Shown here piece by piece: positions 1 through 64,000 of a stretch of DNA of 64,000 nucleotides. The DNA is from Dehalococcoidia bacterium (GTDB lineage: Bacteria > Chloroflexota > Dehalococcoidia > GIF9 > AB-539-J10): assembly GCA_030610855.1 (NCBI GenBank), contig JAUWQY010000002.1:24082-88081 (forward strand). The letters run 5' to 3'. Positions within the stretch are counted from its first letter, which is position 1; the number at the start of each line of letters is the position of its first letter. Position numbers and translations under genes: made by a program. The notes below the pieces were generated by a model. That model was not told where the DNA came from. It saw only the letters and a program-made list of their open reading frames with translations, and searched no databases.

Positions 1-16
1 CGTTATAGGACGCCCG

Positions 17-436
17 TTACTCCAATAGTCGCTCGATAATCTCTGCCGCATCTGTAACAAGCTTTGGACAAACGTTCCTTGCAGTCTTCATTCCTTCAGG
101 AGTACCTATGTCACCACCAATTAACTCCCTGCATATGATGGATCCATTGCGAGGCTCGAACTCCGCAACGAATTCCCTGACCAGGGTATAAGCCTTCTCT
201 CTTGTTTGATTATCTTCGGCTTTCGTTTTCCCATATTTGAGCCCTATCACCATGAACGCACCGGTTACTGCTCCACAAGTTCCACCCATCCGCCCCATTC
301 CGCCTCCGAAGGCTCCAGAGACCTTTAAGGCTATCTCGCGATCCAGACCGGATTCAGTGCCGTAGGCAGAGAGCACCGCCTGAGAACAACTGAAGCCTTC
401 CTTCAAACAAGAAACGGCCTCCTCGACTCTGCGCAT
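17..436 (-). CDS. C_GCAxxG_C_C family putative redox-active protein
   Basis: 139 aa; C-x-GCAxxG-like motifs (CSQAVL..., GGTCGAVTGA); last gene of the minus-strand operon. Confidence 0.65.
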   Translation of the reverse strand: MRRVEEAVSCLKEGFSCSQAVLSAYGTESGLDREIALKVSGAFGGGMGRMGGTCGAVTGAFMVIGLKYGKTKAEDNQTREKAYTLVREFVAEFEPRNGSIICRELIGGDIGTPEGMKTARNVCPKLVTDAAEIIERLLE

Positions 437-478
437 AGCAAAACCACCAGTTCCTGAGCCAGTATCATATGACGCTCA

Positions 479-1405
479 TCATAATCCCATTATCTTGATT
501 AGTTCCAGCACTGCATTTGCTGATTTCTTCAATGCCGCATCTTCCTCAGGAGTCAATTTGATCTCTATTATCTGCTCAATGCCGTTTCTGCCCAATTTCA
601 CAGGAACCCCTACAACAACCCCTTTGATGCCGTACTCCCCCTCTAGATAGGCAGCGCACGGCAATATCTCCTTCTTGTCGAGGATTATGGCATCCACCAT
701 TTGAGCTGTGGCAGCCGCCGGAGCATAGAAAGCGCTGCCGGTTTTGAGCAAGCTCACTATTTCACCTCCGCCCTTAACTGTGCGCTCCACCAGACCATCG
801 ATCTTACCTTCAGACAGGAGTGCACTAATGGGAATACCTCCGACTGTACAAAGTCTGGTGACTGGCACCATGGCATCACCATGTCCACCCAAAACGCAGG
901 TGGATACGTTCTTCACTGAGACACCAAGCTCTTGCGCGATGAAGGTTCGAAACCTGGCGCTGTCGAGGATGCCTGATTGCCCAAGTACCCTATTCCGGGG
1001 GAACTTGCTTATATGGAGAGCCAACTGGGTCATTGCGTCCAAAGGATTAGCCACCACGATGATTATGCAGTTAGGTGAATACCGGACAACTCTCTCGGTT
1101 ACTTCCCGAACGATTTTCATGTTGGTGAGCACCAGATCGTCCCGGCTCATTCCCGGTTTACGTGGTACACCCGATGTGATGACCACTATATCTGAATTGA
1201 CGGTTTCTTTGTATTCATTAGTTCCGGTGATCTTGACGTCCGAATCGATTATGGGGGTGGCTTCCAGCATGTCGAGCCCTTTGCCCTGAGGAAGCCCTTC
1301 GATTATGTCTAGCAACACAATGTCCGCATAGCCCTTTTCCGCAATCCTGAAGGCACAAGTTGCCCCGACATTTCCGGCACCGATTATGGAGACTTTGCTT
1401 CGCAC
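479..1405 (-). CDS. mdh: malate dehydrogenase (LDH-like MDH family)
   Basis: 308 aa; N-terminal Rossmann motif IIGAGNVGA; conserved LDH/MDH family blocks ([22 protein letters not shown]). Confidence 0.9.
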
Positions 1406-1461
1406 TACACTTACCTCCCTGTTGATTCCTTTATCTTGCCCCTCTAAGCACTACGAGAGGT

Positions 1462-3450
1462 TCAAGCAATAACAGCTAAGACGTCATTCGTGCGCACCGA
1501 AGCCCCGGGCCCAAAGTTGATTGCCTTAACCACTCCGTTGACGGGGGCAGGAACATTGTTTTGCATCTTCATTGCCTCCAGTATAAGCAGTGGATCGCCA
1601 GCCTTTATCTCATCGCCGACTTTAGCCAAGTAGCGGATGATCATACCTGGCATAGGCGCAAGTACCTTCGTTCCTTCAGCAACCGGAGTCAGTGGCGACT
1701 TCTTTTCCGGGGCCTTCTCAGGTGCTTGTATATTGGCAGACGGGGTAGGTGGGGGAGCAACGACACTTGATCGTGGAGAAGAGGCAATGGTTGGCGACTC
1801 CCCCACAGCTTCCACGTCCACTTCATAGTACTCACCTTCAATGAAAACACTGAATGTCCTCGCACCAGGCCCCTTTTCAGGGACTACTTTCTCAGATTTC
1901 TCCACCAGCTTGCCGGCTTTAGCCTTAGCGATAAGCTCATCCTCTTTCTTCACCTGTTCCAGAGTTTTCGGAGCGCGAGGAGGCTGCCAATCATCAGGAG
2001 TAGTTTTGTCTATGCCGTATTTGTACTTCAAGAAACGTGCCCCAGTGGTGGGGAACAGAGCGTAGGTAAGCACATCCCGAATATCCCTGGCAAATTCCTT
2101 GGACTCTTCCTTGGCTTTCTCCAGTTCAGGCTCCAGCATATCAGCAGCTCGCCCCTTGATCGGCTCTTCACCCCTTTCGTAACCCTTGAGCACCATCTTC
2201 TGGATATTCTCATCAATCGGCGCCGGCGGCCGACCATAGAGCCCGTAGCAGTAATCCTTGGTCTCCCGTGTCATCATCTTGTAGCGCCCTGTCAGAACAT
2301 TCTGCACCGCCTGGACACCGACAATCTGGCTCGTAGGCGTGACCAAAGGTGGATAACCGAGTTCCGCCCTTGTCTTAGCAGTTTCTGCTCTCACCTCATC
2401 CAGTCTGTCCAAAGCATTGGCCTGCTTTAGTTGGGCTAGCAGCGTCGTAGTCATACCACCTGGAATCTGATGCACTAGCACTCCGGTATCGATGACCGAC
2501 ATAGACGATGTATCGAGGAAATCCCTATACTTGGGGGCAATCTTCTCAACCATCTGCCCGCACTTGAGCAGTTGTTCGATGTCCAGCCCCGTATCTCTAT
2601 CCGTTCCGTAAAGCGCGACTACTAGAGGTTCGATGGGTGGTTGCGACGAACGCAATGCAAAGGGAGACAAAGCAGTATCAACGATGTCAACTCCGGCCTC
2701 GATGGCCTTCAGCACAGACATGGAAGCCTGCCCACTGGTGTAGTGGGTGTGAAGTTCAACAGGAACCTTCAAGCTCTCCTTAAGGGCCTTGATCAGTTCA
2801 TAGGCATCATAGGGCGAGATAAGCCCGGCCTGGTCCTTAATACAAATGGAGTCGGCGCCCATATCCTGAAAGATGAGGGCTTTCTTAATGTAGTATTCCA
2901 GATTGTAGACCGGTCCGCCCATTCTTGGCTGCGTAAGCGAGTAACATATGGCCGCCTGGTAGTGTCTGCCGGCCTTCTTAATCGCCCTGGCCGCGCGTTT
3001 GTGATTACGTTCATCATTCACAGCATCGAAAACGCGGAAGATATCAATGCCGACCTCAACAGCTTGTTTCACAAAGGCATCGACCAAATCGTCAGGATGG
3101 TTTCGATAGGCGACCAAATTCTGTCCCCGCAAAAGCATCTGTAGTGGCGTGTCGGGCATGAGCTTCTTCAATTTGCGAGGTCTATCCCAGGGGTCCTCGC
3201 CCAGAAAACGATGGGGTACATCAAATGTCGCGCCACCCCAGACCTCCATCGAATAGAAGCCACATTTATTCATCTCAGGGGCCATCCGCTCCATATCCTC
3301 AGTTAGCATCCTTGTAGCCAATGTGGATTGATGGCCATCACGAAAGGTGGTGTCACATATCTTCACAGGGTTCTTGCCTTTCGGCCTAGCCTTCACCTTG
3401 TCAGTGGTCAAATCTTTGGCCGATATCCTGCCTTTTCCTACTCCATTCAT
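1462..3450 (-). CDS. pyruvate carboxyltransferase (5S-type) fused to a C-terminal biotinyl carrier domain (pyruvate carboxylase subunit B / oxaloacetate decarboxylase alpha-like)
   Basis: 662 aa; HMGL-like carboxyltransferase N-terminus (KICDTTFRDGHQS); Ala/Pro-rich linker; C-terminal biotin attachment motif EAMKMQN; AGGAGGT Shine-Dalgarno 8 nt upstream of the ATG at 3450. Confidence 0.85.
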   Translation of the reverse strand: MNGVGKGRISAKDLTTDKVKARPKGKNPVKICDTTFRDGHQSTLATRMLTEDMERMAPEMNKCGFYSMEVWGGATFDVPHRFLGEDPWDRPRKLKKLMPDTPLQMLLRGQNLVAYRNHPDDLVDAFVKQAVEVGIDIFRVFDAVNDERNHKRAARAIKKAGRHYQAAICYSLTQPRMGGPVYNLEYYIKKALIFQDMGADSICIKDQAGLISPYDAYELIKALKESLKVPVELHTHYTSGQASMSVLKAIEAGVDIVDTALSPFALRSSQPPIEPLVVALYGTDRDTGLDIEQLLKCGQMVEKIAPKYRDFLDTSSMSVIDTGVLVHQIPGGMTTTLLAQLKQANALDRLDEVRAETAKTRAELGYPPLVTPTSQIVGVQAVQNVLTGRYKMMTRETKDYCYGLYGRPPAPIDENIQKMVLKGYERGEEPIKGRAADMLEPELEKAKEESKEFARDIRDVLTYALFPTTGARFLKYKYGIDKTTPDDWQPPRAPKTLEQVKKEDELIAKAKAGKLVEKSEKVVPEKGPGARTFSVFIEGEYYEVDVEAVGESPTIASSPRSSVVAPPPTPSANIQAPEKAPEKKSPLTPVAEGTKVLAPMPGMIIRYLAKVGDEIKAGDPLLILEAMKMQNNVPAPVNGVVKAINFGPGASVRTNDVLAVIA

Positions 3451-3588
3451 AGATTACCTCCTTTCGTTGATGCTGAGCCCTGTGGCCAATCACTATGAGC
3501 GCAGAGAAGAGTCTTCACCTTTGACCAGCATCTTCTTCTTCACCTCGTTCACGATCACAGCTTAAGCCTAGGTTACAGCTAGATACCA

Positions 3589-3825
3589 TCATCTGGGAAC
3601 AATTCTCCGCTGCCACAGCATACGCATTCGCATTATCTCCTCGCGCCCGGAACTACGCCACACGCTTGAGGCCTCTGCCGGCCTTCGCTGAAACATTGCC
3701 GGCCTCAGAGCCTTTTCTTCCTCTTCTAAGTATGCAGCCACCGCAGCGGTGATGGCAGCTACTGTTCCTTTCTTGCTTTTCAACTGCTCCCTTGCCTGAA
3801 CCTCCTTACACAGGAATGTTTCCAT
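3589..3825 (-). CDS. small hypothetical protein between the 12S and 5S carboxyltransferase genes (possible accessory subunit)
   Basis: ORF overlaps the stop codon of the upstream 12S gene (translational coupling). Ala-rich segment AAITAAVAAYLEEEE followed by a basic tail. No biotin motif. Start ambiguous: ATG at 3825 or an internal TTG. Confidence 0.3.
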   Translation of the reverse strand: METFLCKEVQAREQLKSKKGTVAAITAAVAAYLEEEEKALRPAMFQRRPAEASSVWRSSGREEIMRMRMLWQRRIVPR

Positions 3826-5359
3826 GCTTCTTTGGGGGTCTGGTTTCTCGTTTGGTAGAGAGAAGCTCAAAGGCACTGATTATCCTAGGGCGGCTCTCCC
3901 GGGGCAGAATGACCTCGTCAACGTATCCCCGCGAGGCAGCAATATAGGGATTGTACAGGACATCACGATATTCCTGCATCTTCTCCTTCTCTTTTGCCTT
4001 GGGATCCGACGCAACCTCTATTTCCTTGCGGAAGATGACTGGCGTCGCACCTTCAGCACCCATCACTGCGATTTCCGCTGTGGGCCAGGCGAAAACAAAA
4101 TCAGCGCCCAGGTCTTTGCCGCACATGGCAAGATATGAGCCTCCATAGTCCTTGCGGATGATCAGGGTGATCTTAGGAACTGTAGCTTCAGAATAGCACC
4201 AGAGAACCTTGGCACCATGCCTTATTATGCCTGACCATTCCTGGTCAGCCCCCGGCAAATAGCCCGGGACATCGGCAATTGTGAGTAGAGGGGTGTTGAA
4301 CGCATCGCAAAACCTGATGAACCTGGCTATTTTGTCTGAGGCATTGACATCAAGACAACCGGCGAGATGCATTGGCTGATTAGCGATAATGCCCACTGTT
4401 TTGCCAGCAAGCCTGGCAAAACAAACGATGGCATTTCGAGCATAATCAAGATGAGGCTCAAGTATCTCACCATTATCAACAATTGATTGGATGACAGCCC
4501 TCACATCATAGACCTGACTGGGCTCGTCTGGTATTATGCCGTCAAGGGCCGGGTCAACACGGTTCGGGTCATCGGCAGTCTCAATGGAAGGGGGGTCCTC
4601 CATGTTATTCGAGGGGAGATAGCTCAGGAGTTTCTTAATGAGTTCGATGGCCTGGCCATCACTATCGCACGGGAAATGGCATACGCCGCTCTTGGTGGCG
4701 TGACTCATGGCACCGCCCAGCTCCTCAGAGGTGATCTCCTCCCCTGTAACCTGTTTGATGACAGCCGGGCCTGTAATGTGCATGTAGCTTGTTCCCTTCG
4801 TCATGAATACCCAATCGGTCATGGCAGGCGAATAGACTGCCCCACCAGCCGTAGGCCCCACAATCGCGGAGAGCTGAGGAATAACCCCTGAAGCCGCTGA
4901 ATTTCGGAAGAATATCTGCCCGTAGCCTGAAAGGGCATCAACACCCTCCTGAATCCGGGCTCCGCCGGAATCATTGAAGCCTATTATGGGAATACCACAC
5001 TTCATGGCTAAATCCATCACCTTGCATATCTTCTTAGCGTGCATCTCACCCAGTGTCCCCCCCATGGAGGTGAAGTCCTGGGAAAAGGCACACACTGGGC
5101 GACCACCTACGGTCCCATGTCCGGTGATGACTCCCTCTGCAGGAACCTCAACCTTGTCCATGCCGAAGGAAGTAGCTCGATGCCGAACAAACAAATCAAG
5201 CTCGTGAAAGCTGCCAGGGTCAAAAAACAGGTCGAGTCTTTCACGAGCAGTTAATTTCCCCGATTTGTGCTGTTTCCCCACCCGTTCCGCACCTCCCATG
5301 GCCTTTTCTTTGTTTTCCTTCTCTTTCAGTTCTCTCGATCTCTGAGCAACCGTGTCCAT
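3806..5359 (-). CDS. acyl-CoA carboxylase carboxyltransferase subunit (methylmalonyl-CoA carboxyltransferase 12S / propionyl-CoA carboxylase beta-like)
   Basis: 517 aa; carboxyltransferase family signature along the full length (N- and C-domains of the PccB/12S type). Confidence 0.9.
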   Translation of the reverse strand: MDTVAQRSRELKEKENKEKAMGGAERVGKQHKSGKLTARERLDLFFDPGSFHELDLFVRHRATSFGMDKVEVPAEGVITGHGTVGGRPVCAFSQDFTSMGGTLGEMHAKKICKVMDLAMKCGIPIIGFNDSGGARIQEGVDALSGYGQIFFRNSAASGVIPQLSAIVGPTAGGAVYSPAMTDWVFMTKGTSYMHITGPAVIKQVTGEEITSEELGGAMSHATKSGVCHFPCDSDGQAIELIKKLLSYLPSNNMEDPPSIETADDPNRVDPALDGIIPDEPSQVYDVRAVIQSIVDNGEILEPHLDYARNAIVCFARLAGKTVGIIANQPMHLAGCLDVNASDKIARFIRFCDAFNTPLLTIADVPGYLPGADQEWSGIIRHGAKVLWCYSEATVPKITLIIRKDYGGSYLAMCGKDLGADFVFAWPTAEIAVMGAEGATPVIFRKEIEVASDPKAKEKEKMQEYRDVLYNPYIAASRGYVDEVILPRESRPRIISAFELLSTKRETRPPKKHGNIPV

Positions 5360-5744
5360 CCAAATCTCTCCTTACTGGCTGAGTTCGCAACAAACCAGAA
5401 TATCTTAGCTCGGATTTGCAACTAAAGCAACCGCTTGAGCCAGAAGGCTGCCACCAGGACTCGCCAATTCTATCCCGCCTGAGTCGGTTGAAATCGCCTG
5501 TGGTTCTTGTCCACCTGATGGCGCCTCGATTCCTCGGGAATTGACAGCCTTATCCACGGGTATGACCAGCGTCTTCTTCCATTAGCGCTTGGCTCCTGGG
5601 CTCACAGTTACGGGTGCGGCGGGCGTTACGGGCAATTGTGCTACTATGCTCCATGATTGTAGCTTAAGCTTGGTTTCGGGCATGATGCCTATCCTTAACC
5701 TGGCTGCAGAGCGAACCTGAACTCAGACCCAAGAGCTTGACAGC

Positions 5745-6443
5745 TTGGTTCAGAATGATAAGATGGAGGGAGATTTGAAACCACAACTGATTGCGATAGA
5801 CGGTCCTGTGGCAGTCGGCAAGAGCACTGTAGGCTCAATGCTAGCAAGAAGACTGGGCTATGTTTTCTTCGATACAGGTATGATATATCGAGCGTTTACC
5901 TGGAAGGTTCTCAAATCGGGTGTTCCTCCGAGAGACGAAGAGAAGATATGTCAGTTGGCAAACACGACCAAATTTGAGTTTGTCGCCGTACAGGAATGGC
6001 TTCTCTCACCCCTCATTGATGGCGAAGATGTCTCCTCCAAGCTGCTCTGCCCTGAAGTAGAAGAACAGGTTCCCCTGACATCGAAGATAGCCGGAGTACG
6101 CCAAGCACTGGTATTGGAACAACGCAGATTGGCCAGGCGAGGAAAGGTGGTCATGGCAGGAAGGGACATTAGCACAGTTGTCCTGCCCTGGGCAGAACTG
6201 AAGATCTTCCTCACGGCTTCCACCGAAGAAAGGGCCAAGCGCCGTTACAGGGAACTATTGGCGCGAGGGGTGAATGCGAATCTGGAAACCGTAATCGGCG
6301 ACCTGAAGAGACGAGATGAGATGGATATCCGTAGAGCCATCTCGCCACTTAAACCCGCTGAGGACGCCATAATAATCAATACAGAGGGACTTAGCCTAGA
6401 GCAAGTCGTGGACAAGATTTACGCTCTGGCGGCAGATCTATGA
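5745..6443 (+). CDS. cmk: cytidylate kinase
   Basis: 232 aa; P-loop IAIDGPVAVGKST; Cmk-like organisation; overlaps the next gene by 4 nt. Confidence 0.9.
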   Translation: MVQNDKMEGDLKPQLIAIDGPVAVGKSTVGSMLARRLGYVFFDTGMIYRAFTWKVLKSGVPPRDEEKICQLANTTKFEFVAVQEWLLSPLIDGEDVSSKLLCPEVEEQVPLTSKIAGVRQALVLEQRRLARRGKVVMAGRDISTVVLPWAELKIFLTASTEERAKRRYRELLARGVNANLETVIGDLKRRDEMDIRRAISPLKPAEDAIIINTEGLSLEQVVDKIYALAADL

Positions 6444-7090
6444 CCTTCTCTCAGAAGCTTCTCTTGACGGTATTCAGGCCTTTGCTCAATACCCTCTTCT
6501 GCTGGGAAGTGGTAGGAAGAGAAAATGTGCCCTTGACTGGTTCACTCATACTGGCAGCCAACCATGTGCACGTCCTTGATCCCGTCTTTCTAGCGTTTGG
6601 CTTTCCACGCTGGATTAACTTCATGGCAAAGGAAGAACTCTTTCGATCTCCCTTTTTGAGACCCTATCTTCGCTGGGCCGGATCTTTCTCCATACGTCGT
6701 GGAGGGAAAATCAGGGAGAAACAAGAGGTGCTTAAGAACGCCGCCGATGCACTGGAAAGAGGATCAATGCTCGGAGTGTTCCCGGAGGGTAGCCGAAGCC
6801 GCGACGGAAGACTTAGAAAGGCCAAGCCAGGCTGCGCAGTCATAGCTTCACAAACAGGTGTCCCGGTTCTTCCCGTCGGCGTCGTCGGCACAGACAGGAT
6901 TAAGGGCATAAACTGGCTATGGAAGCGCCCCGGCATAGTTGTCAACATCGGCAAACCTTTCACGCTCCCTCCGACTCATGGCAAGGCAGGCAAATCGCAA
7001 AGGCAATTGTTGACCACACGAATAATGACGGAAATCGCCGCCCTTCTGCCGCCAGAATATCAAGGCGCATACAGAGAACATGAAGATTGA
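6440..7090 (+). CDS. plsC: 1-acyl-sn-glycerol-3-phosphate acyltransferase
   Basis: 216 aa; acyltransferase HX4D motif (NHVHVLD) and FPEGSRS motif; cmk-plsC linkage is common. Confidence 0.85.
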   Translation: MTFSQKLLLTVFRPLLNTLFCWEVVGRENVPLTGSLILAANHVHVLDPVFLAFGFPRWINFMAKEELFRSPFLRPYLRWAGSFSIRRGGKIREKQEVLKNAADALERGSMLGVFPEGSRSRDGRLRKAKPGCAVIASQTGVPVLPVGVVGTDRIKGINWLWKRPGIVVNIGKPFTLPPTHGKAGKSQRQLLTTRIMTEIAALLPPEYQGAYREHED

Positions 7091-7922
7091 GAAAGCTGAA
7101 AAACTGGGCCTGTGCTTCGGCGTCAGGCGAGCCATCAAGCTGCTGAAAGAGGCGGTTGATAAGTATGGAGAGATAGAAACCCTTGGGCCTCTGGCACACA
7201 ACCGCCTGCTCGTGGAAGCACTGGCCGATCTAGGAGTGAAGCCCATAAAGCATCTCGACGGAGCTCAAGGCAGATTCCTGGCTATCACAACTCATGGTGT
7301 AAGCCCACTGGTATTGTCTGAGATCATGGCTCGTCATATTCATATCATTGACACCACCTGCCCGATAGTTCGCAAAGCGCAGGACACCGCCAGGGAACTA
7401 GCCGAGGCCGGTTTTGAAGTCATCATCTTTGGGGAAGCACAGCACTCCGAGGTGAAAGGATTGCTAGGCTGTACAGGACAAAAAGGTATAGCCGCTCTCA
7501 ACATGAAGCAGATAGATAGCTGGGGAAAATCACCATCGCGCCTGGGTATCATCTCCCAGACAACCCAGACGCGAACTGCCTTTATCGAATTTGTGGGGCA
7601 GCTTGTGGATATGGTTGGTCCTGAGATCAAGGAAATGCGCCTTGTCAACACTTTATGTCAAGTAACACAGGCACAACAGGAGGCTGCCATGAGACTAGCT
7701 CGCAGAAGTCAGATAATGGTAGTGATAGGCAGTGGCAACAGTGCCAATGCCAGGCATCTTGTCGATATATGCTCATCTCTCGTGGAAACTCACCTGGTAG
7801 AAACGGCAGACGAGGTTGATGAATCCTGGTTCGCGGGCAAGCATCACGTTGGCATCACCGCAGGAGCCTCCACCCCAGATGAAGCTGTGGAGGAGTTGAT
7901 AGCCAAGTTGAGGTCCTTATGA
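7080..7922 (+). CDS. ispH: 4-hydroxy-3-methylbut-2-enyl diphosphate reductase
   Basis: 280 aa; LytB/IspH family N-terminus (KIEKAEKLGLCFGVRRAI) and conserved Cys-containing blocks. Confidence 0.9.
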   Translation: MKIEKAEKLGLCFGVRRAIKLLKEAVDKYGEIETLGPLAHNRLLVEALADLGVKPIKHLDGAQGRFLAITTHGVSPLVLSEIMARHIHIIDTTCPIVRKAQDTARELAEAGFEVIIFGEAQHSEVKGLLGCTGQKGIAALNMKQIDSWGKSPSRLGIISQTTQTRTAFIEFVGQLVDMVGPEIKEMRLVNTLCQVTQAQQEAAMRLARRSQIMVVIGSGNSANARHLVDICSSLVETHLVETADEVDESWFAGKHHVGITAGASTPDEAVEELIAKLRSL

Positions 7923-7925
7923 TCT

Positions 7926-8273
7926 TCAGCCAAGCCCACCACTCAGTTTCCTGCCGCCAATGAGGTGAAGATGAAGGTGAGGCACCTGCTGCCCCCCCTC
8001 AGAGCCGCAGTTTATGACCAAGCGATACCCCCTTTCCGCTATCCCCTCCTTCTCAGCCAAGTTTCTAGCTATGATTATTAGACGCCCGGCAAGCTCCTGC
8101 TGTCCTTCCATGAGCCGGGCAGCAGATGTTATGTGCGTTTTGGGAATAATCAGCACATGTGTGGGTGCCTGAGGGAAGATATCTCTGAAGGCCAGGAAAT
8201 CTTCATCTTGATAGACTATATCGCTAGGCGCTTCCCCGGCAGCAATCCGGCAGAAGATACATTCTTCAGGCAT
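7926..8273 (-). CDS. HIT family (histidine triad) nucleotide hydrolase
   Basis: 115 aa; N-terminal CIFCRI and C-terminal HLHLHLIGG histidine-triad motif. Confidence 0.85.
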   Translation of the reverse strand: MPEECIFCRIAAGEAPSDIVYQDEDFLAFRDIFPQAPTHVLIIPKTHITSAARLMEGQQELAGRLIIIARNLAEKEGIAERGYRLVINCGSEGGQQVPHLHLHLIGGRKLSGGLG

Positions 8274-8400
8274 AGTCCAGCTCCTTCGACAGATTAAACC
8301 TCCTTGTCATAAATCCTCAATCTCTTCCGAGTGTTTACACATTCCAAACCTAACATATCGCCTCCCGCATCGATTAACCGCTCATTATAGGCTATCCGGG

Positions 8401-8450
8401 TCGCCTTTTGCATTTTTCACCCGGATATGATAAATTCAGACAAAGGGATT
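8401..8450 (+). promoter_or_regulatory. putative sigma70-type promoter upstream of nusA
   Basis: TTGCAT ... TGATAAATT (extended -10-like) about 60-90 nt upstream of the nusA start. Confidence 0.3.
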
Positions 8451-8499
8451 CAACCTGAAGGTGGGGACTACCCACTTTTTTGTTAATAGGAAACAGAGG

Positions 8500-9849
8500 A
8501 TGAAAACTGAACTTAAGGCTGCGATTACTCAGCTTTCGGCTGAGAGGAACTTGCCCAGAGAGGTGGTCCTGGCTGCTTTGGAATCGGCGCTGGCCTCAGC
8601 ATACAAGAAGGATACAGCCGCTCCGGAACAAGATGTTCTGGTAAAAGTTGACCCTAACGCTGGCGAAATCGACTTCTATATTCAAAAGGTCGTCGTTGAG
8701 CCGGTTATCAATCCAAATCGCGAAATCTCCGTCGATGAGGCGCGAAAACTGCGGCCTACAGCACAGATAGGCGATGTAGTAAGCATAGAATTCACGCCCA
8801 GGAGTATTGGCCGTATTGCTGCTCAAGCGGCAAAGCAGGTCGTGCTCCAGAGGTTACGGGAGGCAGAGCAGCGCGTTGTTTATGAAGAGTTCACCAACAG
8901 AGAAGGAGAGGTTGTTGCCGGCGCGATTCAGTTCATCGAACCTAATCGAATCTATGTCAGACTGAATAGAACCGAAGCGATACTGCCTTCGAATGAACAG
9001 GTTCCTAATGAGCATTATCACAGAGGCCAGCGACTTAAGTTCTATCTTCTCGAGATAGTCCAGGGGGGCAAAGGGCCTCAGATAATAGTTTCGCGCTCTC
9101 ATCCGAACCTGATACGCCGGTTGTTTGAGCTCGAAATACCCGAAGTTCACAACGGGCTTGTGGAGTTAAAGGCCGTTGCCCGCGAGGCTGGACATCGGAC
9201 CAAAGTGGCGGTGGCTACTACTCAAGAAAACGTTGACCCCGTGGGTTGCTGTCTTGGTCCTCGGGGCATAAGGCTGCAGAGTATTATCAATGAACTACAT
9301 GGCGAGAAAATAGATGTAATCCAGTGGCATAGCGACCCGAGAGTGTTCATCTCTAACGCCCTCGGCCCGGCTCAGGTAGCAAGCACCAGAGTTGATGAAG
9401 AAAGAAAGGTGGCAACCGCGGTTGTCCCCGATAAGCAGCTGTCTCTAGCCATTGGCAAAGAGGGACAAAATGCCAGGTTAGCCGCAAAACTCACACGCTG
9501 GCGGCTCGATATCAAGAGCGTCTCCGCTATCGAGGCTGAAAAGGCCGTCGCACAAGAGCCAGAAGCGGCAGCCGAAGCCCTTCTCCCTGAAATCGTAGAA
9601 GAGGAGTCACCCGAAGCAGAGCCGGTTGAGGAGACCGGTGTGGAGGAACCGATCGAATTTGCCACCCTCTTCGAGGCTCCGCCTGAGACGCGTGAACAAA
9701 AACAGATTCGCTTTGCCGAAGAGGTCTTACGGAATACGTTGAAAGCAGAAAGGCCGGACAAGGCGAAAAGCGGCACCAAAGGTAAAGGAAGAGGAGCGAG
9801 ACATAAAGAGCAAACGGACGGTTTCTGGGTTGAAGAACTCGAGGAATAG
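8500..9849 (+). CDS. nusA: transcription termination/antitermination factor NusA
   Basis: N-terminus MKTELKAAITQLSAERNLPREVVLAALESALASAYKK matches the NusA N-terminal domain; S1 and KH regions present; acidic C-terminal tail. The ORF-track start at 8461 (GTG) is probably an upstream extension. Confidence 0.9.
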   Translation: MKTELKAAITQLSAERNLPREVVLAALESALASAYKKDTAAPEQDVLVKVDPNAGEIDFYIQKVVVEPVINPNREISVDEARKLRPTAQIGDVVSIEFTPRSIGRIAAQAAKQVVLQRLREAEQRVVYEEFTNREGEVVAGAIQFIEPNRIYVRLNRTEAILPSNEQVPNEHYHRGQRLKFYLLEIVQGGKGPQIIVSRSHPNLIRRLFELEIPEVHNGLVELKAVAREAGHRTKVAVATTQENVDPVGCCLGPRGIRLQSIINELHGEKIDVIQWHSDPRVFISNALGPAQVASTRVDEERKVATAVVPDKQLSLAIGKEGQNARLAAKLTRWRLDIKSVSAIEAEKAVAQEPEAAAEALLPEIVEEESPEAEPVEETGVEEPIEFATLFEAPPETREQKQIRFAEEVLRNTLKAERPDKAKSGTKGKGRGARHKEQTDGFWVEELEE

Positions 9850-10117
9850 GCATCTGCCTCAGCGTACTTGCATAGCTTGCCGGCGGATCGACGAGAAGAA
9901 GGGCTTGATTCGCCTGGTACGCACCGGAGATGGAGTGGTCGAGGTAGACGTGTCTGGCAAGAAGGCGGGCAGGGGTGCTTACCTATGCCCCAGGAAAGCT
10001 TGTTGGGAAATGGCGCTGAAGAAGAATCGCCTGGAATATACTCTACGCACGAAAATCTGCGAGGAGAATCGCCAAATCCTGGGTGAGTATAGCCATAAGT
10101 CGCTGGAGGAAAGCTAG
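9830..10117 (+). CDS. ylxR: YlxR-like (DUF448) RNA-binding protein
   Basis: 95 aa; RTCIACRR ... GRGAYLCP motif typical of YlxR; canonical position between nusA and infB. Confidence 0.75.
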   Translation: MKNSRNRHLPQRTCIACRRIDEKKGLIRLVRTGDGVVEVDVSGKKAGRGAYLCPRKACWEMALKKNRLEYTLRTKICEENRQILGEYSHKSLEES

Positions 10118-10119
10118 AT

Positions 10120-11871
10120 TTGACCGATAATAGATCGAACCTGAAGGAAGATCCGCTGCAAGTTGAGCTTCCGCCTTCGATAACTGTGAGGCAAATGGCC
10201 GACGTGCTAAACGTGGAGCCTGTGAGGATAATCAAGCAACTCATGCGCAAAGGCGTCATGGCCAACGTTAACCAGGTCATCGACTTTGATACAGCAAGTA
10301 CAATAGCTGCGGACATGGGCTATCATGCCAGAGCAGCAATAGAGCGTAGAGCTTCACGTTCGCGAAAGGAAGCAGGAGAAGGGAAGCTGTCGACTCGTCC
10401 TCCAGTGGTTACCGTCATGGGGCATGTCGACCATGGCAAGACCACCCTCCTCGATGTCATCAGAAAGACCAATGTGACTGCTCATGAGGCAGGAGCCATT
10501 ACCCAACATATAGGTGCCTACCAAACAGTAGTGGACGGACGCAAAATCACATTTCTGGATACGCCGGGACATGAGGCGTTCACAGCCATGAGAGCCCGGG
10601 GCGCACAAGCAACTGATATTGTAATCCTGGTAGTCGCTGCCGATGATGGCGTCATGCCCCAGACTGTGGAAGCTGTGGACCACGCCAAGGCTGCCAAGGT
10701 GCCTATAGTCGTTGCCATCAACAAGATTGATAAATCCAATGCTAATCCTGAGAATCTAAAACAACAGCTTGCCGATCTGGGTCTGGTTATTGAGGAGTGG
10801 GGCGGGGACACCGTTTGTGTACCCATATCAGCCAAGCAAGGACAGGGCATATCAGACTTGCTGGAAAACCTGTTCTTAGTTGCTGACATACTGGAACTGA
10901 AAGCTGATCCTGATAGCCCCGCAGAAGGAGTGATCCTTGAGGCTAAGCTGGACAAAACTAAAGGTCCTTTAGCTACCTTTCTCGTTCAGAGGGGCACTCT
11001 CAGACGAGGCAATACTGTGGTAGCTGGAGATGCTTGGGGAAGAGTAAAAGCCATGTTTGATGACAAAGGGAACCAAGTTCACAAGGCCGGACCGTCCGCT
11101 CCGGTAGAAGTCCTCGGCCTGAACGAGGTGGCAAGGTCAGGAGATCTTTTTGCTGTGCTTCCTGATGAGCGTGAAGCCCGGAGCATCGTGGAAAAGCAAA
11201 AACACACCAGGGCTCGCGCTATTCTGAGTTTGACTGCGCTTTCCAGCCAGATAAGTGATGGTCAGATAAAGGAACTGAACATAGTCCTGAAGACCGATGT
11301 CGAGGGCAGTATTGAACCCATAAAGACTTCACTGGAGAGGTTGAGCACTGAGAAGGTGAAGACAAGAGTTATTCATGCTGCCAGCGGGAGTATAACAGAG
11401 AGCGATGTACTTCTGGCCTCAGCTTCAAAAGGCATCATCATCGGTTTTGACACTCCCATCTCTCCCGGAGCAGTGCAGCTAGCCAACGCAGAGGCGGTGG
11501 GCATCCAGACCTATGACGTGATTTACAGGCTGATAGAGGACATGGATAAGACGTTGAAGGGGATGCTTGAGCCGACTTATGCTGAAGTACTCAGCGGGAG
11601 GGCTGAGGTGAGAGCCGTTTTCCCCAGCAGTAAGGCAGGCAAGATAGCCGGAGTCTATGTTATGGAAGGAAAGATACGGCGGGATGCCCAGGTTAGGATA
11701 CTGCGCCAGAATAAGACCATCGGCGAATCTCGGGTCTCCAGCTTGAAGCGTTTTACAGAGGACGTCTCTGAGGTCTCCGCTGGTCTCGAATGCGGCCTTG
11801 GTATAGAGGGAAGTGCCGATTTCCAGATTGGTGATATCATTGAGTCTTACCGAAAGGAAAGAGTGGGCTAA
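10120..11871 (+). CDS. infB: translation initiation factor IF-2
   Basis: 583 aa; TTG start; GTP-binding domain (GHVDHGKTTLLD, DTPGHEAF, NKID); short N-terminus of the IF-2 type. Confidence 0.95.
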   Translation: MTDNRSNLKEDPLQVELPPSITVRQMADVLNVEPVRIIKQLMRKGVMANVNQVIDFDTASTIAADMGYHARAAIERRASRSRKEAGEGKLSTRPPVVTVMGHVDHGKTTLLDVIRKTNVTAHEAGAITQHIGAYQTVVDGRKITFLDTPGHEAFTAMRARGAQATDIVILVVAADDGVMPQTVEAVDHAKAAKVPIVVAINKIDKSNANPENLKQQLADLGLVIEEWGGDTVCVPISAKQGQGISDLLENLFLVADILELKADPDSPAEGVILEAKLDKTKGPLATFLVQRGTLRRGNTVVAGDAWGRVKAMFDDKGNQVHKAGPSAPVEVLGLNEVARSGDLFAVLPDEREARSIVEKQKHTRARAILSLTALSSQISDGQIKELNIVLKTDVEGSIEPIKTSLERLSTEKVKTRVIHAASGSITESDVLLASASKGIIIGFDTPISPGAVQLANAEAVGIQTYDVIYRLIEDMDKTLKGMLEPTYAEVLSGRAEVRAVFPSSKAGKIAGVYVMEGKIRRDAQVRILRQNKTIGESRVSSLKRFTEDVSEVSAGLECGLGIEGSADFQIGDIIESYRKERVG

Positions 11872-11897
11872 CGATGTTTTCCGGATAGGAGGCCCGA

Positions 11898-12245
11898 ATG
11901 AGCAGGCGAAGTGAACGAACAAGCAAGCTTATCCAACGGGAGATCAGCGAACTGCTCGAGCGTGACGTCAGTGACCCCAGGCTTAGCAGGCTTATCTCAG
12001 TAACAGAAGTGACGCTTTCACCCGATCTCAGGCATGCTAAGGTGTTTGTTAGCACCCTGGGTAGCGAGATAAACAAGGAGGATATGCTGGCAGGCTTTAA
12101 CAAGGCTTCAGGATTCTTGCGCAAGGAACTTGCGTTGCACCTGAAATTGAGATATACGCCGCAACTCAGCTTTCATTATGATGATTCCATTGAGCGAGGA
12201 GCGAAGTTACTCAAGTTGATCGGGGAACTAACCACCACTGAATAG
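11898..12245 (+). CDS. rbfA: ribosome-binding factor A
   Basis: 115 aa; RbfA family (RTSKLIQREISELL ... VTEVTLSPDLRHAKVFVS). Confidence 0.9.
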   Translation: MSRRSERTSKLIQREISELLERDVSDPRLSRLISVTEVTLSPDLRHAKVFVSTLGSEINKEDMLAGFNKASGFLRKELALHLKLRYTPQLSFHYDDSIERGAKLLKLIGELTTTE

Positions 12246-12282
12246 CTGTATTCGTGTTCAACCGGGACTTCGTCGAAGGTAT

Positions 12283-12312
12283 TGACATTGGGATATACAA
12301 ATCTGTATAAAT
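12283..12312 (+). promoter_or_regulatory. putative sigma70 promoter (TTGACA-17-TATAAA) with about 230 nt leader before ino1
   Basis: TTGACA at 12283-12288; TG-extended TATAAA at 12306-12311. Confidence 0.35.
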
Positions 12313-12544
12313 TGGCACATGAAGAGAAACCTGAGTGCGTCCCGGTCCGAGATTCCGGCGGTTGTCAGCGGATGCATATGGTCTCAAATGCAGCGCAGAG
12401 AGACAGATGATAGATGCCCAGAGCAAGACCATTAAGGACGCGAGACTATCAATTCAGGGAATCTGTTCTGTGCGCGGAACGAATGTATCTGGAATGGTTG
12501 GCGCTTGATTCACATAGCAGGTTTTCCTCAGACATGAAACGGAG

Positions 12545-13675
12545 GTGAGAATGGGAGCAATAAACGTAGCCATCATAGGTGTCGGCAACTGCGCCTCTTC
12601 TTTGGTGCAGGGAGTCCGTTACTATAAGAATGCCAAGGAAAATGAATCTGTTCCCGGTCTGATGCATGTCAACCTGGGAGGCTATCATATAGCCGACATA
12701 AACTTCGTGGCAGCCTTCGATATCGATAAGAACAAAGTGGGCAAGGATTTGGCTGAGGTCATTTTCACCAAGCCAAATAACACTGTTAAGTTCTGTGATG
12801 TACCTAAGACAGGCGTCCGAGTTGAGCGGGGCATGACTCATGACGGACTGGGCATCTATCTGTCCAAAATCATCACCAAGGCGCCAGGTCCCACTGCCAA
12901 CATTGTAGAGATACTCAGAAAGACCAAAACCGACGTGGTGGTTAGCTATCTGCCTGTAGGAAGCGAGGAGGCCACGAAATGGTATGTGGAGCAGATACTG
13001 GCCGCCGGTTGTAGCTTCGTCAACTGCATACCTGTTTTCATTGCACGCGAACCTTATTGGCAGAATCGCTTTGCAGAGCGCGGACTGCCCGTTATCGGCG
13101 ATGATATCAAATCCCAGGTCGGCGCCACCATAACTCATCGAGTGTTAACCAGGCTCTTCCGTGACCGCGGAGTCAAACTAGAGCGGACATACCAGCTTAA
13201 CTTCGGTGGCAATACCGACTTCTACAATATGCTTGAACGACAGCGGCTGGAATCCAAGAAGATCTCCAAGACCGATGCTGTGACCTCACAGTTAGACTAT
13301 GTTCTCGATCCTGACAACATCCATATCGGTCCCAGTGATTATGTGCCCTGGCTGACTGACCGCAAGTTCTGCCACCTGAGAATGGAGGGGCGCACCTTCG
13401 GCGATGTCCCTTTGAACCTGGAACTGAAGCTGGAGGTATGGGATAGCCCTAATTCAGCCGGGGTAGTTATCGATGCCATAAGATGCTGCAAACTAGCCCG
13501 GGACCGCGGCTTAAGCGGGACCATTGTGGGGCCTTCGGCCTACTTTATGAAATCTCCGCCCATTCAGTATTCTGACGAGGAAGCTCGCACAAGGACCGAG
13601 GAATTCATCGCAGGACAAGAGCAGGAATGTCCTGTCTCTCTGCCTGAACTGGAGCCAGTCGAGGTTGAGGGATAG
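12545..13675 (+). CDS. ino1: myo-inositol-1-phosphate (inositol-3-phosphate) synthase
   Basis: 376 aa; near-collinear with actinobacterial/archaeal short MIPS: [70 protein letters not shown]. Confidence 0.9.
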
Positions 13676-13734
13676 GAGCCTTTCCGCCGCAGGTGCCAGC
13701 TTCAAATGATCCAGCCTGAAAGTAAACCTGTTAC

Positions 13735-14685
13735 ATGACTTCAGTCAGGGCGACTCACTACGTCACACGTAACAAGCGATCTGAGGTCTCGCTCTCCACT
13801 ATGTGGGCTAAAGGAAGGTTTGCCCACATGGCAGGATTTGCCTCCAGAGCTGAAGAGCTGGGATTCACTCACATAGAAGCAAATCACTGGATTTCTCCGC
13901 AAATGCTCAGTGAACTCCTTGCGACTGCGGTTCCGATTTCAAGCATTCATGATCCGTGTCCGGCGGGTTTGTCGTCCCGAGGCGTCCCGGTGGCTAACCT
14001 TTCCTTAAGTTCCTTAGATGAGCACGAACGTATGGAGGCCGTAAGCTTTACCAAGCAAACGATAGATCTTGGATCAAGTGTGAATGCCAGGGCTATTGTC
14101 GTCCATATGGGCGAAGTGCCGATTGATCTGGGTCTGCAGGGCAGACTGCACAAGCTCTACGCCGAGAGCCATGCTCAGACCAGAGAATATAGCAGGACCA
14201 AAGAAGAACTGGTTCGCCAGCGCACTTCGCGGGTTCGTCCTTACCTCGAGGCAGCGAGGAAAAGCCTTCGCGAGCTTAGCGAATATGGTCGGCAAAAGGG
14301 TATAATGCTGGGGCTTGAGACAAGATTTCATCTTCACGAGATACCGAATGTGGACGAGATGGCAGAGCTACTCAGCCAAGTGCCGGTAGCTCCGGTTGGC
14401 TACTGGCATGACATAGGACACGCCGAAGTGCAGCAGCGCCTCGGGTTTGGCTCACATGAAGAGTGGCTTTCACGATTCGCCCACAAGATGATCGGTATCC
14501 ATCTGCACGATGTTTTGGGTGTTTCCGATCACTATGCTCCAGGAAAAGGAGATGTGGACTGGGAAATGGTGGCCGAAAACCTGCCTCCAGGAATAGTGAA
14601 GGTCTGCGAAATCGGCCAATGGAATGATGAAGAGCAACTAGAGGGAGTGGTCAGTTTTCTTCGGAAGGCAGGCATAGTAGGCTAG
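13735..14685 (+). CDS. sugar phosphate isomerase/epimerase family protein (xylose-isomerase-like TIM barrel)
   Basis: 316 aa; TIM-barrel AP-endonuclease-2 / xylose-isomerase-like pattern (HIEANH, VVHMG, GLETRFH, HLHD). Start may be an internal Met; sits between ino1 and the CDP-alcohol phosphatidyltransferase. Confidence 0.65.
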   Translation: MTSVRATHYVTRNKRSEVSLSTMWAKGRFAHMAGFASRAEELGFTHIEANHWISPQMLSELLATAVPISSIHDPCPAGLSSRGVPVANLSLSSLDEHERMEAVSFTKQTIDLGSSVNARAIVVHMGEVPIDLGLQGRLHKLYAESHAQTREYSRTKEELVRQRTSRVRPYLEAARKSLRELSEYGRQKGIMLGLETRFHLHEIPNVDEMAELLSQVPVAPVGYWHDIGHAEVQQRLGFGSHEEWLSRFAHKMIGIHLHDVLGVSDHYAPGKGDVDWEMVAENLPPGIVKVCEIGQWNDEEQLEGVVSFLRKAGIVG

Positions 14686-14698
14686 CGGGAAAGGCAGG

Positions 14699-15298
14699 AT
14701 GAGTTTAGCAGATATCAGACGGAGTGTAGCGGATCGTATTACGTCTCCTCTGGTTGGGATTCTGAATAGGGGACCAATAACGCCGAATGCCCTTACCCTC
14801 ATCAACCTCGCTCTAAGCATGGTTGCTGCCTATTTTATCGCTACGGGTCACTTCCTTCCGGGCGGGGTTCTGGTTCTAGTTTCAGGTCTCTTTGACATTC
14901 TTGACGGAGCATTAGCCCGCGTCACCAGGAAAAGCACAAAGTTGGGCGCCATCCTGGATTCAACCGTTGACCGCATTGCTGAAGCAGCAATACTATGCGG
15001 TCTCTTAGTCTGGTACATACGGGACACAGCGCAGGGAAACATCCTGGAGATCATGCTTGTCTATGCCGTTCTGGTTGGTTCCTTTCTGATCAGTTACATA
15101 AGGGCCAGGGCAGAAGGGCTCGGCTGGCAATGCCAGGTTGGCTTGTTTACTAGAGCAGAACGGGTTATAGTATTAGTGATAGGTTTGCTGATAAACCAGA
15201 TCTTCATTGCATTATGTATCTTAGCGGTCTTTGTCTCCATCACTGTAGCGCAAAGGTTGGTTCACCTGTGGAAGCAGGCAAGAACCGGAGGTGATTAA
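14699..15298 (+). CDS. CDP-alcohol phosphatidyltransferase (probable phosphatidylinositol-phosphate synthase-like)
   Basis: 199 aa; multi-TM; canonical D-G-x2-A-R-x8-G-x3-D-x3-D motif (DILDGALARVTRKSTKLGAILDSTVDRIAE). Confidence 0.85.
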   Translation: MSLADIRRSVADRITSPLVGILNRGPITPNALTLINLALSMVAAYFIATGHFLPGGVLVLVSGLFDILDGALARVTRKSTKLGAILDSTVDRIAEAAILCGLLVWYIRDTAQGNILEIMLVYAVLVGSFLISYIRARAEGLGWQCQVGLFTRAERVIVLVIGLLINQIFIALCILAVFVSITVAQRLVHLWKQARTGGD

Positions 15299-16591
15299 GT
15301 GGCTGTCATAGCAGTTGTGGGAGGTCAATGGGGTGACGAAGGTAAAGGAAAGATAGTTGATCTCTTAGCTGAAAAAGCGGACATGGTTGTTCGCTTCTCC
15401 GGAGGAGACAACGCTGGCCACACTGTTATCAACCCTTACGGTGAGTTCAGACTGCATCTCATCCCTTCAGGTATCTTCCACCCGCGGGTGACTTGCATTA
15501 TCGGCAATGGCGTAGCTATCAACCCGGCTGTGCTTCTTACAGAAATGCAGGAACTGCAAGAGCACGGTATCGATACAGGTCGCCTGTTCATCAGTGACCG
15601 CGCTCACCTCATCATGCCCTATCACACCCTTCTCGATGAATTGGAAGAGGAACGGCGTAGCAAAGGAGCGATAGGTACTACACTCAAAGGAATCGGCCCT
15701 GTCTTCGCCGATAAAGTAGCTCGCCTGGGAATCCGTGCCGGAGATTTGTTAGACAAAGAAATGTTTCGGAACCGCTTGAGAGCAGCGCTTGAGTTTAAGA
15801 ATACTGTTCTGACAAAAGCATACGAAGTTGCACCGCTGTCGCTGGAAGAGATCTATGACCAATACTGCCACTATGGGCAGCAACTGGCCCCCCTCATCAG
15901 GGATACCACGTCCACAGTTCGCGAAGCGGTGACGAAAGGACACTCAGTCTTGTTAGAGGGTGCCCAAGGGGCTTTGCTTGACCCCGACTTTGGCACCTAC
16001 CCCTATGTGACCTCCTCTTCACCATTAGCCGGGGCAGGCTGTATTGGAGCAGGCCTCGGCCCGAGAGAAATCGATCGCGTGATGGCGGTGTTTAAAGCAT
16101 ACAACACCAGAGTCGGGGCGGGACCTATGCCCACAGAACTCAAAGACGAAGTTGGCAACTTCATACGTGAAAAGGCCCGCGAGTACGGTGCCACCACGGG
16201 AAGGCCGCGAAGATGTGGTTGGTTCGATGCTGTCGCAGGCCGCTTCAGCGTTCAGATAAATGGCCTTAGCGATATAGCGCTGACTCACCTGGATATCTAT
16301 GACGGTTTTCCTTCAATCAAAGTATGCACTGCCTATAGATTCAATGACGAGGTCCTGACTTCTTTCCCCAGCGATGCTGCCGTTCTAGAACAGTGCCAAC
16401 CTGTCTACGAGGAATTGGACGGCTGGCAACAATCAATAAGCGAGACTCGGGATTTTGAGAGGCTGCCGACAGAAGCCCGTGATTATATGTCCCGGCTTGA
16501 AGATCTCCTCTCTTGCCCCATCAGTCTTGTTTCCGTGGGACCGGATCGGAAGCAGATAATACCGGTCAAATGGATCAGCCCTTGGGAATAG
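15299..16591 (+). CDS. purA: adenylosuccinate synthetase
   Basis: 430 aa; GTG start with GGAGGT SD; QWGDEGKGK P-loop, GGDNAGHTV motif. Confidence 0.95.
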   Translation: MAVIAVVGGQWGDEGKGKIVDLLAEKADMVVRFSGGDNAGHTVINPYGEFRLHLIPSGIFHPRVTCIIGNGVAINPAVLLTEMQELQEHGIDTGRLFISDRAHLIMPYHTLLDELEEERRSKGAIGTTLKGIGPVFADKVARLGIRAGDLLDKEMFRNRLRAALEFKNTVLTKAYEVAPLSLEEIYDQYCHYGQQLAPLIRDTTSTVREAVTKGHSVLLEGAQGALLDPDFGTYPYVTSSSPLAGAGCIGAGLGPREIDRVMAVFKAYNTRVGAGPMPTELKDEVGNFIREKAREYGATTGRPRRCGWFDAVAGRFSVQINGLSDIALTHLDIYDGFPSIKVCTAYRFNDEVLTSFPSDAAVLEQCQPVYEELDGWQQSISETRDFERLPTEARDYMSRLEDLLSCPISLVSVGPDRKQIIPVKWISPWE

Positions 16592-16615
16592 GCAGATCTT
16601 GGGCTTGTTGTTGGC

Positions 16616-17662
16616 TTACTCATTCAAGCTAGCCACGCTATTTCCAAGTCTTATCCAACCCCTCTCAATCCCCTGTTCAGCAATCTGTACCGCATTTAGC
16701 GCTGCCCCTTTGCGAAGATTATCAGCCACTATCCACATAACGAGTCCGTTAGGATGAGAGATATCCTTTCTGATTCGACCAACGAATACATGCTCCGACC
16801 CGCTAGCGGCCCAGGGCTGAGGGTAGAAACTGACGCTCGGGTCATCAAGCACGCTGACCCCAGGGGCTTGAGCCAGAATCATGCGCGCCTCTTCAGAGGT
16901 AATGGGCGAACTGAACTCAACGTTGACTGCCTCACTATGCCCAAAATAGACAGGAACCCGGACGCACGTAGCAGAAATGGCTATGCCTTCGGTATGCAAT
17001 ATCTTCCGTGTCTCTTCCACTATTCTCTGTTCCTCTCTAGTGTAACCATTATCCAGAAAGACATCGATTTCAGGCAGTACATTGAAGGCTATTTGATGAG
17101 AATAAACGTGAGGACAAATCCGACGCCCTTCCAAGACCAACCGCGATTGATTCGTCAGTTCTTGCACGGCAGCAGCACCGCTGCTTGATACTGACTGATA
17201 GGTGCTCACCACGATTCGCTTTATGTGATTGACCTCGTGCAAGGGATAGAGCGCCACCATCGTCTGGATTGTGGAGCAACTGGGACTTGCGATTATCCCC
17301 TTATGCCATTCTATATCCTGAGGATTGACCTCCGGAACTACTAAGGGCACTGCCGGGTCCATTCTGAAGGCAGGACTATCATCGATGACCACTGCTCCGG
17401 CTTCGACAGCCAAGGGCGATAGTCTGCGACTAACGCCAGAACCAGCAAAGAAGAAGGCAATGTCAACATCACGAAACGCCTCCGGTTTCGCATCCCTAAC
17501 TTCAATTCTTCGATGATTGAAGAAGAGCTTCACATCAGAAGAATGCTCAGGGGCCAGTAATTGCACGGAGGCTACTGGCAGATTGCACTGCTCAAGTACC
17601 TTGATGAATTCCTGCCCTACAATCCCCGTAACACCGACAACAGCTACATTGAATCCTTCCAT
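16616..17662 (-). CDS. asd: aspartate-semialdehyde dehydrogenase
   Basis: VAVVGVTGIVGQ N-terminus and the active-site Cys block IIASPSCSTI. Start placed at MEGFNV (17662), which overlaps the dapB stop by 19 nt; the longer ORF-track start is probably an extension. Confidence 0.9.
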   Translation of the reverse strand: MEGFNVAVVGVTGIVGQEFIKVLEQCNLPVASVQLLAPEHSSDVKLFFNHRRIEVRDAKPEAFRDVDIAFFFAGSGVSRRLSPLAVEAGAVVIDDSPAFRMDPAVPLVVPEVNPQDIEWHKGIIASPSCSTIQTMVALYPLHEVNHIKRIVVSTYQSVSSSGAAAVQELTNQSRLVLEGRRICPHVYSHQIAFNVLPEIDVFLDNGYTREEQRIVEETRKILHTEGIAISATCVRVPVYFGHSEAVNVEFSSPITSEEARMILAQAPGVSVLDDPSVSFYPQPWAASGSEHVFVGRIRKDISHPNGLVMWIVADNLRKGAALNAVQIAEQGIERGWIRLGNSVASLNE

Positions 17663-18468
17663 GACCCTTCCCGCAGTTCCAGCAAGGCATCCAATCCGAA
17701 AGTCAGCCCCTTGCGTTTTACCACTCCCTTGATTGCCAGAATAACGCCCGGTAAATAACACTCCCGATTTATCGCATTGTGACGCAGACTCAGAGTTTCA
17801 CCCGCGCTGCCAAAAATGACTTCCTGCCCCGACATGAATCCCGGCGACCTTAGGCTATGAATAGCTATACCATCTATCTGTGCTCCTCTGGCACTTCTCA
17901 ATGTTTCCTGTTCAGCTTCAGGGCTAAGGAATGTCCTGCCATGCATTTTCGACATGACTCTGGCTGTGGCAATAGCAGTCCCTGACGGGGCATCAGCTTT
18001 CTTATCGTGCTGCATGTCGATGATTTCGGCGTAGTCGAAGAATCTAGCAGCGGATTTCGACAAATACATCAGGAGTGCCGCACCTATGGAAAAGTTCGGC
18101 GCCACTACCGCCCCGACCCCACTAGCTTGGCACAATCGCTCGATTTCTCGCAAATTCTCATCGGAAAGGCCTGTAGTACCTATGACCATATTAACCCTCT
18201 GCTTAATGGCGATACGAGCGGCCGTCATGGAAGCCTCGGCATTAGTAAAATCCACCACCACATCAGCGTTGCACCTCGTCAAAAGCGAGTCTAAGTCCGA
18301 GGAGAACGGTACCAGCTCTAGAGTCTCAGCTAAAGGAAGATACTGCTGAGTTACTTCCTCTTCCACAGCCCCCACTGCCTTTAATCCGGGCTCGCGCACC
18401 ACGGCCTTAGCTACCTCCTGTCCCATCCTCCCTAGAGCACCATTAATGACCACTCTTACGAACTCCAT
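17644..18468 (-). CDS. dapB: 4-hydroxy-tetrahydrodipicolinate reductase
   Basis: 274 aa; DapB N-terminus (VVINGALGRMGQEV) and family-wide similarity; adjacent to asd. Confidence 0.9.
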   Translation of the reverse strand: MEFVRVVINGALGRMGQEVAKAVVREPGLKAVGAVEEEVTQQYLPLAETLELVPFSSDLDSLLTRCNADVVVDFTNAEASMTAARIAIKQRVNMVIGTTGLSDENLREIERLCQASGVGAVVAPNFSIGAALLMYLSKSAARFFDYAEIIDMQHDKKADAPSGTAIATARVMSKMHGRTFLSPEAEQETLRSARGAQIDGIAIHSLRSPGFMSGQEVIFGSAGETLSLRHNAINRECYLPGVILAIKGVVKRKGLTFGLDALLELREGSWKDSM

Positions 18469-18494
18469 GAGACATCCTCCAGCCGCAAAGCAGC

Positions 18495-20681
18495 CTATTT
18501 GCCGTAATTGTCGCGCCGCTCGCCCTTACCATACGGAGGAGCGAACTTCTTCTGAGGTTGTCTGGGAGCCGAGGAATCGTTGACCTTGGCACCCGGAAGC
18601 CGGGAAAGTTCATCAGACACGGCCTTGCGTGATAGGTTTATTCTCCCCGAGTTGTCAATCCCGATCACCTTCACCATGACTTCATCACCTATCTTAACCA
18701 CATCCTCAACTTCGAGCACACGGTAGTTGGCCAACTCGCTGATATGGACCAGGCCTTCCTTTCCCGGCAAGATTTCTACCATAGCACCAAAATTGAACAA
18801 CCTGGTCACTCTGCCAGTGTAAACCTCCCCCTGCTCCACTTCTCGCGTTAGATCTTCTATTATTTTGATTGCTTTCTGCGCTGCTTCTGCGCTTGAAGAG
18901 CCAACGATGACTGTACCATCATTCTTTATGTCTATCGTCGTTTTGGTTTCCTCTATGATGGACCTTATGACCTTGCCTCCCGGACCGATAACGCTCCCTA
19001 TCTTGCTCGGGTCGATCTTGATTTCATACATCCTGGGAGCATAGGGACTGAGTTCAGACCGACTGGCACTAATGACCAGGCCCATTTTCGCCAGTATGTC
19101 CAGCCTCGCTTCGCGAGCCTGACTCAGGGCTTCAGCCAATATGGCATAATCTATCTCGTGCAGCTTAATATCAAGCTGCAAAGCTGTCAGTCCTCCAGCT
19201 GTGCCGGCAACCTTGAAATCCATGTCGCCGTAGGCATCTTCCATCCCCACGATGTCAGTCAGGATAACAGAGCCTCCATCCTCTCCCGAAACAAAACCCA
19301 TAGCTATACCGGCCACAGGTGTCCTGATAGGTACACCGGCGTCCATCAAGGAGAGGGTCGCTGCACACACGCTAGCCATAGATGTGCTTCCGTGAGAACT
19401 AAGTACTTCGGAAACCAGACGTATCGTGTAAGGGAAATCCTCCTCTGATGGCAGTACCGGCGCAATAGCCCGTTCCACCAAAGCACCGTGCCCGATCTCT
19501 CGCCTCCCTGTTGCTCCTATTCGCTTCACTTCGCCAGTAGAGAAGGGAGGAAAATTATAATGATGCATAAAGCGTTTGGTTTGCTCCAGACCTAAGCCAT
19601 CCAACAACTGCTCCCGATTTGTCGACCCCAGAGTGGTGATAGTCAGCACCTGAGTCTCTCCACGGGCAAACAATCCTGAGCCATGGGTGCGCGGCAGGAT
19701 GCCGATTTCACAGCTAATAGGACGGATTTCGTTGGCCTGGCGGCCATCCAGGTGCCGTCCTGTCTTTAGTATTCTCTCTCTCACCGTAGCTCTAAGCTGA
19801 GTTCCAAAAGCAGACTTGATCTCATCTTCAGAAAACGAATCAAGCAGTTTCTCCTTCGCTTCATCTTTGAGAGCGGTCAGAGCCTTCTCTCGTTGCAGTT
19901 GCTCTGGTTCCTCTAGAACCTGGCCTAATCTCTCACCAAGTATGGAGGCAACTTGAGTCGAAAGCTCGGGAGGGAGTTCCCTGGATTTGAGCTCTGCCTT
20001 GGCTTTGCCGTAGATTCGCTGCAGCTCGTCCTGAAGCCCGATGACCTCCTGGTTCGCCTGGTGTCCCATCTTAATTGCCTCTAGCAGTGTTCCCTCGGAA
20101 ACCTCTCTAGCATTTGCCTCCACCATCACAACATCTTTCTTGGTACTAGCAACAATCAGGTCGAGCAAGCTATTCTCCATTTGAGGTAGAGTGGGGTTCA
20201 GCACTAGAGCATCGTCTATGTAGCCAATGTGCACCGCCGATATGGGGCCAAAGAACGGGACGTCCGATAATGTCAAGGCTGCTGAAGCGCCAATAAGGGC
20301 ACAAACATCGGGGTCGTTTTCCTGGTCAACGGATAGTACAGTCGCCACAACCTGAACATCATAGTTGAATCCCTTGGAAAGAAGGGGGCGCAGGGAGCGA
20401 TCGATGAGCCGACAGGTTATGGTTGCTTCCTCAGTAGGGCGTCCTTCCCTTCTGATAAAGCTGCCCGGTATTTTGCCCGCAGCATACAGCCTTTCTTCAT
20501 AATCCACCGTTAGAGGCACGAAATCTATGCCCTCTCGTGGTTCAGAGCTCGAACAGGCGGTAATCAAGACAATCGTGTTACCGTACCGAACAGCAACAGC
20601 ACCGCCGGCTTGCTGGGCGAATTTCCCGGCCTGGATGCTAAGCACCCTGCCGGCCAATGAATGCTCAAGCACATCGGGCAT
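18495..20681 (-). CDS. pnp: polyribonucleotide nucleotidyltransferase (PNPase)
   Basis: 728 aa; two RNase PH domains, then KH and S1 domains; abuts rpsO upstream. Confidence 0.95.
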   Translation of the reverse strand: MPDVLEHSLAGRVLSIQAGKFAQQAGGAVAVRYGNTIVLITACSSSEPREGIDFVPLTVDYEERLYAAGKIPGSFIRREGRPTEEATITCRLIDRSLRPLLSKGFNYDVQVVATVLSVDQENDPDVCALIGASAALTLSDVPFFGPISAVHIGYIDDALVLNPTLPQMENSLLDLIVASTKKDVVMVEANAREVSEGTLLEAIKMGHQANQEVIGLQDELQRIYGKAKAELKSRELPPELSTQVASILGERLGQVLEEPEQLQREKALTALKDEAKEKLLDSFSEDEIKSAFGTQLRATVRERILKTGRHLDGRQANEIRPISCEIGILPRTHGSGLFARGETQVLTITTLGSTNREQLLDGLGLEQTKRFMHHYNFPPFSTGEVKRIGATGRREIGHGALVERAIAPVLPSEEDFPYTIRLVSEVLSSHGSTSMASVCAATLSLMDAGVPIRTPVAGIAMGFVSGEDGGSVILTDIVGMEDAYGDMDFKVAGTAGGLTALQLDIKLHEIDYAILAEALSQAREARLDILAKMGLVISASRSELSPYAPRMYEIKIDPSKIGSVIGPGGKVIRSIIEETKTTIDIKNDGTVIVGSSSAEAAQKAIKIIEDLTREVEQGEVYTGRVTRLFNFGAMVEILPGKEGLVHISELANYRVLEVEDVVKIGDEVMVKVIGIDNSGRINLSRKAVSDELSRLPGAKVNDSSAPRQPQKKFAPPYGKGERRDNYGK

Positions 20682-20682
20682 A

Positions 20683-20964
20683 TTACTTCCTCAATCCCAA
20701 TCTGTTAGCAAGAGAATAATGCCGCCTCGCATCCGTCCTGCTCAGGTAAGCCAGAAAGCGCCTTTGCTTTCCTATCACTCCATGAAGTGCATGCCGGGTA
20801 TGTCGATCCTGGGGATACAGCTTGAGATGCTCCGTTAACCGGCTGATTCTCTCGGTAAGCAGTGCCACCTGGACCTCGACAGACCCTGTATCGCTTTCCT
20901 TAAGCCTGAATTGAGTGATGATTTCGCCTTTCTTCTCCTTGTCCACTGTTATTAACTCCCTCAC
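20683..20964 (-). CDS. rpsO: 30S ribosomal protein S15
   Basis: 93 aa; GS(V/T)EVQVALLT ... RRHYSLANRLGLRK typical of S15. Confidence 0.9.
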   Translation of the reverse strand: MRELITVDKEKKGEIITQFRLKESDTGSVEVQVALLTERISRLTEHLKLYPQDRHTRHALHGVIGKQRRFLAYLSRTDARRHYSLANRLGLRK

Positions 20965-21037
20965 TTACTTCAGCAATAATGTCGTATATCATATCACGAC
21001 GGAAGACTCTTGTATAGAAATTGACCGGAAGCCCAAG

Positions 21038-22483
21038 ATGCTCTACAATTGTCCTGTAAAGACAGCCTTCATGCATGAATGTTGTGGCGTTTTCGGAGTC
21101 TATGCCTCAGGCATAAATGTAGCCCAGACGACCTTTTTTGCCCTCTTCGCTCTGCAACATCGCGGTCAAGAAAGCGCCGGCATTGCCGTTACTGACGGCG
21201 ATGGCATAAAGCTACATACCAAGATGGGGCTGGTTTCGCAGGCATTCACTGAAAACGACATTGCCTTGCTCAAAGGACATATCGGCATCGGGCATAACCG
21301 TTACTCCACCACAGGCTCAAGCAGACCTGTAAACGCCCAACCGGTTATTGCGAAATCAGGCGGCTTGACCATCGCCCTGGCACACAACGGCAATATCATC
21401 AACTCCAAGCCACTCCACGACGAGCTTCAAGAACGTGGCTATCACTTTCATACCGGTACTGATTCCGAAGTCATCGCCAACCTGATTCTGGCCTCCCCCG
21501 GCCAAAACTGGCAGACAAAGATAGAACATGCCATGCATCGTCTCCAAGGAGCTTATTCTCTGGTAATGCTGACTGAAGATAAGCTGATCGGAGTTCGTGA
21601 CCCTTTTGGTGTTCGTCCTCTCTGTCTCGGAACTATTGACAACGGATGGAGCATCGCCTCGGAAAGCTGCGCCTTAGACCATATAGGTGCCCAATTCATA
21701 AGGGAAGTCACACCCGGTGAAATTGTGGTGATTGATAGCCATGGAGTGAAGAGTTTCGGGAAGAAAGATGGCAAGAAAGCCTTATGTATCTTCGAATACA
21801 TTTATTTCGCCCGTCCCGACAGCATAATACAGGGCAAACTGCTCTATCTCACAAGGGAGGCTATGGGCAGAGCATTGGCTCGTGAGTACCCTGTTGATGC
21901 TGATTTGGTCATGGGTGTTCCTGATTCGGCTACCGCCGCCGGCATTAGCTACTCGAACGCCTCCGGCATTCCATACTGTGAAGGCTTACTGAAAAACCGC
22001 TATGTGGGACGCACCTTCATTGCGCCTGACCAGAGGATGCGGGAGCTTGGCGTCCAGCTCAAATTCAACCCTCTCTCCCAGGTGATTGCCGGGAAAAGAC
22101 TGGTAGTCGTCGATGACAGCATCGTTCGTGGCACCACCACTCCTAAGATAGTCGGTATGCTCAGAAAGGCAGGTGCGGCACAGGTTCATCTCCGCATCTG
22201 CGCCCCCCCCATACGCTACCCTTGCTTCTTCGGAGTGGATACAGCACCCAGATGGCAGCTCATCGCCGCAAGAATGACCGTCCCGGAAATCAGGGAGTTC
22301 CTTGACGCCGATTCGCTGGGCTATCTCAGTCTCGACGGCCTGATTGGAGCTGTGGGTCTGCCCAAGGATATCTTCTGCCTTGCTTGCTTCACCGGAGAAT
22401 ACCCCATTCCAGTACAAATAGAAATGGACAAACTGGCTTTGGAATCACTGCCTCAGGAGAACTTCAGTGCAATCAAGCTCTGA
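21038..22483 (+). CDS. purF: amidophosphoribosyltransferase
   Basis: Active-site CGVFGV after a short propeptide; PRTase motif VVVDDSIVRGTT. Start at 21038 or 21071; the ORF-track start at 20915 would overlap rpsO and is unlikely. Confidence 0.9.
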   Translation: MLYNCPVKTAFMHECCGVFGVYASGINVAQTTFFALFALQHRGQESAGIAVTDGDGIKLHTKMGLVSQAFTENDIALLKGHIGIGHNRYSTTGSSRPVNAQPVIAKSGGLTIALAHNGNIINSKPLHDELQERGYHFHTGTDSEVIANLILASPGQNWQTKIEHAMHRLQGAYSLVMLTEDKLIGVRDPFGVRPLCLGTIDNGWSIASESCALDHIGAQFIREVTPGEIVVIDSHGVKSFGKKDGKKALCIFEYIYFARPDSIIQGKLLYLTREAMGRALAREYPVDADLVMGVPDSATAAGISYSNASGIPYCEGLLKNRYVGRTFIAPDQRMRELGVQLKFNPLSQVIAGKRLVVVDDSIVRGTTTPKIVGMLRKAGAAQVHLRICAPPIRYPCFFGVDTAPRWQLIAARMTVPEIREFLDADSLGYLSLDGLIGAVGLPKDIFCLACFTGEYPIPVQIEMDKLALESLPQENFSAIKL

Positions 22484-23510
22484 ATCGCCTCGTTTCGCTC
22501 GCAACAGGGCGTATGCCTCCGCTGGCGTAGACGTTCCTCTCGCTAATGGACTGAAGGGAATCGTTGCCCAGCAGGTTCGAGCTACTTATCGACCGGAAGT
22601 GCTGGGCTCAGGATTCTTCGGCAGTATGTTTCAGTTCAAAGGATATGATGAGCCGATTCTGGTCTCCAGCGTTGACGGAGTGGGCACCAAGCTCAGAATA
22701 GCATCGCTCTTGGGCAAACACGATACCGTAGGCATTGACATAGTCAACCATTGCGTGAACGATATTCTCTGTTGTGGCGCCGAGCCCCTTTTCTTTCTCG
22801 ACTACATCGCCATGGGCAAGCTCAGACCCAAGCAAGTAGAAGCAATTATCTCGGGCATAGTTCAGGCCTGCCTGGAAGTTGGCTGCTCGTTGATTGGCGG
22901 TGAAACTGCTGAGATGCCGGGCATGTACTCTGAGCAGGACTATGACCTGGTAGGTTTCATTGTTGGAGTGGTGGAAAAGGGAAATGTCGTTGATGGCAGC
23001 AGCATCGTGTCTGGTGACGTGGTTCTGGGCCTGCCCTCATCCGGCCTGCATACTAACGGCTACTCACTGGTACGCAAGGCCTTCGGCATAGAGGCCAACC
23101 CTTCGTGCTTGGACAAGTTCTACCCTGAGCTGGGGAAAAGCCTGGGCGAGGAATTGCTCCGGGTACACCAATGCTATTATCCTCAACTGAAGCCAGTCCT
23201 GCCGTTGGTCAAGGGGATAGCTCACATCACCGGTGGCGGCTTTGAGGGTAACATACCGCGCATTCTGCCACAAGGACTCGCCGCTCGTCTGCACAAAGAT
23301 TCCTGGCATGTGCCACCCATTTTCAAGCTTGTGCAGAAAGATGGCGGCATAGAAGAGGCAGAGATGTATCGAGTATTCAACATGGGCGTAGGCATGACCG
23401 TTGTCTGTTCACCTCAGCAGGTAGCCAGCATCGCCAGCGTCCTGCCTGAGGCTAGAACTATCGGCGAAATCGTCAAGGCAGTAGACGAGGACAGAGTAGC
23501 AATAGAGTGA
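22467..23510 (+). CDS. purM: phosphoribosylformylglycinamidine cyclo-ligase (AIR synthetase)
   Basis: 347 aa; PurM family blocks (VDGVGTKL, DIVNHCVNDIL, AHITGGG). Confidence 0.9.
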   Translation: MQSSSESPRFARNRAYASAGVDVPLANGLKGIVAQQVRATYRPEVLGSGFFGSMFQFKGYDEPILVSSVDGVGTKLRIASLLGKHDTVGIDIVNHCVNDILCCGAEPLFFLDYIAMGKLRPKQVEAIISGIVQACLEVGCSLIGGETAEMPGMYSEQDYDLVGFIVGVVEKGNVVDGSSIVSGDVVLGLPSSGLHTNGYSLVRKAFGIEANPSCLDKFYPELGKSLGEELLRVHQCYYPQLKPVLPLVKGIAHITGGGFEGNIPRILPQGLAARLHKDSWHVPPIFKLVQKDGGIEEAEMYRVFNMGVGMTVVCSPQQVASIASVLPEARTIGEIVKAVDEDRVAIE

Positions 23511-23520
23511 AGGAGGCTCC

Positions 23521-25053
23521 GTGCGTGCCATAATAAGTGTTTCCGATAAATCAGGCGTCGTTGATTTTGCCCGAGGTCTAAAAGAGCTGGGCATCGAGAT
23601 ATTCAGCACCGGCGGAACGAAGAAATCGTTGGAGGCTGCCGGGACACAGGTGCATAGCATATCGGAACTGACCGGCTTCCCTGAGATCCTTAATGGTCGT
23701 GTGAAAACTCTGCATCCCGCAGTGCATGGCGGCATCCTGGCCCGACGTGATCTTCCTCAACACTTGTCCGAGCTAAGGCGAAACCGAATTGAGCCACTTG
23801 ATATGGTGGTTGTGAACCTCTATCCCTTTGTGGAAACTGTGACCAGAGCCACCGTCACCTTAGATGAAGCGCTGGAGAACATCGATATTGGCGGGCCAAC
23901 GATGATTCGCTCGGCGGCCAAGAATTTCCCTTCCGTCCTGGTAGTAGTCGACCCCCGGGATTACGATGCAGTCCTGCAAAAGCTGCGCCAAAGCAATGTA
24001 GATTTACAGTACAGAAAACGGTTGGCCCAGAAAGCTTTCCAGCATGTGGCCCTTTATGATACCGCCATCGCTCAGTATCTTAATGAAGAGACCTTTCCCG
24101 AAGAGATGACCATAGCCTTGAAAAAGGAGCGCGGCCTCCGCTACGGTGAGAATCCCCACCAGCAAGCCGCCTTCTATGTTGAACAGAGTGTGAGACGCGG
24201 CCAAGATGGCTTAGCATCGCTGGAACAGCTCGGCGGGCCCGAGATTTCCTTCAACAACCTCCTTGATTTGGATGCTGCCTTGAACCTGCTATGCGACTTC
24301 ACCGATCCCACCATCGCTATAATGAAGCACAACAACTCCTGCGGGCTTGCCTGCCATGACGATCTGGCCGAGGCTTACCGACTGGCTCTAGCAGGTGATC
24401 CTGTAGCTGCTTTCGGAGGGGTGGTTGCGAGCAACCGGCCCGTAAATTTGGCTACTGCCAGGGAGATAGACAAAACCCATTATGACGCCATTGTAGCTCC
24501 GGGATATGAGAAGAATGCTCTGGAATTCCTGGCACGCAAGGAGAGTTTGCGCCTTGTCAAAGTTGCCCCCTATGACCGTCCTTCGCCCTCCGAATCAACC
24601 CTCGATTTTCGCCACATCAGAGGCGGCTTCCTGGCACAAGCGCCAGACCTGATAACCGGGCCGGAGCTTCAGCCCCGCGCAGTGACCAGGCGTCGACCTA
24701 CGGACGCCGAGTTTTCAGACCTGCTCTTCGCCTGGAAGGCGGTAAAAGCCACAAAATCTAACGCCATAGTTATCGCCAAAGACAAAGCATTATTGGGCAT
24801 GGGAGCCGGACAACCTAGCCGCGTAGTAAGCGTTGAACTGGCTCTAAGAAGGGCTGGCGACCGAACTCAGGGCAGCGTCCTTGCCTCAGATGCCTTCTTC
24901 CCTTTCACCGATGGGCCGGAATTGGCGATCAAGCACGGAGTTTCCGCTATTATTCAGCCCGGTGGCTCGGTAAGGGACAAGGACGTGATTGAACTGGCAG
25001 ACAAGCATAAGGTTGCCATGGTATTTACCGGTATTCGTCACTTTCGGCACTGA
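23521..25053 (+). CDS. purH: bifunctional AICAR transformylase / IMP cyclohydrolase
   Basis: 510 aa; GTG start; MGS-like N-terminal domain (ALISVSDK-like, STGGT) plus AICARFT domain. Confidence 0.95.
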   Translation: MRAIISVSDKSGVVDFARGLKELGIEIFSTGGTKKSLEAAGTQVHSISELTGFPEILNGRVKTLHPAVHGGILARRDLPQHLSELRRNRIEPLDMVVVNLYPFVETVTRATVTLDEALENIDIGGPTMIRSAAKNFPSVLVVVDPRDYDAVLQKLRQSNVDLQYRKRLAQKAFQHVALYDTAIAQYLNEETFPEEMTIALKKERGLRYGENPHQQAAFYVEQSVRRGQDGLASLEQLGGPEISFNNLLDLDAALNLLCDFTDPTIAIMKHNNSCGLACHDDLAEAYRLALAGDPVAAFGGVVASNRPVNLATAREIDKTHYDAIVAPGYEKNALEFLARKESLRLVKVAPYDRPSPSESTLDFRHIRGGFLAQAPDLITGPELQPRAVTRRRPTDAEFSDLLFAWKAVKATKSNAIVIAKDKALLGMGAGQPSRVVSVELALRRAGDRTQGSVLASDAFFPFTDGPELAIKHGVSAIIQPGGSVRDKDVIELADKHKVAMVFTGIRHFRH

Positions 25054-25122
25054 CCCGGACGAACACGAAGTCGAGAGCATTCAAGAGCCGGCACCGAGCA
25101 TCTACCTGGGTGGTGTGAAGCC

Positions 25123-25440
25123 ATGTTCATGATCAGCAAAGAAGCTATGGATAGCGTTATGTCGCTTAGAGGCAAGATGACTGATCCCGGGAGGAAGGCG
25201 GAGTGTATTGCCGATGTGGAAAACATGATAGAAACAAAGGAATCCATATTGGCAAGGGCGGAGTGGGGCTCTTGTTGCGGCAACATCTGCAACCTGGTGC
25301 CTCAAATAGACAACGAAATACAGATACTCCAGAGCATATTGGGCCTTCTAAGAGAAGGCAGCACGAAGGCAGCTTCTCTGTTGGATGATTACATAGCCCT
25401 GGTGCAAGAAAGCTACAGACCTGAACCGGATCATTGGTGA
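25123..25440 (+). CDS. hypothetical small protein (105 aa)
   Basis: ORF 5 nt upstream of the PncA-PncB fusion gene; no recognisable family; contains WGSCCGNIC. Confidence 0.35.
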   Translation: MFMISKEAMDSVMSLRGKMTDPGRKAECIADVENMIETKESILARAEWGSCCGNICNLVPQIDNEIQILQSILGLLREGSTKAASLLDDYIALVQESYRPEPDHW

Positions 25441-25444
25441 TTCC

Positions 25445-26971
25445 ATGGCCAGAGCGGTGATTGTATCAGATATGCTACGTGGCTTTCTCGAGGAAGGTTA
25501 TCCTCTTTACTGCGGCATCCAGGCCAGGAGTATCATACCTAATGTCCAGAGACTGCTGAAGAGGGAGCTAGAACAGGGCTCGAAGGTGTTCTATTCCTGT
25601 GACCGCCATATACCGGACGACCCGGAATTCAGGATGTTCCCACCTCATTGTATCGAAGGTACTGAGGAAGCCGAACTCATACCCGAGCTCCTAGAATATC
25701 CCGGCGAGATGATACCGAAGAAGTCTTTTAGCGGCTTCTACAAGACTCCTTTAGACAGGAGACTGGAGGCAATCAGGCCCGAAACGATTGTTGTCTGCGG
25801 CGTAACCACCCATATCTGCGTTTTGCACGCAGTTATTGATGCCAGAAACAGGGGCTATGATATTGAAGTCCCCGCTGATTGCGTCGCCTCATTCGATAGA
25901 AAGGCTCACTTCTTCGCCCTGGATTATATGGAAAAGGTGCTTGGAGCCAGGCTTGTCAAGCCACCTGTTAAGGTGCCCCCGCCGCGTTTTGAGATTCTGG
26001 ATTCATGGTTGAACGGGGAGACGGCCGACATCTATTTCCCCCGCACGGTGGAAATACTCAAGAAAGAGGGGATTAACCCCGCAGTAACGATGGAGGTTTT
26101 TTCTCGCCAGGCCGGTATCTTGTGCGGCATAGAAGAAGTCAAAACTCTACTAGATAGAGTGCTTCCCGAGGATAATCGTGAAGTCTGGGCACTGGATCAA
26201 GGCGAGCCTTTCAACGGAATGGAAGTAGTTCTGCGCATAAGAGCCCCTTATCAAAGCTACGGAGCTTATGAGACAGCCTACTTGGGCATGCTCTCTCATT
26301 GCAGTGGCTGGGCTACTGCTGCTCGAGAATGCGTCGATGCTGCCCGGGGTATTCCTGTCATCAGCTTTGGAGCCCGTCATGTCCATCCCTCAGTGGTCGG
26401 CATTATGGAATACTCTGCCGTAGTCGGAGGCTGCACTGGCTGCGCCAGTACCGCCGGGGCAAGACTTGCTGGCATCCAACCCACAGGGACTATTCCCCAC
26501 GCCCTCATCATTATTATGGGCAACACTGCTAAGGCCACTCTTGCCTTTGACAAGCATATGCCTTCCGAAGTGCCACGCATTACTCTGGTAGATACCTTCG
26601 AGGACGAGGTCAGAGAAAGCGTAACTGTGGCCAAAGCGATGCAAGGAAAGTTACAGGGCGTAAGATTAGATACACCTTCAGAGAGAGGTCGAGTTACTGC
26701 CGACTTGGTCAAAGAGGTTAGAGCCTGGCTGGACCTCGAGGGATTTAAGGACGTGAAAATAGTTGTCAGCGGTGGACTGAACCCGGAACGCATCAGGTAT
26801 TTTATCGATGAAGGGGCACCTGTGGACATTCTCGCTGTTGGCAGCCATATCAGCGATGCCAAGCCCATTGACTTCACCGCTGACCTTCACGAAATAGAGG
26901 GCAAACCCATCGCCAAAAGAGGCAGAATGCCCGGCATCACTCCCAACCCCAGGCTAAAAAGCGTGATGTAA
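25445..26971 (+). CDS. fused nicotinamidase/isochorismatase-family hydrolase (N-terminal) and nicotinate phosphoribosyltransferase (C-terminal)
   Basis: 508 aa. The N-terminal ~180 aa carry cysteine-hydrolase/isochorismatase signatures (IVVCGVTTHICV, catalytic Cys context). The C-terminal ~330 aa match archaeal-type NAPRTase. No stop codon or frameshift between the two parts. Confidence 0.8.
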   Translation: MARAVIVSDMLRGFLEEGYPLYCGIQARSIIPNVQRLLKRELEQGSKVFYSCDRHIPDDPEFRMFPPHCIEGTEEAELIPELLEYPGEMIPKKSFSGFYKTPLDRRLEAIRPETIVVCGVTTHICVLHAVIDARNRGYDIEVPADCVASFDRKAHFFALDYMEKVLGARLVKPPVKVPPPRFEILDSWLNGETADIYFPRTVEILKKEGINPAVTMEVFSRQAGILCGIEEVKTLLDRVLPEDNREVWALDQGEPFNGMEVVLRIRAPYQSYGAYETAYLGMLSHCSGWATAARECVDAARGIPVISFGARHVHPSVVGIMEYSAVVGGCTGCASTAGARLAGIQPTGTIPHALIIIMGNTAKATLAFDKHMPSEVPRITLVDTFEDEVRESVTVAKAMQGKLQGVRLDTPSERGRVTADLVKEVRAWLDLEGFKDVKIVVSGGLNPERIRYFIDEGAPVDILAVGSHISDAKPIDFTADLHEIEGKPIAKRGRMPGITPNPRLKSVM

Positions 26972-27133
26972 ACAACGGCAGAAGAGCTTTATTACGCTTA
27001 TTCATATATAGTTAACTGCATAATCTCGTACAAGAATCCTCTCCGTTGACGAGCTTTGCTCCATAAGTACCACTTGCTCCAAAAGTAAGGCATCTGCTCC
27101 AAAAGTCCGTGAGTTGCCCAAAAGGTCTGCACC

Positions 27134-27583
27134 TCAAGTTCTATCACCCCAAAAATCCCTCCAATCCCATGGCTTGTATTGACTACGTTTCCTAGTTGCA
27201 CTGATGGCCAAGACTGAGAAAAGGATTGCGGCTACTATTGATACAATTGTCGCACTGATTGTCCAGCCAGTACGAGGTATGCTAATCATTGCTAATGCTA
27301 AGCCGGTTGTCATTAATGCAAAGCCCCATAAAACCAACATGAGAGTCTCAAATCTATCTCCCTTAGACCTTTTAGTATCTTGGTCGTGGTATTCGTCAAT
27401 CTTCTTAATAAGAGTGGCTAGCTGTTCATTATCCTCTTGTTTTGGATTCGCTTCATTTGGTGCCGTCTCGGTTTCTTGTCTTGAGTAATTTCTTTGGTTG
27501 CCAATGAACATGGATAATAGCTTTAGTAATCCAAAACTGATGACACCTAGAATTAGCATAGCTATTAATGCTAGAACAAACAT
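27134..27583 (-). CDS. small membrane protein (3 predicted TM helices), candidate effector of the island
   Basis: 149 aa; hydrophobic N-terminal helix, hydrophilic ~55 aa loop, two C-terminal TM helices; AAGGAG SD 8 nt before the ATG; preceded by the 33-nt repeat element. Confidence 0.5.
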   Translation of the reverse strand: MFVLALIAMLILGVISFGLLKLLSMFIGNQRNYSRQETETAPNEANPKQEDNEQLATLIKKIDEYHDQDTKRSKGDRFETLMLVLWGFALMTTGLALAMISIPRTGWTISATIVSIVAAILFSVLAISATRKRSQYKPWDWRDFWGDRT

Positions 27584-27611
27584 ATCTCGGTCTCCTTTCC
27601 TGTTTTTGGCC

Positions 27612-27644
27612 TTGTATCACAAGTGCCTTCTGTATCAAAAGTCA
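27612..27644. promoter_or_regulatory. 33-nt repeated element copy A (TTGTATCAcAAgTGCCTTCTGTATCAAAAGTCA) upstream of the membrane protein gene
   Basis: 31/33 identical to copy B at 28874-28906; contains an internal TGTATCA direct repeat. Confidence 0.55.
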
Positions 27645-27674
27645 TTTATCTGGCTTTTGCAAACCTTGATTGTT

Positions 27675-28424
27675 TCATTCATTGATAAGTCGAGGGATAC
27701 TTGGCGTTTCCTCATCTTTGGGCTTTTGTAGGCTCAAACAATAATTTAACAAGGCTGCTTTAGCACCTTCGATACTCTGTTTATGTTCTCCCAAGTCAAT
27801 CTCCGAAAGTTGTTTTGCTCTCAATTGCCCCTTGCTATCTGGCCCAAGCACAGCTAACTGAATAGGCCCCTTAACTCCACCAACATTCACGTCTATTGCA
27901 TGTTCTAGGGTCCATGTAGCCACAAATTCACCTCCGCTAAGAGGTGGAGGGCCAGTCTTCCAGAACACCTCCCGCATTAGAGCAAGAAACGAATCTGTAA
28001 CTTGCTGAGTTACACCAAGAGAAACATACCACAAATCCGTCTTAAGTTCCGGTTGGAAATCAGCCACTGCGAACTCGCAAAGGTGGAATTTCCCCTCTGC
28101 TGGGAAAGCTACTAAAGCACCATACCCTGCTTTCGGCGCAAATGTATAGGCAAAATCTTGTTGAGTAACCCTGCTTAGGTATTCTATTATTTCCATTGCG
28201 GTCCTATTGAATATCCCATCTTGCCATGATTTTTCAACTGTAGCTTCGAAACGTTGCCCAAGCCCGACTTGCCCAGTACCTGCAAGGATAATGCTATCCC
28301 CTATAATTTTTAACTTTTGGGTGGGTTGTTCGACTGTATGAATCTGGCCTGAGCCAAAAGTCGCTGAACTATCAGTGCCTAGAACGACACCATTCTGGCA
28401 GAGAATGCCGACTATTGCTGTCAT
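27675..28424 (-). CDS. proteasome beta/HslV-like Ntn-hydrolase family protein
   Basis: 249 aa. N-terminus MTAIVGILCQNGVVLGTDSSATFG aligns with proteasome beta / HslV mature N-termini: Thr1 after Met removal, Asp17 and a Lys near position 33 conserved. The start abuts the stop of the upstream Panacea-like gene. Confidence 0.6.
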   Translation of the reverse strand: MTAIVGILCQNGVVLGTDSSATFGSGQIHTVEQPTQKLKIIGDSIILAGTGQVGLGQRFEATVEKSWQDGIFNRTAMEIIEYLSRVTQQDFAYTFAPKAGYGALVAFPAEGKFHLCEFAVADFQPELKTDLWYVSLGVTQQVTDSFLALMREVFWKTGPPPLSGGEFVATWTLEHAIDVNVGGVKGPIQLAVLGPDSKGQLRAKQLSEIDLGEHKQSIEGAKAALLNYCLSLQKPKDEETPSIPRLINE

Positions 28425-28856
28425 TTATTCGCAGCCTTGAAATACACTATTAGCCTTCATTTCAGGGTAGGCTTTATAAATTGCCGACACTAATTGCTCA
28501 AAGGATAATACTCGTACAAACTCAGATACGGTTTTTATAAACTCTTGTGCCTTAGTATCTAGGCTGGTCAATAGCGTATCTCCTGCCTGCTGCCCCTTTT
28601 CTGTGAGCCTATAACTCGACCAAGTTTGCTCAGGGACAATTTCAACGTAACCATCGCCCGCTAACTCAAGGAGCACATCATATAAAGACACATCAAAAGG
28701 ACCATAATTGTATGGCTTGAAGTCATAGTGAGGGCCCCCCACTAACTTTGGTATTTCTCTGTCAATCAAGAAGAGGAGTTTTTGCACCTGCACCGGAGTA
28801 TGGCTTGAACCATTGGCGGGAGCAAATGCAGCCAAAATAGTTTCCCTTTTATTCAT
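28425..28856 (-). CDS. Panacea (DUF4065)-like domain protein
   Basis: About 143 aa from the ATG at 28856 (GGAGGT SD 7 nt upstream). The motif VQKLLFLIDRE ... YNYGPFDVSLYDVL resembles the Panacea/SocA-like antitoxin domain core (KLxKLLY ... GPx ... Y). The ORF-track GTG start at 28907 probably over-extends into the 33-nt repeat. Confidence 0.5.
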   Translation of the reverse strand: MNKRETILAAFAPANGSSHTPVQVQKLLFLIDREIPKLVGGPHYDFKPYNYGPFDVSLYDVLLELAGDGYVEIVPEQTWSSYRLTEKGQQAGDTLLTSLDTKAQEFIKTVSEFVRVLSFEQLVSAIYKAYPEMKANSVFQGCE

Positions 28857-28873
28857 TTCATTTACCTCCAGTT

Positions 28874-28906
28874 TTGTATCATAAATGCCTTCTGTATCAA
28901 AAGTCA
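28874..28906. promoter_or_regulatory. 33-nt repeated element copy B, between the S-like gene stop and the Panacea-like gene start
   Basis: TTGTATCAtAAaTGCCTTCTGTATCAAAAGTCA; 31/33 identical to copy A at 27612-27644. Confidence 0.55.
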
Positions 28907-28907
28907 C

Positions 28908-29906
28908 CTAGGCAAATACTTTTCTAATTTGATTCCAGTAAGTAGTGTTGTGTAAAAGAGATTTTATACTAGCTTCATCTAGTTTATTGTCATCGTTCAT
29001 TGGTAACCAAATCTTTGTCGTTGCTTCAAACTTGGTTTTATAACATTGGCGACCATAAGAATAACGCCATCTTTGCCGATTTAACGCAAACGCAATAAAA
29101 AATAAGGTCTCTCTCCCTAAAGGATATTTCGGAGAAAGTACAAGCACATTGTCAGTTGCGATAAAACTACTCAGTTGAACAAAGGCATCTCCCCCTACAG
29201 TGCTAATTGTTATTCTGCTTCTGGGATATATGTTAGCTTTATCAGGAATCTCAAAGAATCCTACAGTGCCGTTATCCCCACTAACACGGGATACCGTTCG
29301 ATGGACACCTGAAGCTAATGCCGATAACGAATGGAAGTCTCCCCGCTTGACATTGAACAGTTCACTAATGTCCATACTTTTCCATTGAAATATAGATAGG
29401 GCTAATGAACCCCTTTTACCCTTGGGCGGAAGCAATGAACGGTAATCCATCAAGAATTGTTCAGCTATAGCATCTTGGTCAATATCCTTTTCACCATTTT
29501 CTCTTTCCACAACTGGCATCTGTATTGTGATATTGGACAATTTATTACGGAAGCATTTTCTCCCGAAGTTATAACGCCATTTCATCGCATTAAGTGACGT
29601 TGCGATATAGAGTAAAGTGCTCTCTAACATAGGAATTCGTGGTTTTAGCACCGCAACATCATCCTTTGCACCAAACTCATACGGGTGGAATTTAGCTAAT
29701 AACGGTTGCCCATTATAAGCAACTGTAAGACTATGTTGATACCGTTTCTCCTGTGGAATGTCGAAATATCCAACCAACCCATTATCAGTATCCCCACAGG
29801 AAATTAAGGGTACATCTCCAAGTTCTAATTCCTTTGTAGCGTGAAAATCACCTGACTTAATGGTAAATAAGGCATCAACTGTCTTTGCCTCAAGTATCCA
29901 GTTCAT
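28908..29906 (-). CDS. Type IIB restriction-modification specificity (B/S-like) subunit with two target-recognition domains
   Basis: 332 aa; internal duplication. Each half has an F-x-[IV]-K-x-GDFH block. Each half also has an HsdS-like L-x-Y-I-A-x-S-L-N ... (R/K)-x-S/YGRxC(F/Y) ... I(Q/W)(M/L)P motif. Size matches the BcgI B subunit class; overlaps the upstream MTase gene by 4 nt. Confidence 0.65.
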   Translation of the reverse strand: MNWILEAKTVDALFTIKSGDFHATKELELGDVPLISCGDTDNGLVGYFDIPQEKRYQHSLTVAYNGQPLLAKFHPYEFGAKDDVAVLKPRIPMLESTLLYIATSLNAMKWRYNFGRKCFRNKLSNITIQMPVVERENGEKDIDQDAIAEQFLMDYRSLLPPKGKRGSLALSIFQWKSMDISELFNVKRGDFHSLSALASGVHRTVSRVSGDNGTVGFFEIPDKANIYPRSRITISTVGGDAFVQLSSFIATDNVLVLSPKYPLGRETLFFIAFALNRQRWRYSYGRQCYKTKFEATTKIWLPMNDDNKLDEASIKSLLHNTTYWNQIRKVFA

Positions 29907-31792
29907 TCTTCTTTTCCAAACCTTATTAAGAACGCTACTGCATCCCTTACCACTTGTTCAATACCCTGTTGAGTTTCCTCCATACTTGGTTGTGCTTGGT
30001 CTAAGTGATTTTCAGGAACCAACTCGAGGAGTTTATCAGAAAAGTCTATCGGACACGCCTTCTGCCTCATTTGAATATTCGGTACTGAGCATGATGGATT
30101 AGTAAGGAATGTTCTAATCAAATCACTTGAGTCGTACAGTTCGTTAGTCGTCCTATCAGTGGGAAGCCGTTTGCCCTTGCTTTTGAGTAATCCATCTGTG
30201 AGTGTCCTTACCCATAAGACGTTTTGCTCAATAGGATGGGGTATTCCCTTACGGATAAATACGCCTACTGTTGTAACACCAACTGGATAGAACATATCTA
30301 CAGGGAAAGTAACCACAGCACAAAGAGTGTGGTTAGCTAATAGTGAATCACGACGCCAGGTGAGGTATTGACCTGGTTTCACCATAGCAGGATATGGTAG
30401 TACTGAAAATAAGAGACCTCCGTGTTGTATTTGCCCTAGTGCTTGGTCTATGAATCTGAATTCTTTCTCAGCATCACGTTTCAAGGCGAAGGGGGGATTC
30501 ATCATTACCTTTGTCACGGGCGGGTTGCCGGAGAGCGTCTGCGCATATCTTGCTGTAGGAAGCCCACTCTCAGTGTGAGGAATGAGGAATTTCTTGAAAC
30601 AGTCTCCTTCTTGTATATTGTTCTTGCCATCCCCCCTGAAAATCATGTTTACTACTGCTAGTGCTGCAACCCCAGCTTCCTGCTCAATGCCAAATACCGA
30701 TAATCGTTTGAAGCGGGCTAATTGAGAAGGACTAGCTCGCCTTTTCACATAGTCAAACGCTGCAACTAAGAAACCGCCTGTCCCACACGTGGGGTCGTAT
30801 ATTGTATCCGTAATCTGTATATCCATGACATCAGCAACCCATCGTGTCAAGTGACGTGGCGTAAGAACTATGCCAAGGTCTTGCGCCCAGCTAGCATACT
30901 TTAGAAATACCTCGTAAAATGCACCTAACCAATCCGCTCCTGAGTTCATTGCTGAGCGGATATTTAGGTTATTAAGTTCCTGGAGAGTATCCACTAAGGC
31001 TCGACGCAATTTTGCATGGTTGTCAACTGTAGAGGGCAACCTAATTCTGATATAGTCATAGAATTCAGGCTTGCCTTGGTCTTTTAGAATACTGTCAACA
31101 CGAGAATTGATGTCACCGATTAGTATATCGGGACGGCGCTCGTCTATATTGGGGGGAGTACCGCTTAGCATGGATAGCAATAAGGCGGCCATAACACCTG
31201 CTCTCTGATGCGGGTTGACTGCGCCTAAATGAAGAATTTCGTTGATATGCTCAGCGCGGGAAATGAATAGGCCTTCATCTATTTCTGGCTCTGCGATGTC
31301 TGCAATCCCATTCTTTAACATAAGTTCAAGTTGAGACTGAGGCAATAATCCTGTTGCCTCAATCTCGTTCAAGGTGATTGGGATAAATGTACTACCATCG
31401 AAGAATTCACTCCGTACTAGGAAAGAATCAATCTCATTGCCAGCTACACCAGTAACGAACCTAGCATCATATCGATCGCTTTGGGCAAATCGCTTGGCAT
31501 AATCCTCTGCCTCTGAAAGTGCTCGCCGAAGCTCACTATGAGAACGCTTCGCCTCAATAATCCAAAGCACACGCTCAGTAACTTTCACTATATTCTCTGG
31601 TTTGTCTAGGTTAAGGCACTTCTTTATTTCAGGATTCGATAGGCACTCGTTTTGTGTCCACACTTGACCAGTATCACACCTTTCAGGGTTACGAACATCC
31701 CAACCAAGAAGACGCAGATTACGCTTAATAAATTCGTAGGCATGGACTTCACTATCTTTGGGTTTATGTGCCATCAATCTTTGACCTCCCAT
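29903..31792 (-). CDS. Type IIB (BcgI-like) restriction-modification A subunit: N-terminal PD-(D/E)xK nuclease plus gamma-class N6-adenine DNA methyltransferase
   Basis: 629 aa; AdoMet motif I DPTCGTGGFL and catalytic motif IV NPPF in gamma-class order; N-terminal D ... IIEAKR (PD-ExK-like) segment; size and partner gene match the BcgI A/B architecture. Confidence 0.7.
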   Translation of the reverse strand: MGGQRLMAHKPKDSEVHAYEFIKRNLRLLGWDVRNPERCDTGQVWTQNECLSNPEIKKCLNLDKPENIVKVTERVLWIIEAKRSHSELRRALSEAEDYAKRFAQSDRYDARFVTGVAGNEIDSFLVRSEFFDGSTFIPITLNEIEATGLLPQSQLELMLKNGIADIAEPEIDEGLFISRAEHINEILHLGAVNPHQRAGVMAALLLSMLSGTPPNIDERRPDILIGDINSRVDSILKDQGKPEFYDYIRIRLPSTVDNHAKLRRALVDTLQELNNLNIRSAMNSGADWLGAFYEVFLKYASWAQDLGIVLTPRHLTRWVADVMDIQITDTIYDPTCGTGGFLVAAFDYVKRRASPSQLARFKRLSVFGIEQEAGVAALAVVNMIFRGDGKNNIQEGDCFKKFLIPHTESGLPTARYAQTLSGNPPVTKVMMNPPFALKRDAEKEFRFIDQALGQIQHGGLLFSVLPYPAMVKPGQYLTWRRDSLLANHTLCAVVTFPVDMFYPVGVTTVGVFIRKGIPHPIEQNVLWVRTLTDGLLKSKGKRLPTDRTTNELYDSSDLIRTFLTNPSCSVPNIQMRQKACPIDFSDKLLELVPENHLDQAQPSMEETQQGIEQVVRDAVAFLIRFGKEE

Positions 31793-32034
31793 CCCTGACC
31801 AGCCTTATCATATTGCTTCTTCTTCGGTATTCGTTTCCGTTTGAGAAGCCCATCAAGTGATGCGAGAACTGACTGTAAATTAGCAGGAGACCTTTTGCCT
31901 TGATTCCAGGATTCGACTGTGCGTGTAGCTTGCCCTATCTCTCGAGCAATATTGGCAAGTGTCCAGCCTTTTTGTTGAAGCTCAAGAAGTTTGGCTTGTA
32001 CTTTGTCGTTATTCACTTGCTGGTATTCTACCAT
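31774..32034 (-). CDS. XRE-family helix-turn-helix regulator (C-protein-like controller of the RM operon)
   Basis: About 87 aa from the ATG at 32034; HTH GWTLANIAREIGQATRTVESWNQGKRSP; overlaps the MTase start by 19 nt. The ORF-track start at 32259 is likely an over-extension through AT-rich sequence. Confidence 0.6.
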   Translation of the reverse strand: MVEYQQVNNDKVQAKLLELQQKGWTLANIAREIGQATRTVESWNQGKRSPANLQSVLASLDGLLKRKRIPKKKQYDKAGQGWEVKD

Positions 32035-32138
32035 ACAATGTGTGTTATTATCAATAAGTATTAGGAGAATATTTTTGTGTTTTTTTGTAGAATTGGTAGC
32101 AAAAGGTATTGATGAAGTCATACATTGTGTGTTATTAT
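32032..32138. repeat. 20-nt direct repeat (CATACA[A/T]TGTGTGTTATTAT) x2, 87 nt apart, spanning the HTH gene start and its upstream region
   Basis: Copies at 32032-32051 and 32119-32138 with a single mismatch; each contains an in-frame ATG on the minus strand. Confidence 0.6.
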
Positions 32139-32776
32139 AAATACAGAACAGGGAATGAGCAGGAGAATTGAAATGGAATTTTGGAAAGAAAAAGGACCGG
32201 CAATAGCGGAATCTGACACAGTTAAGGAAAACAAGCTGGGATGGCAAGTTCCCTCCCAATCGGGTACAAAGCCCCCTTGACGGGAGAGGATTAAGGTAAG
32301 GGTGATATCCCCCTCCCTCTAACTCCCTCGCACCGGGGGAGGGAGAAATTATGAGGAGTTTTGCAGTTAACTATGATTAGCGATACATGCATTAGCTTCG
32401 CTGCTTTCGTGCTGTTCTCAATTCCTCTACTATCCTGGGCAATATCTCACCCGTCTGTCCCTGAAGAAGGCAGTCTGATACACCTTCGTGGGTGAGTGGT
32501 GTAGGCTCTGCGTGTCTCTTGAAGCCCAAGCATTTCCTGCCAGTACGCCCCCCCCCTGGGGTCTTTCAGGAAAAGGTCGTGTCTTTGATAAGCCCTGGCC
32601 TCTGCCTCCTTGTTTGTGGTCCACACCCCTTTTGGTCCCCCCGACAAGTCGGGGTATGCCTGATTCAGTCGACATACCGGCCCCGCTCAGTGCAATGGCA
32701 TACCTGCTTTCCACCAAATCCTCTGCTCCCTGCCTGACCAGGCTTTCCGTTACTCACCCCACCATCACGGTCATCT

Positions 32777-33445
32777 CTAACAAACTGCCGCCTGCTCCTG
32801 CTTTCTTGCTCTGAACAGGATCACCCTGACTGCGATCAAAGCTAGTAAGCCCGAGACAAGAAGTATCTTTCTATCGAGAGGCATGACAGGCCAGAAGCCT
32901 TGCCAAGCGGCATCCATTACCTCTATCAGCTCGATTCGAGGAACCTGGAATTGCGTTTCACCTGTCTGAGGGTCGCGTTGGTAGAACATCACATCAGGAT
33001 TCTCAATGGGGGTCTCCACTTTGCTCTCATACTCCACCCATATATGCATGGGCGACATATTGACTCGATAGGGGATGCCTTTCGCTTCCAGAACAGAAGC
33101 CAGAACCAGAGCCCGGCCTTTGCAATCTCCCCTCTCCCGCTCCAGCACTTCCTGAACGGTAGGGAAGTACCAGGGCATGCCATAGACCTCCCAATCATAA
33201 CCATAAGGTATCCTGGCCAGGACTGCCTTCTCAACAGCTACAGGATCAGAAGGAAGATCATCGAGCATGACCTCGACGGCGCCGGGATCAACACGTAGGT
33301 GAGCAGCCCTTTGGATGCTGATGATTATGTTCAGAGGATTGGGATACAACACAACAAGAATCCAGAGGATGATAAACAAAGGAAAATAGCGCCGGAAAAC
33401 CCTCTTCCCCGCAATCTTCCGTCCTGGCCTGCTACTATCCCGCAT
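32777..33445 (-). CDS. membrane-anchored transglutaminase-like domain protein
   Basis: 222 aa; TM helices at the N- and C-termini; ERGDCKGRALVLASVLEAKGIPYRV resembles the transglutaminase-like cysteine-protease core. Confidence 0.5.
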   Translation of the reverse strand: MRDSSRPGRKIAGKRVFRRYFPLFIILWILVVLYPNPLNIIISIQRAAHLRVDPGAVEVMLDDLPSDPVAVEKAVLARIPYGYDWEVYGMPWYFPTVQEVLERERGDCKGRALVLASVLEAKGIPYRVNMSPMHIWVEYESKVETPIENPDVMFYQRDPQTGETQFQVPRIELIEVMDAAWQGFWPVMPLDRKILLVSGLLALIAVRVILFRARKQEQAAVC

Positions 33446-33660
33446 TTCTCTCCTTCAACTCTTGATCTACCTCTTCAACGGCGAGTTTGGCCATCAAGTT
33501 GATATGCTCAAATGTGTCCTCACGGAGCAGCGGAAACGCGCCATGCGTTGTCCCTGCAATGCTTGATTGGCAATCGCAGTTCATAGACAGCAACTTCCTC
33601 TCGGTACGGTGCCCAATCTATCCTCCATTCTGCCTATCCCGGCCTAGATGAGCAGCACAG

Positions 33661-34065
33661 CTAGCCTTTATCACGATCGATGTTAGAGAGAGGCCGCCTC
33701 CTTCGCTCTATCCGGCGCAGAGTCCTCTCATCGAGGCCGAAGTGATGGGCCAGCTCATGACGGACTACGTCCCCTATTTTCACCTCAACCTCCTTCTCGG
33801 AGTTACACTGTGTCTCTATCGGCTTCTGGAAGATACTTATCTTATCGGGAAGCACCATTCCGTAACTCCTGCCTCGCTTGGTTTGGGGCACGCCCTCATA
33901 AAGCCCCAATAACTGCCGACGATTAGCAAGCTTAACCTGCCGGAGCTGCCTTGGCGTCGGCCAATCCTGTATCACAATATCAACATTTTCCAGTTTGTGC
34001 CGAAACTCCGGCGGCAGATTGTCGATCGCCTGCGCAATAAGAATCTCAAACTTCTCTCTCTCCAT
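33661..34065 (-). CDS. zincin-like metallopeptidase family protein (DUF1025 type)
   Basis: 134 aa; HELAHHFG zinc-binding HExxH motif near the C-terminus. Confidence 0.55.
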   Translation of the reverse strand: MEREKFEILIAQAIDNLPPEFRHKLENVDIVIQDWPTPRQLRQVKLANRRQLLGLYEGVPQTKRGRSYGMVLPDKISIFQKPIETQCNSEKEVEVKIGDVVRHELAHHFGLDERTLRRIERRRRPLSNIDRDKG

Positions 34066-34170
34066 GTCTGGAAATCACAGGTACCGCAGGTAAGCACAAC
34101 AGGCTACCATCACTCTACCACGGAAGGTTGTTATCAGACAAATGAGGGCCACCAACGGTATCACTCGAAG

Positions 34171-34230
34171 TTGACTTTTTTGACTGTACTGGGTATAACA
34201 CTAGACATACCTCGGTTCACGATGTATAAT
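34171..34230 (+). promoter_or_regulatory. two tandem sigma70-like promoters upstream of aroH (TTGACT-17-TATAAC; TAGACA-17-TGTATAAT)
   Basis: -35 TTGACT at 34171-34176 with -10 TATAAC at 34194-34199; second -35-like TAGACA at 34202-34207 with an extended -10 TGTATAAT at 34223-34230. Confidence 0.4.
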
Positions 34231-34326
34231 GGTGTTAGCTTAGCCCGGCGTCAAGGCGAGCCTTGTTGACGAAGGATGACAAATGGTATAGGCTGTTATT
34301 CAGGTCTGAGAAGAGGAGACGTCAGA

Positions 34327-34710
34327 TTGCGATGCCGTGGAATCAGAGGTGCTATCACAGTTTCAACGAATGAAAAGGAGAGCATCTTGGCCGCAGCCAA
34401 AGAGTTGCTTGTGGAGATGACACAGGCCAACAGAATCGGAGTTGAGGACATAGCTGCCATTCTTTTCACCACCACGCCAGACCTGAATGTTGAGTTTCCT
34501 GCCGCGGCCACACGCGAGCTAGGATGGCCACCCAACTTGGCTTTGCTTTGCAGCCATGAGATGAACGTCGCTCACGATCTGCCCCACTGCCTGAGGATTC
34601 TGATGCTCATAAACACTGAGAAGGGGCTTGACGAGGTCAAGCATGTTTACTTAGGAGAGGCGAAGAGGCTGAAGAACGAAACGTCGCTGTCAATCGGAGG
34701 CAACACATGA
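34327..34710 (+). CDS. aroH: chorismate mutase, AroH class
   Basis: TTG start with GAGGAG SD. N-terminus (M)RCRGIRGAITV matches B. subtilis AroH MMIRGIRGATTV; TTPDLNVEFPAAATRELGW matches ATPDLHAVFPAKAVREL. The ORF-track start at 34276 is probably too far upstream. Confidence 0.8.
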   Translation: MRCRGIRGAITVSTNEKESILAAAKELLVEMTQANRIGVEDIAAILFTTTPDLNVEFPAAATRELGWPPNLALLCSHEMNVAHDLPHCLRILMLINTEKGLDEVKHVYLGEAKRLKNETSLSIGGNT

Positions 34711-35747
34711 TTGTAATCATGAGAATCGGCTGCAGCCAAGATGAAATTAGCCGGGTCACGAACAGAATCGTGGACGCCGGTCTGAGGGTATACGTACCGC
34801 ATGGTGTCGAACGTATGGTTATCGGCGTGGTAGGACAAGCTTTCCCTGGACTTCGCGATGCGCTGGAATCGCTCCCCGGTGTGGATCAGGTCATACCCGT
34901 GACCAAACCTTACCAGCTTGCCAGTCGGGAGTTCCATCCCGAGGACACCATAGTTGAGCTGGATGGCGTAACTATCGGTGGCAGTGAAATAGTCATCATG
35001 GCTGGACCCTGCGCCGTAGAAAGCGAGGAGCAACTTCTGCTCACTGCGCAAGCGGTCAAGGCAGCCGGGGCCACTGTGCTGCGCGGCGGTGCCTTCAAAC
35101 CACGCACCTCTCCCTATGAGTTTCGCGGACTGGGAGAACGGGGGCTCAGGATACTGGCACAGGTGGGCGAGGAAACTCAAATGCCCATAGTCACCGAGGT
35201 CATGGCGCCGCACGACGTTGATCTAGTAGCCCGATACGCCGATATACTCCAGATTGGAAGCAGAAACATGCAGAATTTCGTTCTGCTCGATGAGGTGGGA
35301 AGAACGAGGAAGCCAGTCTTGCTCAAACGTGGTTTGTCAGCAAACATCCAGGAGTGGTTACTGGCCGCTGAATATGTTCTGGTGCAAGGAAATGAACAGG
35401 TTATCCTCTGTGAACGTGGTATCAGAACGTTTGAGAATTATGCCCGTAATACTATGGACATTACCGCTATACCGATTATCGAGAGGGTCAGCCATCTGCC
35501 GATTATCGCCGATCCCAGCCACGCCGCAGGCAAATGGTACTTGGTATCCCCGCTGGCGCTAGCCGCGGTAGCTGCCGGAGCAGACGGACTTCTCATAGAA
35601 GTCCATCCTAATCCTGACATGGCGCTTGCTGATGGTGCTCAATCACTTACCTTTGACAATTTCCGCCTCTTGATGTCTCAATTACAACCCATAGCTGAAG
35701 CCAGGAGTAGAAAGCTAGCTATGCCAGCCGTGAGGGTCAACCCCTGA
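34707..35747 (+). CDS. 3-deoxy-7-phosphoheptulonate (DAHP) synthase, class I-beta, with N-terminal ferredoxin-like regulatory domain
   Basis: 346 aa; KDO8PS/DAHPS I-beta core (MAGPCAVES, LRGGAFKPRTSPY, ADPSH); about 70 aa N-terminal extension as in Thermotoga-type DAHPS. Confidence 0.9.
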   Translation: MIVIMRIGCSQDEISRVTNRIVDAGLRVYVPHGVERMVIGVVGQAFPGLRDALESLPGVDQVIPVTKPYQLASREFHPEDTIVELDGVTIGGSEIVIMAGPCAVESEEQLLLTAQAVKAAGATVLRGGAFKPRTSPYEFRGLGERGLRILAQVGEETQMPIVTEVMAPHDVDLVARYADILQIGSRNMQNFVLLDEVGRTRKPVLLKRGLSANIQEWLLAAEYVLVQGNEQVILCERGIRTFENYARNTMDITAIPIIERVSHLPIIADPSHAAGKWYLVSPLALAAVAAGADGLLIEVHPNPDMALADGAQSLTFDNFRLLMSQLQPIAEARSRKLAMPAVRVNP

Positions 35748-35751
35748 GATC

Positions 35752-36681
35752 ATGCCAATCGAGCCAGAGCTAGTTAGCATAGCTCCCCAAAGAGAAACAC
35801 TTCTTACCATAGGCGTGTTTGACGGTGTCCACGCCGGGCATCGCTACCTGCTGGAACGATTGCAGCTGCGAGCGGCGGAGAAATCCCTGCTTAGCGCAGT
35901 ACTTACCTTCAACCCTCATCCTCAATCGGTGTTACATCCGCAGAGTCAGCTGCGCTGGCTAAGCGACGTGGAAGACAGAGTCAAGTCCCTTCAAGGGCTA
36001 GGCATAGACCTGGTCGCAGTGCTCACATTCAGTCCGGAGGTAGCCCGGCTGAGTGCCCGCGAGTTCATGTCCTTAGTTAGGAAATATCTCAGGATGCGCG
36101 GCGTTATGGTGGGACCTGACTTTGCATTAGGACGAGGACGGGAAGGCAGTATTCACCTGCTCCACACGCTGGGATGCGAACTGGAGTTCAGCGTGGAAAC
36201 TATCCCCCCTTATACTATAAACGGCGAAGTAGTGAGCAGCACTCTTATCCGCCAGGCATTAGCTGAAGGAGATACGAGAAAGGTACACAGATTAATGGGG
36301 CGCTATTTCCATGTTCGAGGCACAGTTATCACTTCCGACAAACGCGGACGAGTTCTGGGCTTTCCCACCGCAAATCTGGACATCAAGCCCCAGCAAGCCT
36401 TACCAGGCAACGGAATCTATGCTACTATCACTCGGATAGATGGCAAGCAATTCCCTTCAGCAACTAGCATCGGCACCCGCCCTACCTTTGGCGGCGGAAA
36501 GGAGACGGTGGAAACCTATTTGTTGGACTATGACGGGGATTTGTATGGCAAGGAGATGACGGTGGAGTTTGTGCAGAGACTGAGGGATGAGCAGTGCTTT
36601 TCCTCTTCGGAAGAACTGAAGACGCAGATCGAAAAAGATGTTCGAGAGGTAGAAGCAATCCTAGCCAAGGAAGCGAGATGA
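35752..36681 (+). CDS. ribF: bifunctional riboflavin kinase / FMN adenylyltransferase
   Basis: 309 aa; FAD-synthetase N-terminus (GVFDGVHAGHRYL) and riboflavin kinase C-terminus. Confidence 0.9.
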   Translation: MPIEPELVSIAPQRETLLTIGVFDGVHAGHRYLLERLQLRAAEKSLLSAVLTFNPHPQSVLHPQSQLRWLSDVEDRVKSLQGLGIDLVAVLTFSPEVARLSAREFMSLVRKYLRMRGVMVGPDFALGRGREGSIHLLHTLGCELEFSVETIPPYTINGEVVSSTLIRQALAEGDTRKVHRLMGRYFHVRGTVITSDKRGRVLGFPTANLDIKPQQALPGNGIYATITRIDGKQFPSATSIGTRPTFGGGKETVETYLLDYDGDLYGKEMTVEFVQRLRDEQCFSSSEELKTQIEKDVREVEAILAKEAR

Positions 36682-37886
36682 CTAAGGCAGAGTCTACCCG
36701 CATACTGACGCGAGGCGTAGCCGAGATCATAGTTGAGTCGGAGCTGAGAGGGTTGCTGAGCTCGGGGAGAGTTTTGACCCTGAAGCAGGGTTTCGACCCC
36801 AGTGCTCCTGACATTCACCTCGGACATGTAGTCGGTCTGAGAAAGCTGCGTCAATTTCAAGAACTGGGACATAAAGTAACTCTCATAGTCGGCGACTGGA
36901 CTGCAAGAATCGGTGACCCCAGCGGTCAGCTGGTTACCCGTCCCATGCTCTCGGTCAGCCAGGTAGAGAGCCATGCTCAGACCTACATGGAACAATTCTT
37001 CAAGGTGGTTGACAGGGACAATACGGAGCTAAGATGGCAAAGCGAATGGTTCTCCCGCTTCACTCTGGATGAAGTGATCAAACTCACGGGCAGATTCACT
37101 GTAGCGCAGGTCCTGGCCAGAGAGGATTTTAGCAGGCGGTATGGTTCCGGCAACCCGATATCTCTAGCCGAGATGCTTTACCCCTTGCTTCAAAGCTATG
37201 ACTCGGTAGCTATCAGGGCCGACGTGGAATTCGGCGGCATGGACCAGAAATTCAATTGTCTTATGGGCAGGGAACTGCAGCAAAGCATGGGGCAGCACCC
37301 TCAGCAGGTCTTTCTTGTTCCCCTCTTGATCGGCACCGATGGCAAACAGAAGATGAGCAAGAGCTTGAAGAACCACATAGGCATCGCTGAACCTCCGCAA
37401 GAAGTATATGGTAAGGTTATGTCCATCCCCGACCATCTTATCCTGGATTATTTTGAGCTGGTGACCGACGTTCCTGAAGAGGAGATCGCTGAGTTCAAGC
37501 AGCAGCTGAAAACTGATTCAGTTAACCCCATGAACCTTAAGAAACGATTGGCCTATGAGATTGTAAGGCAGTTCCACGGCAAACGGGCAGCGGATGAGGC
37601 ACAGGAGCATTTCACCCACGTATTCCAGAAGAGGGATACACCGGAAGAGGCACCCGAGTATGCCTTTGCCGCTAGCTATATCGGGAATGGACTTTTCCAG
37701 CTCGACATCGCTCCAACACTGCTCAGAGAAGGATTAGTTAAGGGTATCGGCGAGCTCAAGCGGCTCCTTGCCCAAAACGCAATCGAAGTAGATGGCAGCA
37801 AAATAACCAGCACTACAGTCAATGCCCGCCAGGGCAGCATCATAAAGATAGGAAAACGCCGCTTTGTCAGGATTGCTATTGAATAA
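36678..37886 (+). CDS. tyrS: tyrosyl-tRNA synthetase
   Basis: HIGH-like HLGH and KMSKS motifs; C-terminal S4 domain. Start at 36678 overlaps the ribF stop (ATGA); the ORF-track start at 36594 is an extension. Confidence 0.9.
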   Translation: MTKAESTRILTRGVAEIIVESELRGLLSSGRVLTLKQGFDPSAPDIHLGHVVGLRKLRQFQELGHKVTLIVGDWTARIGDPSGQLVTRPMLSVSQVESHAQTYMEQFFKVVDRDNTELRWQSEWFSRFTLDEVIKLTGRFTVAQVLAREDFSRRYGSGNPISLAEMLYPLLQSYDSVAIRADVEFGGMDQKFNCLMGRELQQSMGQHPQQVFLVPLLIGTDGKQKMSKSLKNHIGIAEPPQEVYGKVMSIPDHLILDYFELVTDVPEEEIAEFKQQLKTDSVNPMNLKKRLAYEIVRQFHGKRAADEAQEHFTHVFQKRDTPEEAPEYAFAASYIGNGLFQLDIAPTLLREGLVKGIGELKRLLAQNAIEVDGSKITSTTVNARQGSIIKIGKRRFVRIAIE

Positions 37887-38025
37887 CCACAGTCTTATGT
37901 CATCCTGAATCAGAGCAGAGCCTCTGGATTGCGATGGAATCAGGATCAAACTCCTCGCCTGGCTGATAATGACACGAGGTGGAGTACGCTGAATGACAGG
38001 GACACTGAACAGGAGGAAACAAGAG

Positions 38026-39108
38026 ATGCAGCTACGGATTCCAGGGCCAACACCTTGCCCGCCACAGGCTCTTCAGGCCATGGGACAGCAGATGATGAAC
38101 CATCGGGGGGACAGGTTTGTCAAGATCCTTAAGTCAATAACGGAGAGATTAAAACAGGTATTCCAAACCAAAGGAGATGTTCTGTTACTTACCGCTTCCG
38201 GCACCGGCGGCATGGAGGCAGCCATTGTCAATACTCTGTCACCTGGTGACAAGGTTCTCTCCATAACCAACGGATTCTTCGGCGAGCGATTTCTGGATAT
38301 TGCCAGGGAGTACGGTGCCGAGGTAATCGCCCTTGGTTTTGAATGGGGCAAGCCGGTTGATCCTGATGCGATAGCCGGGGCATTAAGGGCCAATAGTGAC
38401 ATTAAGGCGGTGTTGGTGGTGCACAATGAGACATCCACAGGGATGACAAACAACCTCCGCGAGATAAGCACCGTGGTTAAGACGTTCGACAAACTTCTTC
38501 TGGTTGACGCCATCTCAAGCCTTGGTTGCATCAATCTGCCCGTCGATGAGTGGCTTTGTGATGTAGTGGTTACGGGTTCTCAAAAAGGATGGATGGTTCC
38601 CCCGGGACTAGCCATGGTTAGCGTAAGCGAAAGAGCGTGGCAGGCCCATGCCCGGGCCAGGATGCCACGCTGTTACTGGGATTTTACGTTAGCTAAGGAC
38701 CGTCTCCAGAAAGGGCAAACTCCCTGGACACCAGCGGTCTCTCTCTGCTATGCCCTGGATGCCACTCTGGATCTGATGCTAAGCGAGGGACTGGACAATA
38801 TATTCGCCCGCCATGCCCGAGTAGCCCGACTGACCAGAAACGGAGTAAAATCGCTGGGCCTCTCTCTGTTCTCTGACGAGAATCATGCTTCCAACACAGT
38901 GACTGCCGTGAGCGCCTCTGGCAAAATCGATGTCTCCAGGCTGATACGGGTACTCGAAGATGAGCATGACGTGATTATTGCCGGGGGGCAGGAGAGACTG
39001 TCAGGCAAGATATTTCGTATTGGTCATCTCGGTTCCGTGGGTGACGACGATATGGAGGCAGTATTGGAGGCTCTGAACAAGGCTCTGCCGCTAGCCAAGA
39101 AGGCGTGA
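38026..39108 (+). CDS. class V aminotransferase (alanine-glyoxylate / serine-pyruvate / phosphoserine aminotransferase-like)
   Basis: PLP-dependent fold type I, class V pattern (IPGPTP ..., GTGG, SGSQKGWM with the Lys). AGGAGG SD 9 nt before the ATG at 38026. Confidence 0.8.
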   Translation: MQLRIPGPTPCPPQALQAMGQQMMNHRGDRFVKILKSITERLKQVFQTKGDVLLLTASGTGGMEAAIVNTLSPGDKVLSITNGFFGERFLDIAREYGAEVIALGFEWGKPVDPDAIAGALRANSDIKAVLVVHNETSTGMTNNLREISTVVKTFDKLLLVDAISSLGCINLPVDEWLCDVVVTGSQKGWMVPPGLAMVSVSERAWQAHARARMPRCYWDFTLAKDRLQKGQTPWTPAVSLCYALDATLDLMLSEGLDNIFARHARVARLTRNGVKSLGLSLFSDENHASNTVTAVSASGKIDVSRLIRVLEDEHDVIIAGGQERLSGKIFRIGHLGSVGDDDMEAVLEALNKALPLAKKA

Positions 39109-39448
39109 GCACTGAAACTGAGAGCCATGGGCTGTCAACCTGTAAGTTGCTTCCTGCGTTCGCCCGATAACCGCCCAGGGCAATCCCGCCAGGCTCTTGC
39201 CACCCTGGTCAGAGATGAGTCGATGTAGCCTTTCACCGCCAAGTGCTTTCGCCAGCTTTCCCGAGCAAAGTCAGTGGAGCCTGCCATCTTCTGGCTATCC
39301 TACTTAGTCTCACTGCCGAGTCGCCTGCTATGGCCGCTGCAATGGAGGTATTCATCAATTGGCCCTGTCCGCCCAGATATGATCCTGATGAGCAAGGCGA
39401 TGAAGAGCCCCGATTTGTCGGGATGGAAATCTGGATCGCCTGCTAAAT

Positions 39449-39898
39449 CTAGCAGGCAGCAAGCAATTCTGAGACTATCTCGCTGACTTCTTTGCCATCG
39501 GCCTTGCCTTTGAGTTGAGGCATAAGCTGAGACATGACTTTCCCTCTGTCGCCCGGCCCCCTGGCCCCGACTGCATCAACTACCTGCCGTGCCGCTGATA
39601 TTATCTCCTCTCGGCTCATCTGTTGAGGAAGATAACTCATAAGAACAGCCAGTTCTGCTTCCTCCTGTGCCACCAGATCGCTACGATTCCCCCGCTTAAA
39701 CGCTTCGATGCTCTCTCGGCGGCGTCTTGCTTCCCTGGCAATAACATCAAGCACTTTGCTATCGTCGGCCGGCTTTTGCTGAGCAATCTCAGCATACTTT
39801 ATTTCCGATAACAATAACCTTAATGTGGCAACCTCGGTTCTCTGTTGCTTCTTAAGCGCCACTTTGAGGGCTTCCCGGATGCCGTCCTTCAGTGCCAT
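39449..39898 (-). CDS. GatB/YqeY domain protein
   Basis: 149 aa; YqeY family (LKDGIREALK ... ATLRLLLSEIK ... KGKADGKEVSEIV); immediately downstream of rpsU. Confidence 0.8.
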   Translation of the reverse strand: MALKDGIREALKVALKKQQRTEVATLRLLLSEIKYAEIAQQKPADDSKVLDVIAREARRRRESIEAFKRGNRSDLVAQEEAELAVLMSYLPQQMSREEIISAARQVVDAVGARGPGDRGKVMSQLMPQLKGKADGKEVSEIVSELLAAC

Positions 39899-39905
39899 TT
39901 CCTGG

Positions 39906-40082
39906 CTATCTAGAGCTCTTCCGCCTTTTCGCTGCCGCTTTCTTCTTCCTCTCTACACTGGGTTTTTCGTAGTGTCTGCGGCGGCGAACTTCAGCTAGAA
40001 TGCGATCTTGCTGCACCTGCCTGTTGAACCTGCGCAGCAGGCCCTCGAAACCCTCCCCTGAACCAAGCTTTACATCTGCCAT
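39906..40082 (-). CDS. rpsU: 30S ribosomal protein S21
   Basis: 58 aa, missing from the ORF track. MADVKLGSGEGFEGLLRRFNRQVQQDRILAEVRRRRHYEKPSVERKKKAAAKRRKSSR matches S21 (..ALRRFKR...L.E.RRR.FYEKPS..RK). Confidence 0.85.
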   Translation of the reverse strand: MADVKLGSGEGFEGLLRRFNRQVQQDRILAEVRRRRHYEKPSVERKKKAAAKRRKSSR

Positions 40083-40321
40083 ATCAAAACAGACCGTATT
40101 TTACCCCCATTACTCCACTGTGTCAATTATGGAAAACTCCATGCTGGTTGGCATGGAGAGGTAGAAGCGAGGAGAATTCCCGCAGCGCTCCTGTCGGGGA
40201 CTCAGGCATGCCGGGCAAGAGGACTTATGGCAGGGGCAACGTCAACAGCGGTAGAGTGAGCCATGATAATTGACAGATAGCACCAAGATGTGATAACAAT
40301 ATTGTACTTGGGGGAGAGAAG

Positions 40322-40723
40322 ATGGCATCAAACAAGAGAAGGTCCAAGCGTGAGTCTATAATCAGATCCCTCGCAGAAAAGTGGTTCTCCGCTTCTGTGA
40401 AACTAGTAGATAGATATGCGCCGGATAGGCTGCTGCTCTTTGCCCTCAACTTCCTGGATAAGCGTGTGCCGAACAGGCTGATTACTTTCGCAAGCAACGC
40501 GGTCGAGAAACTGGTTCCTCGTAAGCTGCGCTCTACTGCTATTGCTGCCGCCGATGAGTATGTCCCTGACACCGTGGCGAATTCGAGAAAGACTTGCACT
40601 GTCATCGCCGCGGTAGGGAAGTATATCCCGGACGAGATAATACCCCCGGAGTCGGCAGAAACCTGGGAGAATCTCAAAACAAAACTCCATATTCCGAAAC
40701 TCATATCAAACAAGCAGAAGTGA
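40322..40723 (+). CDS. hypothetical small protein with degenerate ~17-residue repeats
   Basis: 133 aa; GGAG SD upstream. Repeated K(L/R)VP(D/N)RL..FA.NA.. units (KLVDRYAPDRLLLFALNFLD / KRVPNRLITFASNAVE / KLVPRKLRSTAIAAADE / YVPDTVANS.. / YIPDEII). Favoured over the overlapping antisense ORF at 40225..40755. Confidence 0.4.
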   Translation: MASNKRRSKRESIIRSLAEKWFSASVKLVDRYAPDRLLLFALNFLDKRVPNRLITFASNAVEKLVPRKLRSTAIAAADEYVPDTVANSRKTCTVIAAVGKYIPDEIIPPESAETWENLKTKLHIPKLISNKQK

Positions 40724-40795
40724 GCGCCTATAGTAGATGCAGGTGTTTTCGCCATAGCTCCTCACGATGTTGGTGAGGAAGAAGTGTGGTATTGA

Positions 40796-41845
40796 ATGCA
40801 GTACGAAAAGGTCTATCTGGAGTCGTTTGGTTATGAACTCCCTGAGCATGTCGTCACATCCTTGAGCCTGGAAGAAAGACTGGCCCCAATATACGACAAG
40901 TTGCATCTTTCCTACGGGCGCCTGGAATTGTCGACTGGAATCCGAGAACGGCGATTCTGGGATGATGATGTGACGCCCAGCCAGGCCAGTATCAGAGCGG
41001 CAGAAAAGGCCATCAACAAATCCGGGATCAACAAAGAGGATATCGGATGCCTGCTCCATACTTCTGTATCCCGCGATTTCCTGGAGCCGGCGACAGCTAC
41101 CGTGGTTCATGATTCTTTGGGACTCCCTCCCGCAGCCATGATTTTCGACATCTCCAATGCCTGTCTGGGTTTCATCAACGGCATGGTAACTCTGGCCAAT
41201 ATGATTGAGCTGGGTCAGGTAAAAGCAGGCGTTGTCGTTGGCTGTGAGAACAGCAAACGGCTTATTGACACAACCATCATTAAACTCTTGAGAGACCCTG
41301 ACATCACCAGAGCTAAGCTCAAACTCGCCTTTGCCACTCTAACTTTGGGGTCCGGAGCAGTGGCGGCGGTGCTAACCCACTCCTCCATGTCGCAAGACGG
41401 TCATAAGCTCCTTGGTGGCGTAACGCGCGCTGCTTCACAACATAATGGTCTTTGTCGTATAGAAGCCGATGCTTCTTTCCTCGACCTGCATGAGCTCCCG
41501 GATATGCGCACGGACCAAAAACGAATCCTGGAAAATGGACTGAGATTGGCGCCTGACACATGGGAGGCCATAAAACAAGAGCTTGAATGGAGAAACTCCG
41601 ACGTAGATAAGGTTTTTGCTCACCAGGTTAGCGCCTCGCATAGTAAGCTGTTATTCGAGGCTTTGGGGCTGGATACTGCAAGAGACTTCTCCACCCTGGA
41701 ATATCTGGGAAATGTTGGGTCGGTTTCCCTTCCCATTACCATGGCTATCGGAATTGACCAGGGTCGCCTTAACACTGGCGACAAAGTTGCTGCGCTCGGG
41801 ATTGGCAGCGGCCTGGTTTGTCTTATGCTGGGTCTGCAATGGTAG
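40796..41845 (+). CDS. 3-oxoacyl-ACP synthase III (FabH-like) family protein
   Basis: 349 aa; thiolase-fold KAS III pattern with the active-site Cys in the DISNACLGF context and a C-terminal GN(V/T)GS-like block. Confidence 0.85.
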   Translation: MQYEKVYLESFGYELPEHVVTSLSLEERLAPIYDKLHLSYGRLELSTGIRERRFWDDDVTPSQASIRAAEKAINKSGINKEDIGCLLHTSVSRDFLEPATATVVHDSLGLPPAAMIFDISNACLGFINGMVTLANMIELGQVKAGVVVGCENSKRLIDTTIIKLLRDPDITRAKLKLAFATLTLGSGAVAAVLTHSSMSQDGHKLLGGVTRAASQHNGLCRIEADASFLDLHELPDMRTDQKRILENGLRLAPDTWEAIKQELEWRNSDVDKVFAHQVSASHSKLLFEALGLDTARDFSTLEYLGNVGSVSLPITMAIGIDQGRLNTGDKVAALGIGSGLVCLMLGLQW

Positions 41846-41959
41846 CACAGGGAACGACCCCTGCGAGATGAGCTCAGGAGAACACACCTTCAGACTGTGA
41901 CGCAATTGGATTGCTCCGGGCCGCGCCCGTATCTACATTCTTGAGCGGAGTTCTACTCT

Positions 41960-43228
41960 ATGGTGGCAAAGAAGAGTGATGAGAGACGAATTGTAATAAC
42001 CGGGGTTGGCCTCACGGCGCCAAACGGAAATAACCTGACGGAATTTCGGCGGAGTCTCCTCGACGGCAAATCCGGGGTGCAGAAATTCGAGGTCCGCTAC
42101 ATGGGTGAGGTGCTGGCCGGTATATGTCACTTCGACCCGCTGAAGTATCAGAAGAAGAAGGAATTGCGGCGTGGGACGAGGGCAGGCTCTATCGCGATTT
42201 ACTGCGCCCAAGAAGCAATCGCTAACGCTAAGCTAGACCTTGCATGCCTCGACAAATCGAGGATCGGTGTTTACCTCGGGATTACTGAGCATGGCACCGT
42301 GGAGACCGAAAACGAAATCTATGAGATCAAGCAATTCGACTACGATGTGAAATACTGGTCTCACCATCATAATCCAAGGGTGGTAGCCAATAATCCCGCC
42401 GGTGAAGTCACCTTGAATATGGGCATTACTGGACCGCACTATACTCTGGGGGCCGCATGTGCCGGCGGCAACCTCGGGCTGATACAGGGCTTACAGATGC
42501 TGTTGCTGAACGAAGTCGATTTGGCTCTGGGTGGCGGGGTTTCGGAAAGTACCGCTTCCTTCGGTATTTTTGCTGGCTTCAGAAGTGAAGGGGCTCTGGC
42601 TTCCCATCCAAACCCTGAGAAGGCATGCCGTCCCTTTGACAAGGATCGGAATGGCGTGGTTGTTGCAGAAGGCGGCGGTATTTTTGTTCTGGAAAGACTG
42701 AGCGATGCGCAGAAAAGGGGAGCCAGGATCTACGGCGAAATCGTGGGCTATGCTATCAACTCGGATGCGTTGGACTTTATTTTGCCCAGCGCAGAAAGAC
42801 AGGTTGAGTGCATGAAGCTTTCTCTTAACAAAGCCGGCATATCTCCCGAAGATATCGATATCATCAATACCCACGGGACGGGCACTGCTGAAGGAGACCC
42901 TGTGGAGTGCCAGGCAATTAGGGAGGTCTTCGGCGAATATCCTCATGCTTATATGAACAACACCAAGAGCTTCATTGGTCACGCCATGGGTGCCGCCGGC
43001 GCTTTGGAACTGGCTGGTAACTTACCCTCTTTTGAGGACTATATCGTCCATCCGACGATCAATCTGGACCACCTGGATCCTGAGTGTAATCTCAACCATC
43101 TGGTTATCAATGAACCAAAGAGGATTGACAAGGTTGACTATATATTGAATAATTCCTTCGGAATGTTGGGCATCAATTCGGTTGTTATCGTAAAAAGATT
43201 TGAGCCACAAAACTGCAAGCATTCTTGA
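41960..43228 (+). CDS. beta-ketoacyl-ACP synthase (FabF/FabB-like KAS I/II)
   Basis: 422 aa; RRIVITGVG N-terminus; active Cys (GAACAGG) and the two His (HGTGT, GHAMGAAG) present. Confidence 0.9.
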   Translation: MVAKKSDERRIVITGVGLTAPNGNNLTEFRRSLLDGKSGVQKFEVRYMGEVLAGICHFDPLKYQKKKELRRGTRAGSIAIYCAQEAIANAKLDLACLDKSRIGVYLGITEHGTVETENEIYEIKQFDYDVKYWSHHHNPRVVANNPAGEVTLNMGITGPHYTLGAACAGGNLGLIQGLQMLLLNEVDLALGGGVSESTASFGIFAGFRSEGALASHPNPEKACRPFDKDRNGVVVAEGGGIFVLERLSDAQKRGARIYGEIVGYAINSDALDFILPSAERQVECMKLSLNKAGISPEDIDIINTHGTGTAEGDPVECQAIREVFGEYPHAYMNNTKSFIGHAMGAAGALELAGNLPSFEDYIVHPTINLDHLDPECNLNHLVINEPKRIDKVDYILNNSFGMLGINSVVIVKRFEPQNCKHS

Positions 43229-43248
43229 AATAGATAGATTGGGGGTAC

Positions 43249-43500
43249 ATGACCAAGGAACAAATTAGAGCCACGCTTCTCGAAATCATAGCCCAAATCA
43301 TACCGGACGAAGACCTGAGCAATCTGAAGGGTGACGTCGCGATACGAGAACAAGTGGAACTCGACTCAATGGACTTCTTAGATATCGTTATGGAGTTGCG
43401 AAAGCGCTTCGGTATCGAAGTACCCGAGAGTGACTACACAGAACTAGCCACCCTGGATGGCTCTGTAGCCTATCTGGAGCCACGGATGAAAGACCTCTAG
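43249..43500 (+). CDS. acyl carrier protein
   Basis: 83 aa; phosphopantetheine-attachment serine in LDSMDFLDIV (DSL-like). Confidence 0.85.
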   Translation: MTKEQIRATLLEIIAQIIPDEDLSNLKGDVAIREQVELDSMDFLDIVMELRKRFGIEVPESDYTELATLDGSVAYLEPRMKDL

Positions 43501-43596
43501 TCCAGAGCGCCAGCAAGCCAGGAACAAAGGCCTTTGTCGCATTCTACCCGACGATTGAAGGTTGAGCTAGCCCTCGGTTTCTAGAAGAGCCTGCCC

Positions 43597-44982
43597 ATGC
43601 ATTATGATGTTCTGATTATCGGCGCCGGAATGTCTGGTCTTGCCGCTGGCATCAGATTAGCCTACTACGACAAGAAGGTCTGCATCGTCGAAAAGCATTA
43701 CCGTGTCGGAGGACTCAACTCGTTCTACAGCTTACGAGGACATAAACTCGACGTCGGCCTCCATGCCATGACCAATTATGTACCCGGGGATGCTAAATCA
43801 AGGCCGTTGCCCAGGTTGCTGCGACAGCTCAAGCTAAAAGCTGAAGATTTCGCCCTCTGCCCGCAACGCATGTCAGTAATCAGATTTCCCGACAAGACCC
43901 TGAGGTTTAATAACGACTTCAACTTCTTCGTGCAAGAGGTCGTCGACAGCTTTCCAGGACAAGCTGACAACTTCCAAAAGCTGCTTAAGACTACTCTTGA
44001 ATATGATGAATTGAACCTGTATGCCCAACCGGTTTCGGCTCGTGAGGTAGTGAGTTCTGTTATTTCCGACCCGCTCCTCACCGACATGATTTTCTGCCCG
44101 CTCATGTTCTACGGGAATCCCCAGGAGAACGACATGGAGTTCGGGCAGTTTGTTATCATGTTCAAGAGTATCTTCTGCGAAGGATTTGCCCGACCTCAGG
44201 ACGGCGTGCGCCAGATCCTTGACGTGCTGGTGAACAAATACAGAGGTTACGGCGGCGAACTGAAGATGAGGTGCGCGGTAACAAGTCTCAAATGCGCCAA
44301 CGGCAAGGTTGCATCAATCCTGCTCGAGAACGGTGAAGTCCTTACCGCTGACAGGATACTCTCATCGGCCGGTTACGTTGAAACCATGCAGCTGCTAGCC
44401 GACTCTGATTCTTCGGCAGTCAATCATCCAGTGGGTCAACTCTCATTTGTAGAGTCTATTCTGATTCTAGACAAAGAACCTGCCGAAATGGGCTATAATA
44501 CGACAATCACCTTTTACAATGATTCGGATAGATTTGCTTATCGAAAACCCGCGGAACTCGTTGATGTTTCCAGTGGTGTTATCTGTTGCCCGAATAACTT
44601 CGAACTAGAACATCCCTTGCCGGAGGGCATGATCAGAATAACTAACCTGGCTAACTTCGATCTCTGGAACAGCTTGAGTGAAGAAGAGTACAAGACCTGG
44701 AAAGCTGCCTGGCTGGAAACCACGCTCAAACAGGTGGTGAGATTCGTGCCCGATTTCCGTGACTCCATTATCTTCACCGATGTCTTCACTCCGAAAACAA
44801 TCCGCAGATTCACCGGCCATATAAATGGCGCGGTCTACGGGACACCGGACAAGATCAAGACGGGCGAGACTCAACTAGAGAACCTGTTCATCTGCGGAAC
44901 CGACCAGGGATTCCTCGGAATCGTTGGAGCAATGCTTAGCGGTATCTCGATGGCAAATCTTCACGTTTTGCAGAAGACCTAG
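43597..44982 (+). CDS. FAD-dependent oxidoreductase, phytoene desaturase (CrtI)-like family
   Basis: 461 aa; N-terminal dinucleotide fold DVLIIGAGMSGLAAG ... VGGL; CrtI/amine-oxidase-like length. Confidence 0.8.
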   Translation: MHYDVLIIGAGMSGLAAGIRLAYYDKKVCIVEKHYRVGGLNSFYSLRGHKLDVGLHAMTNYVPGDAKSRPLPRLLRQLKLKAEDFALCPQRMSVIRFPDKTLRFNNDFNFFVQEVVDSFPGQADNFQKLLKTTLEYDELNLYAQPVSAREVVSSVISDPLLTDMIFCPLMFYGNPQENDMEFGQFVIMFKSIFCEGFARPQDGVRQILDVLVNKYRGYGGELKMRCAVTSLKCANGKVASILLENGEVLTADRILSSAGYVETMQLLADSDSSAVNHPVGQLSFVESILILDKEPAEMGYNTTITFYNDSDRFAYRKPAELVDVSSGVICCPNNFELEHPLPEGMIRITNLANFDLWNSLSEEEYKTWKAAWLETTLKQVVRFVPDFRDSIIFTDVFTPKTIRRFTGHINGAVYGTPDKIKTGETQLENLFICGTDQGFLGIVGAMLSGISMANLHVLQKT

Positions 44983-45091
44983 TCAGAATCCTGATGATAA
45001 GTACGAGCAACAGGAAAGCTCCTCCTAAATCCCCCTCTTAGGATAAGAGGGGCAAGGGGAGTTATGGGACTCCGATGGCAAAGGAAGAAGC

Positions 45092-46495
45092 ATGACCCAC
45101 GATTGGTTGAAGGAGACAAGGTCGGAATATGATGTCGTTGTCATTGGCGGCGGATTGGCGGGGTTGACCTGTGCCAATATGCTGGCCAGAGGAGGACACT
45201 CGGTCTTGCTTCTTGAGCAGCACCACAACCTTGGCGGATTGGCCACCTGGTTCAATAGAAAGGGACATATCTTTGATATCGCCCTGCACGGATTCCCGGT
45301 CGGCATGATCAAGACCTGTCGTAAATACTGGAATCCCGAAATCGCCGGCATGATTGTCCAGCTCAAAGGGATCAGATTCGACAACCCGCAGTTCTCCTTT
45401 ACCACAACCTATGACAGGGAGGATTTCACGCGCATCTTGCAGGAGCGGTTCAAAATACCTCAACACAGCATTGAAGGCTTTTTCGATACAGCGAGAAACA
45501 TGAACTTCTACGATGACCAGAGCATGACCACGAGAGAGCTTTTTGAGAGGTTCTTTCCCGGCCGCGACGACGTTCACCGCATGTTGATGGAACCTATCAC
45601 CTATGCCAACGGATCGACCCTGGACGATCCCGCCATAAGCTACGGCATTGTCTTTTCCAACTTCATGAGCAAAGGCGTCTGTACCGTTCAGGGGGGGACG
45701 GATCAGTTCATCGGAAGAATGCGGGACGAGCTTCTAAGAAACGGCGTTGATATTCGAACCAGGTGCCTGGCGGAAAGAATCGTCGTCGAAGACGGCAGAG
45801 CCGCCGGCGTAATAGCGAATGGAAAGAGGATCAAGAGCAAGACTGTTGTCTCCAACGGCAATCTGTTATCAACCATCCACGAACTGGTGGGAGACGAGCA
45901 CTTCTCTGAGAGCTTCGTCGCAGAGGCGAGGAAGGTGCGCCTCAACAACAGCAGTTGCCAGGTCTACATGGGGATCAGGAAGGGCGAGAAGATTGACTAC
46001 ATAGGAGATTTGCTTTTCACCTCGGCGGCGGGGAAATTCAATTCTCAAGAGCTTTGCAGCAAGAACACCACCAGCAGGACGTTTTCAGTTTACTATCCGC
46101 AGACCCGGCCCGGCTCCGATATGTACTCCATCGTTGCCTCCTCCAACGCCAATTACGACGACTGGGCAAATCTGTCTGAGGAAGAGTATCGCACCTCTAA
46201 GGAAGAATTGACGGAGAGAGTGCTCGACGCTCTGGAGAAATACGTTCCTCGCATTCGAGACAAGGTAGATTACCTGGAAGCTGCCACTCCGAAGACATTT
46301 CAAAGGTATACGCTCCATTTGAGCGGTGCCTCTTTCGGCACCAAGTTTGAAGGGCTAAAGGTCAGCATGGGTCTTCCCAAAGAGCTACCGGGACTTTTTC
46401 ATACCGGCTCTGTGGGGATTATTATGTCAGGTTGGCTGGGGGCAGCTAACTATGGAGTGATCGTCGCCAATGATGTAGATAAATTCCTTTCATAA
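45092..46495 (+). CDS. FAD-dependent oxidoreductase, phytoene desaturase (CrtI)-like family (second paralogue)
   Basis: 467 aa; [15 protein letters not shown] ... LGGL dinucleotide motif; paralogous to the preceding gene. Confidence 0.8.
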
Positions 46496-46505
46496 GGCGC
46501 AGGAA

Positions 46506-47246
46506 ATGTATGATTTCAGAGGACAGACTATCATCGTCACCGGCGGAACCAGAGGGATAGGCAAGGGGATTTCCGAGGGCTTCCTGAAGTCAGGAGCTAA
46601 GGTTACCGCTACCTATTCGACAAATGAAGCTGCGGCGGCACAATTTCAACAGGACAACAGCCAGTTCGCAGAAATGATTGATATCCGGAAGCTTGATGTG
46701 ACCAAATATGAAGAGGTGGAAGAGTTTTTCAAGTACATGGAAACGAGATATGGGAGCTTTGAAGTCCTGGTGAACAACGCCGGTATCCGAAAGGACTCGG
46801 TCCTGGCGATGATGAAAGAATCGGACTGGCATGACGTGATGAATGTCAACCTCGCGGGAGCCTTCTACATGTGCAAATTTGCCGTTATGAGCCTGATGCG
46901 CAGACGATACGGACGGATTATCAACGTAAGCTCTGTCATGGAAAGATACGCGTTTGAAGGCCAGGCCAACTATGCAGCTTCAAAGGCAGGCCTCGTTGCA
47001 TTGACCAAATCACTGTCCAAGGAGGTCGCCACCCGGGGTATTACGGTTAACTGCGTCTCGCCGGGATTCATTACCACCGAGTTGATCCAGGACCTTCCCG
47101 ATAAACTGCGTGAAGCTTACCTGGCCCGGATTCCCCTGAAGAGATTCGGAAGCACTGAAGAAGTGGCTGCCTGCGTTCTTTTCCTCGCTTCCAGAGAAGC
47201 GTCCTATGTCACCGGTTCTACTCTTGAGGTAGCGGGAGGATTATGA
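46506..47246 (+). CDS. SDR family 3-oxoacyl-ACP reductase (FabG-like)
   Basis: 246 aa; TGGTRGIGKG cofactor motif, NNAG, catalytic YxxxK (YAASK). Confidence 0.85.
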   Translation: MYDFRGQTIIVTGGTRGIGKGISEGFLKSGAKVTATYSTNEAAAAQFQQDNSQFAEMIDIRKLDVTKYEEVEEFFKYMETRYGSFEVLVNNAGIRKDSVLAMMKESDWHDVMNVNLAGAFYMCKFAVMSLMRRRYGRIINVSSVMERYAFEGQANYAASKAGLVALTKSLSKEVATRGITVNCVSPGFITTELIQDLPDKLREAYLARIPLKRFGSTEEVAACVLFLASREASYVTGSTLEVAGGL

Positions 47247-47247
47247 G

Positions 47248-47673
47248 ATGGAGGAGATTCTAAACGCCATACCCCATCGTCCACCGTTCCTGTTTGTCGA
47301 CAGGATCGTGGAGTTGAGCGGAACAAAGATCAGGACAACGAAAGAGATAAGGCCCGATGAACCGGTCTTCGAAGGACATTATCCCGGACAACCAATCATG
47401 CCCGGGGCGCTCATCTGTGAATCCATTTTTCAAACAGGCGCAGTCCTGCTCTCCAAGATGATGGGCGGCGTCGGCGAAGGCGTTCCCGTCTTGACGCGCA
47501 TCAATAACGCCAAGTTCAAGAGCATCGTCAAGCCCGGCAGCACTCTGGATATCGAGGCAGAACTGATGGAAAAGGTCAGCAATGCCTACTACATGAAGGG
47601 CAAAGCCTCGGTCGCGGGCAGGACATCGGTCACCGTCGAATTTACAGTCACCTTGACCAGCCAGGCACCCTGA
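47248..47673 (+). CDS. hotdog-fold 3-hydroxyacyl-ACP dehydratase (FabZ/FabA-like)
   Basis: 141 aa; IPHRPPFLFVDRIVE ... FEGHYPGQPIMPG matches the FabZ signature. Confidence 0.75.
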   Translation: MEEILNAIPHRPPFLFVDRIVELSGTKIRTTKEIRPDEPVFEGHYPGQPIMPGALICESIFQTGAVLLSKMMGGVGEGVPVLTRINNAKFKSIVKPGSTLDIEAELMEKVSNAYYMKGKASVAGRTSVTVEFTVTLTSQAP

Positions 47674-47837
47674 CATGTAGTTAGGCTGTTCAGGAATGTA
47701 GTTGCCCAATTCATTGGGCGGTTCGTGCCTGATAAATCGGGCAACGACAAGAATGCCCGAATCTGAGCCGGAAAGCGAGATGATCTAGTTCAGATAGATG
47801 GGTGATACTTCATGTGCTTGTAATACTGGGTAATAAC

Positions 47838-47990
47838 CTTCCGTGTCATTGCGAGCCCCAACTTGTCGGGGCGTGGCAATCTCATTGCGAAGCCGGAGCC
47901 TGCTATAGTTGGACGGATGAACCTCGCTTAGAGATTGCGGAGCCTGTTCCGAACCGCAGGTGAGGAATCTCGCTCCTCGCAATGACAAGA
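47838..47990. repeat. inverted-repeat element (TGTCATTGCGAG ... CTCGCAATGACA) with internal CATTGCGAAG copy, in the 395-nt gap before the FabI-like gene
   Basis: Near-perfect 12-nt inverted repeat arms about 135 nt apart, plus a third CATTGCGA copy; includes the palindromic motif CCCCAACTTGTCGGGG. Confidence 0.5.
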
Positions 47991-48068
47991 AAGAAGTGTC
48001 TCTAATCACGTGAACGAGTACACGAAATTGAACGGTCCAATATTGGAAGGTATAATAAGGAGCATTAT

Positions 48069-48869
48069 ATGGATTTCCTAGACATTGTGGATAAGACCTT
48101 CCTTGTTTTCGGGGTGGCGAACAAGAAGAGCGTCGCCTTCTCCGTCGGAGAGGTTCTCTCCGAGGCAGGAGCAGATGTAGTCTACAGTGTTCAATCAAGA
48201 GAAGGCAAAGAGAGTGTTTCCAAAATCCTTCCCGGCACCGATATCTTTGTATGTGATGTCGAGCGAGAGCCCGAGATCAAGAAGCTGGCGGAAGATATCG
48301 CAGAAAAATATGCCAGAATTCATGGCATCGTTCACTCCATAGCCTTTGCCAACTACGAAGAAGGACTCAAGCCGTTTCACGAAACTAAGAAGAAGAACTT
48401 CCTGCAGTCAGTTGATGTCTCCTGTTATTCCTTAATCGCTATTGCTAATGCCTTCAAGGACCTGCTGGATGAGAGAGCATCTGTGGTCACCATATCCATC
48501 TCAACCACCAAGATGGCAGCGGAGCCCTACGGTTTCATGGGTCCAGTGAAGGCCGCCCTCGACTCAACGATATGCTTCCTGGCTAAGTCCTTCAGTTCCT
48601 TCTCCCAAATCCGGTTTAACTCCGTGAACGCCGGGCTGTTGAAAACCTCGGCATCCGCAGGGATACCGGGTTACCTGGACTACTATCTCTTTGCCGAGCA
48701 ATTGACCCTGCGCAAGAAAGCTCTCAAGACCAAGGAAGTGGCCAACACAGTGGCGTTTCTCTTGAGCCCGCGCTCGAGCGCCATTAATGCCCAGGGCATC
48801 GTTGTCGACGCTGGAATGTCGGTCAACTACTTTGACAAAGACATCATCAAGAAGGCAATAAGGATCTAG
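48069..48869 (+). CDS. enoyl-ACP reductase (FabI-like, SDR superfamily)
   Basis: 266 aa; FabI-like glycine-poor N-terminus ([14 protein letters not shown]), HSIAFA, and a Y-x6-K-like catalytic region. Confidence 0.7.
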
Positions 48870-48876
48870 CAAACCG

Positions 48877-49467
48877 ATGATTCTGTTTCCGGTCGTTATG
48901 CCGGTCATCGAAGCCGTACATGACCTCTCGGGGAAAGAGCAAGTAGCTCGTCTAAGCCGGCTTGCTCGTGAGGCACTAAAAGTGAGTGCTGAAAAAAGCC
49001 AGGTCAAGCTGGGAGAATTGCTCAAAGACGAGATTGGGAGCCCGTGCCCGGTTTCGGGCCATTACTGGTCTCTCTCCCATAAACCTGAGTGCGTGGCGGC
49101 GGTGGTGAGCAGAGATAGGATCGGGATCGATGTCGAAGAGATGAAACCCCGAACTGAGCCGCTCTTCTCCTATGTGGCGAGTGATGACGAATGGGGACTG
49201 AAGGAGAAGTCCTGGGACACATTTTTCCGCTACTGGACGGCCAAGGAAGCGACCTTGAAGGTTATCGGAATCGGTATCGGCGGCCTAAAGACCTGCCGCA
49301 TAGTCTCAGTCCCGGACGAGAGTCATATTGTTCTGGATTATAAGGGAGATTCCTTCCTGGTCGAGCAATTGAGGTACAAGAAACACATTGTTGCCGTCGT
49401 CAAGGGCGACAACGAAATCGAATGGGTAGTCCTCTCCGAATCCCAAATCCCAAGCACGAAATCCTAA
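48877..49467 (+). CDS. 4'-phosphopantetheinyl transferase (Sfp/EntD type)
   Basis: 196 aa; (I/V)GIDVEE and W(T/S)AKEA(T/Y)LK motifs. Confidence 0.8.
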   Translation: MILFPVVMPVIEAVHDLSGKEQVARLSRLAREALKVSAEKSQVKLGELLKDEIGSPCPVSGHYWSLSHKPECVAAVVSRDRIGIDVEEMKPRTEPLFSYVASDDEWGLKEKSWDTFFRYWTAKEATLKVIGIGIGGLKTCRIVSVPDESHIVLDYKGDSFLVEQLRYKKHIVAVVKGDNEIEWVVLSESQIPSTKS

Positions 49468-49570
49468 ACAGATCCTCGACTTCAGATTCCAAACCGTTTG
49501 GTCCCTTGGGTTTTGGGCCTCAGTGCTTTGATATTGTCTAGAATTTCGTACTTCGTGCCTGGGATTTTCC

Positions 49571-50959
49571 TCAGAAGTGGCTCCTGTCGAACTCCTTTGA
49601 CCGGTATCGCCCCCATCCGGGAAACACCTCGCGGTAGATCCGGAGCCTTATTCCGATTAGCTTTAGAGTCCTCAGAAGCAGCATCCTGAACATCCTGGGT
49701 TTACCGAGAAGCGCCTTCATCAAAAGGAGGAGGGTTCTCGTTAGTGTAGGCGGGCATCCTTCTATACTGACGACTGACAGCTGACAGCTATCAGGTGACT
49801 CCCTGAAGTGTGCAGGAATCGTTTCCTTCACCTTCTTGTGTAGACCTTTGTTACTTCTGATGGCACAGTCGCCGTAAAGGACGATCTTTGTAGGGGAGGG
49901 TCTTGTACCTTCCCTTTTTCCGTTTTCCGCCCTCAGTTCCAGCCCATAATACAGCTCCACAGAACCAAAATCCATTCCAGGGTTGTCCTTGCCCAGTATC
50001 GATAGAGCCAGGGCAAGCGTGGCACCACAGGCAGAACAAAGAGTTTGCCCCGGATGAGGGGCGGAAATCCCTGTTGTTCTTGACGGGCTCAGCAGTTCTC
50101 TGTCGGGTTCAAATCGCCACTCAAGGTGCTCCTTCAGAGATTCTACATCTTCTCCTTCAACCTGAATCCTACTGATATCAAAGGAACGACCATGCCTCCG
50201 GGCATATTCCTTCAGATAGTCAACTTGCGCAGGATCAATCCCCAGGATTGTCGCTCCCACAACATCGCTCTCGAATACGTCCGGACTGGCTATAATCAAA
50301 TCCTTGCGGTAAGCCGTACCGGCAAGAGTTTCTGGCCCCTTCTCCAGCATATATATTCCATCGATGATTACCAGGTCGCTCTTGACAGCTTCGTTCAATA
50401 GGCAAATCAAAGCGTCCAGTCGCTTACTAGTATGAAACCTCTTCCTCGAGTCCGGGCTGAGACAGCCCTTCAAATTCTTGAAACCCAGGGAGACCTTTGT
50501 TTGAAAGTGAGTCTTGAGCACAGGAATGTTGATGAGAAAGCCTGTCTCCAGGGCTGTTCGAACGATCTTGACCTTCACCCCTCCCAGATCAAGCTCGCGA
50601 AACGGACCCTGGTTGAAATCAACCATCTTAATCCCGTACTTCCCCGCCACCTTGTCAATGCCTGTACCCCTAAAACCCCGTTTCGTATATGGCTTGAGCT
50701 CATCGAATATATTGATGATGGAGCCTTCACCGATAGAAATATCTCTACAGCCATGTTCCAGCAGTAACTGTACGACCCCGTCTATGATCTTTGTGGTGGT
50801 TACCATCCCATAAGGAGGCATTATCTTGTGCCGGAAACAATTGTTGGGTTTTATGAGAACTCTGGCATTCCTGTCCAGCTTCTCAAATCCATGACACAGT
50901 TCGACAGCTTTACGAAGTGAGTCCAGGGAGCCATCGAACTTCACCAGCGATACTGTCAT
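49571..50959 (-). CDS. DUF362 domain protein
   Basis: 462 aa; VLIKPNNCF ... IGEGS pattern characteristic of DUF362. Confidence 0.6.
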   Translation of the reverse strand: MTVSLVKFDGSLDSLRKAVELCHGFEKLDRNARVLIKPNNCFRHKIMPPYGMVTTTKIIDGVVQLLLEHGCRDISIGEGSIINIFDELKPYTKRGFRGTGIDKVAGKYGIKMVDFNQGPFRELDLGGVKVKIVRTALETGFLINIPVLKTHFQTKVSLGFKNLKGCLSPDSRKRFHTSKRLDALICLLNEAVKSDLVIIDGIYMLEKGPETLAGTAYRKDLIIASPDVFESDVVGATILGIDPAQVDYLKEYARRHGRSFDISRIQVEGEDVESLKEHLEWRFEPDRELLSPSRTTGISAPHPGQTLCSACGATLALALSILGKDNPGMDFGSVELYYGLELRAENGKREGTRPSPTKIVLYGDCAIRSNKGLHKKVKETIPAHFRESPDSCQLSVVSIEGCPPTLTRTLLLLMKALLGKPRMFRMLLLRTLKLIGIRLRIYREVFPGWGRYRSKEFDRSHF

Positions 50960-52365
50960 GCCTCCTGCGCACCAACCTGGTAGTTCTTAAGCTCTTCAAC
51001 ATAGAGAGCCAGAAACATTCGAGCTTTCTCTTCAGAGAAGTGGGCAGGCCTATAAGTGAGGGAGAAATTCAGATTCTTATTGTACGTACCAGCGGCGATG
51101 CTCAGTCCCATTGGACTCACTACCGGTGCGGAGCCGGTCACATTGACTATTCTAGCATTGCCTATGGTGCTCACGGCCGGTTCCGCAGAACCTGGTTTGG
51201 GCCAGATAAAGCCCAAATTGGTAATAAGAATAGTGTCGACATATGTCCGTGTAACAATCAAGAACCAGCACATTCCTCTCATAACCACCAGAGGAAAGCG
51301 AGAGCAGAAGTAGAAGAAATAGACCAGGGAGAAGGCTATTCTGTTCTTGGTCGCATTTATGGTATCTCCTCTTACTTTTCTCAGTAGCTCCGCCGCATCC
51401 GTCCTATCTTTGGGCGTAGTGGGCAAGGAAAACCAGGATGCCTGGTTGGAAACAACATAGCGAAAGCCCTTCGGACTTATGTTCACCGGAGCCATTACGC
51501 GGATCCTCTTGCTGACCTTCCCATGCATGCTATTCCATTTCTCCACCATTCTGTAACAGGCCGCCAGGAGAAGATCGTTTAGCGTAACCCCAGCCAACTT
51601 TGCTTTGAGCTGGATTTGGGTCAGCTCCCGGGGGTTTATGATTTCGAAACAGAAATGGAGTTCCCTAGAGTGCCCGGATCTATCATGGAAAACCCTTGTC
51701 GGGGGAGGGAGCGCGCATAGGACAAAACGATGGAAGAGACTGAGAATCACCTTCCTGTAGTAGTGTTGCACCTTTGATCTCTGGCTGTGGGCGAATTCCA
51801 GCAGTTCGTCTCCCTTACGATTTACGCGGATATCGCCAGCATTTCCCGGGGCCGACGCTTTGGCCCCACCCCCCACAGAAAGCTGGTTGTTATAACTCTC
51901 GATAACCTTCCTTACGAAGAGAAGGGCACGGAGTCCATCTGCTGATGAGTGATGAAAAGTGAAAACCAACAGGTATTCCGTGTCGTTCTTCCTTAACAGG
52001 AGAACCCTCACCGGGAACTCCTTTCTGATATTCAAGGGTCGGTTCATCCACGACGAAAGATAGGTTTCATAGTCGGTGTCTTCCAGTTCACCCTGGTCTG
52101 CCATAGTGAGGACTCCCGTGCCGGTGCCCTCCTGTATCTGGCGGAAAGGCCTGAGGTTTCTCCTGCGCAGAATCGTTCTCATCACAGGATGAGCCCCCTG
52201 CGCCGAGACAATTGCCTGATTCAGCCTGGCGGCATCTACTTCCCCCTGAACGCTTAGAATCGTATGAATAAGCATGGGCTCGTTCATGCCATCAAGAGCC
52301 AACAGGCATTTATCAACGCAGTTCAGCGGGATGAAACCGGGGGAACTCTCCATCTCTCTTCGCAT
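50956..52365 (-). CDS. condensation-domain / WS-DGAT-like acyltransferase (HHxxxDG motif)
   Basis: 469 aa; FTFHHSSADG catalytic motif typical of NRPS condensation, WS/DGAT and PapA5-type acyltransferases. Confidence 0.65.
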   Translation of the reverse strand: MRREMESSPGFIPLNCVDKCLLALDGMNEPMLIHTILSVQGEVDAARLNQAIVSAQGAHPVMRTILRRRNLRPFRQIQEGTGTGVLTMADQGELEDTDYETYLSSWMNRPLNIRKEFPVRVLLLRKNDTEYLLVFTFHHSSADGLRALLFVRKVIESYNNQLSVGGGAKASAPGNAGDIRVNRKGDELLEFAHSQRSKVQHYYRKVILSLFHRFVLCALPPPTRVFHDRSGHSRELHFCFEIINPRELTQIQLKAKLAGVTLNDLLLAACYRMVEKWNSMHGKVSKRIRVMAPVNISPKGFRYVVSNQASWFSLPTTPKDRTDAAELLRKVRGDTINATKNRIAFSLVYFFYFCSRFPLVVMRGMCWFLIVTRTYVDTILITNLGFIWPKPGSAEPAVSTIGNARIVNVTGSAPVVSPMGLSIAAGTYNKNLNFSLTYRPAHFSEEKARMFLALYVEELKNYQVGAQEA

Positions 52366-52550
52366 AATAGTCCGGAACCGGGCCGGGCGAGGCAGTTTGT
52401 CAAGTTCAGACGGTTGTAACGATGCCCTGCCAGTTCAGTGTCCCGAAAATCCTGGTCGTCCATAGTATATCACGCCCCTGCTGTGAAGCGGTTTGGAGGG
52501 AAGACTTACCCGTTGCCATAAGTCGGGTGTGCTGGAGAGTGAACCCGGAG

Positions 52551-53336
52551 CTAAGAGCAAGCCGGCGGGTGGGGTAAGGGGGGACGTTGACCGGCAACGT
52601 ACTGGCGGAGCCTTTCAGCCATCTCAGGGTCGGCAAGACTGCTCCGGTGAATCTCCGCTTCCAGCCTGATTCCTTCCGCTAGCGGCAGCGACAGGCCCTC
52701 ATAAACGGCCCGCCGGTCGTTCTTCAGGCTGACTCGGGGGTATTCTGCTATGGCCTCAGCAAGTTCCAGGGCCCGCGGCAGAGCCTGTCCATCGGGGACG
52801 ACCTCCTGTACCAGCCCCATCTGAAGTGCGCGGGCAGCGTCAATCACGATGCCCGTCTCTATGAGATAGAGCGCATTGCCGAGGCCGACGATTCTGGGGA
52901 GGCGCTGCGTGCCACCATCGATGAGCGGAACACCCCAACGGCGGGCAGGGTTGCCAAAACTGGCGTTGCGAGAGGCGATGCGGAAATCGCACCAGCAGGC
53001 CAACTCCAGACCACCGGCTAAGCAGTAGCCGTTAACAACGGCTATGGTTGGTTTTTCCAGGTCGGTAACACAACTGATGCCCATCGGCCCGGACTCATCC
53101 GCGCCGGGACGTGCAATGAGGCCTTCAACGTGTTTCAGATCTGCTCCGGAACAGAAGGAAACATCGCCTGCTCCCGTCAGGACAAGCACCTCAAGATCCC
53201 GGGCTTTGCGGAACGATTGGACAGCCTCGAAGAGGAGTTGCGCCGTTTCAGCATCGACGCAGTTATGCACCTGCGGACGATTTATGGTTACTACAATTGA
53301 GCGGCCTTTCAGTTCAGTCTCCACTTTGGCCATCAT
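52551..53336 (-). CDS. enoyl-CoA hydratase/isomerase (crotonase) family protein
   Basis: 261 aa; crotonase fold signature (LTGAGDVSFCSGADL, IAVVNGYCLAGG). Confidence 0.85.
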   Translation of the reverse strand: MMAKVETELKGRSIVVTINRPQVHNCVDAETAQLLFEAVQSFRKARDLEVLVLTGAGDVSFCSGADLKHVEGLIARPGADESGPMGISCVTDLEKPTIAVVNGYCLAGGLELACWCDFRIASRNASFGNPARRWGVPLIDGGTQRLPRIVGLGNALYLIETGIVIDAARALQMGLVQEVVPDGQALPRALELAEAIAEYPRVSLKNDRRAVYEGLSLPLAEGIRLEAEIHRSSLADPEMAERLRQYVAGQRPPLPHPPACS

Positions 53337-53412
53337 GCACCTCCGGTGAGTATTTGGAACCTCTTGTCTGCAACCGCCCGTTTAGCGGTGGGCATTCTTG
53401 CCAGGCGGCACT

Positions 53413-53754
53413 CTACGCACGATCACTCCTCACGTACCCGTAAGCTATAAGGAATATCGCCAGGTAGTAAGTAGTCATAATAACATAGCTTGACGCCGGC
53501 ACCGAGATGGTGAATTTGTCGATGGCGATGAGTGAGTCCGAGAGGATGAAAGAGAGAGCACAGAACAGGAAAGCTACAGACAAGAGCTTGCCCGTGAGCC
53601 CGCTTACTGCTGTCAGTGCCAGGATGGACAGAGTTATCGCCGGTATCGCCTTAACTGCGAAGTGACCCGGATAAGGTGTGACCATCTGAGAGACAACGAA
53701 GATGACGGCGAATGCAAGAGCAGTATAGAGCAGGCTTCTCTGTACAGTAGTCAT
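53413..53754 (-). CDS. small hydrophobic membrane protein (hypothetical)
   Basis: 113 aa; 3-4 predicted TM helices. Confidence 0.4.
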   Translation of the reverse strand: MTTVQRSLLYTALAFAVIFVVSQMVTPYPGHFAVKAIPAITLSILALTAVSGLTGKLLSVAFLFCALSFILSDSLIAIDKFTISVPASSYVIMTTYYLAIFLIAYGYVRSDRA

Positions 53755-54084
53755 TGTGTTTTCCTCCTGATATCGACAGCAGCCGTTCCTCTATGCAGAC
53801 AGAAGATTAGCACCAGATTGCCTTGTATTCCTGTCTTTGTTCTACAGTAGTTCAGCCTTGGGGAAACCCGGCCGATAGTATATCAGGACCCCGCACTGTC
53901 AAGCGCCTGTCCAGAAGTCTTGAAGCCTTTGATCGGACTGGTGAACGTTCCTATCATTCCTTCAAGTAACTGGTCTGCTATCATAAAGGACTTGCTTTCG
54001 TATTCAATTCCGCGATGGACTGTGCCTGTCCTCTGTTGATGACTGCGCAGGTCTATAATAGAATATGGGGTAATCGGCCGAGCA

Positions 54085-55326
54085 ATGATGAATCCATTCT
54101 TCTTTGTCATTCTTATCGCCCTGCTCATTGAGCACGCGATAGGAGTGATTGCCAATCTCTTTAATCTCAAATCCCTGAGCACAAAACCGCCTCCCGCTCT
54201 TGAAGGGGTGTACCAATCGGAGGAGTATCGTAAGTCTCAAGAATACCTTCGCGCTAATACCCGTTTTGATTTCGTAACCAGTACATTCGACCTGGTCGTT
54301 TTGCTTTCCTTCTGGTTTACTGGCGGCTTCAACTATCTTGACCAGGCAGTCAGGTCCTGGGGCTTTGTTCCTATCCTGCACGGATTGTTATACATTGGCA
54401 TCTTGGTGCTAGGCTACAGCCTGACTAAGCTGCCCTTCAGCATCTATCGAACGTTTGTAATTGAGGAGCGATTCGGCTTCAACAGGACTAACCCGCGCAC
54501 TTTCGCGTTGGACAGGATCAAGGGCCTGGTCCTTGCAGCATCGATTGGTGGCCCCCTGCTAAGCGGTATTCTGGCCCTGTTTGAGTATGCGGGATACCAT
54601 GCCTGGATCTACTGCTGGATTGCCGTCATCCTCTTTTCGCTGATTTTGCAGTATGTGGCTCCGACATGGATTATGCCGCTCTTCAACAAGTTCACCCCCC
54701 TGGAACCAGGCGAGTTGAGAGAGGCTATTCTCAACTATTCCCGCTCGGTCGGTTTCCCGGTCAAAAACGTCTTCGTCATGGACGGCTCCAAGCGTTCCAG
54801 TAAATCCAATGCCTTCTTTACCGGATTTGGCCGTAACAAGCGGATTGCCCTATTTGATACCTTGATCAAGAAGCACACGGTGCCCGAACTGATAGCCGTG
54901 CTTGCCCATGAAATCGGTCATCACAAGAAGAAGCATATACTACAGGGCACAATAATCAGCATTCTTCACACGGGGGTGCTCTTCTTCGTACTATCTATCT
55001 TGCTGGGCAGCCCCGGGCTCTACGACGCATTCTATATGGAGCAGCAATCCATTTACAGCGGGATTCTCTTCTTCGGCTTGCTCTACACCCCTCTGGAAAT
55101 GGTGCTTTCGATCATGATGCACGCGCTGTCGCGTAGGAACGAGTACGAAGCTGACCGCTTCGCAGCCGACACTACCCAGCATCCACAGCATCTGGTAGAA
55201 GCGCTGAAGAAACTACATGCGGGCAACCTGTCAAACCTGGTGCCCCATCCCTTTTACGTTTTTCTCAACTACTCGCATCCGCCACTGCTGCAGCGCATGC
55301 GTGCCATTCTGCGATATGAAGCCTAG
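54085..55326 (+). CDS. M48 family zinc metalloprotease (Ste24/CAAX prenyl protease-like)
   Basis: 413 aa; multi-TM N-terminal half; HEIGHHKKKH zinc motif; downstream Glu-containing block. Confidence 0.85.
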   Translation: MMNPFFFVILIALLIEHAIGVIANLFNLKSLSTKPPPALEGVYQSEEYRKSQEYLRANTRFDFVTSTFDLVVLLSFWFTGGFNYLDQAVRSWGFVPILHGLLYIGILVLGYSLTKLPFSIYRTFVIEERFGFNRTNPRTFALDRIKGLVLAASIGGPLLSGILALFEYAGYHAWIYCWIAVILFSLILQYVAPTWIMPLFNKFTPLEPGELREAILNYSRSVGFPVKNVFVMDGSKRSSKSNAFFTGFGRNKRIALFDTLIKKHTVPELIAVLAHEIGHHKKKHILQGTIISILHTGVLFFVLSILLGSPGLYDAFYMEQQSIYSGILFFGLLYTPLEMVLSIMMHALSRRNEYEADRFAADTTQHPQHLVEALKKLHAGNLSNLVPHPFYVFLNYSHPPLLQRMRAILRYEA

Positions 55327-55466
55327 CTTTCTGAACAAGCAGTGATACTACTGAGTTGCCGTGGTAGCTTCAACTGCAGACAAGGAGACTCCGGCTTGAG
55401 CCGATAGTGGTTGGTGGCGCATTCTGCTACACTCTACTTGCCGATGAGAGTCATAAGGAGGAGCCT

Positions 55467-57926
55467 ATGGAACTAAAGAAGTATGAGGTACCGGTTGATA
55501 AGCTTCGCTGGGAATGCGATCCCAAACTGTTCGATTTTGAGTGTACCGGGGATTTAACCCCGCTTCGGGAGTTCATCGGTCAGGAGCGAGCAACGCGGGC
55601 AGTGGAGTTCGGCATAAACATGGCCGACACAGGGTATAACATCTATGTTGCCGGTCTCACCGGGACGGGAAAGACGAGCATGGTGAAGGCTTATATCGAA
55701 AGAGTCATCAAGGAACGAGAAGCCCGGGGGGAAACCGTCGACCTAAACGATTGGTGTTACCTTTACAATTTCAAGGAGCCTGACACTCCTCAAATAGCCA
55801 GTCTGCCTCAAGGTAAGGGCAAAGCCTTCCGTAAAGAGATTACCAACCTCCTTAACAAGATTCGCCACGGACTGGGGCAGGCCTTCTCCAGCGAGGAGTA
55901 CAAGAACCAGAAACAGAAGACGGTAGAAGCGGCACAGGCTCAGCAGCAGAAGCTGCTTGAGGAGATCTCGGGCGAAGCCCGCCGCCAGGGCTTCATCCTG
56001 CAGATGACTCCATCCGGCCCGGTCTTGATTCCCGTGAAAGAGGACCGTCCCATGCAGGAACAGGAGTATCTTTCTCTCAACGAAGACGTCAAGAAAGAAC
56101 TCGACTCCAGGCAAGCAGAGTTACGCAAGAAACTGAAGGCAAGCTTCGAAACTGCGAGCAATGTGCAAACGAAGGCCATGGAGCGATTACAGAAGGTAGA
56201 TGAAGACATCGGCGAGTATACCGTCTCCGGCCTATTCGGCTCGCTGTTTGAGCGATACTCTGATTGGCCGAAGGTAACTCAATATCTTACCGGCCTCAAA
56301 GCTTATATACTCGACAACCTCGAACTCTTCAAGGGAACTGAAGAACCAGTACATACCGTGTTCGGAGTCCCGGTGAGTCAAGCCATGGGAGGAAGAGATC
56401 CTTTCCTTCCGTTCCAGGTAAACGTTTTTGTGGACAACGATGGAGCCAAAGGTCCTCCTGTGATTCTCGAGAGTAATCCCAATCTCGGCAATATGTTCGG
56501 CAAGATTGAGCGGCGATTCCTCTTCGGCGGGTACCTCAGCGACCATACCATGCTGAAAGCAGGCGCTCTGAGTAAGGCCAACGGCGGCTATGTGCTGCTC
56601 AGTGTCAACGATGTGCTCACGAATCCCGGCGTCTGGCCAGCGCTTAAGCGGGCGATTAAGAATGGAGAGGTGAGAATAGAAGACCCGTTTGAGCAGTCTG
56701 GGCTCATCGCGCCCCAGGGGCTGCGACCGGAACCGATGCCGATAAAGGTGAAGGTGGTGCTTACCGGTGACGCCCTGCTCTACCAGTTGTTGTCGATGTA
56801 CGATGAAGACTTCTGGGAGATATTCAAGGTCAAAGCTGACTTTGATTCTGAGATTGAGAGAACCAAAGACAACATGCTGGCCTATGCCGCCTTTCTCTCC
56901 GGGTGTTGCAAGGAATGTGAAGCCCGACATTTCGACCCCAGCGGTGTTGCCAAGGTCATCGAGCATTCTGCCAGGATAGTGGCCGACCAGGAACGACTGT
57001 CCTCAAGGTTTGCTCAGGTCAAGGACTGGGTCGAGGAAGCCAACTACTGGGCCTTACAGGATAATGCCAAGTTTATCTCAGCCAAGCACGTGCAGAAAGC
57101 TATCGACGAGAGGCTGTTCAGACATAACCTTCTTGACGAACGAATTCGGGACATGATAAATCGGGGCACCATCATGATAGATACTGAGGGCGGGGTGGTG
57201 GGCCAGGTCAACGGCCTGAGCATTTACGCCCTCGGTGATATCTCCTTTGGCAAGCCATCGCGGATTACAGCCAAGACTTTTCTGGGACGCGGCGGCGTTA
57301 TCAACATAGAGCGAGAGTCGCAGCTGAGCGGTCCAATTCACAGCAAAGGGGTCATGATTCTGAGCGGCTATCTGGGGTGGAAGTATGCCCAGGACAAGCC
57401 GTTGTCCCTGTCGGCCAGCCTCTGTTTCGAGCAGTCTTACGAGGGCGTGGAGGGAGACAGCGCCTCTTCTGCCGAGCTATACGCCATTCTCTCCAGCCTC
57501 TCGGCCAGACCGATAAAGCAGGGTATAGCTGTGACCGGCTCGGTGAACCAGAAAGGTGAGATTCAACCGATAGGTGGCGTCAATCAGAAGATAGAAGGCT
57601 TCTTCAGAGTATGCCAGGCGAAAGGGCTCAATGGTGACCAGGGAGTGCTGATACCCCGACAGAATCTGAGAAACCTCATGCTGCGCGAGGAAGTGGTGGG
57701 CGCTGTCAGGCAGGGCCGGTTCCATATCTACTCAGCCAGGACCATCGACGAGGGTATCGAAATACTGACCGGCGTACCCGCAGGCGAGAAACAGAAAGAT
57801 GGCGTCTATCCTGAGGGCACGATTAGCTGCCTCGTCAACAAGCGCCTGGAAGAGATGGCGGAACGGCTCAAGGGCTTCTACTACGACCAGGAGAAAAAGG
57901 AAGGCGCCCAGGGTAGATGCTCTTAG
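55467..57926 (+). CDS. Lon-like ATP-dependent protease (COG1067-type: AAA+ module with insertion plus S16 Lon protease domain)
   Basis: Walker A GLTGTGKTS; C-terminal Lon catalytic Ser in GDSASSAELYAILS plus the downstream Lys region. AAGGAGGAG SD before the ATG at 55467; the ORF-track start at 55407 is an extension. Confidence 0.85.
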   Translation: MELKKYEVPVDKLRWECDPKLFDFECTGDLTPLREFIGQERATRAVEFGINMADTGYNIYVAGLTGTGKTSMVKAYIERVIKEREARGETVDLNDWCYLYNFKEPDTPQIASLPQGKGKAFRKEITNLLNKIRHGLGQAFSSEEYKNQKQKTVEAAQAQQQKLLEEISGEARRQGFILQMTPSGPVLIPVKEDRPMQEQEYLSLNEDVKKELDSRQAELRKKLKASFETASNVQTKAMERLQKVDEDIGEYTVSGLFGSLFERYSDWPKVTQYLTGLKAYILDNLELFKGTEEPVHTVFGVPVSQAMGGRDPFLPFQVNVFVDNDGAKGPPVILESNPNLGNMFGKIERRFLFGGYLSDHTMLKAGALSKANGGYVLLSVNDVLTNPGVWPALKRAIKNGEVRIEDPFEQSGLIAPQGLRPEPMPIKVKVVLTGDALLYQLLSMYDEDFWEIFKVKADFDSEIERTKDNMLAYAAFLSGCCKECEARHFDPSGVAKVIEHSARIVADQERLSSRFAQVKDWVEEANYWALQDNAKFISAKHVQKAIDERLFRHNLLDERIRDMINRGTIMIDTEGGVVGQVNGLSIYALGDISFGKPSRITAKTFLGRGGVINIERESQLSGPIHSKGVMILSGYLGWKYAQDKPLSLSASLCFEQSYEGVEGDSASSAELYAILSSLSARPIKQGIAVTGSVNQKGEIQPIGGVNQKIEGFFRVCQAKGLNGDQGVLIPRQNLRNLMLREEVVGAVRQGRFHIYSARTIDEGIEILTGVPAGEKQKDGVYPEGTISCLVNKRLEEMAERLKGFYYDQEKKEGAQGRCS

Positions 57927-58014
57927 CCTGAGCATTCTTCTGTATCGGACACTGCGGACAGCCCAAAACAGCTCCGGTAATAGAGGCAGCGATCACTGGG
58001 GACAACTCCCGATG

Positions 58015-59049
58015 CTACAACCGGAGGTCGGCCTGATGGCAGGTCTCGAGGAAGGCGACAAGTAGGTTGATCGCGCCCTCGATGTCAGCCTTATGGGCGG
58101 CCTCCACCACAGTGTGCACGTAACGGGTGGGAACAGAGATGGTGACCACGGCTACCCCTTCGCGGGCAGCCTGGATTGCGCCGGCATCGGTCCCTCCCCT
58201 CGGCAGTATCTCAAGCTGATATTGTATCTTTCGCTCTTCGGCCAAGCTCACCAGGAACTGCACAAGCCCGGGATGGGAGATGGACGCCGAATCCTTCACC
58301 TTGATCGCCACACCTTTGCCAAGGCGGGTTATCTGCTCGTGGGCCGCTACGCCCGGTATGTCACAGGCTATGGTCGAGTCCAGGGCTACTCCGATGTCCG
58401 GGGCAACGGCGAAGGCAGATGTCCGCGCTCCCCGCAGCCCCACCTCCTCCTGCACCGTAGCCACGAAGTAGACATCGGCCTGGTGCTCTTTTGCAAGTCT
58501 TCTTACTGCCTCGATCCCCACATACACACCCAACCGGTCATCGAGCGCCTTGCCCGTAACGAGGTTTCCCACCTCATCGAACGTCTGCACAAGGGTTACG
58601 GGATCACCGATGCGCACCTGTTCTCTCGCCTCCTTGCCCGAAAGACCGACATCAACGAACAGGTCCTTCATCTCCGGTACTTTCTTCCGCTCTTCTTCCG
58701 TGAGAACATGGACGGGTTTGGTGCCGATGAGCCCGCACATGGCGCCACCCTTGGCATGGACAGTCACGCGGTGAGCAATCAACGTGCGAGGGTCAAACCC
58801 GCCTACCGGCTCGATGCGCAGGAACCCTGCTTCCTCGTCCACGTACGACACGAGAAACCCAATCTCGTCCATGTGTCCGGCTACTACCACCTTTGGACCA
58901 GCACCCTTCTTGTGAGCGATCACGTTCCCCAGCCGGTCTACGGCGATCTCATCCACATGGGCACGCAGCGCCTCTCGAACTATGGCCCGAATCGCCTCCT
59001 CCCTTCCCGGGATTCCCGGGGCCTCAGACAGCCTTTTCAGAAGTTCCAT
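58015..59049 (-). CDS. M42 family aminopeptidase (TET/FrvX-like)
   Basis: 344 aa; M42 glutamyl aminopeptidase pattern (GHMDEIGF, metal-binding D/E/H residues). Confidence 0.85.
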   Translation of the reverse strand: MELLKRLSEAPGIPGREEAIRAIVREALRAHVDEIAVDRLGNVIAHKKGAGPKVVVAGHMDEIGFLVSYVDEEAGFLRIEPVGGFDPRTLIAHRVTVHAKGGAMCGLIGTKPVHVLTEEERKKVPEMKDLFVDVGLSGKEAREQVRIGDPVTLVQTFDEVGNLVTGKALDDRLGVYVGIEAVRRLAKEHQADVYFVATVQEEVGLRGARTSAFAVAPDIGVALDSTIACDIPGVAAHEQITRLGKGVAIKVKDSASISHPGLVQFLVSLAEERKIQYQLEILPRGGTDAGAIQAAREGVAVVTISVPTRYVHTVVEAAHKADIEGAINLLVAFLETCHQADLRL

Positions 59050-59797
59050 CTTTTCCTCCCTTTGCGCGGCATAGTATACGGAGCCCTAACATAGCGTAAC
59101 TATGCCGCAGAATTCACGGTGAGCGAGAACCCTGCACCGAGATACGAACTCGTCACTATCCGTGCCTCAGACATAGGGTTATCTGCAATCATCCGCAGAA
59201 GGAATGATAGCAAAAACGGCGAAATGCCTCTACACCTTCCCAGGACAGCTGGCCTGACCGATAGCATTCACGAAGCGCTGTCATCCACCCAACAAAGCCG
59301 GCAATCGTGCAGTGCAGAGACAGGGGCGTAGTCACAGGGGAATGCCTATCTACCCGTCATCTCAGTATCAACCAATGCCCATTTCAGGGCCCAAACAGCG
59401 TATAGTATGTCGTGGATACCGCACAAGGAAATTTGACAAGCTATTCACAGACGTGCTATTATTAGGGGTACCCCAAGCAGCCGAACACGAGGTTGGTGGA
59501 CGGAGAACCGAGCCTGAGTAGGCGGAAGTCGAAAGGAGGAGGGGAGAAGACCAAAGGATGGGAGGTTGCTTGGGGCATCGTCTTGTGCGTCCTAAGACCA
59601 AGCACCGCCTGATTCTCGAAGGCGTATCGCACAACCGGCACACTTTGAGACTTCTCGCTCATTGAGTAAAATACCGACAGAGGGCAGGCAACGGATGAGT
59701 TCGATATTGGCTCCGACATCGCAGGTAATATCGGCGTGCCTTGACCTCGACCATGGTGAGAGAATCGCCGTACAATGAAAACAATAGGGAGGAGGAG

Positions 59798-60919
59798 ATG
59801 AATACGATTGAAAGGGCGTTGATGCATGCTTTGTTTGCCCACCTGCATCACAACATCGACCAGGCCGTTGATTTCAAGGCGTTTGAAGAGCTGAATCAGA
59901 TAGTCAATCAGAAGTGGCCGGGGGCCTTGGCCGTAGGACCGGGAGATGATGCTGCCGTCTTCCGCATGCCGGGGACGCAAGGTTATCTTGTGGCCAAACT
60001 GCAAAGCCATTGCTCTCCCTGTGTACCGAGACCCTATGATGCCGCCGCAACCGGAGCCGGTGGTGCCATGCGCGACGTTGCTGCCATGGGCGGTAGGCCC
60101 TTCTTCCTCCTGGATTTCATAGGAACCAGACCGTTAGGGGAAGAGGTGCTGGTGGGACCTTGTGGTTTCACAGGCAAATGCACCTGTGGCGAATGCAAGA
60201 TAATGACAAGCCGAGAAAGACTCAACCTCATGGTTCAAGGGATAAGAGACATGTGTGCCGCAATGGATGTTTTCATCATTGGAGGTGGTCTTTCGACCTC
60301 CTTAACTGACATTGTCCCGGCAGTAGTGGCTGCGGTGATCGGCAAACTGGTTGCCCAAGAGCCGCTTACCAAGCCAGCCAAACGGGTCGGGGATAAGATC
60401 ATCATTATTGGTCAGACCGCCGAGGACGGGAACGATACTCTGTACAGAGCGGGATTAGTCCGGGAGATGCGACCAGCTAAACCTCTTTTCAAGGAAGAAA
60501 GAACGACTTTGGAAGCCAGTTTAGCTGCCTTCCGGACAGGCAAAATCCATGCCTGTTCTGACCTGGGAGCCGCCGGCATCGGGGCGGCCGTCTGCGAATC
60601 GGCCAGGTACGGTGGTTTTGGCGCAGAAGTCGACCTATCGCCAGTGCCGGTTAAAGTGGAGGGTCTCACCGCAGAGGAAATCCTGATCTGCGAGACTCAA
60701 GCCAGGATGGTCCTTCAGGTTTCTCCGGCGGACGTCGACGAGGTAATGACGGCCATCCAGTCCCAAAACGGTATTGCCGCCGTAATAGGTCAAATCAGCG
60801 ACGACAATAAGGAGGTTTTCGAATACCAGGGAGAAACCATAGCTACCATTCCAAACGAGCCCTCCAGTGACATACTGGAGAGCTTGAAAGGGAAGACTGA
60901 TCATGCCACAGGAGCGTAG
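59798..60919 (+). CDS. AIR synthase-related protein (PurM-like superfamily; HypE/ThiL/SelD-like fold)
   Basis: PurM N-domain motif (GPGDDAAV) and C-terminal domain. GGGAGGAGGAG SD immediately before the ATG at 59798. The ORF-track start at 59741 is an extension. Confidence 0.65.
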   Translation: MNTIERALMHALFAHLHHNIDQAVDFKAFEELNQIVNQKWPGALAVGPGDDAAVFRMPGTQGYLVAKLQSHCSPCVPRPYDAAATGAGGAMRDVAAMGGRPFFLLDFIGTRPLGEEVLVGPCGFTGKCTCGECKIMTSRERLNLMVQGIRDMCAAMDVFIIGGGLSTSLTDIVPAVVAAVIGKLVAQEPLTKPAKRVGDKIIIIGQTAEDGNDTLYRAGLVREMRPAKPLFKEERTTLEASLAAFRTGKIHACSDLGAAGIGAAVCESARYGGFGAEVDLSPVPVKVEGLTAEEILICETQARMVLQVSPADVDEVMTAIQSQNGIAAVIGQISDDNKEVFEYQGETIATIPNEPSSDILESLKGKTDHATGA

Positions 60920-61050
60920 CCAGTGCCCACGACAAGTGCTGACAACTCACCGCAAAAGAAGAGAATCGAGATAACTGCGGCAGCAGCAATGGGACATGGC
61001 TGACGCCAGCGATACAGATGATTTACGAACCAAGTCCGCATGGAGGCAAG

Positions 61051-61905
61051 ATGACGATTGTCTGCTTCGTTTCCGGTTCGGGAACGAACTACGAGAGGAT
61101 TGTTCAACGCGATCCCGATCACGACTACGTTGTGTTCACGAATAGACCCGATTGTGAAGGTGTGAACAAAGCCAGGGCGAATAACCATATCGCCATCGAA
61201 CTAAGCCACGTACCCTACTTGAAGGCGGCAAGAGATAGATATGGTTCAATGAATGTTCCCAGGAATTGTCCTGAGAGGGTGAAGTTCGAACAGGATGTGT
61301 GGGGCCTGATAGAAGACAGAATCGAAAAGGCACCCGACTTGATCTGCCTGGCAGGCTACGACCAATGGTTAACCGATTGGACGGTGGATAGGTACTATCC
61401 AAAGACCCTCAATATTCATCCAGGGGATACGCCTAAGGGTTACTCAGGTTTGCATTGGATACCTGCCGCCAAAGCCATACTGGCCGGTGACACAGAGATA
61501 AGATCAACTCTGTTCATCGTTGATAAGGGAGAAGACACAGGACCAGTATTGGCCCAATCTAAACCCCTTGAGATAGTCCCCACGCTCAGGGCATTGGAAT
61601 CACAAGGAACAAAGGGACTGGTCGACGGGTTCGAGGAGGTTACGGGCTTTGCCAAGAAGCACACTCTATCCAGTTATGGTGATTTTGAAAAGTCGGCTGA
61701 CGCCGAGCTAAGAGCAGTGATGAAGAAAACATGTGAGAATCTTCAGACTGCACTTAAGGTCGCGAGAGACTGGGAGCTCTATCCGTTTGCCGTACATGCT
61801 CTGATAGCACGCGGGCGGGTGAAGGTGGTTGATAGAACGGTATACATAGACGGCAGGCAGATGCCGGATTATGGATACAGGATGGACCAGGAACTGCCGG
61901 AATGA
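61051..61905 (+). CDS. formyltransferase family protein (PurN-like N-terminal domain with an unrelated C-terminal extension)
   Basis: MTIVCFVSGSGTNYERI, LICLAGYDQWLT and NIHPGDTP align with PurN motifs (VLISG.GSN, LAGYMRIL, NIHPSLLP); GGAGG SD before 61051. Confidence 0.55.
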   Translation: MTIVCFVSGSGTNYERIVQRDPDHDYVVFTNRPDCEGVNKARANNHIAIELSHVPYLKAARDRYGSMNVPRNCPERVKFEQDVWGLIEDRIEKAPDLICLAGYDQWLTDWTVDRYYPKTLNIHPGDTPKGYSGLHWIPAAKAILAGDTEIRSTLFIVDKGEDTGPVLAQSKPLEIVPTLRALESQGTKGLVDGFEEVTGFAKKHTLSSYGDFEKSADAELRAVMKKTCENLQTALKVARDWELYPFAVHALIARGRVKVVDRTVYIDGRQMPDYGYRMDQELPE

Positions 61906-62089
61906 TGAAACAGGGACCCGTGCTGATACCTGTGACGAAACAAAAGGGTGGGAAGCTCGATTGGATATCAACCTTGCTTCTCCTTCATGTGACCAAGTAA
62001 CGCTGACTTTTCGGTAAGCTCCTCCCCGAAGAATTGGAACGGTTTGTTCTCTGGGATACCGTCACGGTAGCTATCTGTGCAGAGGAAGT

Positions 62090-63346
62090 CTAAAGTCCGG
62101 CGGCGGCTTTGCCTTTCACCAGAGCAAGGCAGATAATGGCCCCCAGAGCAGTGGCCGCAGTGGCCATAAGGAAGGCAGATTGATGTCCCAAAGCAATCCA
62201 GACAAAGCCGCCTACACTGGCCCCAGCAATAATCCCGATGTTCTCACCTAAGGCGCCGTAAATCCCCATTGCAGTGCTCTGCCGCCTTGCCGGCACTAAA
62301 TCCGAAATCATGCCCAGAGCCGCCGGGCTGAATGTTGCCACACCCATTCCGGCGACAAGGACCGAGACTATGAGCCAGGCATAACTCGGGCTGAACGCCA
62401 TGCCTGCCATAGCTGCCCCGGACGTCACCAGCCCCAGCGTCATCAGTGTTTTCTTTCCTATCCGGTCTGCTAACATTCCCATGGGTATGCTCAGCGACAT
62501 AACTGCAATGCCGTAGATCGTGAACAGGACACCCACTTTCGTGGCAGAGACACCCAGAACCTGAGTGGCTAGAAGTGGCAAAAAACCCAGCATGGTGCCT
62601 CGAGTCCAACTTTGGAGGGCCGTTACTACACACTGGACGGCGAAGGAGCTATAGTTCACTCTGTCTACAGAATCTGATGGGTTCGGGGCTTTGTCACCGA
62701 TGATCTGAATCTGCGGCGGCTGAGCTTGTCTCCAGCCTGCTAGAACGACGATGCCAGCAAGCAAGCTAATTCCACAGGAAACAAAGAACAGAGCATGAAA
62801 TCCCAGATTGTCAGCCAGGAAGCCACTCGGGAGAGCGCCAATGCTTCTTGAAGCTGACATTATCATCGTGATGATAGCCATGAACGTGGCCTTTCTCAGC
62901 ACTGGCGCATTGGCGCCTATGTAGCCCCTGCAGGGACCAAAAAGGGCCGATTGAAGCAACCCCCAGAAGAAGAAAATAGTGAAGATAAGAGATATATTCT
63001 GTGTCAATGCAAAAAAGCAAACGGTCAAACCAGTGACGAAGGTGCCTACTTTCAGAGGGAGTTTGATCCCTCTTTTATCAGCCACCCACCCCCAGAAACC
63101 CTCACCGACAACCATGCCGACCATGGCTACTGAGAGCATCAACCCCACTATCTCAGGAGTAACCCCGATGGATGTGAGGTAGAGAGGCATCATAGGATTC
63201 AGGATGCTCATAGCAAGAATGCTGAGACCCATGACAGACATGATGGCAATCATCTGGCGGCTTGCAGCCATTTTCACGACACCGATGACACCCCCCAACC
63301 CGGTATGCACGTGTTTCAACCCAGGCAATATTAGAGGATTGACCAA
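62090..63346 (-). CDS. MFS transporter
   Basis: 418 aa; 12 predicted TM helices; MFS signature-like loop (LADRIGKK). Confidence 0.8.
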   Translation of the reverse strand: MVNPLILPGLKHVHTGLGGVIGVVKMAASRQMIAIMSVMGLSILAMSILNPMMPLYLTSIGVTPEIVGLMLSVAMVGMVVGEGFWGWVADKRGIKLPLKVGTFVTGLTVCFFALTQNISLIFTIFFFWGLLQSALFGPCRGYIGANAPVLRKATFMAIITMIMSASRSIGALPSGFLADNLGFHALFFVSCGISLLAGIVVLAGWRQAQPPQIQIIGDKAPNPSDSVDRVNYSSFAVQCVVTALQSWTRGTMLGFLPLLATQVLGVSATKVGVLFTIYGIAVMSLSIPMGMLADRIGKKTLMTLGLVTSGAAMAGMAFSPSYAWLIVSVLVAGMGVATFSPAALGMISDLVPARRQSTAMGIYGALGENIGIIAGASVGGFVWIALGHQSAFLMATAATALGAIICLALVKGKAAAGL

Positions 63347-64000
63347 TAGGCGTCAAACACATCCGGCAGATAGACAATGTGTGCCGATAGTCATCTGCCT
63401 GCATGCACCGCATTTGGGCTCGATACTGCAGAACGTCTGCGCCTGACTAGCCGTAGCCGGGCTTGATCCTATGAGTCTCCTGCGTGACAACCCGGTCTAC
63501 TGTCACAAGGGCATGGGGAAAAACCTGTTGAATAGATAGATGAACGCCGGAATTGAGAATATAGAGAATATGAAACTGGCAACCACAAGCTGGCTGGCTA
63601 CTCTCCGATTGCCTCCACACAGGTCGTGTTCGTGAATCCTGAGACCATTCCGGCACCTGCAGGCAGCTAGAAGCGACACCAGATTTCACTGACTTCTGCC
63701 AACCATCGCCCGATTGGACAAGACAGTCACGAAGGTGCTGAACGACGATACTGCCTTGTTTGATTTCCTGCAAAAGCGTACAATATCTGTTGCGGCGCCT
63801 GCAGAGCGGCAACTTAGTCGAGGTGGCAGACCACGGTGGTTGTTGGCTATAACACTGGAATGACGGGATCCCGGAGCTTAGCCTCCCTGAAGGGCCGGCG
63901 GCAAAACCGGAGAGCATTTCAGTCTCGGCTAAGAGCAAGACAAGGCGGGTTAACAGCTAAAAGCAAGGGAGGTATCTGAGAAATGTCTATCACTTTTTCT

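Follow-up and report, generated by a model that had tools for sequence, protein, structure and literature searches.

Here, we describe a gene cluster, probably for lipid biosynthesis, on the chromosome of a SAR202-type Dehalococcoidia bacterium, located in a window of 64,000 nucleotides (the whole stretch of DNA that was analysed). The cluster would encode a dedicated ACP-bound synthase that builds a flavoenzyme-modified, probably unsaturated acyl chain, and an OleA-type enzyme that would condense two such chains head-to-head. We give this reading a probability of roughly 45%. The product is probably an unusual long-chain lipid, because the same core of genes lies beside complete ole operons in other ocean bacteria. 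No characterisation of this core was found in the literature, and none of its versions has a known product.

Organisation of the cluster

The twelve genes named in a first-pass annotation of this DNA are all present (12/12) at the coordinates and on the strands that it gave, as judged from the list of open reading frames and from Pfam. A private ACP (PF00550) and an Sfp-type 4'-phosphopantetheinyl transferase (PPTase; PF01648) are encoded, as had been claimed, and fabD, which had been described as missing from the cluster, was not detected anywhere in the window. Apart from the crotonase, the cluster is also co-conserved in relatives, so that one of the two refuting observations named in that annotation (no co-conservation) does not apply. 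Indeed, dozens of independent contigs, which belong to several phyla, have the same gene order, so that the grouping is far beyond chance. In the relatives compared, the cluster has a fixed position beside rpsU and yqeY. It is 79-92% conserved among them, which equals or exceeds the conservation of the housekeeping gene yqeY, and its GC content is that of the flanks. The genes fabZ and fabI are separated by a gap that is regarded as an insertion, because the corresponding spacer has 30 nt in the relative L003. This insertion contains an element of ~156 bp, which has 18-nt inverted repeats at its ends (47838-47855 and 47976-47993), and it did not match any Rfam family.

Table 1 Features of the cluster, with positions in the window.
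Feature	Position	Strand	Basis
Conserved 133-aa protein	40322..40723	+	ORF; no Pfam family
OleA-type thiolase (predicted head-to-head, non-decarboxylative Claisen condensing enzyme)	40796..41845	+	3ROW, NF006720
KS, elongating beta-ketoacyl-ACP synthase (FabF/FabB class), not housekeeping grade	41960..43228	+	Pfam ketoacyl-synt N + C
Dedicated ACP	43249..43500	+	PF00550; LDSMD serine motif
Crt1, FAD-dependent amine-oxidase/CrtI-CrtISO-superfamily flavoprotein	43597..44982	+	Pfam Amino_oxidase + NAD_binding_8
Crt2, second paralogous CrtI/CrtISO-superfamily flavoprotein	45092..46495	+	Pfam
FabG, 3-oxoacyl-ACP reductase	46506..47246	+	Pfam adh_short_C2
FabZ-type 3-hydroxyacyl-ACP dehydratase	47248..47673	+	PF07977
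Non-coding insertion between fabZ and fabI	47674..48068	.	sequence; 395 nt
FabI-like enoyl-ACP reductase, divergent SDR	48069..48869	+	Pfam adh_short_C2; Tyr-x6-Lys
Sfp/HetI-type PPTase	48877..49467	+	PF01648; weak HetI and AusB matches
DUF362 protein	49571..50959	-	PF04015
Stand-alone condensation-domain / WS-DGAT-like acyltransferase	50956..52365	-	PF00668; FTFHHSSADG
Crotonase / enoyl-CoA hydratase; neighbour, not conserved member	52551..53336	-	PF00378

The first gene and the ORF upstream of it

Judged by its sequence, the first gene of the cluster is of the OleA type and not of the FabH type, which corrects the label of FabH-like KAS III that it had been given. The encoded thiolase aligned over its full length to the OleA of X. 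campestris in the PDB (3ROW) with an E-value of 3e-70 and 40% identity. It retains the equivalents of Cys143, Glu117, His285 and Asn315 of that enzyme, of which Glu117 is specific to OleA. The NCBIfam model NF006720 gave 448 bits (cut-off 285), while FabH models gave only 111-131 bits. The OleA of locus L027, which is part of a complete oleABCD operon, has the same best NCBIfam family and is 54% identical to the thiolase of the window. No oleB, oleC or oleD gene was found in the window, or at a distance of up to 10 kb from the cluster in the SAR202-type loci, so the assignment is made without the flanking ole genes that serve in the literature as the criterion for a 'high-confidence' OleA (PMC7064751).

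The 133-aa ORF is found directly 5' of the OleA-type gene in L003, L005-L009, L011 and L013, with identities of 48-76%, and it is part of a conserved unit in Dehalococcoidia. The protein, which has no match in Pfam, is made of degenerate repeats of a KAS III N-terminal motif (..GKYIPDEI..). Its sequence can be aligned (E = 3e-11) to the N-terminal extension of a Dehalococcoidia KAS III and to the start of that protein.

Elongation enzymes, ACP and PPTase

The KS has an intact Cys-His-His triad (ACAGG, HGTGT, GHAMG), but it scored 321 bits with TIGR03150 fabF, for which the cut-off is 494. It is 64-71% identical to the cluster KS of Nitrospinota and Planctomycetota, and 59% identical to that of the Planctomycetaceae locus L081. 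The ACP falls under all the AcpP cut-offs of NCBIfam (best 43 bits vs 66), and it belongs to a family in which the counterparts from Planctomycetota and Nitrospinota are 54-65% identical. Similarly, the FabI-like protein, with its YGFMGPVK motif, reached 183 bits with the best FabI model (cut-off 362), and it has 56-73% identity to the corresponding proteins of other phyla. FabG scored 250 bits with NF009466 (cut-off 222) and 288 bits with TIGR01830 (cut-off 298). FabZ, which contains the HYPGQP and ICES motifs, scored 122 bits with NF000582 (cut-off 113). Dehalococcoidia keep the PPTase gene at this position, as do Phycisphaerae and other Planctomycetota loci and a few loci from other phyla. 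The specialised product proposed in the first-pass annotation gains from the scores of KS, ACP and FabI-like protein, since values well below the NCBIfam housekeeping cut-offs fit a specialised system, but the alternative of a sole fatty-acid synthase (FAS) now looks likelier than before (see below).

The flavoproteins Crt1 and Crt2

Crt1 and Crt2 have a sequence identity of 24% to each other, and carotenoid isomerase is the top NCBIfam match of both. The best matches of Crt1 are partial, with 88 bits for carot_isom (cut-off 587) and 60 bits for crtI_fam (cut-off 238); the two Crt proteins give 60-90 bits with the latter model. Within the module, conservation is highest for Crt2, with 63-71% identity to its counterparts in other phyla. 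The solved structures nearest to its family profile are CrtD 4REP (4e-23) and CrtI 4DGK (8e-20), and its predicted structure is not usable (pLDDT of 38). Crt1 and Crt2 have only 26-28% identity to the anammox proteins Kuste3336 and Kuste3607 (28% between Crt2 and Kuste3607). These anammox homologues were tested only for phytoene desaturation, with a negative result (PMC4790861).

The seven-gene core in other bacteria

The core KS-ACP-Crt1-Crt2-FabG-FabZ-FabI is carried by Dehalococcoidia, Nitrospinota, Planctomycetota, one Nitrospirales MAG and MAGs labelled Deltaproteobacteria, where it recurs at 56-71% identity (47-59% for Crt1). The hosts are mostly marine, and several are deep-sea or cold-seep MAGs. 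Two comparisons were made, an analysis of ORF families in 38 fetched loci and a tblastn search over all 83 loci. The ORF families recovered Crt2 in 37 of the 38 loci, FabI in 29, Crt1 in 26, FabZ in 23, FabG in 21, ACP in 20 and KS in 19, in a constant order, and Crt1 adjoins Crt2 in 26/38.

In the Nitrospirales MAG (L027), the genes are arranged as oleABCD-KS-ACP-Crt1-Crt2-FabG-FabZ-FabI on one strand, and the stop of oleD overlaps the start of the KS gene. The best named NCBIfam matches of its ole genes are olefin beta-lactone synthetase (609 bits) and 2-alkyl-3-oxoalkanoate reductase OleD (392 bits), both of which are below the equivalog cut-offs. The gene oleD is located directly 5' of KS in seven loci, and in six of them oleC is there too; both genes are found in L025, L041, L069, L072 and L081, and oleD only in L050. 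In L050, L056 and L069, oleA is encoded 3' of the module by the other strand. The neighbours of the module in Nitrospinota are housekeeping genes (uppS, cdsA, dxr, ispF), and ole genes are absent from the surrounding sequence that was covered. The taxa that bear the module are those reported with ole genes or with the n-C31:9 hydrocarbon (PMC10176705, PMC6995999, PMC7534041, PMC2649909). The first-pass annotation contained neither the OleA-type identity of the first gene nor the fusion of the core module to oleABCD in other phyla.

Genes on the opposite strand

The DUF362 and acyltransferase genes overlap by 4 nt, the start of the former lying in the end of the latter. They co-occur in L003, L004, L006, L007 and L012, and the convergent pair was found only in SAR202-type loci. 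In L012, both are 3' of fabI and on the same strand, with the acyltransferase gene directly after fabI and an SRPBCC gene. The acyltransferase scored 68.5 bits with PF00668 (cut-off 30.6), its HHxxxDG motif is intact, and it has a weak match to the WS/DGAT model TIGR02946 (53 bits vs cut-off 310). The DUF362 protein has a conserved C-terminal Cys motif (CSACG...C...C), in which the cysteines are invariant. Its AF2 model is poor (pLDDT 54), and in the PDB only the LarA-family racemase 7S91 is a significant fold match, with 9Q3K as a weaker one at E = 0.03; the protein may have a LarA-like fold. The crotonase, which had been counted in the cluster, is not co-conserved. It is missing at that position in L003-L008 and L012, no related locus has a homologue there, and in L003 and L012 its place is taken by an SRPBCC (Polyketide_cyc2) gene.

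Proposed pathway and alternative explanations

In the pathway that we favour, the Sfp-type PPTase would, by homology, turn the dedicated ACP into its holo form. The KS, FabG, FabZ and the FabI-like reductase, all with intact motifs, would carry out iterative C2 elongation on this ACP, and a FabD encoded elsewhere would load the malonyl units. Crt1 and Crt2 would introduce or reposition double bonds in the ACP-bound fatty-acyl chain, which is presumably their substrate, as suggested by the chemistry of their family and by their invariant place inside the module. The reaction could be a desaturation next to an existing double bond, or a flavin-dependent cis/trans or allylic isomerisation; we know of no demonstration that a CrtI-type enzyme acts on an acyl-ACP. 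The OleA-type thiolase would join two acyl chains head-to-head without decarboxylation to give a 2-alkyl-3-keto acid, a step to which its identity to X. campestris OleA, the four catalytic residues and the fusions of oleABCD to the module in other phyla all point. It would not be needed as an initiator, since related Dehalococcoidia carry a separate, more FabH-like KAS III. In other phyla, OleD, OleC and OleB would convert the keto acid into a long-chain olefin. In SAR202, where no oleBCD genes are nearby, the last step is more speculative: the keto acid might lose CO2 and become a long-chain ketone, or it might be reduced and then moved to an acceptor by the HHxxxDG acyltransferase with its DUF362 partner.

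The main rival reading, possible though in our judgement doubtful, is that the cluster is the main and perhaps the only type II FAS of SAR202-type Dehalococcoidia, with the flavoenzymes built in. The OleA-type enzyme, a separate KAS III or both would then prime the synthesis, KS, FabG, FabZ and FabI would elongate, and Crt1 and Crt2 would make the needed unsaturated chains, for example the precursors of 10-methyl-branched acids, in analogy to FabX or FabM. The GC content of the locus is consistent with this. FabZ and FabG reaching NCBIfam housekeeping cut-offs, the fixed and highly conserved locus and the presence in L009 of a canonical fabD (TIGR00128, 331 bits vs cut-off 261) directly after the PPTase gene suit a main FAS as well as they suit the favoured pathway. 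Moreover, the more FabH-like KAS III is a neighbour of the cluster in L011 and was never found in a separate fab operon, and no other FAS gene or fab operon was seen in the Dehalococcoidia DNA examined; with the fabD of L009, this makes it look more likely than before that these are the only FAS genes of the organism. The 10-methyl-type acids, which make up ~75% in cultured SAR202 (PMC10444878), require monounsaturated precursors if they are made by the known route. However, the methyl group at C10 in both C16 and C18 chains would imply delta-9 precursors, which are more readily explained by an ordinary desaturase that counts from the carboxyl end than by an in-line isomerase. A main FAS is also at odds with the scores of KS, ACP and FabI-like protein far under housekeeping cut-offs, with a PPTase of the Sfp type and not of the AcpS type, with the OleA-specific Glu117 in the product of the first gene, and with the fusion of the same module to oleABCD elsewhere. 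In addition, the ACP family is shared with Planctomycetota and Nitrospinota, which are diderm bacteria expected to own an ordinary AcpP-based FAS too.

A more specific version of the favoured pathway, which we consider unlikely, is a dissociated ('type II') polyunsaturated-acyl synthase in which Crt1 and Crt2 take the role that FabA-type isomerase domains have in Pfa synthases. The module would supply 16:4-type chains to OleA(BCD), which would yield C31 polyenes or polyunsaturated ketones. A Pfa synthase with Ole is the established C31:9 route in Shewanella (reviewed in PMC4882568, PMC6463001), and in other phyla the module takes the place beside oleABCD. Rattray et al. (PMC2649909) proposed that FASII and phytoene-desaturase-like genes form a novel route to PUFA in Desulfotalea psychrophila, a producer of C31:8 and C31:9 for which their search gave no pfa genes, and n-C31:9 is common in Planctomycetes, including Pirellulales (PMC6995999). 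The carotenoid-isomerase matches of both Crt proteins and the marine, partly deep-sea or cold-seep, hosts also agree with such a synthase. However, it has no supporting chemistry, the anammox proteins are distant from Crt1 and Crt2, other C31:9 producers (Geobacter, Gemmata) have pfa-like type I genes (PMC3098273), and no PUFA has been reported among the fatty-acid methyl esters of cultured SAR202 (PMC10444878). Membership in a known secondary-lipid class, be it ladderane (anammox-type), aryl polyene / flexirubin / dialkylresorcinol or a carotenoid pathway, is very improbable. The likeness is superficial and consists of FAS-like beside phytoene-desaturase-like genes, as in anammox clusters (PMC2649909), a sub-threshold match of FabG to the flexirubin FlxB reductase (237 bits, cut-off 340) and a weak match of the thiolase to DarB (26 bits vs 550; StlD/DarB 41 vs 450). 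In the cluster, Pfam found no gene for a radical SAM, B12 or SAM-methylase protein; the single KS has the full triad and no CLF partner; an enoyl reductase is present, unlike in aryl-polyene systems; and there is no crtB or crtE nearby. With these absences, the low identity to Kuste3336 and Kuste3607 and family scores far under cut-offs, including that of crtI_fam, a ladderane, aryl-polyene or carotenoid cluster was rejected; the aryl polyene, dialkylresorcinol and ladderane families suggested for comparison in the first-pass annotation thus lack their defining features here.

Comparison with known systems

The synthase that would feed an OleA-type enzyme, which we prefer, resembles several known systems in part. 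With the oleABCD pathway (Xanthomonas, Shewanella, Micrococcus; OleA 3ROW, 4KU5) it shares the OleA-type first enzyme, with its four residues kept, and in other phyla the seven-gene module directly adjoins bona fide oleA, oleB, oleC and oleD. It differs in having a C-domain acyltransferase and a DUF362 protein in place of oleB, oleC and oleD, and an OleA gene inside an ACP-based synthase operon, whereas characterised OleA takes acyl-CoAs from general metabolism. The Pfa (pfaABCDE) and Ole systems of Shewanella, Photobacterium and Geobacter bemidjiensis likewise combine a secondary acyl synthase, its own carrier protein and an Sfp-type PPTase (PfaE in Pfa) with a genetic link to ole genes, in bacteria that are marine, several from the deep sea or cold seeps. 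In contrast to the multidomain Pfa proteins, those of the cluster are discrete (type II); they include two CrtI/CrtISO-family flavoproteins, which Pfa systems do not have, and neither a FabA-type dehydratase/isomerase nor a chain-length-factor KS, and the PfaA model gave 94 bits (cut-off 1010).

Clusters of FASII and 'phytoene dehydrogenase-like' genes in Kuenenia stuttgartiensis and Desulfotalea psychrophila also have a FabF-like KS, an ACP and a FabZ beside amine-oxidase-family flavoproteins, for which acyl-chain desaturation was proposed and never shown (Rattray et al. 2009; Javidpour et al. 2016). The C31:8- and C31:9-producing D. psychrophila has an adjacent pair of flavoprotein genes (DP2405, DP2406) as well. 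The anammox clusters differ by their radical SAM enzymes, SAM methylases and non-canonical KS paralogues, none of which is in the window cluster, and by the low identity of their flavoproteins to Crt1 and Crt2. Like the housekeeping type II FAS (fabH-fabD-fabG-acpP-fabF, fabZ, fabI), the cluster has a full KS, KR, DH and ER set with intact catalytic motifs, FabG and FabZ at housekeeping scores and, in a relative, a canonical fabD. It departs from that system in its KS, ACP and FabI-like scores, in the OleA-type enzyme at the initiator position, in the Sfp-type PPTase and in the two flavoprotein genes inserted between those of ACP and FabG. Crt1 and Crt2 share the FAD Rossmann motif and the amine-oxidase fold family with CrtI, CrtD and CrtISO (4DGK, 4REP), but their scores are far under the cut-offs of these families and their context has no carotenoid genes. 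UfaD and BfaA are fatty-acyl enzymes of a type similar to CrtI/CrtD/CrtISO. Finally, like stand-alone C-domain, WS-DGAT and PapA5-type acyltransferases, the acyltransferase of the window has an intact HHxxxDG motif and a Pfam Condensation score above the cut-off, and it stands alone beside a lipid synthase. It differs from them in having no NRPS or PKS partner, in its low WS/DGAT score, and in being paired and translationally coupled with a DUF362 protein.

Gene content and limits of the cluster

By its sequence, the cluster encodes a complete KS/KR/DH/ER cycle with an ACP and a PPTase of its own. The genes were located with an ORF map and with Pfam and NCBIfam scans, and all of those named in the first-pass annotation are present where it had placed them. 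The core is a module of seven genes, KS-ACP-Crt1-Crt2-FabG-FabZ-FabI, in which Crt1 and Crt2 share 24% identity. As had been stated, the cluster has no fabD, and neither fabD nor any other FAS or ole gene was found in the rest of the window. The GC content of the cluster, 0.51, equals that of its flanks.

Genes of the cluster in the window and of the ole-linked operon in L027, a related locus from another genome; each locus is given in its own coordinates.
Locus	Feature	Position	Strand	Remark
Window	KAS III-type thiolase	40796-41845	+	ORF map, Pfam and NCBIfam
Window	KS	41960-43228	+	Cys-His-His triad intact
Window	ACP	43249-43500	+	LDSMD motif
Window	Crt1, amine-oxidase/CrtI-superfamily flavoprotein	43597-44982	+	
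Window	Crt2, amine-oxidase/CrtI-superfamily flavoprotein	45092-46495	+	
Window	FabG	46506-47246	+	
Window	FabZ	47248-47673	+	
Window	FabI-like SDR	48069-48869	+	Tyr-x6-Lys
Window	Sfp-type PPTase	48877-49467	+	
Window	DUF362 protein	49571-50959	-	convergent; 4-nt overlap with end of condensation-domain gene
Window	Condensation-domain protein	50956-52365	-	FTFHHSSADG
Window	Crotonase	52551-53336	-	
L027	oleA	815-1966	+	
L027	oleB, alpha/beta-hydrolase	1973-2848	+	haloalkane-dehalogenase-like (NCBIfam)
L027	oleC, AMP-ligase	end 4515	+	olefin beta-lactone synthetase, 609 bits, below equivalog cut-off
L027	oleD, 3-beta-HSD-type reductase	4512-5504	+	2-alkyl-3-oxoalkanoate reductase OleD, 392 bits, below equivalog cut-off
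L027	KS	5501-6733	+	followed by ACP, Crt1, DUF4357 gene, Crt2, FabG, FabZ, FabI

This is a real, strongly conserved lipid cluster. On a 692-kb contig of a relative, with 84% identity, rpsU/yqeY, a 133-aa ORF, thiolase, KS, ACP, Crt1 and Crt2 follow one another in the order of the window and continue with FabG, FabZ, FabI, PPTase, and then the DUF362 and condensation-domain proteins, while an SRPBCC gene occupies the place of the crotonase. Because the gene order is kept in this relative, the conserved unit extends from 40322 to 52365, and the crotonase, which had been counted as a member, is a mere neighbour. Co-conservation in relatives, on which the reading of the first-pass annotation depended, is strong: the order is kept in Dehalococcoidia and the module recurs in other phyla. 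The nearest homologues (84-99% identity) number thousands in metagenomes, and the named ones belong to Dehalococcoidia or Chloroflexota. We infer that the source of the window is an abundant SAR202-type Dehalococcoidia bacterium.

The gap between fabZ and fabI, which is 30 nt in the related locus L003, holds in the window a 395-nt non-coding insertion (47674-48068). Inside it lie an element of ~156 bp, edged by 18-nt inverted repeats, CTTCCGTGTCATTGCGAG and CTCGCAATGACAAGAAAG, and a second internal palindrome. A sigma-70-like site, TTGAAC-17-TATAAT, is located at 48028-48056, immediately 5' of fabI. Promoter and terminator scans gave results at chance level, and Rfam recognised no RNA family in the window, this insertion included.

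Three other regions of the window were noted. The stretch ~26000-32300 has a low GC content, 0.41-0.47 against 0.51-0.53 elsewhere. It encodes type I restriction-modification proteins, one HsdS-like (28908-29906) and one an N6 methylase (29903-31792), together with a proteasome-subunit-like protein (27675-28424), and is probably an acquired island. Other lipid-related genes lie at 1462-5359 and 6440-7090 and encode a carboxyltransferase of the acyl-CoA carboxylase beta type, a biotin-carrying subunit of a carboxylase, and an acyltransferase of the PlsC type; in relatives they show no linkage to the cluster. Just outside the cluster there is a YhhN-family (lysoplasmalogenase-like) ORF, at 53413-53754 (-) and 53883-54182 (-), that covers only positions 81-181 of the 182 in the profile, which may reflect a split gene or a mis-called start.

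The first enzyme is of the OleA type

The first gene had been read as a FabH-like KAS III, and this assignment did not hold. In a PDB search, the best matches of the thiolase are the structures of X. campestris OleA (3ROW, 4KU5, 5VXD and others; E = 3e-70, full length, 40% identity), and with FabH structures the E-values are only 1e-13 to 1e-23. The full-length alignment to 3ROW shows conservation of the triad Cys143-His285-Asn315 and of the OleA-specific base Glu117 (SRDFLEP). The thiolase scores 448 bits on NCBIfam model NF006720 (cut-off 285), versus 111-131 bits on FabH models. This is also the best NCBIfam family for the OleA of L027, which is part of a full ole operon. For reference, E. 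coli FabH and X. campestris OleA share 27% identity, and OleAs remain active down to 26-29% identity (PMC7064751). Judged from these alignments, the similarity of the window thiolase is at the OleA level and clearly above the FabH level.

The 133-aa protein encoded 5' of this gene, at 40322-40723, consists of some five degenerate copies of the N-terminal strand motif of KAS III, ..V/I-G-K-Y-V/I-P-D/E... A second Dehalococcoidia KAS III (L011, 8711-10009, -) has an N-terminal extension of ~90 aa that is built of this repeat too. In three Dehalococcoidia loci, L009, L010 and L013, a tandem duplication is seen in which OleA-KS-ACP is followed by OleA, KS, Crt1, Crt2 and the subsequent genes; in L009 and L013 the 133-aa ORF lies between OleA-KS-ACP and the second OleA. 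The presence of two OleA paralogues is reminiscent of the heterodimeric LstA/LstB and NltA/NltB of beta-lactone pathways.

Distribution of the module and its link to ole genes

A Crt2 alignment was scanned against 185,579 species genomes, which yielded at least 594 matches, and the best 80 loci were examined. Among these 80, Crt2 of the Dehalococcoidia loci, two of which are labelled Deltaproteobacteria, has 73-85% identity to that of the window, with L019 as an outlier at 67%. The remaining loci, at 63-71%, belong to Nitrospinota, Phycisphaerae, Pirellulales, Planctomycetaceae, a Nitrospirales MAG and another Deltaproteobacteria-labelled MAG. Gimesia is among the planctomycete carriers in the 80, as are two complete Planctomicrobium genomes. 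Sukovich et al. in 2010 reportedly described the hydrocarbons of Planctomyces (Gimesia) maris. According to tblastn and ORF-family clustering, the order KS-ACP-Crt1-Crt2-(FabG)-FabZ-FabI is invariant. Between the window and other phyla, identities are 64-71% for KS (59% in L081), 54-65% for ACP, 47-59% for Crt1 and 56-73% for FabI. Conservation over four phyla is strong, at 56-71% protein identity for KS, Crt2 and FabI. Neighbour-joining trees of Crt2 and of KS group largely by phylum, which suggests old acquisitions of the module followed by vertical descent.

Crt2 also occurs alone in six Planctomycetaceae loci (L040, L054, L060, L064, L067, L071), where it has 64-66% identity and unrelated neighbours. 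Neither a pfa-like nor a PKS partner was found beside it in L040, L054, L064 and L071. Its partners may be encoded elsewhere, or Crt2 may have a function of its own.

In some loci of other phyla the module adjoins ole genes. The most complete case is L027, from the Nitrospirales, where all ole and module genes are on the + strand. The operon is otherwise tight, and the DUF4357-domain gene between its Crt1 and Crt2 (8992-9849) looks like a foreign insertion. oleC and oleD lie directly 5' of KS in L025, L041 (Phycisphaerae), L069 (Pirellulales), L072 and L081 (Planctomycetaceae), and oleD only in L050 (Planctomycetota), while oleA is found just 3' of the module in L050, L056 and L069. In Nitrospinota the module stands alone, adjoining uppS, cdsA, dxr and ispF. 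With the L027 proteins as tblastn queries, no oleC or oleD was detected in the window, and no oleB, oleC or oleD in the fetched loci of SAR202 type, that is, the Dehalococcoidia loci with a cluster like that of the window. Two reductases may be OleD-like partners in Dehalococcoidia: one of the 3-beta-HSD type (L089, 8358-9332, -), 35% identical to OleD, which adjoins a stand-alone KAS III, and a more distant one (L019, 4999-5988, -), 28% identical to OleD over its N-terminal half, located 3' of the PPTase gene. The window has no homologue of either.

Published work touches on the same lineages. oleC has been reported in MAGs of Nitrospina, Planctomycetes and Deltaproteobacteria (PMC10176705), and the hydrocarbon n-C31:9 in Pirellulales and Gemmataceae (PMC6995999, PMC7534041). 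Desulfotalea psychrophila contains C31:8 and C31:9 and has FASII clusters with adjacent phytoene-dehydrogenase-like genes; pfa genes were not found in it by the authors (PMC2649909). We found no account of the module or of its ole link in the literature searched.

Genes specific to the SAR202-type loci

The OleA-type gene directly 5' of KS, the 133-aa repeat protein and the pair of condensation-domain and DUF362 proteins occur in the Dehalococcoidia loci only. In L012, this pair is on the same strand as fabI and 3' of fabI and an SRPBCC gene. The condensation-domain protein matches PF00668 with 68.5 bits (cut-off 30.6) and has an intact HHxxxDG motif, but does not reach the WS/DGAT subfamily model (53 bits versus a cut-off of 310); by sequence its PDB matches are marginal and to NRPS proteins only. 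The DUF362 protein has no sequence match in the PDB. Its AlphaFold2 model, which is poor (mean pLDDT 54), has one significant Foldseek match, the LarA-family racemase 7S91 (E = 1.4e-4, TM 0.30), and a weaker one, 9Q3K (E = 0.03, prob 0.94). A fold of the LarA family, the nickel-pincer racemases, is a lead only.

Proposed function and the primary-FAS alternative

We class the cluster as an ole-linked secondary acyl synthase composed of discrete FAS enzymes and two CrtI-family flavoproteins. The explanation that we favour, with a probability of about 0.45, is that it is an accessory synthase making a specialised lipid. For both Crt1 and Crt2 the best NCBIfam match is a carotenoid isomerase, and the nearest solved structures are CrtD and CrtI, with CrtI-family membership at the superfamily level only; the AlphaFold2 model of Crt2, from an alignment of 22 sequences that are all at least 83% identical, is unreliable (pLDDT 38). 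The two flavoproteins would act on an acyl chain while it is bound to ACP and place double bonds in it. OleA would then condense two of these chains, giving a 2-alkyl-3-keto acid. The Ole pathway typically ends in a long-chain internal olefin, or in a ketone where OleA acts alone. In SAR202, with no oleBCD near the cluster, the keto acid may decarboxylate to a ketone, the known fate of OleA products (PMC7064751), or it may first be reduced, after which the condensation-domain enzyme would esterify it. The specialised product proposed in the first-pass annotation is plausible, and the connection to ole had been missed.

The main rival, that the cluster is the primary FAS of SAR202, is in our view somewhat less probable; several observations favour it. 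FabG and FabZ reach housekeeping cut-offs (NF009466, 250 bits versus 222; NF000582, 122 versus 113) and have intact catalytic motifs, and the locus keeps its synteny and is conserved to the same degree as the housekeeping genes beside it. In the Dehalococcoidia locus L009 a canonical fabD (331 bits versus a cut-off of 261) lies directly 3' of the PPTase gene, and in L011 a more FabH-like KAS III with the ~90-aa N-terminal extension is found beside the cluster, while elsewhere it is in no fab operon. Against this, equivalog level is not reached by KS (321 bits on the FabF model versus 494), ACP (43 on AcpP versus 66) or the FabI-like enzyme (183 on FabI versus 362), the PPTase is of the Sfp type, the first enzyme carries OleA-specific residues, and diderm phyla share these families of ACP and KS. 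Diderm phyla are expected to have an ordinary FAS too. The search for other FAS genes covered the 64 kb of the window and, in relatives, 10 kb to either side; the contexts of the second Dehalococcoidia KAS III include no fab operon, a result that fits both the presence and the absence of a separate FAS. This KAS III, with its extension, is repeatedly convergent with a gene for a BcrAD/BadFG-DUF2229 'CoA enzyme activase' of ~1,413 aa (L084-L087, ~10001-15600), and a 1,438-aa gene of the same kind is located just 3' of the cluster in L008. Cultured SAR202 contains ~75% 10-methyl-type fatty acids (PMC10444878), a further point in favour of a primary FAS. If the cluster were the primary FAS, an OleA-type enzyme and two flavoenzymes would sit inside the core lipid synthesis of a cell with such a composition.

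A further reading of the whole, bolder than the accessory synthase and improbable on our estimate, is that the module acts as a dissociated polyunsaturated-acyl synthase, of a kind not recognised before, and feeds OleA. Here the pair of CrtISO-like flavoenzymes would do what FabA-type domains do in Pfa and determine the double bonds, either isomerising the ACP-bound chain (cis/trans and allylic) or desaturating it. Such a synthase would be the missing source of C31 polyene hydrocarbons in Planctomycetota, Nitrospinota and Desulfotalea-type bacteria without pfa. From the OleA-only version of SAR202, with its condensation-domain acyltransferase, one would expect polyunsaturated ketones of long chain length, or esters of branched hydroxy acids, which are invisible to current lipid surveys.

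The carriers of the module include very abundant uncultured or slow-growing ocean lineages, namely SAR202, which is one of the most abundant deep-ocean lineages, Nitrospina and marine Planctomycetota. The recurrent fusion with oleABCD gives a testable hypothesis for the 'phytoene-desaturase-like' genes in FAS clusters, unexplained since 2009, and also for how bacteria that have no Pfa synthase come to contain polyunsaturated long-chain hydrocarbons. Should acyl-ACPs prove to be the substrates of Crt1 and Crt2, this would be a new enzymology of double-bond formation in fatty chains, and marine biogenic hydrocarbons or ketones would have a new source.

Comparison with known systems

A carotenoid pathway was rejected, with crtI_fam (TIGR02734) scores of 60 and 90 bits versus 238 and no crtB or crtE neighbours; no carotenoid genes were found in the window region. 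Direct production of 10-methyl fatty acids was rejected because the cluster has no methyltransferase and we know of no reports of these acids in Nitrospina or non-anammox Planctomycetes.

The comparison with aryl polyene, dialkylresorcinol and ladderane clusters that had been proposed earlier was run, and the cluster lacks the defining features of each. The ladderane cluster of anammox bacteria was rejected, since the window cluster has no radical SAM/B12 or SAM-methylase genes and no non-canonical KS paralogues; orthology of Kuste3336 and Kuste3607 to Crt1 and Crt2 was also rejected, as they are only 26% and 28% identical. The dialkylresorcinol system (DarA/DarB) was rejected with 26 bits versus 550 for DarB, and scores on the models for aryl polyene, dialkylresorcinol, flexirubin and cispentacin come nowhere near the cut-offs. 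Aryl polyene systems have a KS-CLF pair and no ER, whereas the cluster encodes only one KS, whose triad is complete, and does have an ER. A PUFA synthase of the Pfa type was rejected as well: the PfaA model gives 94 bits versus 1010, and the dehydratase is of the FabZ type, with 35-38 bits on FabA models. A Pfa synthase is composed of multidomain PfaA and PfaC proteins with tandem ACPs, a KS/CLF pair and a FabA-type DH, whereas the proteins of the cluster are all single-domain.
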